Shown: piece after piece, positions 1-44,075 of the stretch | How the letters are laid out: each line of letters begins with the position of its first letter | Numbering within the stretch: the first letter of the stretch is position 1 | From: an uncultured Ignavibacteriaceae bacterium | GTDB lineage: Bacteria > Bacteroidota > Ignavibacteria > UBA10030 | DNA: 44,075 bases | Direction: 5' to 3' | Assembly: GCA_964362905.1 (NCBI GenBank) | Contig: CAYIHQ010000002.1 | Location: 1 to 44,075 of the forward strand | Program-made: the position numbers and the translations under genes | The notes under the pieces: generated by a model | What the model saw: the letters and a program-made list of their open reading frames with translations, nothing else | Told to the model about the DNA's origin: nothing | Databases searched by the model: none

Positions 1-240
1 AAAGAACTACACTTTCACCCAAGTAGCTGTTATTACTACTGTTTTTACTAAAAATACTACTAAAATATCTAGAAATACCAGTTAAATAGCTAGAATCACT
101 AGTAAATCCACATTTTGTAGCTATTTTATAACTAATTATTACACCAAATGGTAGTAAAATTGCTATTACTACAAGTAAAAGGGAAAAAAGTATACGCAAA
201 AAGGTCCTTTTAGGCATATTTAACCTTTCTATTTCCCGAT

Positions 241-290
241 ATGAGACATTCAATACGATACATTCAATATGAGACATTCATTATGAGACA
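241..290. repeat. 14-bp tandem repeat (~3.5 copies, ATGAGACATTCAAT), junctions forming TCA-N3-TGA palindromes
   Basis: ATGAGACATTCAAT ACGATACATTCAAT ATGAGACATTCATT ATGAGACA read directly. Confidence 0.85.
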
Positions 291-323
291 GGCATAGACC
301 TTGCACTAGCAATAAGTATACCA
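290..323. promoter_or_regulatory. Convergent pair of sigma54 -24/-12-like motifs
   Basis: AGGCATAGACCTTGCA (+, 290-305) and TGGTATACTTATTGCT (-, 308-323) fit TGGCAC-N5-TTGC spacing. Confidence 0.55.
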
Positions 324-706
324 GCTCATAGTGAGGCATTCAAAATGATACTAGTATGGTTATTGCTATATGCAATACTAGTACTAGTTCTTAGAGTGTG
401 GCGGCAAACGAGCACGCCCTAGAAGGACTAGGTGCAAGATAAGGTCCAATTATTAGAATTCTCAAAATGATACTAAGATCAAGTGTTGCAAGAATTGGGC
501 TTGTATCACATTGAAGCACAATCCGGATTTATTCTCATTATGAAGCGTATAACTTATCTAATTCGTATATAAGTTTTACACAATATAACTATATGATCTT
601 ATTGAATAAATTGTAATACAGCTTATAATGTCTATAAGTTCTACAATTTCCAATATCGATACAACTTGTAACTATAAGAAATTACACAGTATTCTCATTG
701 TGATAC

Positions 707-722
707 TAGCACCTATATTGCA
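707..722 (+). promoter_or_regulatory. sigma54-like promoter for the first early operon
   Basis: TAGCACCTATATTGCA (AG instead of GG at -24), 50 bp upstream of the ATG at 772 with AAGGAG SD. Confidence 0.5.
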
Positions 723-771
723 ATTACAAGTAGTACAGCTAACAATTAAGTTAGCATAACAAGGAGTACGT

Positions 772-996
772 ATGATAGACAAAGTAATAGTATCAAAGGA
801 TAGGACACAAGCTATAATCTATTTCATCAACAAGTCATGCTTAACAGTATATCATGACAAAGGACTAGTACTAGATCTTGTAGCATGGTTTATGTTGCCC
901 GTGGGCAATACTAATCATGACATAACATGGGATGGACTACTAGCTTCTGACGAGAATACTGATATTAACATGCAATTAACTGGAAAGGTAGCCTAA
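772..996 (+). CDS. Hypothetical early protein, 74 aa
   Basis: ORF with AAGGAG SD. Confidence 0.75.
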   Translation: MIDKVIVSKDRTQAIIYFINKSCLTVYHDKGLVLDLVAWFMLPVGNTNHDITWDGLLASDENTDINMQLTGKVA

Positions 997-997
997 T

Positions 998-1126
998 ATG
1001 CTAAAACAATATAAACATGAATTACTAATGGCATTATTTTTAATTTCAGTAATACTTGCAGGTACTTATGTTATGTACCAAATTAATACAATTAACTATT
1101 ATGAGGTGATCTATGGACTTAAGTAA
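998..1126 (+). CDS. Small membrane protein, 42 aa (not in ORF track)
   Basis: MLKQYKHELLMALFLISVILAGTYVMYQINTINYYEVIYGLK; AAGG SD, one hydrophobic segment, fills the gap between two genes. Confidence 0.65.
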   Translation: MLKQYKHELLMALFLISVILAGTYVMYQINTINYYEVIYGLK

Positions 1127-1613
1127 TATTAAATACACTCCTATATTATTAGGCATTCAAAATGACCGAATCAATTGGGCTATACTAGTAAATGATCAGG
1201 AATTCAGTTATTTTCAAGGTCTAGGTTATCTTGCGGCTAAAGTCGATAAGAACGACTCTAGATCATTATGGAACGGCGTAGACCTAACTAAACTAACAAA
1301 GGAAGCCAAAATAAAAGCTTGTAGAGCAGTCTTGCCCTATAGTAAACGACTAACGGTAAATGACTTTGAATGGACTAATGTACTCTATGTTAAAAATCCT
1401 AAGATTGAAGACTTGCTAGATTGTCTCTTCTTAGATGCACAATCCCATGAATCTAGTTTTGAGTCGTGGTGCGACGAATTAGGCTATGACCAAGACTCAA
1501 TTAAAGCAAAAAAGACTTATGACCTTTGCATAGAAGGTTATTTCAAGCTCAAAAAAGCATTAGGCAAAGATTACGAAGCTATAAAACTACATATAGAATC
1601 TCTAAACGTATAA
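1113..1613 (+). CDS. Hypothetical phage protein, 166 aa
   Basis: GAGG SD; C-terminal motif LLDCLFLDA..SFESWCDELGYDQDSIKA resembles conserved phage hypothetical proteins. Confidence 0.8.
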   Translation: MDLSNIKYTPILLGIQNDRINWAILVNDQEFSYFQGLGYLAAKVDKNDSRSLWNGVDLTKLTKEAKIKACRAVLPYSKRLTVNDFEWTNVLYVKNPKIEDLLDCLFLDAQSHESSFESWCDELGYDQDSIKAKKTYDLCIEGYFKLKKALGKDYEAIKLHIESLNV

Positions 1614-1626
1614 CAAGAGGTGTAAA

Positions 1627-2295
1627 ATGAATATACTCACACAAAACAGTAAAATGAAGAAGTCTTCTAAAAATGGCATAGATGTCTACAACTTTGGCAT
1701 TCCAGCATTTCAGTCTAAAACTGGACTTAGGACTTGCCCTAATGCTGGTAGTTGCGCAAGCGGATGTTATGCTAAAAGTGGAACATATAATTTTAATAAT
1801 GTTATCAAAGCTTATGAAGACAGACTGCAATTGACTCAAGACAAAGACTTCATAGAGATCATGAGCGCAGAGATTAACCTTAAGTACTTGAAATCTAAGA
1901 CAAAAGGAAATAAATGTCTTATAAGAATTCACGACTCTGGCGACTTCTATAGCAAAGACTATGCTAGAGCATGGATAAGGATTATCGAAAATAATCCTAA
2001 TGTTGAATTTTATGCGTACACTAAAATGGTACAATTGTTTGAGGACTATATAGCAATATTGCCTAAAAACTTTAAGGTCATATATAGTTTTGGCGGCAAA
2101 CAAGACGCCCAGATCGACATTAATAAGCATTATCACTCCAAAGTATTCGATTCTGTGGAAGCATTACAAGCCCAAGGTTATACCGACGCCACAAACGACG
2201 ACCTTATTGCAGCTTTAGGAACTGACAAAAAGATAGGGCTTGTATATCACGGCATCAAAAAGTATGCCAATACTAATTGGAACAAAGTTGCTTAA
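1627..2295 (+). CDS. GP88 (gene product 88)-like protein with a radical-SAM-like Cys cluster
   Basis: TCPNAGSCASGCYA, RIHDSGDF, FYAYTK motifs; GAGG SD. Confidence 0.75.
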   Translation: MNILTQNSKMKKSSKNGIDVYNFGIPAFQSKTGLRTCPNAGSCASGCYAKSGTYNFNNVIKAYEDRLQLTQDKDFIEIMSAEINLKYLKSKTKGNKCLIRIHDSGDFYSKDYARAWIRIIENNPNVEFYAYTKMVQLFEDYIAILPKNFKVIYSFGGKQDAQIDINKHYHSKVFDSVEALQAQGYTDATNDDLIAALGTDKKIGLVYHGIKKYANTNWNKVA

Positions 2296-2305
2296 CAATA
2301 CATAT

Positions 2306-2343
2306 AGGCATGAGTATTGCAATATACTGCAATACTTGTGCTA
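2306..2343. promoter_or_regulatory. Inverted repeat made of two convergent sigma54-like motifs; may also act as a terminator hairpin
   Basis: AGGCATGAGTATTGCA (+) atatac TGCAATACTTGTGCTA (- strand TAGCACAAGTATTGCA). Confidence 0.5.
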
Positions 2344-2541
2344 TCTCTGTTTGATACATAATCCGGATCGTGCAGGTAGTTATGTATCACAACGATATGT
2401 ATAACTTGTAACAATTGTATATAAGTTTTTCATATACTTAAGTTACTAGTATTACTAGTTATTATTAAATATATCATTATGGTATACACAAGTTCTACAG
2501 TTTCCTATTATGAGACCGGAGTGTAATCACATAGTTACCTA

Positions 2542-2557
2542 TGGCACCATCTATGCA
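2542..2557 (+). promoter_or_regulatory. sigma54-like promoter for the second early operon
   Basis: TGGCACCATCTATGCA, upstream of AAGGAG SD and ATG 2595; IHF-like AATCACATAGTTA at 2525-2537. Confidence 0.55.
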
Positions 2558-2594
2558 TTAGTTATTAGTATCAACAACCAACAAGGAGCGTAAC

Positions 2595-2687
2595 ATGAAA
2601 ACAGTAACGGTAGACCAAGTGATAGTACTACTTCTGGGTACAACAGGTCTAATTTTCGTTCTATCTATTTTATGCAAGGTAGTGTAA
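2595..2687 (+). CDS. Small membrane peptide, 30 aa (not in ORF track)
   Basis: AAGGAG SD; MKTVTVDQVIVLLLGTTGLIFVLSILCKVV. Confidence 0.65.
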   Translation: MKTVTVDQVIVLLLGTTGLIFVLSILCKVV

Positions 2688-2688
2688 C

Positions 2689-2790
2689 ATGAAAAAACAA
2701 GTACTCATAATAAAAAGTAGTTACATAAATGATATACAGATAGCTAAACTAGAATTATTAGGTTATAAAGTAATAATAATTTTAAAATAA
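2689..2790 (+). CDS. Small protein, 33 aa (not in ORF track)
   Basis: AAGG SD; MKKQVLIIKSSYINDIQIAKLELLGYKVIIILK. Confidence 0.55.
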   Translation: MKKQVLIIKSSYINDIQIAKLELLGYKVIIILK

Positions 2791-2827
2791 ACCGTAGTAT
2801 TATACTACATAACAAAGGAGACAATAC

Positions 2828-3067
2828 ATGTTCCAATTTAAGAAAACAGACTTCGTGTCTACTAGAGTCAAGACTATCATCAATTCTCATGTTGAGAGTC
2901 GTGGCACCATATGGCTACTTAGTCTAGGTTATCAGGAATGCAATGACTATGCTGAATTGGTCCGTACCACAGTGAGTCAATGCAGTGGCTTTGAGCATAT
3001 CAGGTTCGAAACTGTAGCTCGATATATAAGAGCAACTAAGAATGCTCTTAGGAACTCGCAACTGTAG
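2828..3067 (+). CDS. Hypothetical protein, 79 aa
   Basis: AAGGAG SD; its 3' end is duplicated (see repeat at 3011). Confidence 0.75.
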   Translation: MFQFKKTDFVSTRVKTIINSHVESRGTIWLLSLGYQECNDYAELVRTTVSQCSGFEHIRFETVARYIRATKNALRNSQL

Positions 3068-3110
3068 CTCGATATATAAGGGCAACTAAGAATGCCCTCA
3101 GAAACCAGCA
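3011..3110 (+). repeat. Imperfect 50-bp tandem duplication
   Basis: 3011-3060 versus 3061-3110, both starting ACTGTAGCTCGATATATAAG. Confidence 0.95.
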
Positions 3111-3141
3111 ACCTGCCCAACCTAAGTAATATCAATATGAT

Positions 3142-3164
3142 ACTGGGGCCATATAGGCCCTAGT
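3142..3164. terminator. Stem-loop, possible terminator
   Basis: ACTGGGGCC-ATATA-GGCCCTAGT; weak U tract. Confidence 0.4.
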
Positions 3165-3206
3165 CTCTAAACAATACATAGTATTAATTATAACATAGGA
3201 GTACTT

Positions 3207-3404
3207 GTGCGAAAACCTAATTTTGAATTACAGAAAATTAAATTACAGCAGAAACAATTACAGCTGGCGCAGATATCTAAACAATTGGAATTATTGAATT
3301 CTCAAGTTAGGACAGTAACGGATAGATTAGAAGCTAAACAAGGAGAAGTTACTTTCATTGAAGATCTTCTGAATAGTGCAGTATCTCCTGCAGTATCAGA
3401 ATGA
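3207..3404 (+). CDS. Short coiled-coil protein, 65 aa
   Basis: AGGAG SD with GTG start; Gln/Leu heptads. Confidence 0.7.
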   Translation: MRKPNFELQKIKLQQKQLQLAQISKQLELLNSQVRTVTDRLEAKQGEVTFIEDLLNSAVSPAVSE

Positions 3405-3426
3405 TACAGTACTAATTCTGTACTGG

Positions 3427-3456
3427 CCCTTGTATTGCAATGATACAAGGGTTTTT
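3427..3456 (+). terminator. Intrinsic terminator
   Basis: CCCTTGTAT-N7-ATACAAGGG followed by TTTTT. Confidence 0.65.
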
Positions 3457-3488
3457 ATTGTTAATAGTTGTATTACTATATGTTTCTT

Positions 3489-3531
3489 TGGTATTAAAAT
3501 TGCATATATAATATTTGGCATTGAAATTGCA
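3489..3531 (+). promoter_or_regulatory. Two tandem sigma54-like motifs
   Basis: TGGTATTAAAATTGCA (3489-3504) and TGGCATTGAAATTGCA (3516-3531). Confidence 0.55.
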
Positions 3532-3800
3532 TGAAGGGGATACGGTGAAAGTGATCACCTCCCCTTATACCCCTCCAGAGGGATCTAGACCCGTTCTAAA
3601 ATTTAAAAAAAAATTAAAAACGACCATTAGCGATTATAAGCCCTTTAACGAGAGTTTGGCCTAGTTAACCCTTAGATAGCCACTTGTCTTAACAAACCCA
3701 GCCACGGCCCTGCTAGGGCCTTTAAAAGGGCATTGGCAGGTAATCTGTAAGGGCCCACCTCAGGCACAGATTAAACTCACTTATATTGAATCTAAAAATT

Positions 3801-4178
3801 TTAAAAAATTCTAAAATCAGTTACTAAAGGTTCACCATCAGTACCCCAACCACAGATAATACCTTCTCCAAGAAATCTAGGTCTTTTAAAAAAATCTTCG
3901 CTATAACCCATAGGATATACTTCAAATCCATTAACAATCTCAAATACTGATAAACCTTTTAGTTTAGGGTATGATTTATATGGGGGAGCCAAGGTTTTAT
4001 TACAAACAGATAAACCATCTTTAGGAGGAATACCATATCTAGAAAATTTAATAGATTCACCTATTCTATCCAATCTTTTATTATGTGTATTTAAGTAATT
4101 TTCCCAAAAGATATTTCCCGGTGATTTACCTCTTTTTTTGAGAATTTCTTGTCTTTCATAATCACTCAATATTTTCAT
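3801..4178 (-). CDS. Hypothetical protein, 125 aa
   Basis: Last gene of the leftward small-gene array. Confidence 0.65.
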   Translation of the reverse strand: MKILSDYERQEILKKRGKSPGNIFWENYLNTHNKRLDRIGESIKFSRYGIPPKDGLSVCNKTLAPPYKSYPKLKGLSVFEIVNGFEVYPMGYSEDFFKRPRFLGEGIICGWGTDGEPLVTDFRIF

Positions 4179-4180
4179 AC

Positions 4181-4390
4181 TTATAGTATCGCACTTCTAA
4201 AAAGGATCTTACCTATCTTACTATGGTAAATATCTGGATTTATTAGATATTTAACATCTTCTGTAGGATATCTTCTAATCATACCATTAGTAATAATACA
4301 AGGATAAGGCTTATCACATAATCTTATAGCAGGATGGAACATAACTATATTACCAGTTCTCACATCAATCTTTTTTATGAATTTGACCAT
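4181..4390 (-). CDS. Small protein with C-terminal KILFR tag
   Basis: Start codon embedded in the upstream gene's LYG codons with AAGG SD. Confidence 0.7.
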   Translation of the reverse strand: MVKFIKKIDVRTGNIVMFHPAIRLCDKPYPCIITNGMIRRYPTEDVKYLINPDIYHSKIGKILFRSAIL

Positions 4391-4655
4391 ATAACACCTT
4401 TAAAGTAGGATTATCGTATATATTGCCTATATATACTAAATAAGGTAATTTATCGAAAAACTGAGCACCATAGTTAATAAAAGTCAAATTTCCCCTTAAT
4501 GTTTCTAATATGTAAATACCTTTAGTAGAATTTACATAAGGTCCAGTGTAGTCACTAATAAGTACTATTCCTTGTTTATCATATATTTCAGCATTAGGAT
4601 CATTATACTTTGTTATGTGAATTATATCTCCTACTTTAAATCTTACATCTACCAT
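4365..4655 (-). CDS. Small SH3/KOW-like protein with KVLYG tag
   Basis: FKVGDIIHI N-terminus; IGNIYDNP (YopX-like C-terminal motif) precedes LKVLYG. Confidence 0.75.
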   Translation of the reverse strand: MVDVRFKVGDIIHITKYNDPNAEIYDKQGIVLISDYTGPYVNSTKGIYILETLRGNLTFINYGAQFFDKLPYLVYIGNIYDNPTLKVLYGQIHKKD

Positions 4656-4854
4656 ATAAAAGCTTTCCGTTCTTAATTAGCTTAAGATCTTTTTCCTTAA
4701 CCAATTCAACATCTTGGTCGTCTAGAAACTGTACCCAGTACAATTTTACTTCCTCTTGAAATATAACTGGAGGTATAAAAACCCGGCACGGTCTTTCTTT
4801 AAAGAGAAGTATTTCTTGCTGTAATTCATAACCGTTAACTATATATTTCTTCAT
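4636..4854 (-). CDS. Small SH3/Tudor-like protein with KLLYG tag
   Basis: YWVQFLD..VKEKDL beta-barrel pattern; GKLLYG C-terminus. Confidence 0.7.
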   Translation of the reverse strand: MKKYIVNGYELQQEILLFKERPCRVFIPPVIFQEEVKLYWVQFLDDQDVELVKEKDLKLIKNGKLLYGRCKI

Positions 4855-4934
4855 GATAATGCTTCTACTGTTCTTTTGTCTAATTTTGACTTATTTATTT
4901 TTATTAAAACTAAGTCTTTGATTTTTAATAGCAT
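4851..4934 (-). CDS. Possible 27-aa remnant of the tagged family (not in ORF track)
   Basis: MLLKIKDLVLIKINKSKLDKRTVEALS, ATGA overlap with the next gene; resembles the LIKI..KAVKLLY tails of other members. Confidence 0.35.
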   Translation of the reverse strand: MLLKIKDLVLIKINKSKLDKRTVEALS

Positions 4935-4987
4935 TATTAATTTTTAGCATAGTAACCCTAAAAATGCAAGCAATTTATTTTAGGCTT

Positions 4988-5014
4988 AATAAGTTGACTT
5001 AGTATATACATATA
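4988..5014 (+). promoter_or_regulatory. Repeated promoter or operator element, copy 1
   Basis: AATAAGTTGACTTAGTATATACATATA identical at 6677-6703; 21-bp core also at 7494-7514. Confidence 0.7.
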
Positions 5015-5053
5015 CACTTGTATGTATATATATTATAAAGTGCAATATAACAC

Positions 5054-5090
5054 AGAATTTAAGAGCTTCTTATAAAAGCTCTTAAATTCT
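5054..5090. repeat. Perfect 15-bp inverted repeat in the divergent intergenic region
   Basis: AGAATTTAAGAGCTT-N7-AAGCTCTTAAATTCT. Confidence 0.9.
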
Positions 5091-5221
5091 AAGTATAGTA
5101 TATATATATTATATACTATTCTTTATTGATTAGAATAAACTTCCTTAATCCCCTACCCCTTAATGGTTTCTTGTTGACTTGTTTGTTTAGTTGTGGTACA
5201 CCTATTGCATGGAGGTGCTCT

Positions 5222-5449
5222 TTGAATTTTGATAGTATTATATCTGACGAAATAGATAATCAGTTATTAGGAGATCCTTGGTTAAAAAAGTCGCCGTACA
5301 AAAATCAAGCTACAGGAGAGATTAAATATATGGACACCTATGACTTGTATCTAGTAGCTAAAAGTCTTTATTTCGCAAATATTGGTAAATTATGGCAATC
5401 TATTCCAGATTCGTTACCTTTAAGGTTGTTATATGGCCCGAAAGATTAG
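5222..5449 (+). CDS. Small protein with RLLYG tag (probable TTG start at 5222 rather than 5126)
   Basis: GGAGG SD at 5211 followed by an in-frame TTG. Confidence 0.65.
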   Translation: MNFDSIISDEIDNQLLGDPWLKKSPYKNQATGEIKYMDTYDLYLVAKSLYFANIGKLWQSIPDSLPLRLLYGPKD

Positions 5450-5705
5450 TAAATATTATGTTGGTATGCTACTTAGGCATAAAAAACATGGTTTCACTGT
5501 TAAACTTTTAGACAAGCATCGTACTACAAACTGGGTATTCGAAGTAGTTGCAGGAGAACTCCAGGAAAAGCTTAGGCCAGGTTTTGTTTTTGATGAATAT
5601 CTAATCACATATCGTGTGTATAGCTATGCTACTATTCGTAATAGTTTTGAACCTTTAACTGATAGTACTGTAGGAAGGCTGTTATATGGCACCCAAAAGT
5701 TCTAA
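5433..5705 (+). CDS. Small SH3-like protein with RLLYG tag
   Basis: YYVGMLLRHKKHG N-terminus; start embedded in upstream LYG. Confidence 0.75.
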   Translation: MARKISKYYVGMLLRHKKHGFTVKLLDKHRTTNWVFEVVAGELQEKLRPGFVFDEYLITYRVYSYATIRNSFEPLTDSTVGRLLYGTQKF

Positions 5706-5988
5706 ACTACCGTATAGAGTAGGGGATAGAGTTCGCCACAAACATGGAGCAGAATATGAGATTATGATCATTTCTGATCTTTTTTATTCAAACGGTTGTT
5801 ATAAACTTAGAAATTTAACTAATGGTTGTTTGGATAATTCGTGTTGGGTTATGAGTGGTGTGCTTAATAGAGACTATGAACCTTGCAGTCCTGCCATTAA
5901 GATGTTGTTCGGTCGAGGTAGCGCAGCTACAAGCCCTCCTTCAGCGAATGGACCAGTGGTAATTCGGGGAGGTCTCGATGGCGATTGA
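5686..5988 (+). CDS. Small SH3-like protein with KMLFG tag and low-complexity tail
   Basis: YRVGDRVRHKHG N-terminus. Confidence 0.75.
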   Translation: MAPKSSKLPYRVGDRVRHKHGAEYEIMIISDLFYSNGCYKLRNLTNGCLDNSCWVMSGVLNRDYEPCSPAIKMLFGRGSAATSPPSANGPVVIRGGLDGD

Positions 5989-6196
5989 CTATCAGGTGGG
6001 AGATGTTATTAAACCAAAAAATCAATACTTCATGTATTTGAATCCCTGCCTAGTTTTAGATATTACGGAAAAAGGAGTTGTTTGCATAATAGTAGGACAA
6101 CCAGTAAGCACAAAGTTTGAAATACCGAATTCACAAATGCACCTTATGACTAAAGATGATACAGGAACTGTTCTATATGGCAATAAAGAGAAATAG
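5978..6196 (+). CDS. Small SH3/KOW-like protein with TVLYG tag
   Basis: GGAGG SD; YQVGDVIKPK. Confidence 0.75.
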   Translation: MAIDYQVGDVIKPKNQYFMYLNPCLVLDITEKGVVCIIVGQPVSTKFEIPNSQMHLMTKDDTGTVLYGNKEK

Positions 6197-6401
6197 CATA
6201 GTAAGACGTATAAGCACCAGTGAAGTATTTGAAGTTGTTGATATAGTTGGGAAATTACTACTGTGTGATCCTATTAATCTACCTTCTTTAAAAGGACTTA
6301 AAGTTCCTTTAACAGAAGATGAAATAGAGGTTATTATGGACGAAGATACTGATGTATTTAATTTATTATTTAGGAGTGACACTGATGGTGAAGGGTCTTG
6401 A
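6177..6401 (+). CDS. Small SH3-like protein with NLLFR tag (start revised from 6156)
   Basis: ATG embedded in upstream LYG codons with AGGA SD; MAIKRNSIVRR. Confidence 0.7.
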   Translation: MAIKRNSIVRRISTSEVFEVVDIVGKLLLCDPINLPSLKGLKVPLTEDEIEVIMDEDTDVFNLLFRSDTDGEGS

Positions 6402-6447
6402 TGTTCCAGAAAGTAAAGTTACAAAGTTATTATATGGACAAAGCTAA
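6385..6447 (+). CDS. 20-aa micro-ORF consisting essentially of the tag (not in ORF track)
   Basis: AGGAG SD at 6372; MVKGLDVPESKVTKLLYGQS; its LYG codons contain the next start at 6434. Confidence 0.6.
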   Translation: MVKGLDVPESKVTKLLYGQS

Positions 6448-6691
6448 TAAATTCCTAAAAGGTGATTATGTACTGGTAGAAGTAGGATCTCCTCTAATAG
6501 AGGTTGATATATGGGTAGGTTATATAGCTCATGTGGGCAAAACCTGTTATGCCATTGAAAATTTAAGTATTGGGGCTAATTTTGTAACTAAGTTACCGTT
6601 TTTATTTGATAATATGCTAATAAAAATAGAGCCTTCTAACCTAAAAAACACAATAAAAGCAGTTAAATTGCTGTACAATAAGTTGACTTAG
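6434..6691 (+). CDS. Small SH3/KOW-like protein with KLLYN tag (start revised from 6398)
   Basis: FLKGDYVLVE; IKAVKLLYN. Confidence 0.7.
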   Translation: MDKANKFLKGDYVLVEVGSPLIEVDIWVGYIAHVGKTCYAIENLSIGANFVTKLPFLFDNMLIKIEPSNLKNTIKAVKLLYNKLT

Positions 6692-6703
6692 TATATACAT
6701 ATA
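6677..6703 (+). promoter_or_regulatory. Repeated promoter or operator element, copy 2
   Basis: Identical 27 bp to 4988-5014; TTGACT -35-like hexamer, overlaps the upstream stop codon. Confidence 0.7.
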
Positions 6704-6756
6704 TATTATATATAGCTATCCTGCAACCTATTTCACCAGGACAATAGATACTTTAT

Positions 6757-6990
6757 ATGAAAATACGCTTTATAGAATATCACAACGACATCTATGTAGT
6801 CATAGGGATTACTTATGATTCTAGACATAACTATCCTGAGTGCTTTGTAGCGACTCCTCTTAAAGACTTGAACCCGTCAATCTTTAGATCTATTTTGCAA
6901 TTATATACTTTAAATATCCCATTTGTTGATGCTAAAGAGATAACTGACAAAAACAGACTTATATCATTGATGGTGTTATATGGTAGGTAG
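6757..6990 (+). CDS. Small protein with MVLYG tag
   Basis: ORF; tag contains the next ATG at 6980. Confidence 0.7.
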   Translation: MKIRFIEYHNDIYVVIGITYDSRHNYPECFVATPLKDLNPSIFRSILQLYTLNIPFVDAKEITDKNRLISLMVLYGR

Positions 6991-7222
6991 CAACTTTAGT
7001 CCAGGCGATTATGTTAAGTACAGAAATGCTATTTATATAGTGAAAACAATTATTTATATGAATCCAAATGTACTAAATGATCCATTTGTGTGTGGTTTAG
7101 TTTCTGTAGGAAACTCTAATAATCATGAACAACTATTAGTTAGAGAAGGTTTGCTGATTAAAGTAAACCCTCCAATTAATGAGAAGGCTACAAAGGCCGT
7201 AAAGGTACTATATGATAATTAA
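6980..7222 (+). CDS. Small SH3/KOW-like protein with KVLYD tag
   Basis: FSPGDYVKYRNA; TKAVKVLYD. Confidence 0.75.
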   Translation: MVGSNFSPGDYVKYRNAIYIVKTIIYMNPNVLNDPFVCGLVSVGNSNNHEQLLVREGLLIKVNPPINEKATKAVKVLYDN

Positions 7223-7502
7223 GGTCGGGGATTACTTAATAACTAAGGAAAATCAATTATTTAGGATAATCGATGTGCATACAGATAGTAAATGTACATA
7301 CTATGACATAAAAAGTATGCAGGCAGAAGAAGTTGCAAGTAGTAGCTACGAATGGGGTCAAGATTCTGTCTGGTTAAGTCGGAAAATGCCAAAAACCATC
7401 AGATCAGTACCGAGAAATGTGCTAAAACACATGGGTAAAGTAATCCCAGAAGAGAAAATTACAAGAAGTGTAAAGATTTTATATGGTAAAACATTGACTT
7501 AG
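7212..7502 (+). CDS. Small SH3/KOW-like protein with KILYG tag
   Basis: IKVGDYLITK; RSVKILYG. Confidence 0.75.
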   Translation: MIIKVGDYLITKENQLFRIIDVHTDSKCTYYDIKSMQAEEVASSSYEWGQDSVWLSRKMPKTIRSVPRNVLKHMGKVIPEEKITRSVKILYGKTLT

Positions 7503-7514
7503 TATATACATATA
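7494..7514 (+). promoter_or_regulatory. Repeated promoter or operator element, copy 3
   Basis: TTGACTTAGTATATACATATA. Confidence 0.7.
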
Positions 7515-7524
7515 ATATATTAAT

Positions 7525-7848
7525 GTGAGGAACCTGATGTCTAAACTTAAAAATAAGAAGAAACCAGACAAACTCACAGACGAGCACAGTTCTAAGTTAT
7601 TGGAAGACTTAGATAATTTTGATAACGGATTCTTTTCAGCTTTAGCTGAAACCAGTAAATATGAAATTATATCGACAACAATGGATGATGGCGAAGTACT
7701 TACCAAAGAACAGTACGCATTGGTTAAGACCGAATGCTCACGTTTAGGATTGAAAGTACTTTATCAAATTCATTTTAAAAACGGTAACTCCATATTTATG
7801 AATCCAGAGAATTTAAAGACAGGATATATTCACGAAGGAATGCACTAA
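7525..7848 (+). CDS. Hypothetical protein (likely start at ATG 7537)
   Basis: GAGGA SD before MSKLKN. Confidence 0.7.
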   Translation: MRNLMSKLKNKKKPDKLTDEHSSKLLEDLDNFDNGFFSALAETSKYEIISTTMDDGEVLTKEQYALVKTECSRLGLKVLYQIHFKNGNSIFMNPENLKTGYIHEGMH

Positions 7849-7962
7849 GTAAGTCAAATGTTTCATTCAACCTTATTAATTGTTTTATTTAACAAAAAAG
7901 GAAACTAGGAACTTTTACTATAACATTCCATGATATATCCTATCTTATTTTGAGGAGAAAAT

Positions 7963-8202
7963 ATGGTAGGAAAAATTAAGTATACTTGCAAAAATTGTGG
8001 GTGGACTACATCTATTAGAGAAGAGTGGGCCGACTTGAGGCCAAAACGTTGTATGAATAAAAAATGTAATACTAGCTTTCATCGCTCCCCAGATTCACTA
8101 ATAGTAGAGTTACCACAAAAAATTGAGAATGTTGTTCAAAAACAACCTCTCAAAAAAGTTAAGAAACAAGATGAAATAGAATCTGATAATAAAGAGAGTT
8201 AA
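7963..8202 (+). CDS. Small zinc-ribbon protein
   Basis: CKNC...CMNKKC; GAGGAG SD. Confidence 0.75.
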   Translation: MVGKIKYTCKNCGWTTSIREEWADLRPKRCMNKKCNTSFHRSPDSLIVELPQKIENVVQKQPLKKVKKQDEIESDNKES

Positions 8203-8204
8203 AT

Positions 8205-8798
8205 ATGGGCGATAAAGAAGATAAAAATTCTCCAGATAAAAGGCTTAATGCCTCTGCAGAGCATCTAAGAGCTTATAAAGAAGAAGCCGGGCTTAAATCT
8301 ACTGCTCAGTTAGAAGCGTATAGAGCTATCAAGAAATTATCTCCAGAAGGTTCCATGTGGACCTTAACTCAACAATTATTACAAGAAGTCATGGCAGGAC
8401 ATACAGTTATTAATCCTGAGAGTTTGCCGCCATTAACGCAAATGGTAGAAGAACTCAAAAACGAGATTGAGAAGAGATATGCGGACGAGCTAGAACTCAA
8501 AAAACTACTTTTAGATAGCATCCCTACAATGAGATCTGTAAGAGAGTGGGTTAAGAAAGAGGGATGGGATGAAGCTATTTGGGGATATGTTAGAGCTGAA
8601 GGACTTTTTACTGCATCTAAAAGAGCACAAATGATTGAGTCTCTACGAACTCGTGGATTAGATAGATCAGATGTTGCAGCAAAAATATGGCTCACCCTTT
8701 CTGGAGATTATTCAGAAAAGATGGAAGTTGATAATAAATCTGTAGATATGTACCGAGAGATTAATAATATTTTGCACGGCAAGAAAAAGCAAGAATAG
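8205..8798 (+). CDS. Putative terminase small subunit
   Basis: Helical 197-aa protein directly upstream of TerL; assignment mainly positional. Confidence 0.5.
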   Translation: MGDKEDKNSPDKRLNASAEHLRAYKEEAGLKSTAQLEAYRAIKKLSPEGSMWTLTQQLLQEVMAGHTVINPESLPPLTQMVEELKNEIEKRYADELELKKLLLDSIPTMRSVREWVKKEGWDEAIWGYVRAEGLFTASKRAQMIESLRTRGLDRSDVAAKIWLTLSGDYSEKMEVDNKSVDMYREINNILHGKKKQE

Positions 8799-8821
8799 GT
8801 ACTCTGAGAAGAGCGATAAGT

Positions 8822-10435
8822 ATGCCAGAGATTCAATATAATACAGAAGGTAAACCTCTTAGAATTCATGAACTGGATATAGAAGGATTAGCTGAATATT
8901 TATATAAAAATAAAATTAGAACTACTCAGGGTAAACTAATTCAACCTTTACATTCAGGACATTTGAGCGTAGTTTCCGATCCAGCTAGATTTAAAGTCTT
9001 AGCTTGCGGAAGACGCTGGGGTAAAACTTTGCTGACCTCACTTACAGCCCTCGCTGTATTAATGCAGATGAATCGTAGAGTATGGATTGTAGCCCCTGAT
9101 TACAGTTTATGTGAAAAAGTATTTAGAGAACTTTATCATATTCTTGTTGTTCAATTAAAGATTATTCGTCCTGGTAAACCTGGAGGCGGAAGAGCTAGAA
9201 ATCAAAAAGGAGACTATTATTTAGAAACTCCTTGGGGTTCTGTTCTTGAAGCCAAATCTATGGAAAATCCAGATTCGTTAGCTGGAGAAGCTAATGACCT
9301 AGTTATTATTGATGAGGCCGCACTAAACCAATCCTTAGAGGATATTTGGATGCAGATGTTGCAACCGACTCTTATGGATAAATCTGGCAGTGCTATTTTT
9401 ATTAGCACTCCTCGTGGTAAGAACGGTTTTTACAAATTATTCCTATATGGTCAAACTGGTAGAAAACAAAGAGAAGGTAAAATAGCTATTAGTTTTGATG
9501 AAGAAGCTGGCGTATCTAATGATATGCAAGATTGGAGTTCTTTTCAAAAAAGTAGTTATGATAATCCTTTATTAGCATCCAATGCTCAAACTTCTAAAGA
9601 AGAGATCGACTCTGCTTATCGACGTGCGGCGCTATCTGGTAAACTTCTTAAATTCAAACAAGAATATCTTGCAGATTTTGAAGCTGTTTCTGATAGTTGT
9701 TTTCCTGGTTTTTTGGTAGACCCAACCGATAACAGCCCATTTCCACATGTAATAGATTATATTTGGCATCCTGATGAAGGGCCAGTATACGCTGCTTGCG
9801 ATCATAACTTTGCAAAGCCCGCAAGTACTATTTTTGCTCAAGTAAATAAATATGGTGATGTAGTTATATTCGATGAGAAATTTACTCCGCATACAACAAG
9901 TTACATGCAGGGACAACAAATTCTAGACAAGCAAAAAGAGCTAACAACTCAAGCAATCAGGATTTGGAAGAATGAAGTAGCTGAACTAGGAGTTAAGCGT
10001 CATATAAAATTTGAAGCTATCGTAGCTGATATATCGGGAGACCAAGTTCAACTTAACGGTAGAACTTGTTGGGACGATTTGGAATCTATATTAGGTAGAC
10101 GACCTACAGGGCTTAAACAAGATAGAGAAACAGGAGCCAATATGATTAGACTGTGGATGAATTTTCCACAATTCGATCATAAAGGAAGTCCTTTATTTGA
10201 TGAAAATAAACAGCAAGTAAAGAGACCTAAACTATTTATTACTAGAAATTGCGTAAATACTATTTATGCTATAAGTACAGCAGTATTCAAAAAAGGTAAA
10301 AATGGAGTTCTTAAAGAGGATTATGATGAGTCACCAGAAGGTTATGAAGGTCTTATAGATGCTTTACGATATCTCATGGTTCATTTATTCCACGATAAAG
10401 GAAATCATTTCACAGTTGTTAAGGGAGTTAACTAA
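8822..10435 (+). CDS. terL: Terminase large subunit
   Basis: Walker A CGRRWGKT, Walker B LVIIDEAA, motif III ISTPRG, FKQEYLADF, RNase H-like nuclease with C-terminal DALRY. Confidence 0.96.
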   Translation: MPEIQYNTEGKPLRIHELDIEGLAEYLYKNKIRTTQGKLIQPLHSGHLSVVSDPARFKVLACGRRWGKTLLTSLTALAVLMQMNRRVWIVAPDYSLCEKVFRELYHILVVQLKIIRPGKPGGGRARNQKGDYYLETPWGSVLEAKSMENPDSLAGEANDLVIIDEAALNQSLEDIWMQMLQPTLMDKSGSAIFISTPRGKNGFYKLFLYGQTGRKQREGKIAISFDEEAGVSNDMQDWSSFQKSSYDNPLLASNAQTSKEEIDSAYRRAALSGKLLKFKQEYLADFEAVSDSCFPGFLVDPTDNSPFPHVIDYIWHPDEGPVYAACDHNFAKPASTIFAQVNKYGDVVIFDEKFTPHTTSYMQGQQILDKQKELTTQAIRIWKNEVAELGVKRHIKFEAIVADISGDQVQLNGRTCWDDLESILGRRPTGLKQDRETGANMIRLWMNFPQFDHKGSPLFDENKQQVKRPKLFITRNCVNTIYAISTAVFKKGKNGVLKEDYDESPEGYEGLIDALRYLMVHLFHDKGNHFTVVKGVN

Positions 10436-10746
10436 TGGCAGTAACAAAAATTCAAGCTAGAAGAGTCAGGCAACCCGTACTAAATGGAGATCTGGCAATT
10501 TCTGAAGCTTTAGATGCAACTACTACTGTTGATATCGTTACATTAAGCTCAGTGGCCGAAAAAGTCACTATTCAGTCAGATGGGACCTTAGCTGGTACGG
10601 TTGAATTTTCTATAAATGGTATAACTTTTTATGGATCAACTGCTTTTACTGCAGGCGTCCCACTTACTTATAGTACTCATTTAGCTAGGGTAATTAAAGT
10701 TACTCGTACTGGCGGTGCCGGAAGAGCACACATGGTAGCACGATAA
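10435..10746 (+). CDS. Small beta-sandwich virion-type protein
   Basis: VEFSINGITF...VIKVTRT pattern; TAATG coupling to TerL. Confidence 0.6.
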   Translation: MAVTKIQARRVRQPVLNGDLAISEALDATTTVDIVTLSSVAEKVTIQSDGTLAGTVEFSINGITFYGSTAFTAGVPLTYSTHLARVIKVTRTGGAGRAHMVAR

Positions 10747-10973
10747 TGGAGACTATTATCTGTAGAAAAAATAAATTATTCTGTATAGATAAAGCAAAAC
10801 TCAGCCAAAAAGCTCGCAAAGACGAAATTATTAACGCTTTGTATGCAGCTATTTATATAGAATTTTCTGGGGCTAATTACAATGATGATTATAAGAACTT
10901 AAATTCTTTAGAACGACTCGTTAAAATTAATGAGTACGCTAATAGATGGCTAAGTGAAAGAGGATTAGTATAA
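10746..10973 (+). CDS. Hypothetical protein, 75 aa
   Basis: Coupled ORF (TAATG overlaps at both ends). Confidence 0.7.
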   Translation: METIICRKNKLFCIDKAKLSQKARKDEIINALYAAIYIEFSGANYNDDYKNLNSLERLVKINEYANRWLSERGLV

Positions 10974-11245
10974 TGAAGAAACAGAATCAGAAAAATATTG
11001 GAACTTCGATGTTCGGAGATATGGTTCAGAATCACAAGATGAAAGAAGTCGGTCCTCCAGAAGGAGCTAATAGGAATTTATTGGACGGAAAAAAACCAAT
11101 GAATATTAAAGAGGCTACTGTTAACTGGTTTAAAGCGGCCAAGGAACAAAATCCAAGTTCGGGATTTTTGGAAGTACCTTCCGAAGGATTAAAACCAACT
11201 GCAGCATTCGATAGAGAAATGTTACACAAAGGTAAAAAGAAATAA
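10973..11245 (+). CDS. Basic, probably disordered protein, 90 aa
   Basis: Lys-rich, coupled ORF. Confidence 0.7.
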   Translation: MKKQNQKNIGTSMFGDMVQNHKMKEVGPPEGANRNLLDGKKPMNIKEATVNWFKAAKEQNPSSGFLEVPSEGLKPTAAFDREMLHKGKKK

Positions 11246-11254
11246 GGAGAAAGA

Positions 11255-11530
11255 ATGAAAGCTTATAAACATAAAGGTATGAAAGCTCCTCGTCCGGGAT
11301 CTTATAGTATGGATGAAAGTAAAATTGTAAAAGAAGCGCCAAAAACAAAGCCTTCTATGAAACACGCTGAGCCTTCTTTCCCTAAAGAAGAAGGTATGCA
11401 GTCAATGGCACCTTCACACAAAAAGAAAGCACTTCCTACTAAGGATGCTCCAGAAGGAGTAAAAGGTGTTAATGAAGGTTCTAAACATGAACTACCAAAA
11501 GGTGGTTGTATTGGGGAATCTGAGGTTTAG
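11255..11530 (+). CDS. Lys/Pro/Glu-rich disordered protein, 91 aa
   Basis: AAGGAG SD; low-complexity composition. Confidence 0.7.
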   Translation: MKAYKHKGMKAPRPGSYSMDESKIVKEAPKTKPSMKHAEPSFPKEEGMQSMAPSHKKKALPTKDAPEGVKGVNEGSKHELPKGGCIGESEV

Positions 11531-11549
11531 AATTTTATAAATTTTTAAT

Positions 11550-11568
11550 TGACTAGAAGAGCTAGTCA
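11550..11568 (+). promoter_or_regulatory. Hairpin with G-AAGAG-C loop upstream of portal
   Basis: TGACTAG-AAGAG-CTAGTCA. Confidence 0.55.
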
Positions 11569-11598
11569 CCTATTATCTAGAGGATAAAGGAGGTAGTT

Positions 11599-13482
11599 AT
11601 TTCTTTTAATCTAGGCATCGCCAATCATCCTATTAGTCGATTAGGTGGATTAAGTTCTGTTGGCGTGTATCTTTACGAAGATATTTATTATCGACAATGG
11701 ATAACAGAAATTGCACTAGCTTTTTATGAAGGTCGTCAAGACGAATTTGTGTGGCTTGATTTAGTTAGACAATTTCGTAATCCAGAAAAACAGCAGATCC
11801 TTCCTATGAATCTTACAAAAGAAATCATAGATGAAGTTTCTATTTTATATCAAGAAGCACCAATTTATCAAGTAGTTGATGAATCAGGTAAACTTCTTAA
11901 AAATGATCAAGAACTTTGGAAACAAATTCAAAACGACTCTCGTTATCTTATGATAATGGATAAACTAGACAGATGGACTAGATTACTAGGAACTGTATTA
12001 GTTAAAGTGAGTTTTGTAGATCCTGAAAGTGGACAATTAGTAAAAGAAAATGCAGGCGGTAAAGTACAGCTAGATGTCATGCATGGTGGTGTTTATGATA
12101 TACGTCATGGTGCTTCACCTTATTACATTACAGAACTTTTAATTGGTTTTGGTACAAAATTTGGTGGATGGCAACATGAGAGTGGTATGATGGCTGGTGG
12201 TGGCGTAGCAGCCACAATTCCTAGTCCTTCTAGCTATGGAGTTGCTGATGCCAGAGCAAAAGCTGGATTCCATTACAATGAAGTAGGAAGTATTAACGAC
12301 ATTGGTAAGGTCAACAGAATTTACTGGAGCCCGAATACTCATGTTATAACTGACGATAAAAATAATGGTTATAAAGTAGATAATCCTTACGGAATTATAC
12401 CTGCAGTGCCATTTTTCAATAGCGATCCTGCCCATTACTATTTTCTGCCCATAAACGAACCTCTTATTTATGCTAATCATGCATTAAATATGAGAATTAC
12501 AGATCTAAATCATATTGCTAAATTCCAATCTTTTGGAGTTCCTGTTGTTAAGGGAGTTGAACGACCGACTTCAATACGACAAGGAAGACCAGTTGATGAT
12601 TATAATCAACTTAAGGGTGGAGCAGCTCAATCACGATTTGGAGGATTGGGTGGAGTAAGCGGTATAGGGGCTTCAGGTCAGTATAGAACATTTGATTCAG
12701 GATTTGGCATTTTCAAAGATGGGAATGCTGATGCTAATATGTTAGGTATGAGTCTAGGACCTGATACAGCAGTTGCTGTAGGTGAAAAAGGAGATTTTAA
12801 ATTTGCACACCCATCAGCAGACATTACTGGTTTAGTCAGAACAATTCACTCCATTACAGATATGGTAAGAATTACTCACGGACTAAGAGCTAAGTATGAA
12901 CAGCAATTACCAAGTTCTGGTTTTGCTACAATGATGGAAAAGATGGGCGTTATTGAAGATAATGTTCGCCGATCAAGAATTTTCAAAGAGAGAGAACAAC
13001 AACTTTTTGGTATAATCAAAAAGCTTTGGAATACTCACCACAATAAAGGTGGCGATAAAAAGTTCTCAGAAGATGCACGATTAGAAATAACATACAAAAC
13101 TCCAGATTTTTCAGTAGATCCAAAAACGAAAAAAGAAGATCTTTTAATGGAATCAAAACTTTTGGACACAGAAGATTCTCATATTATCGGGAAACTTTAT
13201 CCACATATGAGTGAGATTGAAATTAAAAATCTAATTAAAAAACGTAGGAAGGATAGACAAGAAAAGGCAGAATTTGATACTGAATTGCAAGTGCAGACTG
13301 GCTTAACCATGCAGGAAAATGGACTTGGACCTGAAGGCGTACCGCCAGAACAAGATGGACTAGATGATGTTCCAGCACCTAAAATTGATAATAGGGCTAA
13401 ACATTCTGAAGAAAGTTCTAAGCAACCAGGAAAAAATTCTGATCCTAGGAAGAAGAAAAAGCCTTCAACTGAGGAGAAGTAA
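11599..13482 (+). CDS. Portal protein (probable ATT start at 11599; ORF track starts at GTG 11665)
   Basis: Position after TerL; FYEGRQ, NLTKEIID, NPYGIIPAVPF motifs of SPP1 gp6-like portals; acidic C-terminal tail; AAGGAGGT SD before in-frame ATT. Confidence 0.88.
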   Translation: MSFNLGIANHPISRLGGLSSVGVYLYEDIYYRQWITEIALAFYEGRQDEFVWLDLVRQFRNPEKQQILPMNLTKEIIDEVSILYQEAPIYQVVDESGKLLKNDQELWKQIQNDSRYLMIMDKLDRWTRLLGTVLVKVSFVDPESGQLVKENAGGKVQLDVMHGGVYDIRHGASPYYITELLIGFGTKFGGWQHESGMMAGGGVAATIPSPSSYGVADARAKAGFHYNEVGSINDIGKVNRIYWSPNTHVITDDKNNGYKVDNPYGIIPAVPFFNSDPAHYYFLPINEPLIYANHALNMRITDLNHIAKFQSFGVPVVKGVERPTSIRQGRPVDDYNQLKGGAAQSRFGGLGGVSGIGASGQYRTFDSGFGIFKDGNADANMLGMSLGPDTAVAVGEKGDFKFAHPSADITGLVRTIHSITDMVRITHGLRAKYEQQLPSSGFATMMEKMGVIEDNVRRSRIFKEREQQLFGIIKKLWNTHHNKGGDKKFSEDARLEITYKTPDFSVDPKTKKEDLLMESKLLDTEDSHIIGKLYPHMSEIEIKNLIKKRRKDRQEKAEFDTELQVQTGLTMQENGLGPEGVPPEQDGLDDVPAPKIDNRAKHSEESSKQPGKNSDPRKKKKPSTEEK

Positions 13483-13844
13483 TGCATCAAAAAGAGGAGA
13501 AAAAACAGATATATGAAGTATGGATTGTCAAATATACTGATGAACCTATTTCTATTCTAACCACAGATAAGTATGATGAGTCATATGAACGGTGGAAAAT
13601 TTTAACAGATATTTGGGTTGCGGCACTAAAAGATAAGACTCCGTTTATTATAACAAGTCCTATCGTTACTGCTTTTGATCCAGGTACTGTTAAAGAAATT
13701 ACAGTAAGACCAACTATAAAAATAGCTGAGTCTAAATATGAAAATCCTTATCAGCAGAAAATGATGAAAGAGGGTTTAAGTAAAGCATTAAAAACCACGA
13801 GTAATATTATAAATCCAGATTTGCTGGACGAAGGTTACTCATAA
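13482..13844 (+). CDS. Hypothetical protein, 120 aa
   Basis: GAGGAG SD, coupled to portal. Confidence 0.75.
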   Translation: MHQKEEKKQIYEVWIVKYTDEPISILTTDKYDESYERWKILTDIWVAALKDKTPFIITSPIVTAFDPGTVKEITVRPTIKIAESKYENPYQQKMMKEGLSKALKTTSNIINPDLLDEGYS

Positions 13845-13874
13845 TCTATCTAGAAGAGCTAGTTAGGAGAAAAA

Positions 13875-14813
13875 ATGTCAGATTTGTTAAACACATTAGG
13901 GAAAAAATCAAATTCAGTAGAAGGGGCTGGTAAAGCATCGGAACCACAACCAGTCTCAGCAAGCGCCAATACCGCAATCCAAGAACATGGACGAGGTGAC
14001 GATTTACTTGCTAAGATCGGTGGTAAAGAGCCTCAAGTCGCCGAAAAACTTGGGGCTTCTAGTGCTGAATCGGGTCATTCCCAAAAATCAGCTTCTGGTA
14101 CGGAAGAGCCTACTGGAGGACAAAACACAGACTGGACAACAGATAGTGCTTTAAAAGAAGTTAAAAAACTTCGTGAAGAAAATAAAGCTTATCGTCTAAA
14201 ATATCAACAAGAGGTAGAAAAACTTAGTTTAGAGTCAGACGCTCGCCTTGAACAACAAAAACGAGAGGTAGAGGCTCTCAGATTGGCGAAGCAAGAACTG
14301 GATAGAATTAAAGCCGAACAAGAAGATAAAAAACGAGATCTTTCAGAAAAATTAGCACATAGAGAAACACGACTTGCAGAAATGCAATCAACTATAGAGG
14401 CTAAAGAACAAGAATGGTCACGGAAACTTTCTGAGCAAGAAAGTGTTGTTCGTCAATATAGAGCAGAGCGAGAAGCTGAAGCTCAAGTTTATCGATCAAA
14501 AGTTGATGAAGAACTTTCAAAAATTCCTGTTAAATTTCAGGACTATGCTAAATTATTAGTTAAGGGTGCTGGAGATTCCAGAGAGGCTCTAGTTGCATTA
14601 TCAGAGGCAAAACTTAAAGGTATGTTTGACGATAAAACTGTTATCGTTAATCACAGCGTACCTAATGCGCATGATGGGGCACGAGCAAGCAAGGAACGAC
14701 TTGAAGAAGCTGAACGCCAACGTAGGGTGGGTATGAACTCTTCCCAAAAAATTGGCGAAGCTCTTAAGCAGATTAAATCAGGCACTCCTAATAATGTTTT
14801 CAGAACAAAATAA
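13875..14813 (+). CDS. Capsid scaffolding protein
   Basis: Disordered N-terminus, VKKLREENKAYR motif, long coiled coil, directly upstream of MCP. Confidence 0.85.
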   Translation: MSDLLNTLGKKSNSVEGAGKASEPQPVSASANTAIQEHGRGDDLLAKIGGKEPQVAEKLGASSAESGHSQKSASGTEEPTGGQNTDWTTDSALKEVKKLREENKAYRLKYQQEVEKLSLESDARLEQQKREVEALRLAKQELDRIKAEQEDKKRDLSEKLAHRETRLAEMQSTIEAKEQEWSRKLSEQESVVRQYRAEREAEAQVYRSKVDEELSKIPVKFQDYAKLLVKGAGDSREALVALSEAKLKGMFDDKTVIVNHSVPNAHDGARASKERLEEAERQRRVGMNSSQKIGEALKQIKSGTPNNVFRTK

Positions 14814-14829
14814 AAGGAGAAATTTTTAA

Positions 14830-16161
14830 ATGGCTCAAGTAATTACTCTTTCAGATGCTGCCACACTATCTAACAATTTGTTAGTAGAAGGCATTGTAGC
14901 TGATATTATCACTGTTGACGAGTGGTTTAAGCACCTTCCCTTCGTAGTTTTCGAAGGTCTTGCATATACTTTTACTCGTGAGAAGCGACTTGCTAAAGCT
15001 GATTTTGCTCAGCCTGGTAGCAACCTTAATCAGGCAAAATACCAAGATGGAGCATCTTTTGATCCAGTAAATGTTAATCTTTCAGCTATTATCGCTGATA
15101 TTATTATCGATGGTCAGATCGAAGATCAGTTTTCTGAGACTAACGATCAACTACAAGTGCAGATCTCTGCAAAAGCTAAACAAATTGCTCGTATCTATAT
15201 GAATGCAGTTGTTAATGCTAAACGTTTGAGTGGCGCACTCACTCAGGCAAACAACGGCCCTATCGGTATTGCTGATCGATTCAATGGAATGAAGTCTATT
15301 CTTGATGCAGAATCAGGTAATGTCGATGATGTTAACCACCCATTTTATAATGCTGGTAGCCCAACACAAACTGAGGCTTTAATTGAGGATGATCCTTCTT
15401 CTGCCCGTCTTGGTTTACCTGGCCGAGTTTGCACTCTTGAAGATCTCGATGCTATGGTTGATCGTGTTACTGGTGCAAAGATTGATTTCATGATGATGAA
15501 TTCTCGTGAAATTCGTACTCTTAGGACACTATTACGTAACACTGGCGGCGGCACTGATGCTTATATGATTCAGCAACAAGGTCTTGGTTCTTCTAAGCCC
15601 CAGTTGATGTATCAGGATATCCCTGTTTTTAGAAATGACTTTATTTCTAAATCAGATCCTGTTAACTCAGTAACTCTTTCAGTTTCTTCTATTACTGATG
15701 CAGACACTATAGTTCTTTCTGCAGACCCAGCACTTACTGTGGGTTCAGGTAATGCGAAGCATCTTTTGATTCGTGGTCTCGACAATATTATGTATCGCTT
15801 TCCAGTTGTTACAAATACTACTGGAACTCTAGATGTTACTGTTTCTGGCACATTCTTTGATCCAGAATCAAACATGGTTCATAGTCGTGTTGCTCTTAAC
15901 GGCGGTAACTTTACTGGCGTTACTTCTGCAATGGTGTCCGAACGCATCGATGGTTCCAGCGTTTATTGTGGAGCTTGGGGAGAATTAAAAGGTATCGTAG
16001 GTTTCACTTCATCTAACAACGCAGGTTTAAAACTTGAGTATGTTGGTCCTCGTGAAAACGAAAATGCTTATCAGTATCGTATGAAATGGTACTGCGGTTT
16101 CGACCTTTACAATCGTTTGAGCCTTGCTCGGATGAAAGATGTACTAGGTCTTGGCAACTAA
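14830..16161 (+). CDS. Major capsid protein (HK97 fold) with an inserted beta domain
   Basis: ITLSDAA..LPFVVFEGLAYTFTRE, FNGM, TLEDLDAMVDRV, YRMKWYCG..LARMKDV; strong SD and downstream terminator. Confidence 0.9.
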   Translation: MAQVITLSDAATLSNNLLVEGIVADIITVDEWFKHLPFVVFEGLAYTFTREKRLAKADFAQPGSNLNQAKYQDGASFDPVNVNLSAIIADIIIDGQIEDQFSETNDQLQVQISAKAKQIARIYMNAVVNAKRLSGALTQANNGPIGIADRFNGMKSILDAESGNVDDVNHPFYNAGSPTQTEALIEDDPSSARLGLPGRVCTLEDLDAMVDRVTGAKIDFMMMNSREIRTLRTLLRNTGGGTDAYMIQQQGLGSSKPQLMYQDIPVFRNDFISKSDPVNSVTLSVSSITDADTIVLSADPALTVGSGNAKHLLIRGLDNIMYRFPVVTNTTGTLDVTVSGTFFDPESNMVHSRVALNGGNFTGVTSAMVSERIDGSSVYCGAWGELKGIVGFTSSNNAGLKLEYVGPRENENAYQYRMKWYCGFDLYNRLSLARMKDVLGLGN

Positions 16162-16176
16162 TAGTTAGTTGTATTC

Positions 16177-16212
16177 GAGAGGGAGTCATTTTTGGCTCCC
16201 TCTTCTTTTTTC
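16177..16212 (+). terminator. Intrinsic terminator after MCP
   Basis: GAGAGGGAGTCA-TTTT-TGGCTCCCTCTT then T-rich tract. Confidence 0.85.
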
Positions 16213-16248
16213 TAAAATATTAACTTTGGAAGAGCCAAGGGAGAAATA

Positions 16249-16851
16249 ATGTCAGTTTGGTTAACTAAATCTTCTGGTATAGATCGGAAGTACATCGTTC
16301 TTAAACATACACTCAGAGGAGTTAATTATGTTATGAACGGTATTAAATTTCGGAATGGTTATGCAGTAATTGAAAAAGATAGCAAGACTTATATCGATTT
16401 AAAAAAGATTCCAGTTCTTCGAGCGGCTGTGGAATTTCCTTTAATTTTCCTACGCAAATTATCTTTTATTACAAGACCCTTAGATGTAAAACTTGTTTAT
16501 GGTGCTGATGTCTATGTTCAGTATTTAAAACAATTAGACTCAGAACTTGTAAAAGAGAAAGAAATTGTTGAGATTAATGCTAAAATCAAAAAAGCAGAGG
16601 CAGAAATTAAACATATTGAAGAGAAAAATTGTAGCTGTAGAACAGAAGTATCGGGTAATAAGAACTTATGTAAGGAAAAAGCTTTAGATCAAAGTCCTAG
16701 TGGTTATTGTTTAAAACATATTCTTGAGGAACCTAGACTACAAGAATTAGGTATAGAAGTTCCTAGATTTATAGAAAAATCAAAAAAACATGCTTTTAAA
16801 GAAGAGATAGCTGCGAAATTAAAAAAGTTGAAAAAAGAAGGTAAATTCTAA
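16249..16851 (+). CDS. Hypothetical protein with C-terminal CCCH-type zinc finger
   Basis: CSCRT..LCKEKA..GYCLKH. Confidence 0.7.
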   Translation: MSVWLTKSSGIDRKYIVLKHTLRGVNYVMNGIKFRNGYAVIEKDSKTYIDLKKIPVLRAAVEFPLIFLRKLSFITRPLDVKLVYGADVYVQYLKQLDSELVKEKEIVEINAKIKKAEAEIKHIEEKNCSCRTEVSGNKNLCKEKALDQSPSGYCLKHILEEPRLQELGIEVPRFIEKSKKHAFKEEIAAKLKKLKKEGKF

Positions 16852-16985
16852 TGGAAAAGAAGACTCCAAAACTTACGATTATACAAGGTGGGAAAAAGGA
16901 GTCTATAAGCACTTTACCTATAGATATTATTTTATCTATGATAACAATAATACTTATAATATTAATACTATTTGAAGCGGTATAA
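16851..16985 (+). CDS. Small membrane protein, 44 aa (not in ORF track)
   Basis: MEKKTPKLTIIQGGKKESISTLPIDIILSMITIILIILILFEAV; TAATG overlap, fills the gap. Confidence 0.65.
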   Translation: MEKKTPKLTIIQGGKKESISTLPIDIILSMITIILIILILFEAV

Positions 16986-16987
16986 TT

Positions 16988-17632
16988 ATGAGTACAAAAA
17001 GTAATAGATCTGCAGGAACTCAACATAATCTTAGAGGCATCGCACAAGGTAATACATTAGTAGGACCTAAATCAGGCTTGCCGATAGATGAAGTTGTAGA
17101 CGGGGATGGAGTACGACGTTTAGCCGTAGATGCCAATGTTAGTATAGGAAGCGCAACAATAAATGTAGATATCGACTATCTTGATGGTGATTCTACAGCA
17201 ATAGGAGACCCTAATACTAGTACCCTGTTAAAAATAAATACCGACGGCTCTATTGATGCAAATGTAAAAGTAAATGCTACAGATGGCGATAATATAGCTA
17301 TAAGCGATGGTACGGATACCTTAGCTGTAAACTCTGATGGCAGTATTAACATAGCGCCACTAACAACCCCAAATATAGCAAATGTGACAACTATTTTAGC
17401 TGATACTGAATATTTTTATACATTTCCTGCCAACACTAGAAAATTCTTTCTGAAGTGCAGAGGAAATGCAAAATTGCAAATATCATATATTTTGGGACAA
17501 ACTGGAATAAATTACATAACTACTTTTCCAGGGAATAAACACGAGGAGATCGACCTGAAAGTAACTGGTTTCTCAATATATTTCCAATCTAACAAGGCTG
17601 GAGAAGTTGTAGAGATTCGCAGTTGGAGTTAA
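16988..17632 (+). CDS. Putative head decoration or fibre protein
   Basis: LKINTDGSI / LAVNSDGSINI repeats plus C-terminal beta-sandwich. Confidence 0.6.
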   Translation: MSTKSNRSAGTQHNLRGIAQGNTLVGPKSGLPIDEVVDGDGVRRLAVDANVSIGSATINVDIDYLDGDSTAIGDPNTSTLLKINTDGSIDANVKVNATDGDNIAISDGTDTLAVNSDGSINIAPLTTPNIANVTTILADTEYFYTFPANTRKFFLKCRGNAKLQISYILGQTGINYITTFPGNKHEEIDLKVTGFSIYFQSNKAGEVVEIRSWS

Positions 17633-17656
17633 CTACATTTTATAAGGAGTGTAAAC

Positions 17657-18433
17657 ATGAAGGATAGACTTATATTCGACACCTCAAGTGCTACAACTAT
17701 GGCAGATACCGATAGTGTAGGAGCATATTTAAGAGCCAGCGACGGAACATTATTAACTCACACAGATGTTGGAGGCAAGAAAGCCTTAGATGTCAGAGTT
17801 GCTGAAGGTATTAATGTAGAGGTTGACTTAAGCCATGCAGATGATTCTGTTAAAGTCGGAGATGGGACAGATTTTCTAGCAGTTAATACAGATGGTTCAA
17901 TCAATATTACGGACAATGGTGGATCTCTAACTGTAGATGCAGTGAATTTAGACATTAGAGATTTGGCTTTTGCAACGGATAGTGTTACTGCTTACCAAGG
18001 TACTTCTCCATGGGTAATTGGTGATGGCGGATCTAGTATTTCTGTTGATGATAACGGAGCCACATTGTCAATTGACGATGGTGGTGGAAGTATTACAGTT
18101 GACGGAACATTGGCAGTAACTCAGAGTACTTCCCCCTGGGTAGTAAATGATGCCGCTCTATCTGTTACAGCAATTGCAAATGCTGCAGAAACTTTAGATC
18201 TTGCAGATACGGCTCAGAATATTATCGTTTCTCCTCTTTCTAATAGAAAATATTTATGGATTTATAATAACGATAATCAAAAAATGTATATCGGTTCTTC
18301 TGGAGTTACTTCTGCTAATGGATTCCCAGTCTCCCCGTCCTCTTATCTAGAACTTAGAGCTGGGGCAGCAGTGGACATAGAATTTGTCAGCGCAAAACTA
18401 AATCACGCAATTAGAACACTTGAGTTGAGTTAA
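17657..18433 (+). CDS. Putative head decoration or fibre protein (abundant, followed by terminator)
   Basis: LAVNTDGSINI, DDGGGSITVD and TSPWV repeats; C-terminal RKYLWIYN..YIG..NGFPV domain. Confidence 0.65.
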   Translation: MKDRLIFDTSSATTMADTDSVGAYLRASDGTLLTHTDVGGKKALDVRVAEGINVEVDLSHADDSVKVGDGTDFLAVNTDGSINITDNGGSLTVDAVNLDIRDLAFATDSVTAYQGTSPWVIGDGGSSISVDDNGATLSIDDGGGSITVDGTLAVTQSTSPWVVNDAALSVTAIANAAETLDLADTAQNIIVSPLSNRKYLWIYNNDNQKMYIGSSGVTSANGFPVSPSSYLELRAGAAVDIEFVSAKLNHAIRTLELS

Positions 18434-18456
18434 TTATTTTTTAAAATCTACAACAC

Positions 18457-18484
18457 GAGGGGCATTTAGATGTCCCTCTTTTTT
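18457..18484 (+). terminator. Intrinsic terminator
   Basis: GAGGGGCAT-TTAG-ATGTCCCTC-TTTTTT. Confidence 0.8.
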
Positions 18485-18493
18485 AGGAAAGTT

Positions 18494-18712
18494 ATGAGTC
18501 TAAATTCCCTTACTGAAGAAGATAAGCAAAAATTTATAGAGTTTCTTAATATGATTGCTAAACATGCTAAGTTTGAATTAAATACTACAGAATTAATACA
18601 GTATTTTAAAATACTTTCGCATATGCAACAAAAGCTACTTCCTAAAATTGATGCTAATATTCTCGAAATTAAAAGAGTTATAGAGTCAAAAGAACAAACT
18701 GAACAGGAATAA
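18494..18712 (+). CDS. Small helical protein (start revised from 18470, which lies inside the terminator)
   Basis: AGGA SD before ATG 18494. Confidence 0.65.
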   Translation: MSLNSLTEEDKQKFIEFLNMIAKHAKFELNTTELIQYFKILSHMQQKLLPKIDANILEIKRVIESKEQTEQE

Positions 18713-18715
18713 TTT

Positions 18716-19024
18716 ATGTCTTATCAAGCTTTAGATGGACCTTCAGCTCAAGTAAAATTAACTTCAGTAGGAACATCTACAGTAGTTGAAGTAAAAGTCG
18801 GAGCAAATCCTTTGGCAGAAAGACAAGTTATTACTATGCAGCCTACGGGCAAGATGAAAGTATATTTCAGTGATGGCTCTGTACCTTCTGCAGCGACAGT
18901 TTTAGCAGATGGTTTCGATCATTTTAAAGATGCTAAAGAAAGTTATGAAGTCGGAGAAAAACAGAAAGTATATATATTAGCAGATACTGGGACAATAGAT
19001 GTAATTATTTGTGAGAGAGCTTAA
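18716..19024 (+). CDS. Small beta-sandwich virion protein, similar to the C-terminal domain of 17657
   Basis: PLAERQVITMQ..VYF..DGF versus PLSNRKYLWIY..YIG..NGF. Confidence 0.6.
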   Translation: MSYQALDGPSAQVKLTSVGTSTVVEVKVGANPLAERQVITMQPTGKMKVYFSDGSVPSAATVLADGFDHFKDAKESYEVGEKQKVYILADTGTIDVIICERA

Positions 19025-19025
19025 T

Positions 19026-19511
19026 ATGTCAAGAGATCAATTTGTTCCTGTAGCAAGAGGGGTTCCATTTGATAATAGCACAAATGGATTTACTTCGGAC
19101 GATGTTCAGGCCGCAATTGAAGAGGTAAATCAGTCAGTTATTACATCAGCTAGCCCAGGTTTTTCTTTCGGAAGAAGTGGAGCAGTGGTTGCTGGAGCAT
19201 ATTTACAGAATGAAACTGTACCCTCAAATATTTCAGGTAGATGGGTATACATTAATAGTGCTATTGTAAAAAGAGTTTTCGTATCTAATGAAGATACGAC
19301 TACCTATAAAGTGGAAGTATTATACCACGATGGAAACGAAGTAAATTTAACATCATTAGGAACAGTTACAGTCACATCAGCAAAAGGTGGATTTTTTAAT
19401 GTAAATTGGTCCGTACCAACAAATAAACAAATTGCAACAAGATTAGCAACCGATTCTCCAAATTCAGCTAAAAATATTGTATGTGGATTAGAATTATCTG
19501 GGACAAATTAA
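19026..19511 (+). CDS. Virion structural or fibre protein
   Basis: VPFDNSTNGFTSDDVQAAIEEV (fibre-type VQxAIEE repeat); probable start ATG 19026. Confidence 0.6.
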   Translation: MSRDQFVPVARGVPFDNSTNGFTSDDVQAAIEEVNQSVITSASPGFSFGRSGAVVAGAYLQNETVPSNISGRWVYINSAIVKRVFVSNEDTTTYKVEVLYHDGNEVNLTSLGTVTVTSAKGGFFNVNWSVPTNKQIATRLATDSPNSAKNIVCGLELSGTN

Positions 19512-19514
19512 TTT

Positions 19515-21389
19515 ATGGCTAAAATTTTAAAGAATAATACAATATCTAATATCGCAATAACAGATACAGGCATTACTATAAATGCTTCTTCTCAGTACAC
19601 AATACCTGCACAGGATTACAATCTGTGGGCAGCATCTTCTAATATTATTACAAAAATTGGTTCTGGGGATATAATTGTAAATGACGGATCAGTTGATCTA
19701 TCTATTTCAGATGGAACAGATGTAATAAAAGGACTTCATCCAAAGCGAATAGAGATATTATCAGGAGATAATACAAATTCTGTTGGTACTCAGACATACG
19801 ATAGTAAAAAATTTATTAATACTATTGCTGCAAATCAAGTTATTAATTCTTCTGTCAATAGTTCAACTTCTAACTTAGCGTCTGGGGCAACATTTACTGG
19901 GACTTCAGAACAAATCTTATATTCTGCGTCTGCCCAAATTTCTTTAAAATCAGATCAAGATTGTTATTTAGAATTCCAACAATCTCCAGATGGGACAAAT
20001 TGGGATATATCCGATGGGCATACAATTTATGCGAATGTTGGAGATAGCCGAACTTTTCAAATAACACATTTATATGTTAGGGTCAAAGTTAAAAATCTTG
20101 GGACAAGCACTACAACTTATTTAAGACTCAGTACTATATATACTGCCCAAATGGAAGCTCTACCTAGATCTCTGAGTGCCGAAGGCAGACTCAAGGCAGA
20201 AGTAACTTATCATTCTGATCTAAATTCGCCATTAGGTAGACTTAGAAGCACAGAGCACCGTACCTTTTTCGAATTTTCTCATAAAAGAGGAAAAACTGCT
20301 AGCGATCTTATATTTGATGAACAAGTTGCTTCTGGGGGTAATACCACTGATGTAACAAATCAAGCCTCCATTGAAATGAATACAACTTCCACAATTGGAT
20401 CAAAAGTTATTAGATCCACATTTAGGTATTTTCCTTATTTTCCCGGAAGAGGAACAAGCATTTTGTTTACTGGAAATTTTAATGGGGCCACAACGGGAGT
20501 AAGAAAACGCTATGGCTATTTTGATGATAAAGACGGGATGTATTTTGAATTGAACGGATCATCTTTTAATGTTGTCAGGCGAAGTTATGTTACTGGAAGT
20601 CCTGTTAATGATGTAGTTACGCAATCAAATTGGAATACAGACAAATTGGACGGAACAGGACCAAGTGGGGAAGTATTTAATTTAAGCGGACAAACGATAT
20701 TCTTTATTGAATTATTATGGTTAGGTTCTGGCCCAGTATTTATGGGATGCTATATTGGCAATAAAAAGATATATGTGCATAAATTTCAGGCAAGCAATAC
20801 ATTATCTACAGTATGGGCAACAACTGCATCACTACCAATGAGAGCCGAGATTGAAAATCTATCAGGAAATGCAGCAAGTTCTTTGAGATTAACATGTATG
20901 AGTGTTCTATATGAAGGATCAATCGAACCAGAATCAGGACTAGATCATTTTCATATATCTTCAGATTTAGATGAGAAAACTATTACAACGGATACTCCAG
21001 TTTGGTCAATTAGACTAAATCCCAACACGAATAGATCAATGATAATTCCAGTTCTAATGAACATCATTATGACTTCAGGAACAAAAGTAATTTATTGGAA
21101 GTTTATGAAAAATGCAGCGTTAACTGGAGCATCTTGGAGTAATGGGGGAGTTTTTGGGCAATTAGACACATCTACTACCGCCTATAGTGGAGGGGATGAA
21201 ATTATGGATGGGTATGTTAATATTGGCGGATCTACCACAATATCCCAAAGTGTTTTTTTAAATGATCAAGAAGCTTTTATTGGCAGAAAAATAGACGGAA
21301 CATCTGAAACATTGACATTAGTCGCCTCCACTTCTGGAGGTACGGCTAAATTTGTCTGGGATGCTAAAATCAGAGAATATTTGTTATGA
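19515..21389 (+). CDS. Large virion protein with beta-sandwich or lectin-like domains (possible head fibre or receptor binding)
   Basis: QSPDGTNWD module; RYFPYFPG, RYGYFDDKDG, QSNWNTDKLDGTGPSG, WLGSG motifs typical of phage structural proteins. Confidence 0.6.
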   Translation: MAKILKNNTISNIAITDTGITINASSQYTIPAQDYNLWAASSNIITKIGSGDIIVNDGSVDLSISDGTDVIKGLHPKRIEILSGDNTNSVGTQTYDSKKFINTIAANQVINSSVNSSTSNLASGATFTGTSEQILYSASAQISLKSDQDCYLEFQQSPDGTNWDISDGHTIYANVGDSRTFQITHLYVRVKVKNLGTSTTTYLRLSTIYTAQMEALPRSLSAEGRLKAEVTYHSDLNSPLGRLRSTEHRTFFEFSHKRGKTASDLIFDEQVASGGNTTDVTNQASIEMNTTSTIGSKVIRSTFRYFPYFPGRGTSILFTGNFNGATTGVRKRYGYFDDKDGMYFELNGSSFNVVRRSYVTGSPVNDVVTQSNWNTDKLDGTGPSGEVFNLSGQTIFFIELLWLGSGPVFMGCYIGNKKIYVHKFQASNTLSTVWATTASLPMRAEIENLSGNAASSLRLTCMSVLYEGSIEPESGLDHFHISSDLDEKTITTDTPVWSIRLNPNTNRSMIIPVLMNIIMTSGTKVIYWKFMKNAALTGASWSNGGVFGQLDTSTTAYSGGDEIMDGYVNIGGSTTISQSVFLNDQEAFIGRKIDGTSETLTLVASTSGGTAKFVWDAKIREYLL

Positions 21390-22153
21390 GTGTTACAAAA
21401 CAAACCAATTGGACCAATTTCAAACAATATGTTATAGATAGAAATTTATCAATACAATATGTAAATGATGATTCCGATATTTATGAACTTTGTGCTATTG
21501 ATGGCGGTTTTGTTGTTCTATGTATTGTTAAAAAAGATAATCCTAGAAATAATGATCAAATTGATTTTGAGGATAATTATCAGACAAATTGCAATAAGCC
21601 CAATAATAGAATTACTGGAGGAACAAATAGGACTCTCATAGGAAATGAGGGGGATAAATTAAAGACCGCCACTACTATATCTAGCATCTCTACAGGAGCC
21701 CTAAGCCAATATCCTAATAAATTAAGACATTTGGATATAAGTGTTGCTAACGGTGGAATAGCTAGGGGCACATCAATTACAGATTCTGCATGGGTTGATA
21801 TATTCTCGTATAGTGGATCTGGTTCTATGATATCTTTCTTTATTAACTTAGAATTTAATGCTGATTGGCTTATACGATTAGTGATTGACGGAGAAGATGT
21901 TTTTGGCGCAAATGGGACAGTATCAAATGATTTTATTTCTACGTCCATATACAATGTGTCAGGAACTGACTATGATGCGCTAATCAATACGCTAGGATTT
22001 TATTTTAAATCTAATGGAAACTTTGTTTGGGCAAGTCCATTAAATACTGCCACTCGGTATAATTCTTCTATTGCCATTAAATTGAAAAGAATTTCTGGAA
22101 GTCCAGCTAAGAAATTTCAGGCAGGAATTGTCACCCTAACTAAAGAGACGTAA
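21386..22153 (+). CDS. Hypothetical virion protein
   Basis: N-terminal ~70 aa paralogous to the next gene. Confidence 0.7.
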   Translation: MSVTKQTNWTNFKQYVIDRNLSIQYVNDDSDIYELCAIDGGFVVLCIVKKDNPRNNDQIDFEDNYQTNCNKPNNRITGGTNRTLIGNEGDKLKTATTISSISTGALSQYPNKLRHLDISVANGGIARGTSITDSAWVDIFSYSGSGSMISFFINLEFNADWLIRLVIDGEDVFGANGTVSNDFISTSIYNVSGTDYDALINTLGFYFKSNGNFVWASPLNTATRYNSSIAIKLKRISGSPAKKFQAGIVTLTKET

Positions 22154-22154
22154 T

Positions 22155-22925
22155 ATGAAAGTTCAATGGTCAGATTTAAAATCATTTGTGAACGCAAGAA
22201 CCTTATCGATACAATGGGTAGAATTTACTGACAAATATTATTTATTAGCGATAGATGGAGGATTCCAATTAGAGTGCGAATTGTTAAAAAGCCCGTCTGA
22301 TACAACAGATCTGAATGATTTTGTTAATAATTTTAAAGCATTAGGCAATAAAAGATTAGATCCTCGTGATAGTGACGGCTCTACTCTAAACAGAACTAAA
22401 ATTACTACAACTGGCTGGCATTATCAAGCACACGGATTGGAATTTGAAACTAGTAAATTAAGTAGTTTGTACTCTAAAAAAGCAGATAATACTGAATATA
22501 ATTTCTCAACTATAAAGTTCTATAAAGATGTTAGTGGTACTGAAGTAGAAATAACTGGAGATGATCTCAACCAAACTTTCTTAGATACAAATTGCATAAA
22601 AACTGTTGTTGATTGGGAGCCCACACACGATATCGAGTTAATAGGAGGCTCACTAAAACAAAAATCTCTACCAACCCAAGATGTCCATATGTGGATCGTG
22701 GGAGTTCCTGATGTTTCTGAAGCCTACGGAGGAAGTAAGCCATTTGTAACTAATGTAGATTTAGCATATATAGGTTTAGAAGACGGAATAAATGTTGATG
22801 GGAGAGTCCCTAAATATATGGCCTACAGCGCCACATACCACACCACAAAATTAAGATTGATTTTTAGGCATTTAGCAGGATTTAAACACAAATTACATTT
22901 TGTTTTTGAATTATTTAAGGCATAA
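22155..22925 (+). CDS. Hypothetical virion protein
   Basis: W..K.FV..R.LSIQ.V...Y.L.AIDGGF shared with 21386. Confidence 0.7.
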   Translation: MKVQWSDLKSFVNARTLSIQWVEFTDKYYLLAIDGGFQLECELLKSPSDTTDLNDFVNNFKALGNKRLDPRDSDGSTLNRTKITTTGWHYQAHGLEFETSKLSSLYSKKADNTEYNFSTIKFYKDVSGTEVEITGDDLNQTFLDTNCIKTVVDWEPTHDIELIGGSLKQKSLPTQDVHMWIVGVPDVSEAYGGSKPFVTNVDLAYIGLEDGINVDGRVPKYMAYSATYHTTKLRLIFRHLAGFKHKLHFVFELFKA

Positions 22926-22927
22926 GT

Positions 22928-23389
22928 ATGATACAAGTAATTTTTACGAGAAGTAGTAGCTTTTTAAGTAAAATCATAAGATTTTTGTCTAAAGAACCTG
23001 TATCACATGTAGCAATTGTATTTGATAATAAAATCGTATTCCACAGCAATTTATATGGCACACATCCAGATTGGTATAGTACTTTTATTAGAGATAATGA
23101 AATAATTTTTATATTAGATTATAAATATACTTTAGAACAAGAAGAAGAAATTTACTTAAAAATACCACAATATGATAGCCGTTGGTATGATTTTGGAGGT
23201 TTATTTTATTTCTTATGGCGAGGTATTTTGTATAGATTATTTAATGTTCCCATTCCAAAAGATAATTTATTTGGGAAAAAAGATCAGTTTCTTTGCACAG
23301 AATTAGCTAAAATAATTGATCCCACATTAGAGAATTTAGATATGATTACTCCTTATAGAGTATATATACAATTAAAAGAAAAGCTATAA
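22928..23389 (+). CDS. Permuted papain-like NlpC/P60 enzyme (YaeF/YiiX-type)
   Basis: SKIIR..SHVAI (His), YDF, FLCTEL (Cys after His). Confidence 0.8.
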   Translation: MIQVIFTRSSSFLSKIIRFLSKEPVSHVAIVFDNKIVFHSNLYGTHPDWYSTFIRDNEIIFILDYKYTLEQEEEIYLKIPQYDSRWYDFGGLFYFLWRGILYRLFNVPIPKDNLFGKKDQFLCTELAKIIDPTLENLDMITPYRVYIQLKEKL

Positions 23390-23393
23390 TTAT

Positions 23394-23510
23394 ATGGCTA
23401 AACATAATAACAATAATAGACAGTCATTTCTACAACAAAAATTATATATTCTTGTTTTAGTAAACATAATTTTAACATTAGGAGTATATTTCATATTATT
23501 AAGGACTTAA
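23394..23510 (+). CDS. Small membrane protein, 38 aa, upstream of holin (not in ORF track)
   Basis: MAKHNNNNRQSFLQQKLYILVLVNIILTLGVYFILLRT; fills the gap exactly. Confidence 0.55.
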   Translation: MAKHNNNNRQSFLQQKLYILVLVNIILTLGVYFILLRT

Positions 23511-23511
23511 A

Positions 23512-23904
23512 ATGAAAGAATTTTTGCTCAAAACTTTGATAGCTATAGGAGCTGCCTTAGCCCCAATAAAGATGGTAATGATTACCGTGGGGTTTTTAAT
23601 TCTGGCTGATTTAATCACAGGAATATGGGCAGCCCACAAACGGGGAGAAAAGATAAGTTCGGCAGTTATGCGTAGAACGATCTCAAAAATGTTCGCATAT
23701 CAGATGTCTGTAGTTGGTGGATTTCTACTAGAAACTTACATTTTGGGTGGATCTATTCCAGTGTCAAAAATAGTTGCTGGCGTTATAGGTATGGTAGAGT
23801 TCAAGTCTGTACTTGAGAACTCTAATGTAATTGTTGGGGACGATGTGTTTGCCATGATCTTAAAGAAATTAGGATCGGAAAATGATAAATCCAAAAAGGA
23901 ATAA
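23512..23904 (+). CDS. Holin (phage holin family 4 / toxin secretion-lysis type)
   Basis: ADLITG..ISS..RRTISK..EFKSVLEN; transmembrane segments. Confidence 0.85.
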   Translation: MKEFLLKTLIAIGAALAPIKMVMITVGFLILADLITGIWAAHKRGEKISSAVMRRTISKMFAYQMSVVGGFLLETYILGGSIPVSKIVAGVIGMVEFKSVLENSNVIVGDDVFAMILKKLGSENDKSKKE

Positions 23905-23906
23905 TT

Positions 23907-24665
23907 ATGTCTAGAGTTATATCAAGCGTAGCTGGTACAAGAACTGAACCTAAGGATAGTTATATCTTTGTGCGAGGAACTACTGCCACATTTAAAATTA
24001 TATTTACTAATGAAGGTAGACCTATTCAAGTAGATACGGCAACCGTACCGCAAATGAAGGTACTACAACCAGCATTTTTGAATAGCGGCAATACCCCAGT
24101 TCCCGAGGTTTATGCAACTATTAATGGAACTTTAGTATCAGGACAAGACTTCGAATATCAATTTGTTTGGGATATTCCAGCAAGCATGGTTCCTTTAGAT
24201 AATTATATCGCTAGTTACCAAGGAATATTAGGAAGTCAGTCTTTTAATTTCGGAGATGAGTTTTTTACTATAGTTCCTGCGGCAGGTATGATAGGCACAT
24301 TAAGCCCAATGTATGCAACAGTTGATGATGTACGTCTCAAAAAATTTAATATAGACACTTATTTACCTGAAGCTTATAGAAAAGATCTCACTACAAGAAA
24401 TATGCTTATTGAGGATCATCTAAGAGATGCTTCTGCCAGATTAAGAGAAGAACTAAATCTTAATCAAATTAGAGGCAATACTAGTAATAATAGATTATTT
24501 TGCATTTACTATACGGTGTATACTATACTTCTTGCGGGTAGGGGAGAAGACGGATCAGCAGTTAGCGATCAAAATATATTATTCTGGAGGAATGAATGTG
24601 AAAGGATTTTAGCTGTTGAGAAGCGACGTGGTGTACTAAATGGAATCCCGATGGGAAGAGGTTAG
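23907..24665 (+). CDS. Putative head-tail adaptor with N-terminal Ig-like domain
   Basis: YATVDDVR followed by a helical domain as in SPP1 gp15/HK97 gp6-like adaptors. Confidence 0.6.
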   Translation: MSRVISSVAGTRTEPKDSYIFVRGTTATFKIIFTNEGRPIQVDTATVPQMKVLQPAFLNSGNTPVPEVYATINGTLVSGQDFEYQFVWDIPASMVPLDNYIASYQGILGSQSFNFGDEFFTIVPAAGMIGTLSPMYATVDDVRLKKFNIDTYLPEAYRKDLTTRNMLIEDHLRDASARLREELNLNQIRGNTSNNRLFCIYYTVYTILLAGRGEDGSAVSDQNILFWRNECERILAVEKRRGVLNGIPMGRG

Positions 24666-24666
24666 G

Positions 24667-25389
24667 ATGCTGTTTTCCGAAGATGATATTAATTTTATTA
24701 AACTACATTATACTTCTCATGGAGCAAAATATTGTGCTAATAAACTCAATAAAAAATCTTCTCAAATTAGTAAAAAAGCCAATAGATTAGGATTAAGTGC
24801 TAATAGAAAATTGATGGTGCAAAATAATCCAGAACTATTAAAACATCTAAGAAATCATGCTCACAAAATTCTAAAACCTATAAATGAGAATAATAAAATT
24901 TCTTTAAATATAGAAGAACTAGAAAATTTATATACTAGTGGAAGAACTTTAGAAGAAATAGCCAAAATATATAATTGTTCAGATTGTACTATAAGTAAAT
25001 TTTTAAAGAATATCGCTAAAAGAAAATGTACAGATTATAAATCGCATAAATGTTATAATCAAATTGGTTCTCTTAATCCTGCCTGGAAAGGTGGAATTAA
25101 GGATATTTATAATCGTTTCAGAGATTTGTCTGAATATTATAATTGGAGAAAAGAAGTTTTAAATAGAGATGGAAACAAATGTACTTCTTGTAATAATACA
25201 GAAAAACTGCATTCTCATCATATTAAGACTTTGAAAACTCTTATTTGGGAATATTCTATAAAAGTTAATAAACTACTAAAAGAACTTACTCGTGAAGACT
25301 TAACTAATTCTTATTTTTATGATTTATCTAATGGCTCAACTTTATGCGAGGATTGTCATAAAAAATGGCATAAAGAAAATGGTAGATAA
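24667..25389 (+). CDS. HNH homing endonuclease with N-terminal HTH-like modules
   Basis: GSLNPAWKGG; WRKEVLNRDGNKCTSC..LHSHHIK..NGSTLCEDCHKKWH; very AT-rich; probable start ATG 24667. Confidence 0.9.
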   Translation: MLFSEDDINFIKLHYTSHGAKYCANKLNKKSSQISKKANRLGLSANRKLMVQNNPELLKHLRNHAHKILKPINENNKISLNIEELENLYTSGRTLEEIAKIYNCSDCTISKFLKNIAKRKCTDYKSHKCYNQIGSLNPAWKGGIKDIYNRFRDLSEYYNWRKEVLNRDGNKCTSCNNTEKLHSHHIKTLKTLIWEYSIKVNKLLKELTREDLTNSYFYDLSNGSTLCEDCHKKWHKENGR

Positions 25390-25391
25390 TT

Positions 25392-26474
25392 ATGTCTCTA
25401 AAAATCACTGTTAAAAATTTAGACAAAGTAACTAAGCTTTTCGCTGAGATGAAATCTAAGATAAAACCTGAAGTTATTAATAAAAGTCTTGATAAGATTT
25501 TAGCAGATGATTTAGCCAAACTTAAAACTAAACTACTTACCTCAGTAAATAATGAACTTAAATCTAAAGTTTCATTACAAGAAAAAGAAGGTAAAGTAGA
25601 AGAAGTTTTGATGAAGAAATCAGATCAGGAAATATTGAAGCATCTTACTGGAGTTGACTTAGCTTCCATTAGTAAGACTAGAGATTTCAATACTTTAGCG
25701 GACGGTAAATTAGCAGTAGTTTCAAATAAGACTTTACAAAAAGCTAATATAGACCGTTTAAATAGTCATACAACTAGTAAGATGTCGTCTGGAGTTAATT
25801 TAAGACTTCCTATGTCGGAAGCCGATACTTTCGATAATCAGTATAGTCAAGCTATCAATTACTACAATGGAGCTATATTTGCAATTGTAGATAACACTGG
25901 TAAAGTAAATTACTACAAAAACCCAGGTATTGATATGACTCAATACATTAAGGTGGTTTGTAGTAGGGATGCGGGGCCTACAGATAGGTCTAAAGATCGC
26001 TGGGACAAGCATAGAGACAAGAGAGGATTCGCCGATTGGACATTGCTCCAAGATGGTCTAGATAGAGTTAAAAGGGATTTTATAAATCTAACAGATGCTA
26101 TAGAAAAGGTCAAAGAGGGCGAACACGAAGACGCTAAGAACATACTGAATAAAGTAGCCCAAAAATCTAATGCGGCTTCAAATATAACTGAAAAGATAAA
26201 TGACCTTAAAGACAGAAATAAGTTAGATCCTAGCGTAGAATCCTATAACAATATGATAAGACTTCTGAAGAATCTTCAAATAGAGAAGTCTATAAGAAAT
26301 GATAGAACTTTCTATACATTAATATCTGTTTATGATGAAAATACTATGGATTATCAAAAGTTTCAAGAACGTCTAGTTAATGAAATAAAGCTCTGGAAGA
26401 TAACTAATGAACAGCGTTGGATAGAGCAAGTATTAAAATCTATTTTAGGACTAGCTAATAAATTGTTGAGGTAA
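25392..26474 (+). CDS. Putative neck or tail-completion protein
   Basis: MSLKITVKNLDKV N-terminus resembles HK97 gp10-like proteins; position. Confidence 0.45.
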   Translation: MSLKITVKNLDKVTKLFAEMKSKIKPEVINKSLDKILADDLAKLKTKLLTSVNNELKSKVSLQEKEGKVEEVLMKKSDQEILKHLTGVDLASISKTRDFNTLADGKLAVVSNKTLQKANIDRLNSHTTSKMSSGVNLRLPMSEADTFDNQYSQAINYYNGAIFAIVDNTGKVNYYKNPGIDMTQYIKVVCSRDAGPTDRSKDRWDKHRDKRGFADWTLLQDGLDRVKRDFINLTDAIEKVKEGEHEDAKNILNKVAQKSNAASNITEKINDLKDRNKLDPSVESYNNMIRLLKNLQIEKSIRNDRTFYTLISVYDENTMDYQKFQERLVNEIKLWKITNEQRWIEQVLKSILGLANKLLR

Positions 26475-26476
26475 CT

Positions 26477-27919
26477 ATGTCAGTAACTATATTTAAGGAT
26501 GTAGAAGAGGCTTTAGCTAGAGAAGTTAGGCGTATTACAACCCACGATTCTAGAACTTTAGATAAAACAATACTTAGAGAAACTTACGATCCAATTTCAG
26601 GAGAAATAATAACGACTCCAGTAGAGCCAGAATTTTACGATTCTAGTGCTGATGCTGGCATAGTGGAATATCCACATTTTTTCATTCGGTTAATGAAAAC
26701 TAGAGAAGATAGATTTACGGGTAGAGTTGTTCCGCAATATGGAAAATGGCTCATAGATCCTGTAGTATTTTCTCCAAAAGCATTTAAAATTATTTTCGCA
26801 GAAGAAGCTTTAATTAGCAGTCTAGGAAACAACTTAACTACTGGCGGATACCAGATTAGAAAAGTTTTACCAGGACACTTAATTCGGCTTTTAGAAGGTA
26901 ATAATGTAGGTACATATGCGGTCACTTCTGTTGTAGTAGGATTGCTAGGTACACATACTATAACTGTTTCTAATACATTAGCCACTAACTTACCAGCATT
27001 TGTATTCTCAACAGGAACTAGAGAAGTAGTCTTTAGTTCCGCAGTTGATATTTCCACTGTTAAAATTGGTGATCAGTTTACAGATTCAGTAAGTAATACT
27101 TATAATGTAGTCACGATCAGTGCTGCACAAGGCAAATTTACTATAGATGGTGTTTCCACTCCAAATATTTCGGCAGGCAGTGTATTCACCAGAACAGGTA
27201 ATGTATTCCAAAGTACAGACCTAAGTCCAGTCAGATATATAGTAATGGACCCTAATCAGCCTATTTCTACGACTTCAGGAGCGTCTGCTTCATCATCTTA
27301 TGTGGGAATCAGTCCTTCAATACCGATAGATGCGTATTATTTAGTTAGGATAGATTCCAAAACTAGACAAAATCACATCGACACTTTAAATAGGGTATGG
27401 GAAGAATTTAATCCCCCTAGAACTGCGCTACCTGTAATAGTCAGGTCGGCTTTAAGCGCAGATCAATTATTAACAGCAGATGTAACCACTGGAGGCAGCA
27501 ACACGATTCAAGTAGCTGACAACAGTAATTATAATGTAGGCGATAAAGTCTACATATTTGATAATCTTTTTCCAAGCAAACGACCCGATGGAGTAGGATT
27601 CCAAAGACCATTTGAATCAATAGTTACAAATAAAATATCTACTAATCAGATAGTGCTACAAAATGTAGTACCTGACACTTTTAAATTTGCTAATTGTGCC
27701 AGAATAGTAAGTAATGCAAAATTAAATCTCTATATGTTTCATTTTGTTGATCATGTCACTAAAGATGTCGAGGGTTCCCAATACTGGGTACATGAATTCA
27801 CATTTTGGGTACAACTTTGGGTTGACAGACTTGAAGAAGCTAGAGATATTACTGCGATTACTGATATTGCATCTGATATAGAAAATATTGATACCTCAAC
27901 TATTTTATCCGATGAATAA
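26477..27919 (+). CDS. Putative tail terminator or neck protein with inserted beta modules
   Basis: Directly upstream of sheath; YPHFFIRL, YLVRIDSKTR, HEFTFWVQLWVD. Confidence 0.55.
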   Translation: MSVTIFKDVEEALAREVRRITTHDSRTLDKTILRETYDPISGEIITTPVEPEFYDSSADAGIVEYPHFFIRLMKTREDRFTGRVVPQYGKWLIDPVVFSPKAFKIIFAEEALISSLGNNLTTGGYQIRKVLPGHLIRLLEGNNVGTYAVTSVVVGLLGTHTITVSNTLATNLPAFVFSTGTREVVFSSAVDISTVKIGDQFTDSVSNTYNVVTISAAQGKFTIDGVSTPNISAGSVFTRTGNVFQSTDLSPVRYIVMDPNQPISTTSGASASSSYVGISPSIPIDAYYLVRIDSKTRQNHIDTLNRVWEEFNPPRTALPVIVRSALSADQLLTADVTTGGSNTIQVADNSNYNVGDKVYIFDNLFPSKRPDGVGFQRPFESIVTNKISTNQIVLQNVVPDTFKFANCARIVSNAKLNLYMFHFVDHVTKDVEGSQYWVHEFTFWVQLWVDRLEEARDITAITDIASDIENIDTSTILSDE

Positions 27920-27933
27920 AGGGAGAAAAATAA

Positions 27934-29379
27934 ATGTCTTTACTTAATACGAACATCGGCCCAGAACGAGTACAGGTTTTTGAACAACCTCTCGGAGTGG
28001 CGCAGGTGCCTGGAGCTTCAACGTCGATTACGGCGTTTTTGATTAGCTCTTCTTTTCTCGGCGCTCCCGTTAATACTCCTTCTAGAGTTACTACTTTAGA
28101 AGACTTTGAAGCTTTGTTTGGTGGTCCAGACGATATTCTGTACGATGCATATTATGCCGTCCAGGGTTATTTCGACAACGGCGGCTCTGGAAAGACTGCT
28201 ATTATTGTCCACGTAGGAACTACACCGACTTCAGCAGACTTCATTGGTAGCTCAAGCGCAGGAACTGGACTAAGAGCTTTAGACGTAGTAGATGATGTAA
28301 ATCTAGTATGTGCTCCTGGTCTGCCAATTGAAATAGCCTACCTAGTTCAACCAGCCGTTATTGACTATAGCGAAACTGTCAGAACAGAATTCGGCGCAAC
28401 TCTTTCGACTGTATTTTCTTTGTTAGCAGTTCCACGTAATATTTCTAAAGCTAATACAGATGTTCAGTTAATTTCTACTACTATTACTTCAATTGCTGGC
28501 AACGTTCTTACTTTGCCTTCTTTGAATTTATCAGCAGTAAAACCTGGAATGATTGTTAAAAAAGCTGGTGCTTTTGAGGCAGTTATTACAGCGGTAGATG
28601 ATACATTAGATAAAGTTACTGTACTTTCTTTAGGTACTTTAGCTGCTTCAGATGCTATCACATTAAACATACCATCGGCGGTTACTTACAAAGAGAAAGT
28701 TATTAGTAATCCTTCTCGTGTAGCTTCTTGGTATTTTAATAATCCTGTGGTATTAGATCGTAGTACTACAGCAAGCCCCGGTGATATTCTATCAATTGAC
28801 CCTTGTGGGCATGTTGCTGGAGTTATGGGTCGTATTGATGCAAATATTGCTATTGGAGGAGTATCACATGCTCCTGCTGGTATGCAGTTTGCTGGTTTGG
28901 CCGGAATCGTTGGATTGGCTCTTTCTATATCAGAAAGAATTGATGCAGAACCTCTCCGTAAAAATTATATTAACAGAATTCAGGCGTTTCCTGGAGCTGG
29001 CAATGTAATTTTCGGCGGTTATACTGCGGAATCAGGCACTACTCCGATTTACACCGCTGACGAACAGCTTATCCAAGTTATGCGTTCAGTGCAATATATT
29101 AAATCGTCTCTAGAGATAGGATTACGAAGCTTCCTATGGGAGAACTTCTCTCCAAATACACAACAAGAAGTTGCTAGAGCCATAGAGTCTTTCATGAGAA
29201 ATAATATTCATTTGTTTCCTGCTGGACTTCAAGAATCACAACAATTCAAAGTTATTAGCGTAGAACCCACACAAAATGATTTGGATCTCGGATTACTAAA
29301 AGTTCGAGTACAAGTTAAACCAAATAAAGCTGTACGGTTTATCGAAGTAGCACTTGAATTTCCATTACCAACGGCCTAA
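27934..29379 (+). CDS. Contractile tail sheath protein
   Basis: TSITAFL, AVQGYFDNGG, GTGLRALD, GHVAGVMGRID..GVSHAPAG, VKPNKAVRFI. Confidence 0.95.
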   Translation: MSLLNTNIGPERVQVFEQPLGVAQVPGASTSITAFLISSSFLGAPVNTPSRVTTLEDFEALFGGPDDILYDAYYAVQGYFDNGGSGKTAIIVHVGTTPTSADFIGSSSAGTGLRALDVVDDVNLVCAPGLPIEIAYLVQPAVIDYSETVRTEFGATLSTVFSLLAVPRNISKANTDVQLISTTITSIAGNVLTLPSLNLSAVKPGMIVKKAGAFEAVITAVDDTLDKVTVLSLGTLAASDAITLNIPSAVTYKEKVISNPSRVASWYFNNPVVLDRSTTASPGDILSIDPCGHVAGVMGRIDANIAIGGVSHAPAGMQFAGLAGIVGLALSISERIDAEPLRKNYINRIQAFPGAGNVIFGGYTAESGTTPIYTADEQLIQVMRSVQYIKSSLEIGLRSFLWENFSPNTQQEVARAIESFMRNNIHLFPAGLQESQQFKVISVEPTQNDLDLGLLKVRVQVKPNKAVRFIEVALEFPLPTA

Positions 29380-29396
29380 TTAAGGAGAAATAGTAT

Positions 29397-29966
29397 ATGG
29401 CAAGAAGTGCAAGCGTTGATCCATTAGAGCGTTTTCGATTTGAAGTTAGTTGGAGTGCCGATGGAGACTCAGAAGGTACTGCTTTAGTACGTTTGGGTTT
29501 TCATGACATTCAAATGCCTAAGAGATCGACTACTAAAATTAGTTATCGTGAAGGTATTGATCCAGATATCAATCAATTAGCTGCTGGTCTTAGCACAATG
29601 GAAGACATTGTTATGAGCCGTGGTGTGATTATTACGGATGAGAATGGTGAATTTTATAAATGGATGAGTTCTATTCACAGACCTACCGCTGGTCATGTTG
29701 GGCGTAATGCTCTCAGTGCTCGTGGAAAAGCTGCTTTAAATAAATATAAAAAAGAAGTAGTCATTAAACTACTTGACCGTGAAGGCGGAGTGGCCCGTCA
29801 ATGGGTACTTTATAATGCGTTTCCTATGAACTTCGTACCTGCTTCAGATTTGAATGCTGGTGAAGATGGCGATAAGGCAATGGAACAATTGACTTTAGCT
29901 TATGAAGATTTTAAGGAATTGGCAGCAGATGGTTCTGGGGAAAAATCGACATCTGGCGGTTATTAA
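29397..29966 (+). CDS. Tail tube protein, T4 gp19/Afp1-like (probable major tube)
   Basis: DPLERFRFEV, YREG, MSRG, WVLYNAFP, EQLTLAYE; strong SD and followed by terminator. Confidence 0.92.
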   Translation: MARSASVDPLERFRFEVSWSADGDSEGTALVRLGFHDIQMPKRSTTKISYREGIDPDINQLAAGLSTMEDIVMSRGVIITDENGEFYKWMSSIHRPTAGHVGRNALSARGKAALNKYKKEVVIKLLDREGGVARQWVLYNAFPMNFVPASDLNAGEDGDKAMEQLTLAYEDFKELAADGSGEKSTSGGY

Positions 29967-29974
29967 TTTTTTTT

Positions 29975-30005
29975 AGAGGGGGCTTAGTTGCCCCCTTCTT
30001 CTTTT
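29975..30005 (+). terminator. Intrinsic terminator after the first tube gene
   Basis: GAGGGGGC-TTAGTT-GCCCCCTT then TCTTTT. Confidence 0.8.
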
Positions 30006-30018
30006 ACTGTGAGGGACT

Positions 30019-30711
30019 ATGGCTAGATCAAGTACAGAAGATCCAATTGAAAAATTTAGATTTCGTGTAACTGTAATAGCAGTTAGTCCAACATTAGTTG
30101 GTGCGGTTGAGTCTATTGCAGCTATTGCTGCCAGTCAATTGCAAGGAGATATAGGAAAATTCGCCAAGCAACTTAGAGTTATGACTCGATTAGGTTTTAG
30201 TGAGATAGTTTTACCGAGACAAACAATAACAGAAATAGCCTATAGAGAAAATACTGATGCTTACAGATTTACAAAAGTTCCTGGATTAGTTAGATATGAT
30301 CCAGTAATTCTGCGTCGTGGAGTTACGGCCAGTAGAGATTTATATGATTGGTTAAGGCAAGTAAATGACGAATTAGCTTTACTTGTCGTAGCTGGAGAAT
30401 TGTCTAAAGATGTTAAAAAAGGCCCTGCTCAAAGTGAGAATTTCAGAAAAGATGTGATCATCGAAGTTCTGGATAGAGAAGGAAAACCTATTAAAGGTTG
30501 GTACTTATTTAATTCATGGCCAATTTCTTATAAACCTGGAAATGACTTAGATTCTAAGACAGAAGAAAAGTTAGTAGAAGAAATGACATTAACTTACGAA
30601 GTCTTTTTAGAATTGGAAGGCGGTTTAGAAGGTTTTGCTAAAGAAGTAGCTAAAGGTGCGACAGAAGAACTTATTGACATTTATGCTAAAAAACTCCCAT
30701 TTTCGAGGTAA
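30019..30711 (+). CDS. Tail tube paralog 2 (gp19-like)
   Basis: DPIEKFRFRV, LRRGV, WYLFNSWP, EEMTLTYE. Confidence 0.9.
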   Translation: MARSSTEDPIEKFRFRVTVIAVSPTLVGAVESIAAIAASQLQGDIGKFAKQLRVMTRLGFSEIVLPRQTITEIAYRENTDAYRFTKVPGLVRYDPVILRRGVTASRDLYDWLRQVNDELALLVVAGELSKDVKKGPAQSENFRKDVIIEVLDREGKPIKGWYLFNSWPISYKPGNDLDSKTEEKLVEEMTLTYEVFLELEGGLEGFAKEVAKGATEELIDIYAKKLPFSR

Positions 30712-30714
30712 TGT

Positions 30715-31257
30715 ATGGCTAGACCCTCAAGTAAGGATGCTCTCGACAAATTTAGGTGGATGGTTGAAATAGAAGGCTTTACAAGAATGGGATTTTCGTC
30801 CTGTGAAGTCCCTTCAGTTTCAATAAATACTCAGAAATATGCCGAAGGCGGAAATCATTTGTTCCCGAAACAGATAGTAGATTCTTTTGAATATAAACCA
30901 ATAGCTCTGCAAAGAGGAGTAACTTCAGATTTGAACTTCCATAAATGGATTAAAAATTATTTCGAATATGTTCACGGTTCTAGCGGTTCTGTTCAATCTT
31001 CAGAATATAGAAGAGATGTAATAATTAATCATTTAGATAGACAAGGTAGAATTGTAAAAAGATATCTGCTTTATAATGCTTTTCCAATAGAATATAAGCC
31101 AGCATCAGATTTTGCTTCTGATGCAGATGATACACTAAGCATGGAACGTTTAGTGTTGACTTACGAAAGTTTTAAGGTAGAAGTTGGCGCTGGAGGTGAT
31201 GACACAAATCCTCTTGATCCTACAGATATTCTTAAGCGGCTTGTTAGAAAATTTTAA
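30715..31257 (+). CDS. Tail tube paralog 3 (gp19-like)
   Basis: DKFRWMVEIEG, YAEGG, LQRGV, YNAFP, ERLVLTYE. Confidence 0.9.
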   Translation: MARPSSKDALDKFRWMVEIEGFTRMGFSSCEVPSVSINTQKYAEGGNHLFPKQIVDSFEYKPIALQRGVTSDLNFHKWIKNYFEYVHGSSGSVQSSEYRRDVIINHLDRQGRIVKRYLLYNAFPIEYKPASDFASDADDTLSMERLVLTYESFKVEVGAGGDDTNPLDPTDILKRLVRKF

Positions 31258-31277
31258 TGTAAGTAGAGGAGAAATAT

Positions 31278-32045
31278 ATGGTAATTAGATTACCTAATGG
31301 TTTAATTGACGGCTGTGATCATTTTACCCATGCTAGGATAGATGAAATACGGGGCAAACAACAAAACTATTTGTCCAATAAGGATTTAGTAGTTGGTAAT
31401 ATAGGACATATTCCTAAAATATTAGAAGATTTAATTTTATCTCTAGAAACAGAATCGGGTATGGCTTGGAAAGGTAATATCGGAGAAGCTATATACAAAT
31501 TATCTGCGGGAGATTTAGAAACTATTTTAGTTAAAATTAGAGAAAATACTTATGGCCCTAAATACTACCATGAAGCTAAATGTAGTCATTGTGAAGCTAT
31601 TAATAAAGATTTACGATTAGATTTAGATAAATTAGAATTAAAAATAATGCCGCTAAGTGATATATTAGATAGTTCGAAAAGAGTTACAATATTACCCAAA
31701 GCTGGGTTAGAAGTAGAATTAAAACCATTATATTTAAAAGATTTATTTGATGCTGTAAAGTTTGCTGATGGTAAACATGATGAATTAGTGACGAGTGCTT
31801 TAGCGATGTCTACAAAAAGACTCGGAAACAAAACTAAAGTTACTGCGAAAGATTTAGAAGATATTTCAATGTCTGATATAATGCATCTAAATGATTTTGT
31901 GGAAAAAATTATATTAGAAGGGAATATTGATACTAATATTATTACGGAATGTACTAAATGCAAAAAAGAATTTTCTTATAAAGTTAATGTTTATGATCCA
32001 CTTTTTTTCTCCCCTACCAAGGTATCCAAGAATACTTCTACATAA
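31278..32045 (+). CDS. Tail assembly chaperone / baseplate hub assembly protein (T4 gp26/gp51-like, two CxxC motifs)
   Basis: DLETILVKIRENTYG, CSHC, CTKC, PLFFSP; between tube and tape measure. Confidence 0.75.
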   Translation: MVIRLPNGLIDGCDHFTHARIDEIRGKQQNYLSNKDLVVGNIGHIPKILEDLILSLETESGMAWKGNIGEAIYKLSAGDLETILVKIRENTYGPKYYHEAKCSHCEAINKDLRLDLDKLELKIMPLSDILDSSKRVTILPKAGLEVELKPLYLKDLFDAVKFADGKHDELVTSALAMSTKRLGNKTKVTAKDLEDISMSDIMHLNDFVEKIILEGNIDTNIITECTKCKKEFSYKVNVYDPLFFSPTKVSKNTST

Positions 32046-32197
32046 GCCATGACTACGATCTCTTGGGGGATTATGCTTTCTTTGGTCAGGCATGGCAATG
32101 GCCTCCTAGCGAAGTAGATAGGTTAACTTGGATGCAAAGAAAGACGCTAAAACAAGCGTATAAAGATAATATAGAAACTAAACTAACCAAAAAATAG
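32003..32197 (+). CDS. -1 frameshift extension of the tail chaperone (gpGT / P2 gpE'-like)
   Basis: Slippery T TTT TTC at 32003-32009; -1 frame open to TAG 32195-32197 encoding ...WQWPPSEVDRLTWMQRK... Confidence 0.85.
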   Translation, partial: FFLPYQGIQEYFYISHDYDLLGDYAFFGQAWQWPPSEVDRLTWMQRKTLKQAYKDNIETKLTKK

Positions 32198-32204
32198 AGT
32201 ATAT

Positions 32205-34607
32205 ATGGCAAGAACTAACATTGAAGTTATTATTACTGTCAGAGATGGAGCTTCTAAACCTCTTGAGAATGTTCAAAAGAGACTTAGTGGCGTTGGCACC
32301 GCTGCAAAAAATGTAAGTGCTGACATAGATAGATTCAATAAAACAATGTTTAGTGCTTTTGCTTTTGCTGGACTATTCGCTAAAGTTTTCTCAAGTTTAA
32401 AATCAGCAATGGATATAGGCGCTCCATTAGACAGGATGACTGTCCAATTTGAACGAACATTAGGTACTAGAGGACAATTTTTGAGTGTTCTACGAGGAGC
32501 AACCAATAGCGTAGTGGATGAGATGTCTGCTATGGAAAGTGGTCTGCATCTAGGACAATTAGGAATTGCTAGAACAACTGATGAAGCCGCTAATACTATA
32601 GCTAAAATGGCCGTAGCTGCTAGAATGGCTGGGAAAGATGCTTCTGAAGGCATAAAAGATTTAACTCTCTCTTTAGAAGAAGGTAATATAGCTAAGTTAC
32701 AAGAATATGGAATTATGAAAAAAACTGATCCCATGTATATGGCTATGATGGCCACAATGGGTAAGGCCGGAGGTATCTACGGTTCCACAATTGTTAAGCA
32801 GCAACAATTGGCTTTAGTAATGAGTCAATTGACAAAGCATACTAAAGATCATATGTTCATGTGGCTGAGTACTGGAGAGTTAGTAGACGCTACTGGTAAA
32901 AAATTCAAAGATTTACGACAGCATATTGGTGTATTTGTAGCTACTGCGTTACGTCCACTAATGGAAAAATTACTTCCATTTATGGACAGCCTTAGTAACA
33001 CTCTTTTCTATTTGTATAGAAATGATAAGCAGATAATATTTTTAACTAGATCTGTATTAACCTTAGCTGCTGGTTTAGGTACATTATTAGCAACTTTGGG
33101 AAGCTTTAAATTAATGGTAAAACTTTTAGGTTTTGCGGGCATAGGTATTCCTGGCCTAAGTTGGGCTATTCTTGGGTTAGGCGCAGCATTTATTGGCTTA
33201 ACTAAGAATGCTGATGGAGTACTTGAAAAGTTTAGAGTTTTAGGAGCAATTTTCAAAGGGGTCTATGAATTAGTTGCTAATTTAGACCCAGAAACAGGCA
33301 TGTCTAAAATAAGTGAGAGTACTAGAGATTTATTAGAAAAACATGGTCTTTTAGGCTTCGTAAAAACTATAGCTAGAATAGTAGCAATAATCAAGAAAAC
33401 GGCAGGAGATATTTATACAGTTTTTAAATTTGTTACTGATAAATTAAATGCTGCATTTGGCGGCATATTTGGTATATTCAAAGACACAATTGCCAACTTC
33501 TCTGATAATTGGACAACTTGGTGGACTTCAGATGCGATAACACCTATTCATAAGTTTGTTAGGGCGGCCTCTACAATATTAGGAACTTTGTTTGCTATAG
33601 GAGGAGGTAAATTTTTGGGAAAATTCGCAGGAGGAATACTTTCAAAAATACCAGGAGTTGGAAGTTTGTTTGGCGGCGGTAAAGCAAAAGGTACAAAGTC
33701 AGATCCAATGTATGTTAGAGATGCAGATAAACCTTTAACACAAATTAGCAAATTTGGAGTTTCGACAGTTTTTGATGCAACAATTCTTGCTGGGACTAAA
33801 TTTTTCAAAAACATCATCATAAATCTTGTCACGGCATTTGAGACATTAAAAGCATTTGGCCTAGCTGAAACTTTGAGTATGTTCACAAAAACTATATATG
33901 TTGCAGTAACTAAATTCCTAGCAATCCCAATTGCTTTATCGGCAATATTTGGGGCTCTAGAAGGAATAGTAGGTACTTCAGAAGAATGGGGAAAGTTTTT
34001 TAGCGGAATAGTTGATTTTGGGAAAGCTGTAGGAACTGTTGTCGATAATTTTTTATTAAATATTCCAGTTATCGGAAATATCTATACTTCTTTAAAAGGC
34101 GTTGGAGAAGGTATTCTAAGAATAGGAAAATTTCTTTTGATAGATGGTCCCCTTGAACTGATGAGAATGATTGCCGATGGTTGGAAAAAGATTTTCGGTT
34201 GGACTGGATTAGGGGCAGGTTATGCTGGAGAAATGATGACTGGCTGGGCTAAAAAGATGGCACCCGAAAATTTCACGGATACTAATCAAGGAACGAATAT
34301 ATCTGCAAACAAAACTTATTCTGTAATACCTTTAGCAAATTCCGATTTATCATCAGATGATAATATTTATCAAGCTGTGATAAGTTTATTGGGTAAAATG
34401 GATAAAGACTCATCCGATAAAATAGAAACAGCGATGATTAATGCTATGAAGTCTGTCGGACTAGATGGAAAAAAATTTGACGCCGCAGAAGTAGATAATC
34501 TACAAAGTATGTTACGAGAGGCATTAGATTCTTCTGTGAATCTTAATACTATCGCAAGTAAAATAGGAAAAGAAAAAGTTGAGAAATTAACTAATAAGAG
34601 GAATTAA
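32205..34607 (+). CDS. Tail tape measure protein, 800 aa
   Basis: IITVRDGASKPL N-terminus, Ala/Gly-rich helical body with hydrophobic segments, GTKSDPMYV motif. Confidence 0.9.
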   Translation: MARTNIEVIITVRDGASKPLENVQKRLSGVGTAAKNVSADIDRFNKTMFSAFAFAGLFAKVFSSLKSAMDIGAPLDRMTVQFERTLGTRGQFLSVLRGATNSVVDEMSAMESGLHLGQLGIARTTDEAANTIAKMAVAARMAGKDASEGIKDLTLSLEEGNIAKLQEYGIMKKTDPMYMAMMATMGKAGGIYGSTIVKQQQLALVMSQLTKHTKDHMFMWLSTGELVDATGKKFKDLRQHIGVFVATALRPLMEKLLPFMDSLSNTLFYLYRNDKQIIFLTRSVLTLAAGLGTLLATLGSFKLMVKLLGFAGIGIPGLSWAILGLGAAFIGLTKNADGVLEKFRVLGAIFKGVYELVANLDPETGMSKISESTRDLLEKHGLLGFVKTIARIVAIIKKTAGDIYTVFKFVTDKLNAAFGGIFGIFKDTIANFSDNWTTWWTSDAITPIHKFVRAASTILGTLFAIGGGKFLGKFAGGILSKIPGVGSLFGGGKAKGTKSDPMYVRDADKPLTQISKFGVSTVFDATILAGTKFFKNIIINLVTAFETLKAFGLAETLSMFTKTIYVAVTKFLAIPIALSAIFGALEGIVGTSEEWGKFFSGIVDFGKAVGTVVDNFLLNIPVIGNIYTSLKGVGEGILRIGKFLLIDGPLELMRMIADGWKKIFGWTGLGAGYAGEMMTGWAKKMAPENFTDTNQGTNISANKTYSVIPLANSDLSSDDNIYQAVISLLGKMDKDSSDKIETAMINAMKSVGLDGKKFDAAEVDNLQSMLREALDSSVNLNTIASKIGKEKVEKLTNKRN

Positions 34608-34612
34608 ATATC

Positions 34613-35386
34613 GTGGCTGTTCAACAAGGTAAAAAACGTTCTGGGGCTGATAGCTTAGCTAATCCAGATCAAAAATATGTTACTGGGGAACTTTATAGAG
34701 CGGCCTTATTTAAGGTTGACATAGCAGGTAATATTTTAAGTAATAATGCAGAAGGAATATTTTTATTGAATCCTTCTGCTTGGGAAGAATCTAAATCTGC
34801 AAATTGGGCTCAGCATAATGTTCCTGGTCAGAGCGATCCAATTTTTCAATGGGTATCTTCTGGAGCTAGGACAGTAACATTTGAAGCTCTAGTAACTGCT
34901 GATATGTCAGACCAAAAAGTAATTGTGGCAGAAAAAGAACAAAAGAAAGCTGAGCCAAAAGCTGTGATTGAAGCTGTAGCTGATTTTGCAGTAAAATTAT
35001 TTAGTGTAGCGATACCACCTATTCCCAATTCGCCATCAGGGGAGCCAGTAAAAAATGAAGTTACATTAGATATATCAGATAGATTAAATTATTATAGATC
35101 TTTATTATATCCAAGTTACACAGACCCCAATTCAAAAGGAGTTCCTTCTAGATTAAAAGGGAGTCCACCATTATTAGCATTATATGCTGGCAATTCCATA
35201 AGTAAATTATCATATTCAAATAAAATAACCAATAAGCATGATGTTTGGATTTTGACTGATTTGAGAATAAGAATTACTAAACAATTAGCTAATTTAGCTC
35301 CAATGGAAGCTACTGTAAATTTTACATTAGTACAGTACAATATAAGATCATTTGACTCAAATAGATTCTATAAAGATACAAAGTAG
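34613..35386 (+). CDS. Tube initiator (Afp7 / CIS tube protein-like)
   Basis: LNPSAWEESKSANW..VPG..QWVSSGARTVTFE, PPLL, APMEATVNFTL. Confidence 0.8.
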   Translation: MAVQQGKKRSGADSLANPDQKYVTGELYRAALFKVDIAGNILSNNAEGIFLLNPSAWEESKSANWAQHNVPGQSDPIFQWVSSGARTVTFEALVTADMSDQKVIVAEKEQKKAEPKAVIEAVADFAVKLFSVAIPPIPNSPSGEPVKNEVTLDISDRLNYYRSLLYPSYTDPNSKGVPSRLKGSPPLLALYAGNSISKLSYSNKITNKHDVWILTDLRIRITKQLANLAPMEATVNFTLVQYNIRSFDSNRFYKDTK

Positions 35387-35392
35387 GATATT

Positions 35393-35710
35393 ATGGCTAA
35401 TTTCAAAAATACATCTAGATACAATAATGCTATAGTTACTTCTAATAGATCTAATAAAAATTTTATAATTTTAAGAAAATCTATAAAATTAGAACCTAGT
35501 CAAGGCGACACCTTTTTTATGGTGACACAAGAAGTACTAAAAAGACCTGATTTAATAGCACAAACTTTTTATGGGAATACTGAGTATTGGTGGTGTATTT
35601 ACGAATTTAACAATATTAGAGATCCCTTATTTGAACTAAAATTAGGACAAATATTAAGAATACCAGCTTTATCTAGAGTACTAACTGCAATAGATAAGTT
35701 AAAGGAGTAA
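35393..35710 (+). CDS. LysM-like baseplate protein (T4 gp53 / P2 gpX-like)
   Basis: RPDLIAQTFYGNTEYWWCI..NNIRDP..GQILRIP. Confidence 0.88.
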   Translation: MANFKNTSRYNNAIVTSNRSNKNFIILRKSIKLEPSQGDTFFMVTQEVLKRPDLIAQTFYGNTEYWWCIYEFNNIRDPLFELKLGQILRIPALSRVLTAIDKLKE

Positions 35711-35716
35711 GTATTT

Positions 35717-37330
35717 ATGGCAGATTCCAATAATTTGAGAGACTATGAGCGTTTTAAAACGCCATATTTCGTAATAACAGTTGGTGATCCTGCTTGGAAA
35801 AGAAAAGTTACTTTACCGCATCATATATTAAGATTAGTAGAAAAAATAGAGATTACAGAGGCATTCTATACTCCTGATGCCGCTGAACAACCGATGATGT
35901 CTATAACCTTTAATGAAGGTTCTAGAGAGCCAGCATCTCCTGATTACAAAATGGGTACTGATGGGCTATATCAAATATCTATGGACGGAGATTCCGTAGA
36001 TATGAGCATTGCTGGATCTCTAACAAATAGACCAGGAATAATCACTGATCTACGCTTCAGCGGAGATAGCGGTATTACATTTTTAACTGAACAAGAAAAA
36101 CAAGATGGAAAAATAGATAATAGACCTCAAATAAATGTTGAGGGAGCAGAGACTACTAGAGATTATGCAAAAGAACCAAAAACACCAGTATTTTTATTTC
36201 AAGAATTTAATAAAATACAAGTAGAGTGGGGATACGCTGGAGGTTCTCATAGGACTTTCATACTAAATATAATCCAAATGTCTACAGAATTTCCTGAAAA
36301 GGATATAGCTAGGACTACTATAATTTGTGGACCCACAAGTATTCTATTAGATCAATTCTCTACTAAAAATGGAATAACTTTTGGAATTCGAAAAATAGAT
36401 AAAAAAGATGGGCATTCTTTAGTAACAGTTACTGATACGAAAGTTGATAGTATAGTTAAGAAAATAGCTGAGAAATCTGGTATGGGAGTTGTTGTTAGTA
36501 AAGATCTTCCAGCAGACACAGTAGACAAAGGAAAACAACGAATATGGATTGCTGGAGAGAGTTTTAACCAATTTATGCAAAGATTGGCAGATTCTTGCGG
36601 TTGTTACTATGTAGTTCAACCTCACGCAACTACAGGAATAGATACTATAATATTCGTAAAGAAAACAGATTTTGAAAAATATTTAGTATTAGGTGACAAA
36701 GAATTATTACATTGGAAAGGTCCAGGTAGTATAATCAAAGAAGTAAAAATAAATGCTGATTTTTCTGGTTTGTTAGGAAATGCCCAAAAAGGCATAAATG
36801 CAGAAGGCAAAAAACAATCAGAAAAAGATATTGATATACGATTAGTAAGGCAGTACAAATCCTCAGAAACTGGCAGAAATCAAGAAATAATAAACGCTTC
36901 GCCATTAGGCAATAACCCAAATCCAGGAGCAGTAGGGATAGCAAAAGGTTTAGCCAATAATAATGTAGTGGGAATGTGCGAATATTCTCCAAATGAATCT
37001 AAACAGATTATGCAAGATAAGTCTGCTGTACGAGGAGAAGAGCAATTACGGTTAATACAATTAGATTTTACTACAATAGGCTATCCAGAAATAACTCCAG
37101 GAGTAGCTGAAATTACTGGGATAGGAATTAGATACAGCGGTAAATATCGATTATTAAGAGTAACTCATTCTCTTGACCAAAATGGTTATATAACTAAATG
37201 TTCTGGCATATCTTCTTTTTTAGGGGCTGGAGGAGTTAAACCTCCTAATATCGGTTCCGCAAAAGGAGAGGATAAATTAGTAGAAGAAGAATTATTTAAA
37301 AAGATGAATGCTGTAAGGGGACATCAATAA
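35717..37330 (+). CDS. Baseplate hub (P2 gpD / T4 gp27-like)
   Basis: VEWGY, ESFNQFMQRLA, IGYPEITPG..GIGIRYSGKYRLLRVTHSLDQNGYIT. Confidence 0.85.
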   Translation: MADSNNLRDYERFKTPYFVITVGDPAWKRKVTLPHHILRLVEKIEITEAFYTPDAAEQPMMSITFNEGSREPASPDYKMGTDGLYQISMDGDSVDMSIAGSLTNRPGIITDLRFSGDSGITFLTEQEKQDGKIDNRPQINVEGAETTRDYAKEPKTPVFLFQEFNKIQVEWGYAGGSHRTFILNIIQMSTEFPEKDIARTTIICGPTSILLDQFSTKNGITFGIRKIDKKDGHSLVTVTDTKVDSIVKKIAEKSGMGVVVSKDLPADTVDKGKQRIWIAGESFNQFMQRLADSCGCYYVVQPHATTGIDTIIFVKKTDFEKYLVLGDKELLHWKGPGSIIKEVKINADFSGLLGNAQKGINAEGKKQSEKDIDIRLVRQYKSSETGRNQEIINASPLGNNPNPGAVGIAKGLANNNVVGMCEYSPNESKQIMQDKSAVRGEEQLRLIQLDFTTIGYPEITPGVAEITGIGIRYSGKYRLLRVTHSLDQNGYITKCSGISSFLGAGGVKPPNIGSAKGEDKLVEEELFKKMNAVRGHQ

Positions 37331-38283
37331 TGTTCAGAATAAGAGATGGTTACGGTAAACCTAAATATGTTGGGCGCTCTAGAGCCGTAGTTGTAGATAA
37401 TAGGGACCCTCTAAAAAGAGGGCGTATAATGGTGGATAGCCCAGTATTGGGCGAAACTGTATGGATCGACTATTTAAAATTACCGCATCAATTCGATGTT
37501 CCGTCTATTGGGGACGTAGTTTATATTGAGTGTGATGGTGGAGAGTATGAATTCCCTGTAGCATGGGGAAATATAACTAAAGGATTAGACGAATCTCCAG
37601 AAATTCCGACAGTTTTTAAAAGAGCAGTGCCTACTAATAGAGGATTTTATACTCCAGAGGGGCATACATTAGAGTTCGATGATGGAGAATCTAGACCCAC
37701 TAATTCGCCAAAAGACACAGATCTTACAACTAAGAGTCGTGGAATAAGAATCACCAGCTCGCAAAATAACAAAATTCATATTATAGAAGATGATGACAAT
37801 TCTAAACAGTATATACTGATAGAAGACAAAACTGGTAATATGATAAAATTGGATTACAAAGAAAATGAACTTACTATTAAATCTTTGGGTAAAACTATTT
37901 TTGATACAGCAGAAGATAGGACAGACACAATTGGAGGAAATCTTATTGTTAATGTCACTGGTGATGCTAATATTACAGCCGACGGTAATGTGACAGTTTC
38001 AACACCAGGAGATGCTACTGTAAGTGCTAATGGTAATGCTACAATATCTGCACAAGGAAATGCCTCAATATCGGCAAACGGTAATGCAGAATTTAAAGGT
38101 ACTGGCGGAACTAATGTTGGTGACTCAGGAAGTATTACTCAAGTTAAAGGTAGTCAAGTCATGTTAGCTGGCGGTGGGCCGGGAGTAGCGAGGCTTGGAG
38201 ATAGAGCCTTCGGCATCGGGAACCTCGGAAGCCCAGTGTCTAGTACCATAATTCAAGGATCAACCAAAGTATTAAGTGGGTAG
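37330..38283 (+). CDS. Baseplate spike (gp5 / gpV / VgrG-like)
   Basis: RAVVVDNRDPLKRGRI OB-fold, VPSIGDVV, GHTLEFDD, beta-helix repeats, VARLGD tip. Confidence 0.92.
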   Translation: MFRIRDGYGKPKYVGRSRAVVVDNRDPLKRGRIMVDSPVLGETVWIDYLKLPHQFDVPSIGDVVYIECDGGEYEFPVAWGNITKGLDESPEIPTVFKRAVPTNRGFYTPEGHTLEFDDGESRPTNSPKDTDLTTKSRGIRITSSQNNKIHIIEDDDNSKQYILIEDKTGNMIKLDYKENELTIKSLGKTIFDTAEDRTDTIGGNLIVNVTGDANITADGNVTVSTPGDATVSANGNATISAQGNASISANGNAEFKGTGGTNVGDSGSITQVKGSQVMLAGGGPGVARLGDRAFGIGNLGSPVSSTIIQGSTKVLSG

Positions 38284-38286
38284 AAT

Positions 38287-39720
38287 ATGTCATTGACTCA
38301 ACCTCAGAGAATTCAGATTAGTGGAGAGCAATTAGATATACCTTTAAAAATACAATCAGCATTAGATACACAAGCACAATTAGCTCTAGTTAAAACAGAT
38401 CTACAAAATAAAGATAATAGTCTAAAGATATTCTTTGATAAGTGGAACGGTTTAATTAATTTTTATCAGGATGAGAGAAAATATGTAGACGGAACTACTT
38501 ATGCAACTATCACTAATCAAGATTGCATAGATGCCGCTCAAAGAATAGCAACAAATAAATTTTTTCCTACAGACGGAAGTTGGACTAAGTTTCAACCAAA
38601 AAAACATTCTAGTTCAGAAGGTTTACCTACTACGGTATTTTCAGATAATGAAATAACTAAAACAGGCGAATTAACAGCTCTACTAGATTTGATGAAAAAT
38701 GGACAAACTTCTGGAGTTTCTGATGATACATTGGCTATGCCTTATACTCCAGGTGCGGGCACTATGGATGTTACAACTGGCGGCCAAACAATCAATAAAT
38801 TAATTATAGTTGAGGGCGGAGGATTTAGTGGATTATTTAAAATAACCGCTATTGCAGGAACGACTTTAACTGTCACAGAGATAATTCCTCCAGGAGGAAT
38901 ATTACCAGATACTACTAGTAATGTAATAGAAAATATTGCAGGTTTTACTAACTCTGAAAGAAATACATTAGTTTCAAGTAATTACCAGACAGTTTTGACT
39001 GGTTTAGCCAACAACGCTATAACTGGCGTACTTGCTTGGGAAACTGCTATAGATAATCAACTAACTGCCCTTAATGGTAATACCGACAGTAGAAGTCCGC
39101 AAGCCAACGAAATTATTGCCGCTAAGAATGATATAAATGATGCTAAAAGTATCATAGATGCTTGGCAAGCACTCCCTTTGACAGGAACTACTGGTTTAGA
39201 CAGCAAATTTACTAACAATAATTTATTAAATTTAACTAACGAAGTTACTGCTAGAGGTGCTTTTTCAACTACTAGAAATTCTGAAATAGGAATAGCTTTA
39301 GGCTCCGTTACTCAGAGTGGAGATGGTACTTATACAGGAGTGGGACTATTTTATGAAAGATTTAAGCAAATTGATCTTAGAATCAACTTAGCTGGAGGAC
39401 CATTAACAGAATACTACGAAAAGAATATAGCCGACGCAGCTTTAAGTCAGATAGCAACTACAGCAACTAATACCGCTGCAAGTTACGATACTGAATTAAG
39501 AACAGAAAAGCTGACCTCTAATGCGAACAGTACTAATACGATTACTGTAGGTACTGTAACAGGATTCGCAAACGGTAATACAGTGTTCGTCATAGCTGAT
39601 AGCCTAACAGAACTAACTGGAGCTATAAATGCTATAAATGGTATGAATATTACTTTAAGTTTTATAGTGCCGAATACCTACACTACTGAGTTAAGAGCCA
39701 GAATCTACAAACAATTATAA
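38287..39720 (+). CDS. Hypothetical baseplate-associated protein, 477 aa
   Basis: Helical body with two inserted beta modules; between spike and gp25. Confidence 0.7.
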   Translation: MSLTQPQRIQISGEQLDIPLKIQSALDTQAQLALVKTDLQNKDNSLKIFFDKWNGLINFYQDERKYVDGTTYATITNQDCIDAAQRIATNKFFPTDGSWTKFQPKKHSSSEGLPTTVFSDNEITKTGELTALLDLMKNGQTSGVSDDTLAMPYTPGAGTMDVTTGGQTINKLIIVEGGGFSGLFKITAIAGTTLTVTEIIPPGGILPDTTSNVIENIAGFTNSERNTLVSSNYQTVLTGLANNAITGVLAWETAIDNQLTALNGNTDSRSPQANEIIAAKNDINDAKSIIDAWQALPLTGTTGLDSKFTNNNLLNLTNEVTARGAFSTTRNSEIGIALGSVTQSGDGTYTGVGLFYERFKQIDLRINLAGGPLTEYYEKNIADAALSQIATTATNTAASYDTELRTEKLTSNANSTNTITVGTVTGFANGNTVFVIADSLTELTGAINAINGMNITLSFIVPNTYTTELRARIYKQL

Positions 39721-39730
39721 GGTGGTTATA

Positions 39731-40147
39731 GTGGCCGTTAGTATTAAATCTAGAGATGCTAGTTTAAATGAAAGACTCGGAGCCGATTTAAAATTTCCTA
39801 TAGAAAACACTTTTAAGCCTATATCAGGTTTAGATTTATTATTACAAGATATACAGCAAGTATTATTAACTATGCCTGGAGAGAGAATAAATAGACCTGA
39901 ATTTGGTTGTTCTTTAAGAGCAAATATATGGGAAAATATTAATATAGCTGCGCTTCATGGAGCCGCCGCAATTAGAGATGCTCTAGAAAGATTTGAACCT
40001 AGAATTACAGTTACGGAAGTAACTAGCAAAATAAATGAAAATACTGGATTAATTACATTTAATATTCAATTTATAGTAAATAATACAGACACAGCTCTTA
40101 ACCTAATATTTCCATTTAGATCGAATACGCAATTATCTTTTTCGTAA
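39731..40147 (+). CDS. Baseplate wedge / sheath initiator (T4 gp25 / P2 gpW-like)
   Basis: LLTMPGERINRPEFGC..ALERFEPRI; probable GTG start 39731. Confidence 0.93.
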   Translation: MAVSIKSRDASLNERLGADLKFPIENTFKPISGLDLLLQDIQQVLLTMPGERINRPEFGCSLRANIWENINIAALHGAAAIRDALERFEPRITVTEVTSKINENTGLITFNIQFIVNNTDTALNLIFPFRSNTQLSFS

Positions 40148-40156
40148 GGACAGTAT

Positions 40157-43100
40157 ATGGCTAATATTACTACAAATTTAGATATAGATTATATTCAAAA
40201 AGATTTTAATTCTACTGTGGACGCTATTATATCTTTCGCCAATGTGAATTACGGACCAGGAACTTCAGCTAATCGCCTTTGGACCTCATTCAATAGTGAT
40301 TCATTTAGTAGGACGTGGGCAGAAATAGTAGCTTATGTTTCGGATGTATTTTTCTTTTATTTTGATAATCAAGCTACGCAAGCATATCTACAGACAGCCA
40401 CTATTAGAAGTTCAGTAGAACTCATAGCACACCAATTTGGTTATAGTATAGGTACTGCTACTAGTGCTTCGGGTATCGCTACATTTACAGTAACTGGACC
40501 AGTAACTATTCCTCGTGGATTTAAGCTGCAAGCAACTAATGGAGAACGATATTTCGTAGTCAATAACACTGTTGCTATCGCTGCAGGAGATATTAATACT
40601 GATGTACTCCAAGGTGAAATTATAAGTGAACAATTTGCTGCAGAGGGTCTTCAAGCAGAAGAATTTGATTTACAAGGTCCTAATGTTGTTAGAGACGCAG
40701 ATAATCTTAATCCTGCTGACATATCACCACAAGTAACAGTAAATGGTAATCCTTATACCTTTGTTGATAGCTTAATTAGAAATAATGGAACTGATACTGC
40801 AGTTGTTACTGATTCTTTAGGTAATGTTATCGGTGGAGGAGGTCGAGTATTTCTACTCGGTACTCGTCCAGACGGAACCCCATTCGTTACTTTTGGTGAT
40901 GGTATTTTCGGCAGAAAATTACAGCCAGGAGAAGTAGTACAAGTTACTTATAGAACTGGTGGAGGATCTGCTGGCAATATTACACAAGAAAGTTTAAATA
41001 CTTTAATAAGTTCTTTACCTCAAGTATCATCAGTAACTAATAACTCAGAATTTTCTGGCGGATCTGATGAACAATCCATAGAACAGTTACGTGAACTTAT
41101 TCCAGCAAGTCTCAGGACTTTGGAACGGGCTGTAGCTGAACAAGATTATTCTGATATTTTAGTAGCTAATTTTAGCGAAGTTTTTGCTGCTTCTACTGAA
41201 TCCAATGTAGATCAAGCAGGCGTAGACTTAAATATCTATGTAGTTCCGCAAGGTTCGGGTATTCCTAAAATTTCCGATAACTTAATATTAAAAACTAAAT
41301 TAACAAATTATATTGATCGCCGAAAGACAGTCACAGTACAATTCCAAATGTTAGATGCTTACGGTGTGGATGTATTGTTATCTTTTGAAGTATTTATTGC
41401 GGATACTGCTAGTAAAACAGTGGTTACTGAAGCTATAAAATCTGGATTGACAGACTTTTTTAATCTCACTACTGGAGGATCTTCAGGTTCTGGAGTAGGA
41501 TTTTCTGAGCAGATTCTTTTAAAAGACATCGGAAATGTGATAGAGGGTATTGTTGGGGTTGATCGTTTTGAGATTAAACGCCAAACATACAGACCTCGTA
41601 TAGACGAGAAAGTAGTAGGTCTTATTACTTCGTATAACCATAGCGATGTAACAGTATTTCCCACAATAACAGAATCTGAATGGCTACTAGCATCTGGAGG
41701 TATCCAAAACAGAACCGCAGGTTTGGTATTATTTAGCAATACATCCCTTACAGGATTTACTTATAATAGTACTACGGGTTTAGTTACTTATACTTTTCCA
41801 GTAGATTTAGCTAGTATAGCTCCTGGAGATGATTTTAGGGATGGAGCTAATATAGATTTCACTATTTTAGGAGTAGATACTATAAACAGTACGCTAATTA
41901 TTCCAACCTCATTGTCTGTGAATACTACGGTAACTAATGCAAATCACGGTTCAATTAGGAGTGGTAATACAAGTTTTGAATCCTTTAAAACTTTTAAAAA
42001 GATTCGTGCTAAAGCTACTAATTTATCTATAGATAGTATTACTGATAATAATTTAGATTTATCTGTAGCTAAAGGTACTGGTGCTGCTATTAGTTCTAGA
42101 GTACTCCTAGATAACTCTAAGATTTTTCTTCCTGGACAATATGCAACAGGAGACTACTATTTAATAGACCTCCTAGGAAATATTTGGGAAATTGAAGTTA
42201 ATGATAGCAATACATTAAAGACATCAATTGCAGCAGTCAATGATGCTTCTATTACTAGTGTAGCTTCAGGGGCGTATAAGATAGTTTCTAAGATGACTGG
42301 TAGTCAGGTAGTATTCCAAAACACATTGTTTAACATTCAATATAATAGTGATAATACATTATATTCTATTGGCGCACAATTTAGTCAAATTGGTACTATT
42401 GGGGATAGTTTTTCTATTTCTAGATTGCAGACTAATAAAGGTAATCTTGGACTAGCTTTAGATTTAATTTCGTATAATACGCTAACTGGAGATATTAGAT
42501 TAAATTCATCTCCAGATTTGAATGGTATTAATTCTGAGTACATGCTTATAGATTCAGGTGGGCAAATTTTCAACATAGTAGGTGTTGATAATGAGCCGAA
42601 ACCATCAATATTTTACGATTCTGTAAATTTCGATTCCCCCTTCATATTAGAAGGTACTGGATTAGGTTCTCAGATAGCTCAAGGATTTAAAGTAATCACC
42701 ACAGATGTTTACGCTGTAGTGAGTTTTTATTTAAAACGTGAAGGCAATATTGTAGGAAATCTTGCAGCTAAAATCGTAAATGATGATGGCACTGGATTAC
42801 CGAATTTAAGTAGTGTTGTTGCTGTTTCAGATACGGTATTAGTTAGTAATGTTTCTAGTACTAGTTATAGTAAAGTAGTATTTAGTTTTGCTACTCCGCC
42901 AACATTAACAGCAACTACACAATATCATTTAATTCTAAACTCAGATCCTGGATATTCTGCTGCAGAACAAAGCGCAGTAACAGTATTCGATAATACTGGT
43001 CTAGTGAGTTTTACTTATAATATTTTGACTGGATTAATTCAGTTCGGAGCTGCTGTAAACTTAAGTGCTGTATTACCTGGACACTATTTTAAAGACAGTG

Positions 43101-43681
43101 CTGGAGTACTATTTCCAGTACAAACTGTAGATGATGCTTTGAATACATTAACATTGGCCACTGGATTATCAGTAGACAATACAGTACCTAATTCTAGCGA
43201 TGACGGTTCTGTAATTGCTAATGATAGAGTTTTAGTTGGAATTGATAACTCAACTCCTTCTTACACTAATGGAAAATTTGCACGTTATAATGGAACTCTT
43301 TGGTCAAATGATACTCAGGGTCCGTCTCCTTCTGGTACAGCGGAAGATGCTGTATTTTCAGTAGAAGGAACCAAAACAATAACAGTACAAAGTAACTTAG
43401 TACCTGCCATGGGTACAGGCGCAACATTGAGTACTCGTTATTACGATGATGACAATGAATTATCATTTGTTTTGGGGGTATCTAGCGGTTCAATCACTTC
43501 AGCTACTGATGCTAATGCTCTTGGTAAAGGTACTGTAGCCAGTGTGCCAAATAGACCAGTAGATTCATTCGTATTTAGAACATCACGATATGCTGACGAT
43601 ATAGTTAATTTAAGACTTAACGAAATACCAGAACTTCAAGATTCAGATATTGATGTTCAAGTGTTCGGAGGAGTACAATAA
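40157..43681 (+). CDS. Baseplate wedge protein (T4 gp6 / P2 gpJ-like) with long C-terminal extension
   Basis: DYIQKDF, AYLQTAT, FGDGIFG, YRTGGGSAGN, GGSDEQSIE, RAVAEQDY. Confidence 0.93.
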   Translation: MANITTNLDIDYIQKDFNSTVDAIISFANVNYGPGTSANRLWTSFNSDSFSRTWAEIVAYVSDVFFFYFDNQATQAYLQTATIRSSVELIAHQFGYSIGTATSASGIATFTVTGPVTIPRGFKLQATNGERYFVVNNTVAIAAGDINTDVLQGEIISEQFAAEGLQAEEFDLQGPNVVRDADNLNPADISPQVTVNGNPYTFVDSLIRNNGTDTAVVTDSLGNVIGGGGRVFLLGTRPDGTPFVTFGDGIFGRKLQPGEVVQVTYRTGGGSAGNITQESLNTLISSLPQVSSVTNNSEFSGGSDEQSIEQLRELIPASLRTLERAVAEQDYSDILVANFSEVFAASTESNVDQAGVDLNIYVVPQGSGIPKISDNLILKTKLTNYIDRRKTVTVQFQMLDAYGVDVLLSFEVFIADTASKTVVTEAIKSGLTDFFNLTTGGSSGSGVGFSEQILLKDIGNVIEGIVGVDRFEIKRQTYRPRIDEKVVGLITSYNHSDVTVFPTITESEWLLASGGIQNRTAGLVLFSNTSLTGFTYNSTTGLVTYTFPVDLASIAPGDDFRDGANIDFTILGVDTINSTLIIPTSLSVNTTVTNANHGSIRSGNTSFESFKTFKKIRAKATNLSIDSITDNNLDLSVAKGTGAAISSRVLLDNSKIFLPGQYATGDYYLIDLLGNIWEIEVNDSNTLKTSIAAVNDASITSVASGAYKIVSKMTGSQVVFQNTLFNIQYNSDNTLYSIGAQFSQIGTIGDSFSISRLQTNKGNLGLALDLISYNTLTGDIRLNSSPDLNGINSEYMLIDSGGQIFNIVGVDNEPKPSIFYDSVNFDSPFILEGTGLGSQIAQGFKVITTDVYAVVSFYLKREGNIVGNLAAKIVNDDGTGLPNLSSVVAVSDTVLVSNVSSTSYSKVVFSFATPPTLTATTQYHLILNSDPGYSAAEQSAVTVFDNTGLVSFTYNILTGLIQFGAAVNLSAVLPGHYFKDSAGVLFPVQTVDDALNTLTLATGLSVDNTVPNSSDDGSVIANDRVLVGIDNSTPSYTNGKFARYNGTLWSNDTQGPSPSGTAEDAVFSVEGTKTITVQSNLVPAMGTGATLSTRYYDDDNELSFVLGVSSGSITSATDANALGKGTVASVPNRPVDSFVFRTSRYADDIVNLRLNEIPELQDSDIDVQVFGGVQ

Positions 43682-44075
43682 TGGGTCTTTCAAGAGAATT
43701 TAAAGCTTCGTCGTTATTAGCTAATCAAATTGGACTTAATTGGAAGGCACCAGTTGATTTTAATAATGTGGCAGATGAAACTATAGTTACTAGAACTATA
43801 ACTCATTTTCCTATGGAAATATTTAATGTAAGTTTCCCTAATCGGGCTACAGATTCTCGACCTATTGAAGTCTTTAGAGGCAGAACTATAACAGGCTCGA
43901 ATCTACTTAATATATCAGTTTCGGGCAATATCTTGACAGATACTGGAGCAAGTTTTCCCACTTCCCCCTCGTTAATGGGGAGATTACTTAGAGATTCTAA
44001 CTCTAAAGTATCAAGAATAGTAAGCAATACAAGCACTACTATTACTTTGGAGAGTGCGCCCACTAACGGAAAATA
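43681..44075 (+). CDS. Baseplate or tail protein, 5' part only (truncated by window end)
   Basis: TAATG overlap; MGLSREFKASSLLANQIGLNWKAP..., open to the end, FN3-like start. Confidence 0.75.
   Translation, partial: MGLSREFKASSLLANQIGLNWKAPVDFNNVADETIVTRTITHFPMEIFNVSFPNRATDSRPIEVFRGRTITGSNLLNISVSGNILTDTGASFPTSPSLMGRLLRDSNSKVSRIVSNTSTTITLESAPTNGK

What the first reader, a model, noticed from the sequence alone, without database searches (positions are those of the whole stretch)
149..722. Dense cluster of sigma54 -24/-12-like motifs in both orientations in a gene-free region
Seen: matches to TGGCAC-N5-TTGC spacing at 149(+), 290(+), 308(-), 352(+), 371(-), 433(-), 487(-, weak) and 707(+), with more at 2306(+), 2328(-), 2542(+), 3489(+) and 3516(+). 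Several form head-to-head pairs, and several have AG rather than GG at -24. Only 707 and 2542 point directly at genes. Established: sigma54-RNAP binds such sites as a stable closed complex and needs a bacterial enhancer-binding ATPase. Inference: the phage may drive early genes from host sigma54, which would be unusual, or use surplus sites as a decoy for sigma54 holoenzyme or to aid DNA entry. It hints at a sigma54-rich host such as Bdellovibrionota, Myxococcota or Desulfobacterota, which is not demonstrated.
Basis: partly seen in the sequence, partly recalled or inferred. Interest (0 to 1): 0.75.

Follow-up and report, generated by a model that had tools for sequence, protein, structure and literature searches.

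The report
Sigma-54-type promoter array in a phage
An uncultured 113-kb groundwater phage and its relatives carry many near-textbook copies of the bacterial sigma-54 promoter, some as mirror-image pairs, around the point where their two gene arms diverge, so they probably use the host's sigma-54 machinery without encoding its activator.

Summary
In window 149-722 the consensus TGGCAC-N5-TTGC (up to 2 mismatches) occurs 6 times against 0.26 expected, with 0 of 1000 shuffles reaching 6. In 1-5300 it occurs 16 times against 2.1 expected.

A matrix trained only on relatives supports 290+, 309-, 352+, 372-, 707+, 2306+, 2329-, 2542+, 3489+ and 3516+, and adds 5194+. Sites 149+, 434- and 487- score poorly and are probably chance.

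The window is the start of a 113-kb, 34% GC myovirus contig whose two ends adjoin, so 1-770 is the divergence point of the leftward and rightward arms. The far arm (97-113 kb) holds 7 more strong sites, all pointing the same way as its genes. Relatives from IMG/VR carry the motif in the same arms, closer to the canonical sigma-54 consensus.

Neither this phage nor five relatives encode a sigma-54 DNA-binding domain or an enhancer-binding ATPase.

Best reading (0.6): real host sigma-54 promoters for small accessory genes, with the mirror pairs as compact two-way modules. Binding, start sites, activator and host remain inferred.

This scan has noted similar arrays on other phage DNA. My literature searches found only single-promoter precedents (phage YuA).

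The parts
149..163 (+). Weak sigma-54-like match (TGGTAGTAAAATTGC) inside the unconfirmed ORF 2-277(-). Probably chance.
   Evidence: 2 mismatches to the consensus. 6.2 bits with the relatives' matrix.
239..290 (+). About 3.5 tandem 14-bp units (ATGAGACATTCAAT-like). The last unit abuts the 290+ site. This is the element TCAnnATGAkAy, a possible regulator site or promoter extension.
   Evidence: Repeat family D2. 6 of 7 occurrences of the element in the 113-kb contig lie in 264-3407, and it is also clustered in relatives L014, L019 and L024.
290..323 (.). Mirror pair 1: 290-304(+) and 309-323(-), with 6 nt between the two -12 GC dinucleotides. Predicted divergent start sites near 316 (+) and 297 (-).
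   Evidence: 16.3 and 18.5 bits. Geometry. Start-site rule (C of GC = -12) derived from the table note in PMC4591121.
352..386 (.). Mirror pair 2: 352-366(+) and 372-386(-), spacing 7, both with TAG instead of TGG at -24.
   Evidence: 13.0 and 10.7 bits. It aligns with relative L014 1351-1408, where both arms are canonical TGGCAT.
434..448 (-). Weak match (TGGACCTTATCTTGC). Probably chance.
   Evidence: 3.6 bits.
495..706 (+). About 200 bp of upstream sequence that has a paralogue at 2335-2541, with shared blocks AATCCGGA, GTATAACTT..GTATATAAGTTTT and AAGTTCTACAnTTTCC. Candidate regulatory or enhancer DNA. Also holds a sigma-70-like site, 602-629.
   Evidence: Pairwise alignment, 76% mean column identity. 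Repeat families D8 and D9. Sigma-70-like hit TTGAAT-16-TATAAT.
707..721 (+). Sigma-54-type promoter (TAGCACCTATATTGC) for gene 772-996. Predicted start near 733. Shine-Dalgarno AAGGAG lies upstream of the ATG at 772.
   Evidence: 12.9 bits. 51 nt from the -12 GC to the ATG. The orthologous site in L014 at 1747 is TGGCACCTATACTGC, within a 72%-identical stretch.
772..996 (+). First rightward gene (74 aa, no family).
1952..1966 (-). Antisense match inside the GP88-family gene 1627-2295. It may simply reflect the coding sequence.
   Evidence: 11.6 bits. The same protein stretch carries a match in L014 at 2554. Pfam GP88 at E 3.4e-42.
2306..2343 (.). Mirror pair 3: 2306-2320(+) and 2329-2343(-), spacing 10, starting 11 nt after the stop of gene 1627-2295. 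It also forms a 15-bp hairpin and is flagged terminator-like.
   Evidence: 11.9 and 9.1 bits. Terminator-like hit. RNA fold of 2290-2360 gives -21.4 kcal/mol. An equivalent pair follows the orthologous gene in relative G001, L037 6611/6630.
2542..2556 (+). Sigma-54-type promoter (TGGCACCATCTATGC) before the small ORFs 2595-2687 and 2689-2790. Its extended flank TAGTTACCTATGGCAC recurs at 101502(-) on the contig.
   Evidence: 16.7 bits..
3489..3530 (+). Tandem sigma-54-type sites at 3489-3503 and 3516-3530, 27 nt apart, downstream of the terminator of gene 3207-3404.
   Evidence: 13.7 and 18.3 bits. Repeat family D18. Relatives L014 3835+ and L019 4078+/4097+ have sites at the same place.
3535..3600 (+). 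Conserved non-coding element (GGGGATACGG..TCACCTCCCC..ACCCCTCCAGAGGG) just after the tandem sites.
   Evidence: Present in C2, L014, L016, L019 and L020. Consensus hairpin of 9 pairs, 1 of which shows a both-sided change, so no real covariation support. No Rfam match there.
5194..5208 (+). Further sigma-54-type site (TGGTACACCTATTGC) at the start of the main rightward gene train. Its relation to the gene start is ambiguous.
   Evidence: 16.6 bits. Sequence and frame.

Best explanation
The motifs are genuine sigma-54 (RpoN)-type -24/-12 promoters.

The phage has no RNA polymerase of its own, so host RNA polymerase carrying host sigma-54 would bind these sites. It would transcribe the small accessory (probably early) genes of the two arms that leave the divergence point at window 1-770 joined to the contig end, plus one conserved non-coding element.

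The head-to-head pairs are compact two-way modules. The two -12 elements lie 6-10 bp apart, which predicts divergent start sites 15-19 bp apart, and only one orientation can be occupied at a time. The pair directly after the GP88-family gene doubles as a hairpin that can stop transcripts arriving from upstream.

Firing must depend on a host enhancer-binding ATPase or an unrecognised phage factor, because the phage encodes none.

Shown: the motif, its enrichment, its conservation, and its placement and orientation. Inferred: sigma-54 binding, start sites, the activator, timing and host.
For: 1. Enrichment confined to the arms. At 14 bits or more, the relatives-only matrix finds 5 hits in window 1-5300 against 0.05 expected, and 7 in C2 97-113 kb against 0.28. 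It finds 0 and 1 in the 92 kb between, which is chance level. The motif also emerges de novo: GGCA-N7-TGCA is the top dyad that is not a TATA repeat in the contig's intergenic DNA, 7 against 0.24.

2. Conservation in relatives.
- The pattern TGGYAY-N5-HTGCW, compared with the same pattern read backwards, gives 13/0, 14/1, 12/0, 25/1 and 3/0 in five relatives' records.
- The anchor GGCA-N7-TGC occurs 57 times in 36.1 kb of relatives' arms and 4 times in 90.3 kb of their structural regions.

3. Positions I did not fix reproduce the sigma-54 consensus: T before GG 91%, Y after GGCA 97%, R next 79%, T before TGC 65%, W after TGC 95%. The sites look like ChIP-mapped E. coli sigma-54 sites such as CTGGCATCGTTATTGCT, listed in PMC4591121 (passages seen).

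4. Across 81 sites the information is confined to the -24/-12 block. There is no -10-like element 17 bp downstream and no fixed upstream element. Sigma-70 consensus sites are not enriched in 1-9000: 33 against 44.5 expected.

5. Placement.
- All 7 strong sites in the far arm point the same way as its genes. Six lie 17-57 nt from the -12 GC to the next called start and one (109906-) lies 165 nt away.
- 707+ and 2542+ precede starts that have Shine-Dalgarno sequences.
- In relative G004's leftward arm, 11 of 11 sites at 13 bits or more are co-oriented with the genes.

6. Sites persist where the sequence does not. Of 11 relatives' loci, only L014 and L019 align to window 1-800 at E below 1e-3, yet all relatives that cover the divergence point carry mixed-orientation clusters there.

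7. No sigma-54 DNA-binding domain and no Sigma54_activat domain above cut-off on the contig or in five relatives' records. No RNA polymerase family among the proteins scanned.

8. The contig ends adjoin. Relative G001 carries homologues of C2 105.6-112.7 kb directly followed by homologues of C2 1.4-2.8 kb.
Against: - There is no expression or binding data. No RNA run holds this DNA, so no start site could be mapped.
- Sigma-54 promoters need an activator ATPase. None is encoded, and I found no conserved enhancer at a fixed distance.
- In the window, 5 sites have AG instead of the near-invariant GG at -24. The 352/372 pair looks like a decayed copy of a canonical pair in L014, so some sites of this particular phage may be weak or dead.
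- About a third of the window's sites have no gene directly downstream: 290+, 352+, 2306+, 2329- and 1952-.
- In relative G004's rightward arm, 12 of 19 sites are antisense to the genes, several starting 6-8 nt after a stop codon and overlapping terminator hairpins. Simple promoter logic does not explain this.
- At 5194+ the predicted start falls after the Shine-Dalgarno sequence of the nearest candidate start.
- The host is unknown. The bin that holds the contig has about 60% GC against 34% for the contig, so it is probably not the host.
Confidence: 0.6

Rival explanations
1. The sites do bind sigma-54 holoenzyme, but many act mainly as non-firing closed complexes. They would be a sink that ties up host sigma-54 polymerase, or protein roadblocks and insulators at gene ends and at the divergence point. 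Only a minority would serve as promoters.
For: - There are surplus and antisense sites: the mirror pairs, 1952-, and the G004 sites that start 6-8 nt after stop codons.
- Sites come in dense tandem and mirrored arrays, for example four within 250 bp in G004 and 3489/3516 in the window.
- Sigma-54 holoenzyme binds promoters in an inactive state and can repress when its site overlaps another promoter (PMC4591121, passages).
Against: - Most strong sites sit upstream of genes and point the same way, at promoter-like distances.
- In E. coli, roadblock repression by intragenic sigma-54 sites was 'effectively ruled out' (PMC4591121, passage).
- The G004 gene-end sites overlap ordinary hairpin terminators, which could explain termination without any protein.
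Confidence: 0.15
2. The motif is read by a phage-encoded factor and not by host sigma-54. Candidates are an unrecognised DNA-binding or sigma-like protein, such as the 289-aa protein with a sigma-70 region-4-like end at contig 94109-94978(-), or one of the many small unknown proteins. The likeness to sigma-54 promoters would then be convergent.
For: - The phage encodes a sigma-family-like protein (Pfam Sigma70_r4, E 2.3e-5; a weak FliA match).
- AG variants at -24 are tolerated in the window.
- An extra element, TCAnnATGAkAy, abuts -24 in this subgroup.
- A weak sigma-54-like early protein has been proposed in another phage, Q19 gp2 (HHpred 94%, E 0.67; PMC7693777, passage).
Against: - The motif matches the sigma-54 consensus at about 12 positions with exact spacing, including positions I did not fix.
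- Promoters of the sigma-70 family have about 17-bp spacers, and no second element is seen at that distance.
- No Sigma54_DBD-like frame reaches the cut-off in six-frame searches of the contig and five relatives. The best is 12.9 bits and contains a stop.
Confidence: 0.12
3. The paired motifs are primarily nucleic-acid structures or non-transcriptional sites: hairpin terminators or processing sites, or a replication origin or packaging site at the divergence point.
For: - The pairs fold as hairpins: -14.0, -16.1 and -21.4 kcal/mol for the three in the window.
- 2306-2343 is flagged terminator-like.
- Reading by eye, the two orthologous pairs after the GP88-family gene (window 2306/2329 and G001 6611/6630) pair at 5 of 5 spacer positions with different sequences.
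Against: - Single, unpaired sites make up the majority and cannot form such hairpins.
- Most pairs lack a T-run.
- By the same hand count, spacer complementarity in the divergence-point pairs is only 1-2 of 5, and 29 of 55 over the eleven pairs I counted.
- Half-site spacing varies between 6 and 10, unlike a site for one dimeric protein.
Confidence: 0.07

Closest known systems
Bacterial sigma-54 (RpoN) enhancer-dependent -24/-12 promoters (e.g. glnAp2, pspA; E. coli ChIP-seq sites in PMC4591121; review PMC7057263, listing only)
   Same: Same bipartite consensus, YTGGCAY(R)-N4-TTGCW, with GG and GC exactly 10 nt apart. Short compact element with no -10/-35. Upstream of genes and pointing the same way.
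   Different: Carried by a lytic-type phage in arrays of 15-25 per genome. No cognate activator gene and no fixed-distance enhancer detected. Many sites form interlocked mirror pairs or lie antisense at gene ends. Several sites in the window have AG at -24.
Sigma-54-like promoter of Pseudomonas phage YuA (Ceyssens et al. 2008, as described in PMC10914365, passage seen)
   Same: A phage without its own RNA polymerase that is reported to depend in part on host sigma-54.
   Different: The passage I read associates one YuA promoter with sigma-54. Here a whole promoter class is conserved across a phage family, with two-way modules.
PeSL composite promoter-terminator cassettes of T4-type phages (PMC2839356, PMC4122927; titles and abstract starts seen)
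   Same: Repeated short promoter-plus-stem-loop modules that flank small, variable, unknown genes in the plastic regions of a large myovirus. The module at 2306-2343 combines a hairpin with a promoter.
   Different: As I recall, PeSLs use sigma-70-type early promoters. Here the promoter part is sigma-54-type and the stem-loop is built from two promoter copies. A role in gene shuffling was not tested.
Pseudo-symmetrical bidirectional promoters of bacteria (PMC12825309, PMC10268837; abstract starts seen)
   Same: A symmetric DNA element that can engage polymerase in either orientation, where one binding event excludes the other. Predicted divergent starts are 15-19 bp apart.
   Different: As I recall, the described cases rest on the symmetry of the sigma-70 -10 element. 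Here two complete sigma-54 sites interlock.

Membership tests
Sigma-54 (RpoN)-dependent promoter | GG at -24 and GC at -12, exactly 10 nt between the dinucleotides | tested here: met
   Met at 290, 309, 2306, 2542, 3489, 3516 and 5194, and at all 7 strong far-arm sites. Not met (AG at -24) at 352, 372, 707, 1952 and 2329.
Sigma-54 (RpoN)-dependent promoter | Extended consensus YTGGCACGr-N3-TTGCW (consensus recalled; example sites seen in PMC4591121) | tested here: met
   With only GGCA-N7-TGC fixed, relatives' sites show T 91%, Y 97%, R 79%, T 65% and W 95% at the free consensus positions.
Sigma-54 (RpoN)-dependent promoter | More frequent than chance and lying upstream of, and co-oriented with, transcription units | tested here: met
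   enrichment; orientation and distances. Exceptions: the mirror partners and the antisense sites.
Sigma-54 (RpoN)-dependent promoter | Bound by sigma-54 holoenzyme; start site about 12 nt after the GC | not testable with these tools
   No RNA run holds the DNA. Needs gel-shift, ChIP or 5'-end mapping.
Sigma-54 (RpoN)-dependent promoter | Activation by an AAA+ enhancer-binding protein, usually from upstream sites | tested here: inconclusive
   No PF00158 match above cut-off on the contig or in 5 relatives. No conserved element at a fixed distance. Paralogous upstream blocks at 495-706 and 2335-2541 could be enhancers.
Sigma-54 (RpoN)-dependent promoter | Host possesses rpoN | not testable with these tools
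   Host unknown. The 5 genomes tested from the lineages with the closest GMP-reductase-like genes all have rpoN.
PeSL-type promoter-terminator cassette | Promoter fused to a stem-loop, repeated between small variable genes | tested here: inconclusive
   Fits 2306-2343 and the G004 gene-end modules. The divergence-point pairs are poor hairpins.
PeSL-type promoter-terminator cassette | Sigma-70-type early promoter (recalled) | tested here: not met
   The promoter part is -24/-12 type. Sigma-70 consensus sites are not enriched.
Pseudo-symmetrical bidirectional promoter | One symmetric element giving divergent starts a fixed short distance apart | tested here: inconclusive
   12 convergent-site pairs in the family, with -12 to -12 spacing of 6 (six pairs), 7 (two), 9 (two), 10 and 0. 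The resulting start-site distance of 15-19 bp is a prediction only.

The most novel reading that the evidence does not exclude
A whole family of roughly 105-115-kb uncultured myoviruses runs its accessory-gene arms on host sigma-54 while encoding no enhancer-binding ATPase. This implies one of three things: an unrecognised phage-made activator, hijacking of a stress-activated host activator at the moment of infection, or activator-independent firing. In this reading the interlocked mirror-image sites are a new kind of two-way sigma-54 switch and insulator. Such paired sites are common in viral metagenome contigs.
Probability: 0.2. Interest if true: 0.85.

Novelty: new variant of a known kind. 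Interest (0 to 1): 0.68.

Why it matters
Sigma-54 promoters cannot fire without an ATP-driven activator. A phage that places 15-25 transcription units behind them has tied its programme to a host signalling switch, or it has a way round that switch that nobody has described. Either would be a new mode of phage gene control.

The promoter set would also be a practical marker for sigma-54-bearing hosts of uncultured phages. The mirror modules offer a compact natural two-way sigma-54 promoter for testing.

The searches I ran found phage precedents only for a single promoter (YuA) and a weak sigma-54-like protein (Q19).

Tried and rejected
- **Known RNA families.** Rfam on 1-5400 gave only a sub-threshold snoRNA hit at 5056-5088.
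- **Cultured relatives.** No nucleotide match in the phage collection. The large terminase and the DNA polymerase reach only 24-33% identity to cultured phages, the best being Flavobacterium phage immuto for the polymerase. This gives no host.
- **tRNA genes as host clues.** None found.
- **Sigma-70 reading with TTGCA as -35.** Rejected. There is no -10-like signal downstream and no excess of sigma-70 consensus sites.
- **Mirror module versus the opposite arrangement in viral contigs.** The face-to-face pattern gave 125 stretches and the back-to-back control 127. The test therefore shows only that paired perfect half-sites are common in viral contigs. It shows no preference for either orientation.
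- **Phage sigma-like protein.** Only weak PDB sequence matches, E 0.05 or worse.
- **The bin as host.** The assembly carries rpoN and at least 8 activator genes, but on contigs of about 60% GC. The 34% GC contig is probably mis-binned.
- **Conserved element at 3535-3600 as a structured RNA.** Only 1 of 9 predicted pairs shows a both-sided change, so there is no real covariation support.

Full report
**What the DNA is**

The window is the first 44,075 nt of contig C2 of a mixed assembly. C2 has 113,147 nt and 33.9% GC, while the median contig of the bin has about 60% GC.

C2 is a tailed phage with a contractile tail:
- Large terminase at 8822-10435, major head protein at 14830-16161, sheath at 27934-29379, plus tube and baseplate genes.
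- Rightward (+) genes run from 0.77 to about 59 kb.
- Leftward (-) genes run from 113 kb down to about 59 kb. They include family A DNA polymerase, DnaB-type helicase, ligase, ERF, dUTPase, a GMP-reductase-like gene, peptide deformylase, and a 289-aa protein with a weak sigma-70 region-4 match.
- No RNA polymerase family was seen among the proteins scanned.

The two contig ends adjoin in the real genome. Relative G001 has homologues of C2 105.6-112.7 kb directly followed by homologues of C2 1.4-2.8 kb. Window 1-770 is therefore the divergence point of the two arms. It is not a terminal 'early' leader.

**The observation**

Every listed motif is present.

| test | region | observed | expected | shuffles reaching observed |
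|---|---|---|---|---|
| consensus, up to 2 mismatches | whole window | 44 | 19.1 +/- 4.2 | 0 of 100 |
| consensus, up to 2 mismatches | 149-722 | 6 | 0.26 | 0 of 1000 |
| consensus, up to 2 mismatches | 1-5300 | 16 | 2.14 | 0 of 300 |
| consensus, up to 2 mismatches | 5301-44075 | 28 | 17.6 | 0 of 60 |
| relatives' matrix, 14 bits or more | 1-5300 | 5 | 0.05 | 0 of 400 |
| relatives' matrix, 14 bits or more | C2 97-113 kb | 7 | 0.28 | 0 of 40 |
| relatives' matrix, 14 bits or more | 5.3-44 kb | 0 | 0.47 | 40 of 40 |
| relatives' matrix, 14 bits or more | 44-97 kb | 1 | 0.75 | 22 of 40 |

The matrix was built from 44 distinct sites of 17 relatives' loci. The window was not used, and L029 was dropped as a duplicate of L024. 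Sites 149+, 434- and 487- score 6.2, 3.6 and at most 2.1 bits and are probably chance.

Independently of my pattern, GGCA-N7-TGCA is the strongest dyad that is not a TATA repeat in C2's intergenic DNA: 7 against 0.24.

**Relatives**

The terminase found 18 IMG/VR loci at 69-84% identity.

- In five relatives' full records, TGGYAY-N5-HTGCW against the same pattern read backwards gives 13/0, 14/1, 12/0, 25/1 and 3/0. The hits are concentrated in the arms upstream of the terminase.
- With only GGCA-N7-TGC fixed, there are 57 hits in 36.1 kb of arms and 4 in 90.3 kb of structural DNA.
- The free positions reproduce the sigma-54 consensus: T 91% before GG, Y 97% and R 79% after GGCA, T 65% before TGC, W 95% after it.
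- Across 81 sites no information lies outside this block. There is no -10-like element and no fixed upstream element.
- The sites resemble ChIP-mapped E. coli sigma-54 sites listed in PMC4591121 (passages).
- Only L014 and L019 share alignable DNA with window 1-800 at E below 1e-3 (of 11 loci). Every relative that covers the divergence point nevertheless has a mixed-orientation cluster there. The sites are maintained while the surrounding sequence turns over.
- Where alignment exists, the window's TAG variants correspond to canonical TGG sites. Window 707+ matches L014 1747 (TGGCACCTATACTGC), and 352/372 matches L014 1383/1403 (TGGCAT in both arms).

**Placement**

- Far-arm sites 97778-, 101502-, 103408-, 105141-, 109906-, 112598- and 113050- all point with the genes. 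Six lie 17-57 nt from the -12 GC to the next called start. The seventh (109906-) lies 165 nt away.
- In the window, 707+ precedes gene 772-996 and 2542+ precedes ORF 2595-2687.
- 3489+/3516+ precede a non-coding element conserved in five phages.
- 309- and 372- face the leftward arm.
- In relative G004's leftward arm, 11 of 11 sites are co-oriented with the genes.

**Mirror pairs**

The family holds 12 distinct convergent-site pairs. The spacing between the two -12 GC dinucleotides is 6 (six pairs), 7 (two), 9 (two), 10 and 0. Within -30 to +40 the only other spacings seen are one at 25 and one at 33.

With C of GC at -12 (derived from the table note in PMC4591121), this predicts divergent starts 15-19 bp apart from interlocked promoters.

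The pairs at the divergence point are poor hairpins in their spacers: 1-2 of 5 positions, by my hand count. The pair that follows the GP88-family gene behaves differently. Both window 2306/2329 and G001 6611/6630 pair at 5 of 5 spacer positions, with different sequences in the two phages. The window copy is flagged terminator-like and folds at -21.4 kcal/mol.

In G004's rightward arm, antisense sites start 6-8 nt after stop codons and overlap ordinary terminator hairpins.

**Activator and host**

- No Sigma54_DBD or Sigma54_activat match above cut-off lies on C2 or in five relatives.
- The AAA+ gene on C2 is MoxR-type.
- A Shine-Dalgarno core precedes 91 of 187 called ORFs, against 8% of random 15-mers.
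- The GMP-reductase-like gene's best genome hits (45-48% identity) are Bacteriovoracaceae/Bdellovibrionota and Holophagaceae assemblies. All 5 of the genomes tested have rpoN. This is a hint only.

**Literature and earlier notes**

Four searches found two phage precedents:
- Phage YuA is said to depend on sigma-70 and sigma-54, and one of its promoters is sigma-54-like (PMC10914365, passage).
- Q19 gp2 is a weak sigma-54-like protein (PMC7693777, passages).

PeSL cassettes (PMC2839356, PMC4122927) and bacterial bidirectional promoters (PMC12825309, PMC10268837) are the closest architectural parallels. I saw only their listings and abstract starts.

This scan's earlier notes report sigma-54 promoter arrays in at least six other uncultured phages, one of them with mirror pairs. 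I took them as leads only.

My own viral-contig scans found at least 125 face-to-face and at least 127 back-to-back perfect pairs.

**Verdict**

The feature is real, conserved and promoter-like. Use of host sigma-54 is the best reading (0.6). What remains open: binding, start sites, the activator, the role of the mirrored and antisense copies, and the host.

Noticed in passing
window 3535-3600: A conserved non-coding element (GGGGATACGG..TCACCTCCCC..ACCCCTCCAGAGGG) lies right after the tandem sites 3489/3516. It is present in C2 and four relatives, is nearly invariant in sequence, and has no Rfam match. The start predicted from 3516+ (about 3542) falls inside its 5' arm, so it may act at the DNA level or in transcripts from 3489+.
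   Followed up: partly
window 239-290; also 340, 462, 695, 3132, 3396: The element TCAnnATGA(G/T)A(C/T) occurs as 3.5 tandem 14-bp units and as single copies that abut the -24 element with 0-2 nt of play. It is clustered in the same arms in L014, L019 and L024 but absent from more distant relatives. It may be a regulator site.
   Followed up: partly
window 495-775 and 2335-2598: Two paralogous upstream regions of about 200 bp end in sigma-54-type sites. Shared blocks are AATCCGGA, GTATAACTT..GTATATAAGTTTT and AAGTTCTACAnTTTCC. They may be enhancer or regulatory DNA.
   Followed up: partly
window 3006-3105: A direct 50-bp tandem duplication (90% identical) spans the end of gene 2828-3067 and the DNA just beyond its stop.
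   Followed up: no
window 4855-5125: A very AT-rich divergent gap between the minus-strand cluster 3801-4854 and the main rightward genes. It has TATA-type runs and an 18-bp-stem hairpin at 5053-5091 that is flagged terminator-like.
   Followed up: no
L038 (relative G004) 12370-14775: A repeated unit: a + site, then a gene, then a minus-oriented sigma-54-type site starting 6-8 nt after the stop codon (28 nt in one of four cases). In the three close cases the -24 half of that site is the 5' arm of a plus-strand terminator hairpin.
   Followed up: partly
contig C2 94109-94978(-), outside the window: A 289-aa protein with a weak sigma-70 region-4 / YlxM-like C-terminus. It may be the phage's own late sigma factor. 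No late-promoter motif was sought.
   Followed up: no
whole assembly: The 34% GC phage contig sits in a bin of about 60% GC that also holds another large phage contig (C1, 58% GC). The bin is mixed, and its rpoN and activator genes say nothing about this phage's host.
   Followed up: partly
window 24640-25389: An HNH-endonuclease-like gene is inserted within the structural module.
   Followed up: no

Follow-up and report, generated by a model that had tools for sequence, protein, structure and literature searches.

The small early genes of this phage raise the question of whether a short string shared by their gene junctions is a device for exchanging whole genes, or whether a peptide selected for its own sake happens to hold the start codon of the neighbouring gene in place. 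It is posed here for the window, i.e. the whole stretch of 44,075 nucleotides that was analysed, which belongs to a 113-kb contig of an uncultivated, myovirus-like phage. The sequence-only reading had proposed a dual-coding 'plug-in' junction with integron-like behaviour. Its dual-coding half is borne out by codon selection and by orthologous junctions in relatives, whereas integron-like shuffling finds no support, the gene order being collinear and the contig lacking an integrase. The features concerned are the following:

998..1126, plus strand: ORF with a ninth junction, 42 aa, ...VIYG plus two residues; the Tyr-Gly codons contain ATG 1113
4181..4390, minus strand: small gene starting within the preceding tag, 69 aa, variant tail ...ILFRSAIL
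4365..4655, minus strand: tagged small gene, 96 aa, ...KVLYG plus six residues; tag contains the next ATG (4390), with AAGGTG upstream
4636..4854, minus strand: first gene of the leftward operon, 72 aa, ...KLLYG plus four residues; tag contains the next ATG (4655); ortholog in the relative L001
4994..5014, plus strand: promoter-like repeat, copy 1, exact over 21 nt (TTGACT...), followed by an 18-pair stem-loop at 5053-5091
5126..5449, plus strand: first gene of the rightward operon, ...RLLYG plus three residues; tag contains ATG 5433; a TTG near 5222, preceded by GGAGGTG, is the probable true start
5433..5705, plus strand: tagged gene, 90 aa, ...RLLYG plus four residues; tag contains ATG 5686
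5686..5988, plus strand: f47, 100 aa, internal tag ...KMLFG (TTG TTC GGT) with a long tail after it
5978..6196, plus strand: f48, 72 aa, ...TVLYG plus four residues; tag contains ATG 6177
6177..6401, plus strand: f49, 74 aa, variant tail ...NLLFRSD...
6385..6447, plus strand: mini-ORF of 20 codons, MVKGLDVPESKVTKLLYGQS; tag contains ATG 6434
6434..6691, plus strand: f50, 85 aa, tail ...KLLYNKLT encoded by CTG TAC AAT and hence without an ATG; its last codons include the -35 hexamer of the repeated promoter
6683..6703, plus strand: promoter-like repeat, copy 2, exact over 21 nt, overlapping the end of f50
6757..6990, plus strand: f15, 77 aa, ...MVLYG plus one residue; tag closes the C-terminal helix (residues 65-75) and contains ATG 6980
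6980..7222, plus strand: f38, 80 aa, ...KVLYD plus one residue; tag contains ATG 7212
7212..7502, plus strand: f17, 96 aa, ...KILYG plus four residues, helix at residues 80-91; the -35 hexamer of the following promoter lies in its tail, and the ATG in the tag is unused (it opens 4 codons)
7494..7514, plus strand: promoter-like repeat, copy 3, exact over 21 nt, overlapping the end of f17

At all eight junctions that had been singled out, the xTA-TAT-Gxx codons of the upstream ORF do contain an ATG, seen as TATATG at 5433, 5686, 6177, 6434, 6980 and 7212 on the plus strand and at 4655 and 4390 on the minus strand. With upstream ORFs ending at 5449, 5705, 6196, 6447, 6990 and 7222 (plus) and at 4636 and 4365 (minus), the overlaps amount to 17, 20, 20, 14, 11 and 11 nt and to 20 and 26 nt, respectively, which agrees with the range of 11-26 nt given earlier. 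The upstream ORFs exist as well, but the one before 6434 is the 20-codon mini-ORF rather than a full gene. An AAGG string is found at four of the eight junctions, namely at all four for which a Shine-Dalgarno (SD) sequence had been quoted; three further junctions have weaker purine runs and junction 6434 has none, i.e. a purine-rich stretch 5-10 nt before the start is present, although weak or absent where AAGG is missing. The membrane peptide at 998-1126, which had been set aside as unrelated, shows the same hydrophobic-Tyr-Gly pattern and the same build around ATG 1113, and hence is a ninth case. Nor is the tag confined to 4365..7222, since 25 strict cases occur across the contig (with looser variants besides), most of them at 93-112 kb on the minus strand.

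The tag itself is a motif at the protein level. About 25 small early proteins encoded on the contig (about 45 when looser variants are included), as well as many proteins of relatives, end in a C-terminal helix with the consensus [K/R/E]-[V/L/I]-L-[Y/F]-G and 0-10 further residues, and an amphipathic helix pattern reaches about eight residues upstream of it. In the AlphaFold models of f15 and f17 the tag is in both cases the end of a helix that stops at the Tyr. Residues past the Gly are modelled as disordered in f17, the only modelled protein with a four-residue tail, and codons for the N-terminus of the next gene fall into this stretch. The tag is retained with CTG-TAC, TTG-TTC and CTT-TAT-CAA codons and at operon ends without any downstream gene; in f47 it is kept without an embedded ATG, the next gene at 5978 having a GGAGG of its own. 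Beyond the tags, an all-against-all comparison of tail-trimmed protein bodies from 13 families detected no kinship (best hhalign probability 39%). The protein in the scaffold position (13875-14813) does not carry the motif at its end.

How often the embedded ATG is used was assessed for 86 tagged ORFs from 10 non-redundant genomes (the phage of the window and nine relatives), with 'used' meaning that the ATG is the start of an ORF in the +1 frame that is 60 codons or longer. This holds for 49 of the 86 tags, in which orthologous junctions are counted once per genome and so are not independent events; the contig of the window contributes 13 of its 25, and the count rises to 52 once TTG in Phe variants is included. 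Where a tag has TAT-G, the ATG is used in 49 of 61 cases, as compared with 3 of the 79 TAT-G pairs that these 86 genes have in frame at other places. TATATG[GA] is found 11 times on the coding strand of 5126-7502, where 2000 first-order Markov simulations gave 1.1 on average and at most 7. Overlaps of at least 8 nt follow 13 of 22 tagged but only 40 of 142 untagged genes on the contig, with 4-nt (15 pairs) and 1-nt overlaps (9 pairs) being the commonest among untagged pairs; in relatives, overlap length reaches 35 nt. Of the 81 tags followed by a downstream ORF, 69 have the downstream gene in the +1 phase.

Synonymous codon choice points in the same direction. TAT encodes the Tyr in 64 of 74 tags (52.8 expected, p=0.0017), and this excess is seen where a downstream gene is nearby (56/63 versus 44.5 expected, p=0.0005) and not where there is none (8/11 versus 8.2). 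Lys is encoded by AAG in 19 of 35 cases (9.6 expected, p=0.0007), with a bias in tags whose ATG is used (12/19 versus 5.3, p=0.001) that is not significant in unused ones (7/16); it sits two codons before the Leu, where it creates an AAGG(T) SD string. When scored as an AGG within the two codons before, the SD shows no significant difference between used (20/49) and unused tags (9/37; p=0.17). The check that had been suggested, a comparison of codon usage between tags that a downstream gene overlaps and tags where none does, thus shows selection at synonymous sites for the embedded ATG and for the AAG-derived SD. N-termini of orthologs are consistent with the embedded starts; in one paralog pair, however, the conserved N-terminus begins 12 nt past the embedded ATG, which means that part of the 'used' ATGs could be in-frame codons lying upstream of the true start. 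On these sequence data, we regard the dual-coding overlap as a probably real and selected form of gene packing.

Our preferred explanation, to which we give somewhat better than even chances, is that this selected overlap owes its origin to a start codon that a conserved peptide contains by chance: downstream genes most likely anchored their starts on an ATG that the peptide kept in place. Tyr-Gly, when encoded as TAT-GGN, supplies an ATG in the +1 phase, and in roughly half of the tags the next gene appears to start on it. Downstream genes would have extended or anchored their 5' ends on this nearest free ATG, and selection on the peptide would afterwards have frozen the embedded start. The outcome would be compact operons with starts in unstructured A/U-rich RNA shortly before the previous stop, where translation of the downstream gene may be coupled or may reflect simple initiation via the SD. 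The 7-15-nt repeats that the tags provide could serve as ordinary deletion endpoints but would not amount to a dedicated cassette-exchange system. Two observations sit less well with this explanation. The +1 phase in 69 of 81 tags exceeds what simple opportunism would give, and could be accounted for by descent through duplication or by tag-to-tag recombination. Moreover, reporter work cited in a review (PMC12548453) found coupling to drop steeply from 4- to 25-nt overlaps, so termination-reinitiation may be weak at overlaps of 11-35 nt.

Relatives show that the junction is retained at orthologous positions (that of f48, ATG 6177, is also found in L001 and L025) and that shared families are collinear in 14 loci, the exceptions being a family that is on the opposite strand in L007, a family that is reversed in L008 and a gene of unknown family whose site varies. 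Gene-by-gene identities yield one consistent tree, in which L001 and L025 are mutually closest and the phage of the window lies outside, for all seven shared early genes and likewise for TerL. Such patterns suggest that the arrangement was rather probably inherited vertically along with the gene array. While the tag persists, the type of junction is labile: of four tandem paralogs, some have an overlap and one has a 50-nt spacer.

Whole-gene content does vary between relatives. A gene (f22) that lies between f38 and f17 in five of them is missing from the window, with the gap running precisely from one tag to the other; the two junction strings flanking it in L001 are identical at 12 of 14 positions. 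Among four inferred deletions, this is the only one with both ends in tags; one is ambiguous and two end elsewhere, i.e. within f21 in the window and, in L025, from the stop of f49 to the promoter. Relatives close enough for mapping the ends at the nucleotide level were not found. The mini-ORF at 6385-6447 begins at the same position as f21 does in L001 and has a tail resembling f21 tails; it is probably the remnant of an in-frame internal deletion that retained both junctions, and the survival of its start, its tag and the following junction hints that the translated ORFs matter as a chain. Given this variation in gene content and the one loss that runs precisely between tags, the tag repeats may play a passive part in deletions.

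Integron cassettes form arrays of small genes with variable content and one reading direction, and in these respects the early arrays resemble them. The early arrays differ, however, in having no integrase on the contig, no structured attC-like site and a fixed order. Of the six PF00589 matches in the bin of 721 contigs, none lies on the phage contig (C2), and no integrase was among 64 proteins scanned against Pfam. RNA folding, assessed in 60-nt windows as an indication of attC-like structure, was no stronger than in shuffles around the 49 used junctions (mean z -0.28), the mean z at the 37 unused tags being -0.08. An integron cassette array, which would imply the tyrosine recombinase IntI beside the array, an imperfect inverted repeat (attC) at each cassette end and a free order, therefore finds no support.

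A looser version of the cassette idea, in which the shared string of about 14 nt is a recombination joint for the general recombination genes of the phage, such that whole genes are lost, gained or swapped from tag to tag with frames, tags and starts preserved, draws on several further observations. L025 has two adjacent junctions with the same 15 nt and a third that agrees at 13 of 15 positions, two tails with 16 identical nucleotides enclose a block with a subtilase gene, the start of f17 lies within the tags of four different upstream genes across genomes, and the f15 tag hosts the starts of at least three different downstream genes. The contig also encodes an ERF-family annealing protein, a PD-(D/E)XK nuclease, a RecA-like protein and resolvases, and Red/Erf-type recombinases have been linked to phage mosaicism (PMC2327257). 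Even so, we consider this reading unlikely. Exact matches between tags typically span 5-8 nt, and tag nucleotides are hardly more similar than the peptide demands: 8 tag pairs on the contig match over at least 12 nt, as against 4.0 +/- 2.7 expected from peptide and codon usage (p=0.125). The suggestion that the junction acts as a microhomology for shuffling, with breakpoints of gene gain and loss falling on it, is at odds with the single deletion in four that is both-ended in tags, with the 14 collinear loci and with the absence of gene-to-gene incongruence. As for the one precise loss, selection alone would retain only deletions that spare the neighbours, so a precise product is no evidence of the mechanism. 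Just as improbable is a more elaborate phase-preserving 'accordion', in which tag-to-tag exchange would swap whole genes and the tag would label the proteins for a factor, probably of the host, in a fast-turnover library for host takeover; if true, exchange within a genome or with a co-infecting relative could delete, duplicate or swap genes while leaving frames, tail and expression signals intact.

Two other readings were considered. That a module of SD, A/U spacer, ATG and G was selected first, with the tag as a mere readout in the upstream frame, would fit TATATGG also starting untagged late genes (29397, 31278, 32205 and 40157), the preference for T at -1 and A at -2 in 91 long genes, and the case of L006, where the f38 tag peptide has decayed and yet the f17 start remains in a Tyr-Glu codon pair. 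It is very improbable, however, and largely refuted by the retention of the peptide in 37 of 86 tags without a used ATG, of which 10 use TAC, 12 use Phe codons and 24 have Gly after the Tyr or Phe; furthermore, the upstream amphipathic pattern is modelled as helix, and reading the same ribosome-binding site in either other frame would produce other peptides, none of which is seen. Alternatively, tandem duplication of one ancestral small gene, which already overlapped its neighbour at the tag, may have copied tag and junction, with the bodies diverging beyond recognition. The +1 phase preference would be explained in this way, and the contig does carry tandem and dispersed paralogs, with groups of four at 110035-111042 and of three at 95655-98384 besides a single pair. 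About 9-11 of 25 tagged proteins share, by eye, an N-terminal x-G-D-x strand motif, and the models of f15 and f17 both show a small beta-rich body before the helix, with weak matches of f15 to SH3-like folds. Yet no trimmed pair reaches 40% hhalign probability, several tagged proteins differ in being mostly helical (by eye), 156-199 aa long or equipped with an Ala-rich linker, and tandem paralogs do not copy the junction type faithfully, and common descent of the whole array seems unlikely.

If selection on the peptide indeed anchors the starts, these operons would be a clear natural case of a peptide motif holding a neighbour's start codon in place, with synonymous sites within a protein motif tuned for a second message. 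Gene callers that penalize long overlaps will tend to misplace the starts of such small genes, and a rule based on the embedded ATG would correct the starts of roughly every second early gene in this clade of phages.

According to one study, gene overlaps reportedly originate through an upstream shift of the start codon, and the same route would apply here, with the downstream gene taking an in-frame start inside its neighbour; unlike in a plain start shift, the adopted start would be held, repeatedly, by a conserved peptide of the neighbour that is itself under selection. Co-directional overlapping genes with translational coupling are said to have been studied by Huber et al. As in the overlaps described in the review PMC12548453, the genes here are same-strand operon neighbours with the downstream start and SD inside the upstream coding sequence, and compaction and possible coupling are common to both; such overlaps are usually of 4 or 1 nt, whereas those here measure 11-35 nt and are always in the other phase. 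Unlike ordinary overlaps, these also have the start fixed within a peptide motif common to dozens of otherwise unrelated genes, with coupling only putative. Termination-reinitiation is expected at 4-nt, 1-nt or very close junctions, and the overlaps of 11-26 nt in the window and of up to 35 nt in relatives fall outside this range.

The nearest published parallel to the cassette idea is provided by the promoter-early stem-loop (PeSL) cassettes of T4-type phages, for which recombination between repeats was shown (PMC2839356). Here as there, short repeats border early genes that are small and non-essential, in variable parts of the genome of a large lytic phage; PeSLs are, however, non-coding promoter and terminator modules (PMC2839356), whereas the tag junction is coding on both sides and shorter. 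Tag-to-tag recombination, if true, would be the coding-sequence counterpart of these cassettes. A sigma-70-like promoter and a stem-loop terminator, as in PeSLs, were not found at the tag junctions; it is the three promoter repeats of the window, one of them followed by a stem-loop, that come nearer to a PeSL than the tag junction does.

The contig as a whole (C2, 113,147 bases, 34% G+C, in a mixed bin), of which the window comprises the first 44,075 bases, is that of an uncultivated myovirus-like phage, with a large terminase gene at 8822-10435 followed by portal, capsid, sheath, tube and baseplate genes. Elsewhere it encodes a family A DNA polymerase, a helicase, a ligase, an ERF-type annealing protein, a nuclease and a RecA-like protein; its proteases are ClpP-like, subtilase and trypsin-like, plus a MoxR/vWA-metallopeptidase pair. 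The top match of the terminase large subunit (TerL) among cultured phages reaches only 28% identity. C2 is probably near-complete, because one relative with direct terminal repeats measures 114,940 bases.

Many small early proteins of this phage end in a C-terminal tag, i.e. approximately [K/R/E]-[V/L/I]-L-[Y/F]-G plus up to ten residues, whose TAT-G codons can hold the ATG of the next gene in the +1 phase. The eight ATGs that a sequence-only reading had placed in such junctions all lie within TATATG on the strands it had assigned, each inside the last codons of the upstream ORF (overlaps of 17, 20, 20, 14, 11, 11, 20 and 26 nt), and all four AAGG strings it had quoted are present. A ninth case of the same build is found at 1113. 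The ORF upstream of the ATG at 6434 is a mini-ORF of 20 codons, and its having been kept hints that an unbroken chain of translation may matter; translational coupling, in the account given in one review, weakens as overlaps lengthen (PMC12548453). TATATG[GA] occurs 11 times on the coding strand of 5126-7502, which is not due to chance: 1.1 occurrences are expected, and none of 2000 simulations gave more than 7.

A mechanical scan returned 112 tagged ORFs, which were reduced to 86 tags from ten genomes by removing the duplicate loci L016, L012, L015, L009 and L010 of relatives as well as ten rows judged spurious by position or strand (C2 71300 and 73684; L001 5823; L003 13497 and 17201; L011 20049 and 1109; L013 11631; L008 7194; L014 6597). 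An ORF of 60 or more codons starts at the embedded ATG in 49 of these 86 tags, which is 49 of the 61 with TAT-G; for in-frame TAT-G pairs at other places in these genes, the figure is 3 of 79. Five further loci, counted without rows judged spurious and without TTG starts in Phe variants, agree with this (4/5, 7/10, 5/10, 5/6 and 2/2). Comparing codon use in tags with and without a downstream gene, a check proposed by the same reading, gave a positive result, i.e. a synonymous bias where a gene follows nearby. TAT encodes the Tyr in 64 of 74 Tyr tags (52.8 expected from the long ORFs of each genome), with the excess confined to tags with a nearby downstream gene (56/63 versus 44.5 expected) and none in the others (8/11 versus 8.2 expected). 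Similarly, AAG is the codon for 19 of the 35 Lys residues located two positions ahead of the Leu (9.6 expected). Overlaps of at least 8 nt follow 13 of 22 tagged genes as compared with 40 of 142 untagged ones. The general start context of this phage has T at -1 and A at -2. On a cruder measure of the Shine-Dalgarno sequence, used tags did not differ significantly from unused ones (p=0.17), and the junction RNA showed no structure beyond that of shuffles. Judged by these ORF and codon counts, the embedded start is evidently both used and selected.

The tag itself is a peptide, more than a nucleotide string. Among the 86 tags, K occupies the position two before the Leu in 35, R in 13 and E in another 13, while V, L or I stands directly before the Leu in 78. 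The aromatic residue is Tyr in 74 tags and Phe in 12, with Gly next to it in 69 (the scan admitted only G, D, N and Q there), and in 65 tags at most four residues follow the motif. In looser variants on C2, the Tyr is followed by Ser, Leu, Ala, Glu or Lys. The motif persists with codons such as CTG-TAC, TTG-TTC-GGT and CTT-TAT-CAA, and also at the ends of operons. On C2, 25 ORFs of at least 55 codons end in the tag, the majority at 93-112 kb on the minus strand; when short tagged ORFs were sought as a class, a single convincing case emerged. The protein in the scaffold position (13875-14813) lacks such an ending. AlphaFold models of two early gene families show a C-terminal helix that ends at the Tyr, with the tag as its final part (f15: mean pLDDT 85.9, helix at residues 65-75; f17: pLDDT 75.2, helix at 80-91, the four post-tag residues below 50). 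Profile comparison of the tail-less sequences of 13 families gave no pair above 39% probability, Pfam and PHROGs returned nothing above cut-off for 16 early proteins, a protein atlas queried with f17 held no match reaching 0.9, and Foldseek searches of the PDB with the f15 model gave no match at E <= 0.001 and only weak SH3-like rows. Literature searches for an LYG motif and for shared C-terminal motifs of small phage proteins returned no description of either the tag or the embedded-start arrangement. Three dispersed paralogs (156-180 aa) at C2 95655-98384, with a lytic transglycosylase and further genes lying between them, are conserved in their N-terminal part, Ala-rich and of low complexity in the middle, and end in ...ILY or ...MLY.

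With the tag written as a degenerate DNA pattern, C2 gives 15 matches (control: 0) and the records of five relatives give 6, 4, 6, 3 and 1. Three candidate readers of the tag were considered along this series, and none of them tracks tag abundance: the subtilase is missing from a 91%-complete tag-bearing record, yet occurs in a complete tag-poor one, the vWA-metallopeptidase is found even in the record with one pattern match, and the gene for the ClpP-like protein is in both near-complete records. As a separate observation, two unrelated tagged genes at C2 102256-104138 (loci L021/L022) have an identical stretch of 16 bases in their tails, which codes for ...TKATK... in both, and flank a block with the subtilase gene, which one other relative has and the 91%-complete one lacks.

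The question is whether the junction acts as a plug-in, integron-like point for inserting, deleting or shuffling cassettes, as the sequence-only reading had proposed, or whether the array is simply inherited. Relatives came from an IMG/VR scan (18 loci), a second IMG/VR scan with alignment (22 loci, few new contigs) and metagenomes (8 loci, none simultaneously close and long); f15 homologs show 53-80% identity on contigs of up to 69 kb. At the nucleotide level, alignment of the early region with five relatives is limited to short patches, so that breakpoints are unmappable at base level. Contigs from four public runs compared with 1-12000 showed no joints, insertions or deletions in 3800-8800; contigs lose rare variants and several of these runs may derive from the source sample, i.e. 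the absence of variants there proves little. Across 14 loci, the early gene families share the order f47, f48, f49, f21, f50, f15, f38, f22 and f17, followed by three conserved genes and the terminase, with content varying by the presence or absence of whole genes. Each of the seven shared early genes places loci L001 and L025 nearer to one another than to the phage of the window, and so does the terminase; the array has therefore been inherited as a block. With collinear gene order, one consistent gene relationship and no tyrosine recombinase on C2, the integron-like proposal is left unsupported, and nothing in these sequences points to a dedicated cassette system.

Four deletions were inferred. 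The window lacks f22 precisely from the f38 tag to the f22 tag, and the f38-f17 junction there matches one L001 junction in its left half and the other in its right half; these two L001 junctions around f22 are alike in 12 of 14 bases. L006 lacks f22, too, but its f38 tag peptide has decayed, with the likely f17 start still in a Tyr-Glu codon pair, and whether this loss was tag-to-tag is ambiguous. The third deletion has reduced f21 in the window to a 20-codon ORF that starts within the f49 tail at the position of f21 in L001 and ends in an f21-like tail holding the f50 start, which suggests an internal in-frame deletion rather than a tag-to-tag event. L025 is missing both f21 and f50, and both ends of this deletion lie outside tags, because the f49 tail is intact and a promoter comes next. 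Exact matches between C2 tag regions are mostly 5-8 nt long; eight tag pairs match over at least 12 nt, versus 4.0 +/- 2.7 with codons redrawn from genome usage (p=0.125), and mean match length is slightly raised (6.84 versus 6.26 +/- 0.23). Four tandem paralogs have kept the tag, but not the junction type.

The simplest account would thus be that a conserved C-terminal helix ending in Leu-Tyr-Gly provided a free ATG within a few codons of the stop, that downstream genes came to start on this ATG, and that codon choice in the tag was tuned for the embedded start. Selection on the tag peptide would then hold the downstream start fixed. Being present as dozens of repeats in the same orientation, the tag sequence will occasionally become a deletion endpoint, for which a phage with an Erf-type annealing protein is well placed; recombinases of the Red/Erf type have been linked to phage mosaicism (PMC2327257).

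The nearest published parallel to the plug-in idea is the promoter-early stem-loop (PeSL) cassette of T4-type phages, as portrayed in PMC2839356. The PeSL is defined by a promoter and a hairpin, whereas the tag junction has neither, and the following elements of the window, in particular its three promoter repeats, come nearer to it.

Promoter-like repeats and stem-loop in the early region
4994-5014: 21-nt promoter-like repeat beginning TTGACT, exact copy
6683-6703: 21-nt promoter-like repeat beginning TTGACT, exact copy
7494-7514: 21-nt promoter-like repeat beginning TTGACT, exact copy
5053-5091: 18-pair stem-loop in the intergenic space between divergent genes, some 40 nt downstream of the first repeat

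The first repeat and the stem-loop together resemble a promoter-plus-stem-loop cassette. These three copies are the only ones on the 113-kb C2, and the repeat is conserved in the relatives L001, L003 and L011; the final codons of f50 (...K-L-T-stop) and f17 (...T-L-T-stop) contain the -35 hexamers of copies two and three, respectively. A scan with a consensus promoter found 19 sites versus 26.2 in shuffles and is uninformative in such AT-rich DNA. Directly preceding the first repeat, a 12-codon ORF at 4964-5002 (MQANLFRLNKLT) looks like a leftover gene tail that may have been carried along with the promoter.

Several minor observations concern other genes in these loci. A GP88-family protein (1627-2295; Pfam E=3e-42) is conserved in several relatives, in which it precedes the early array. 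A gene for 150-190 aa of no known family occupies varying sites, either upstream of the early array or directly after the terminase (L001 3977-4471; L027 668; L011 11602; L004 4212), and is the only clearly mobile gene seen among these loci. Amid the tail genes of the window, a 249-aa ORF (24640-25389) has a weak HNH endonuclease match just below the Pfam cut-off. In the four relatives L001 (12933-15695), L017, L014 and L008, a homing-endonuclease ORF of the LAGLIDADG type (Pfam E=7e-31), probably an intron, splits the portal gene, which is unbroken in the window (11665-13482). Finally, the terminase large-subunit ORF of L017 (3062-5875) comprises 937 aa as compared with about 537 aa in other loci, which suggests an inserted element, e.g. 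an intein or a fused endonuclease.
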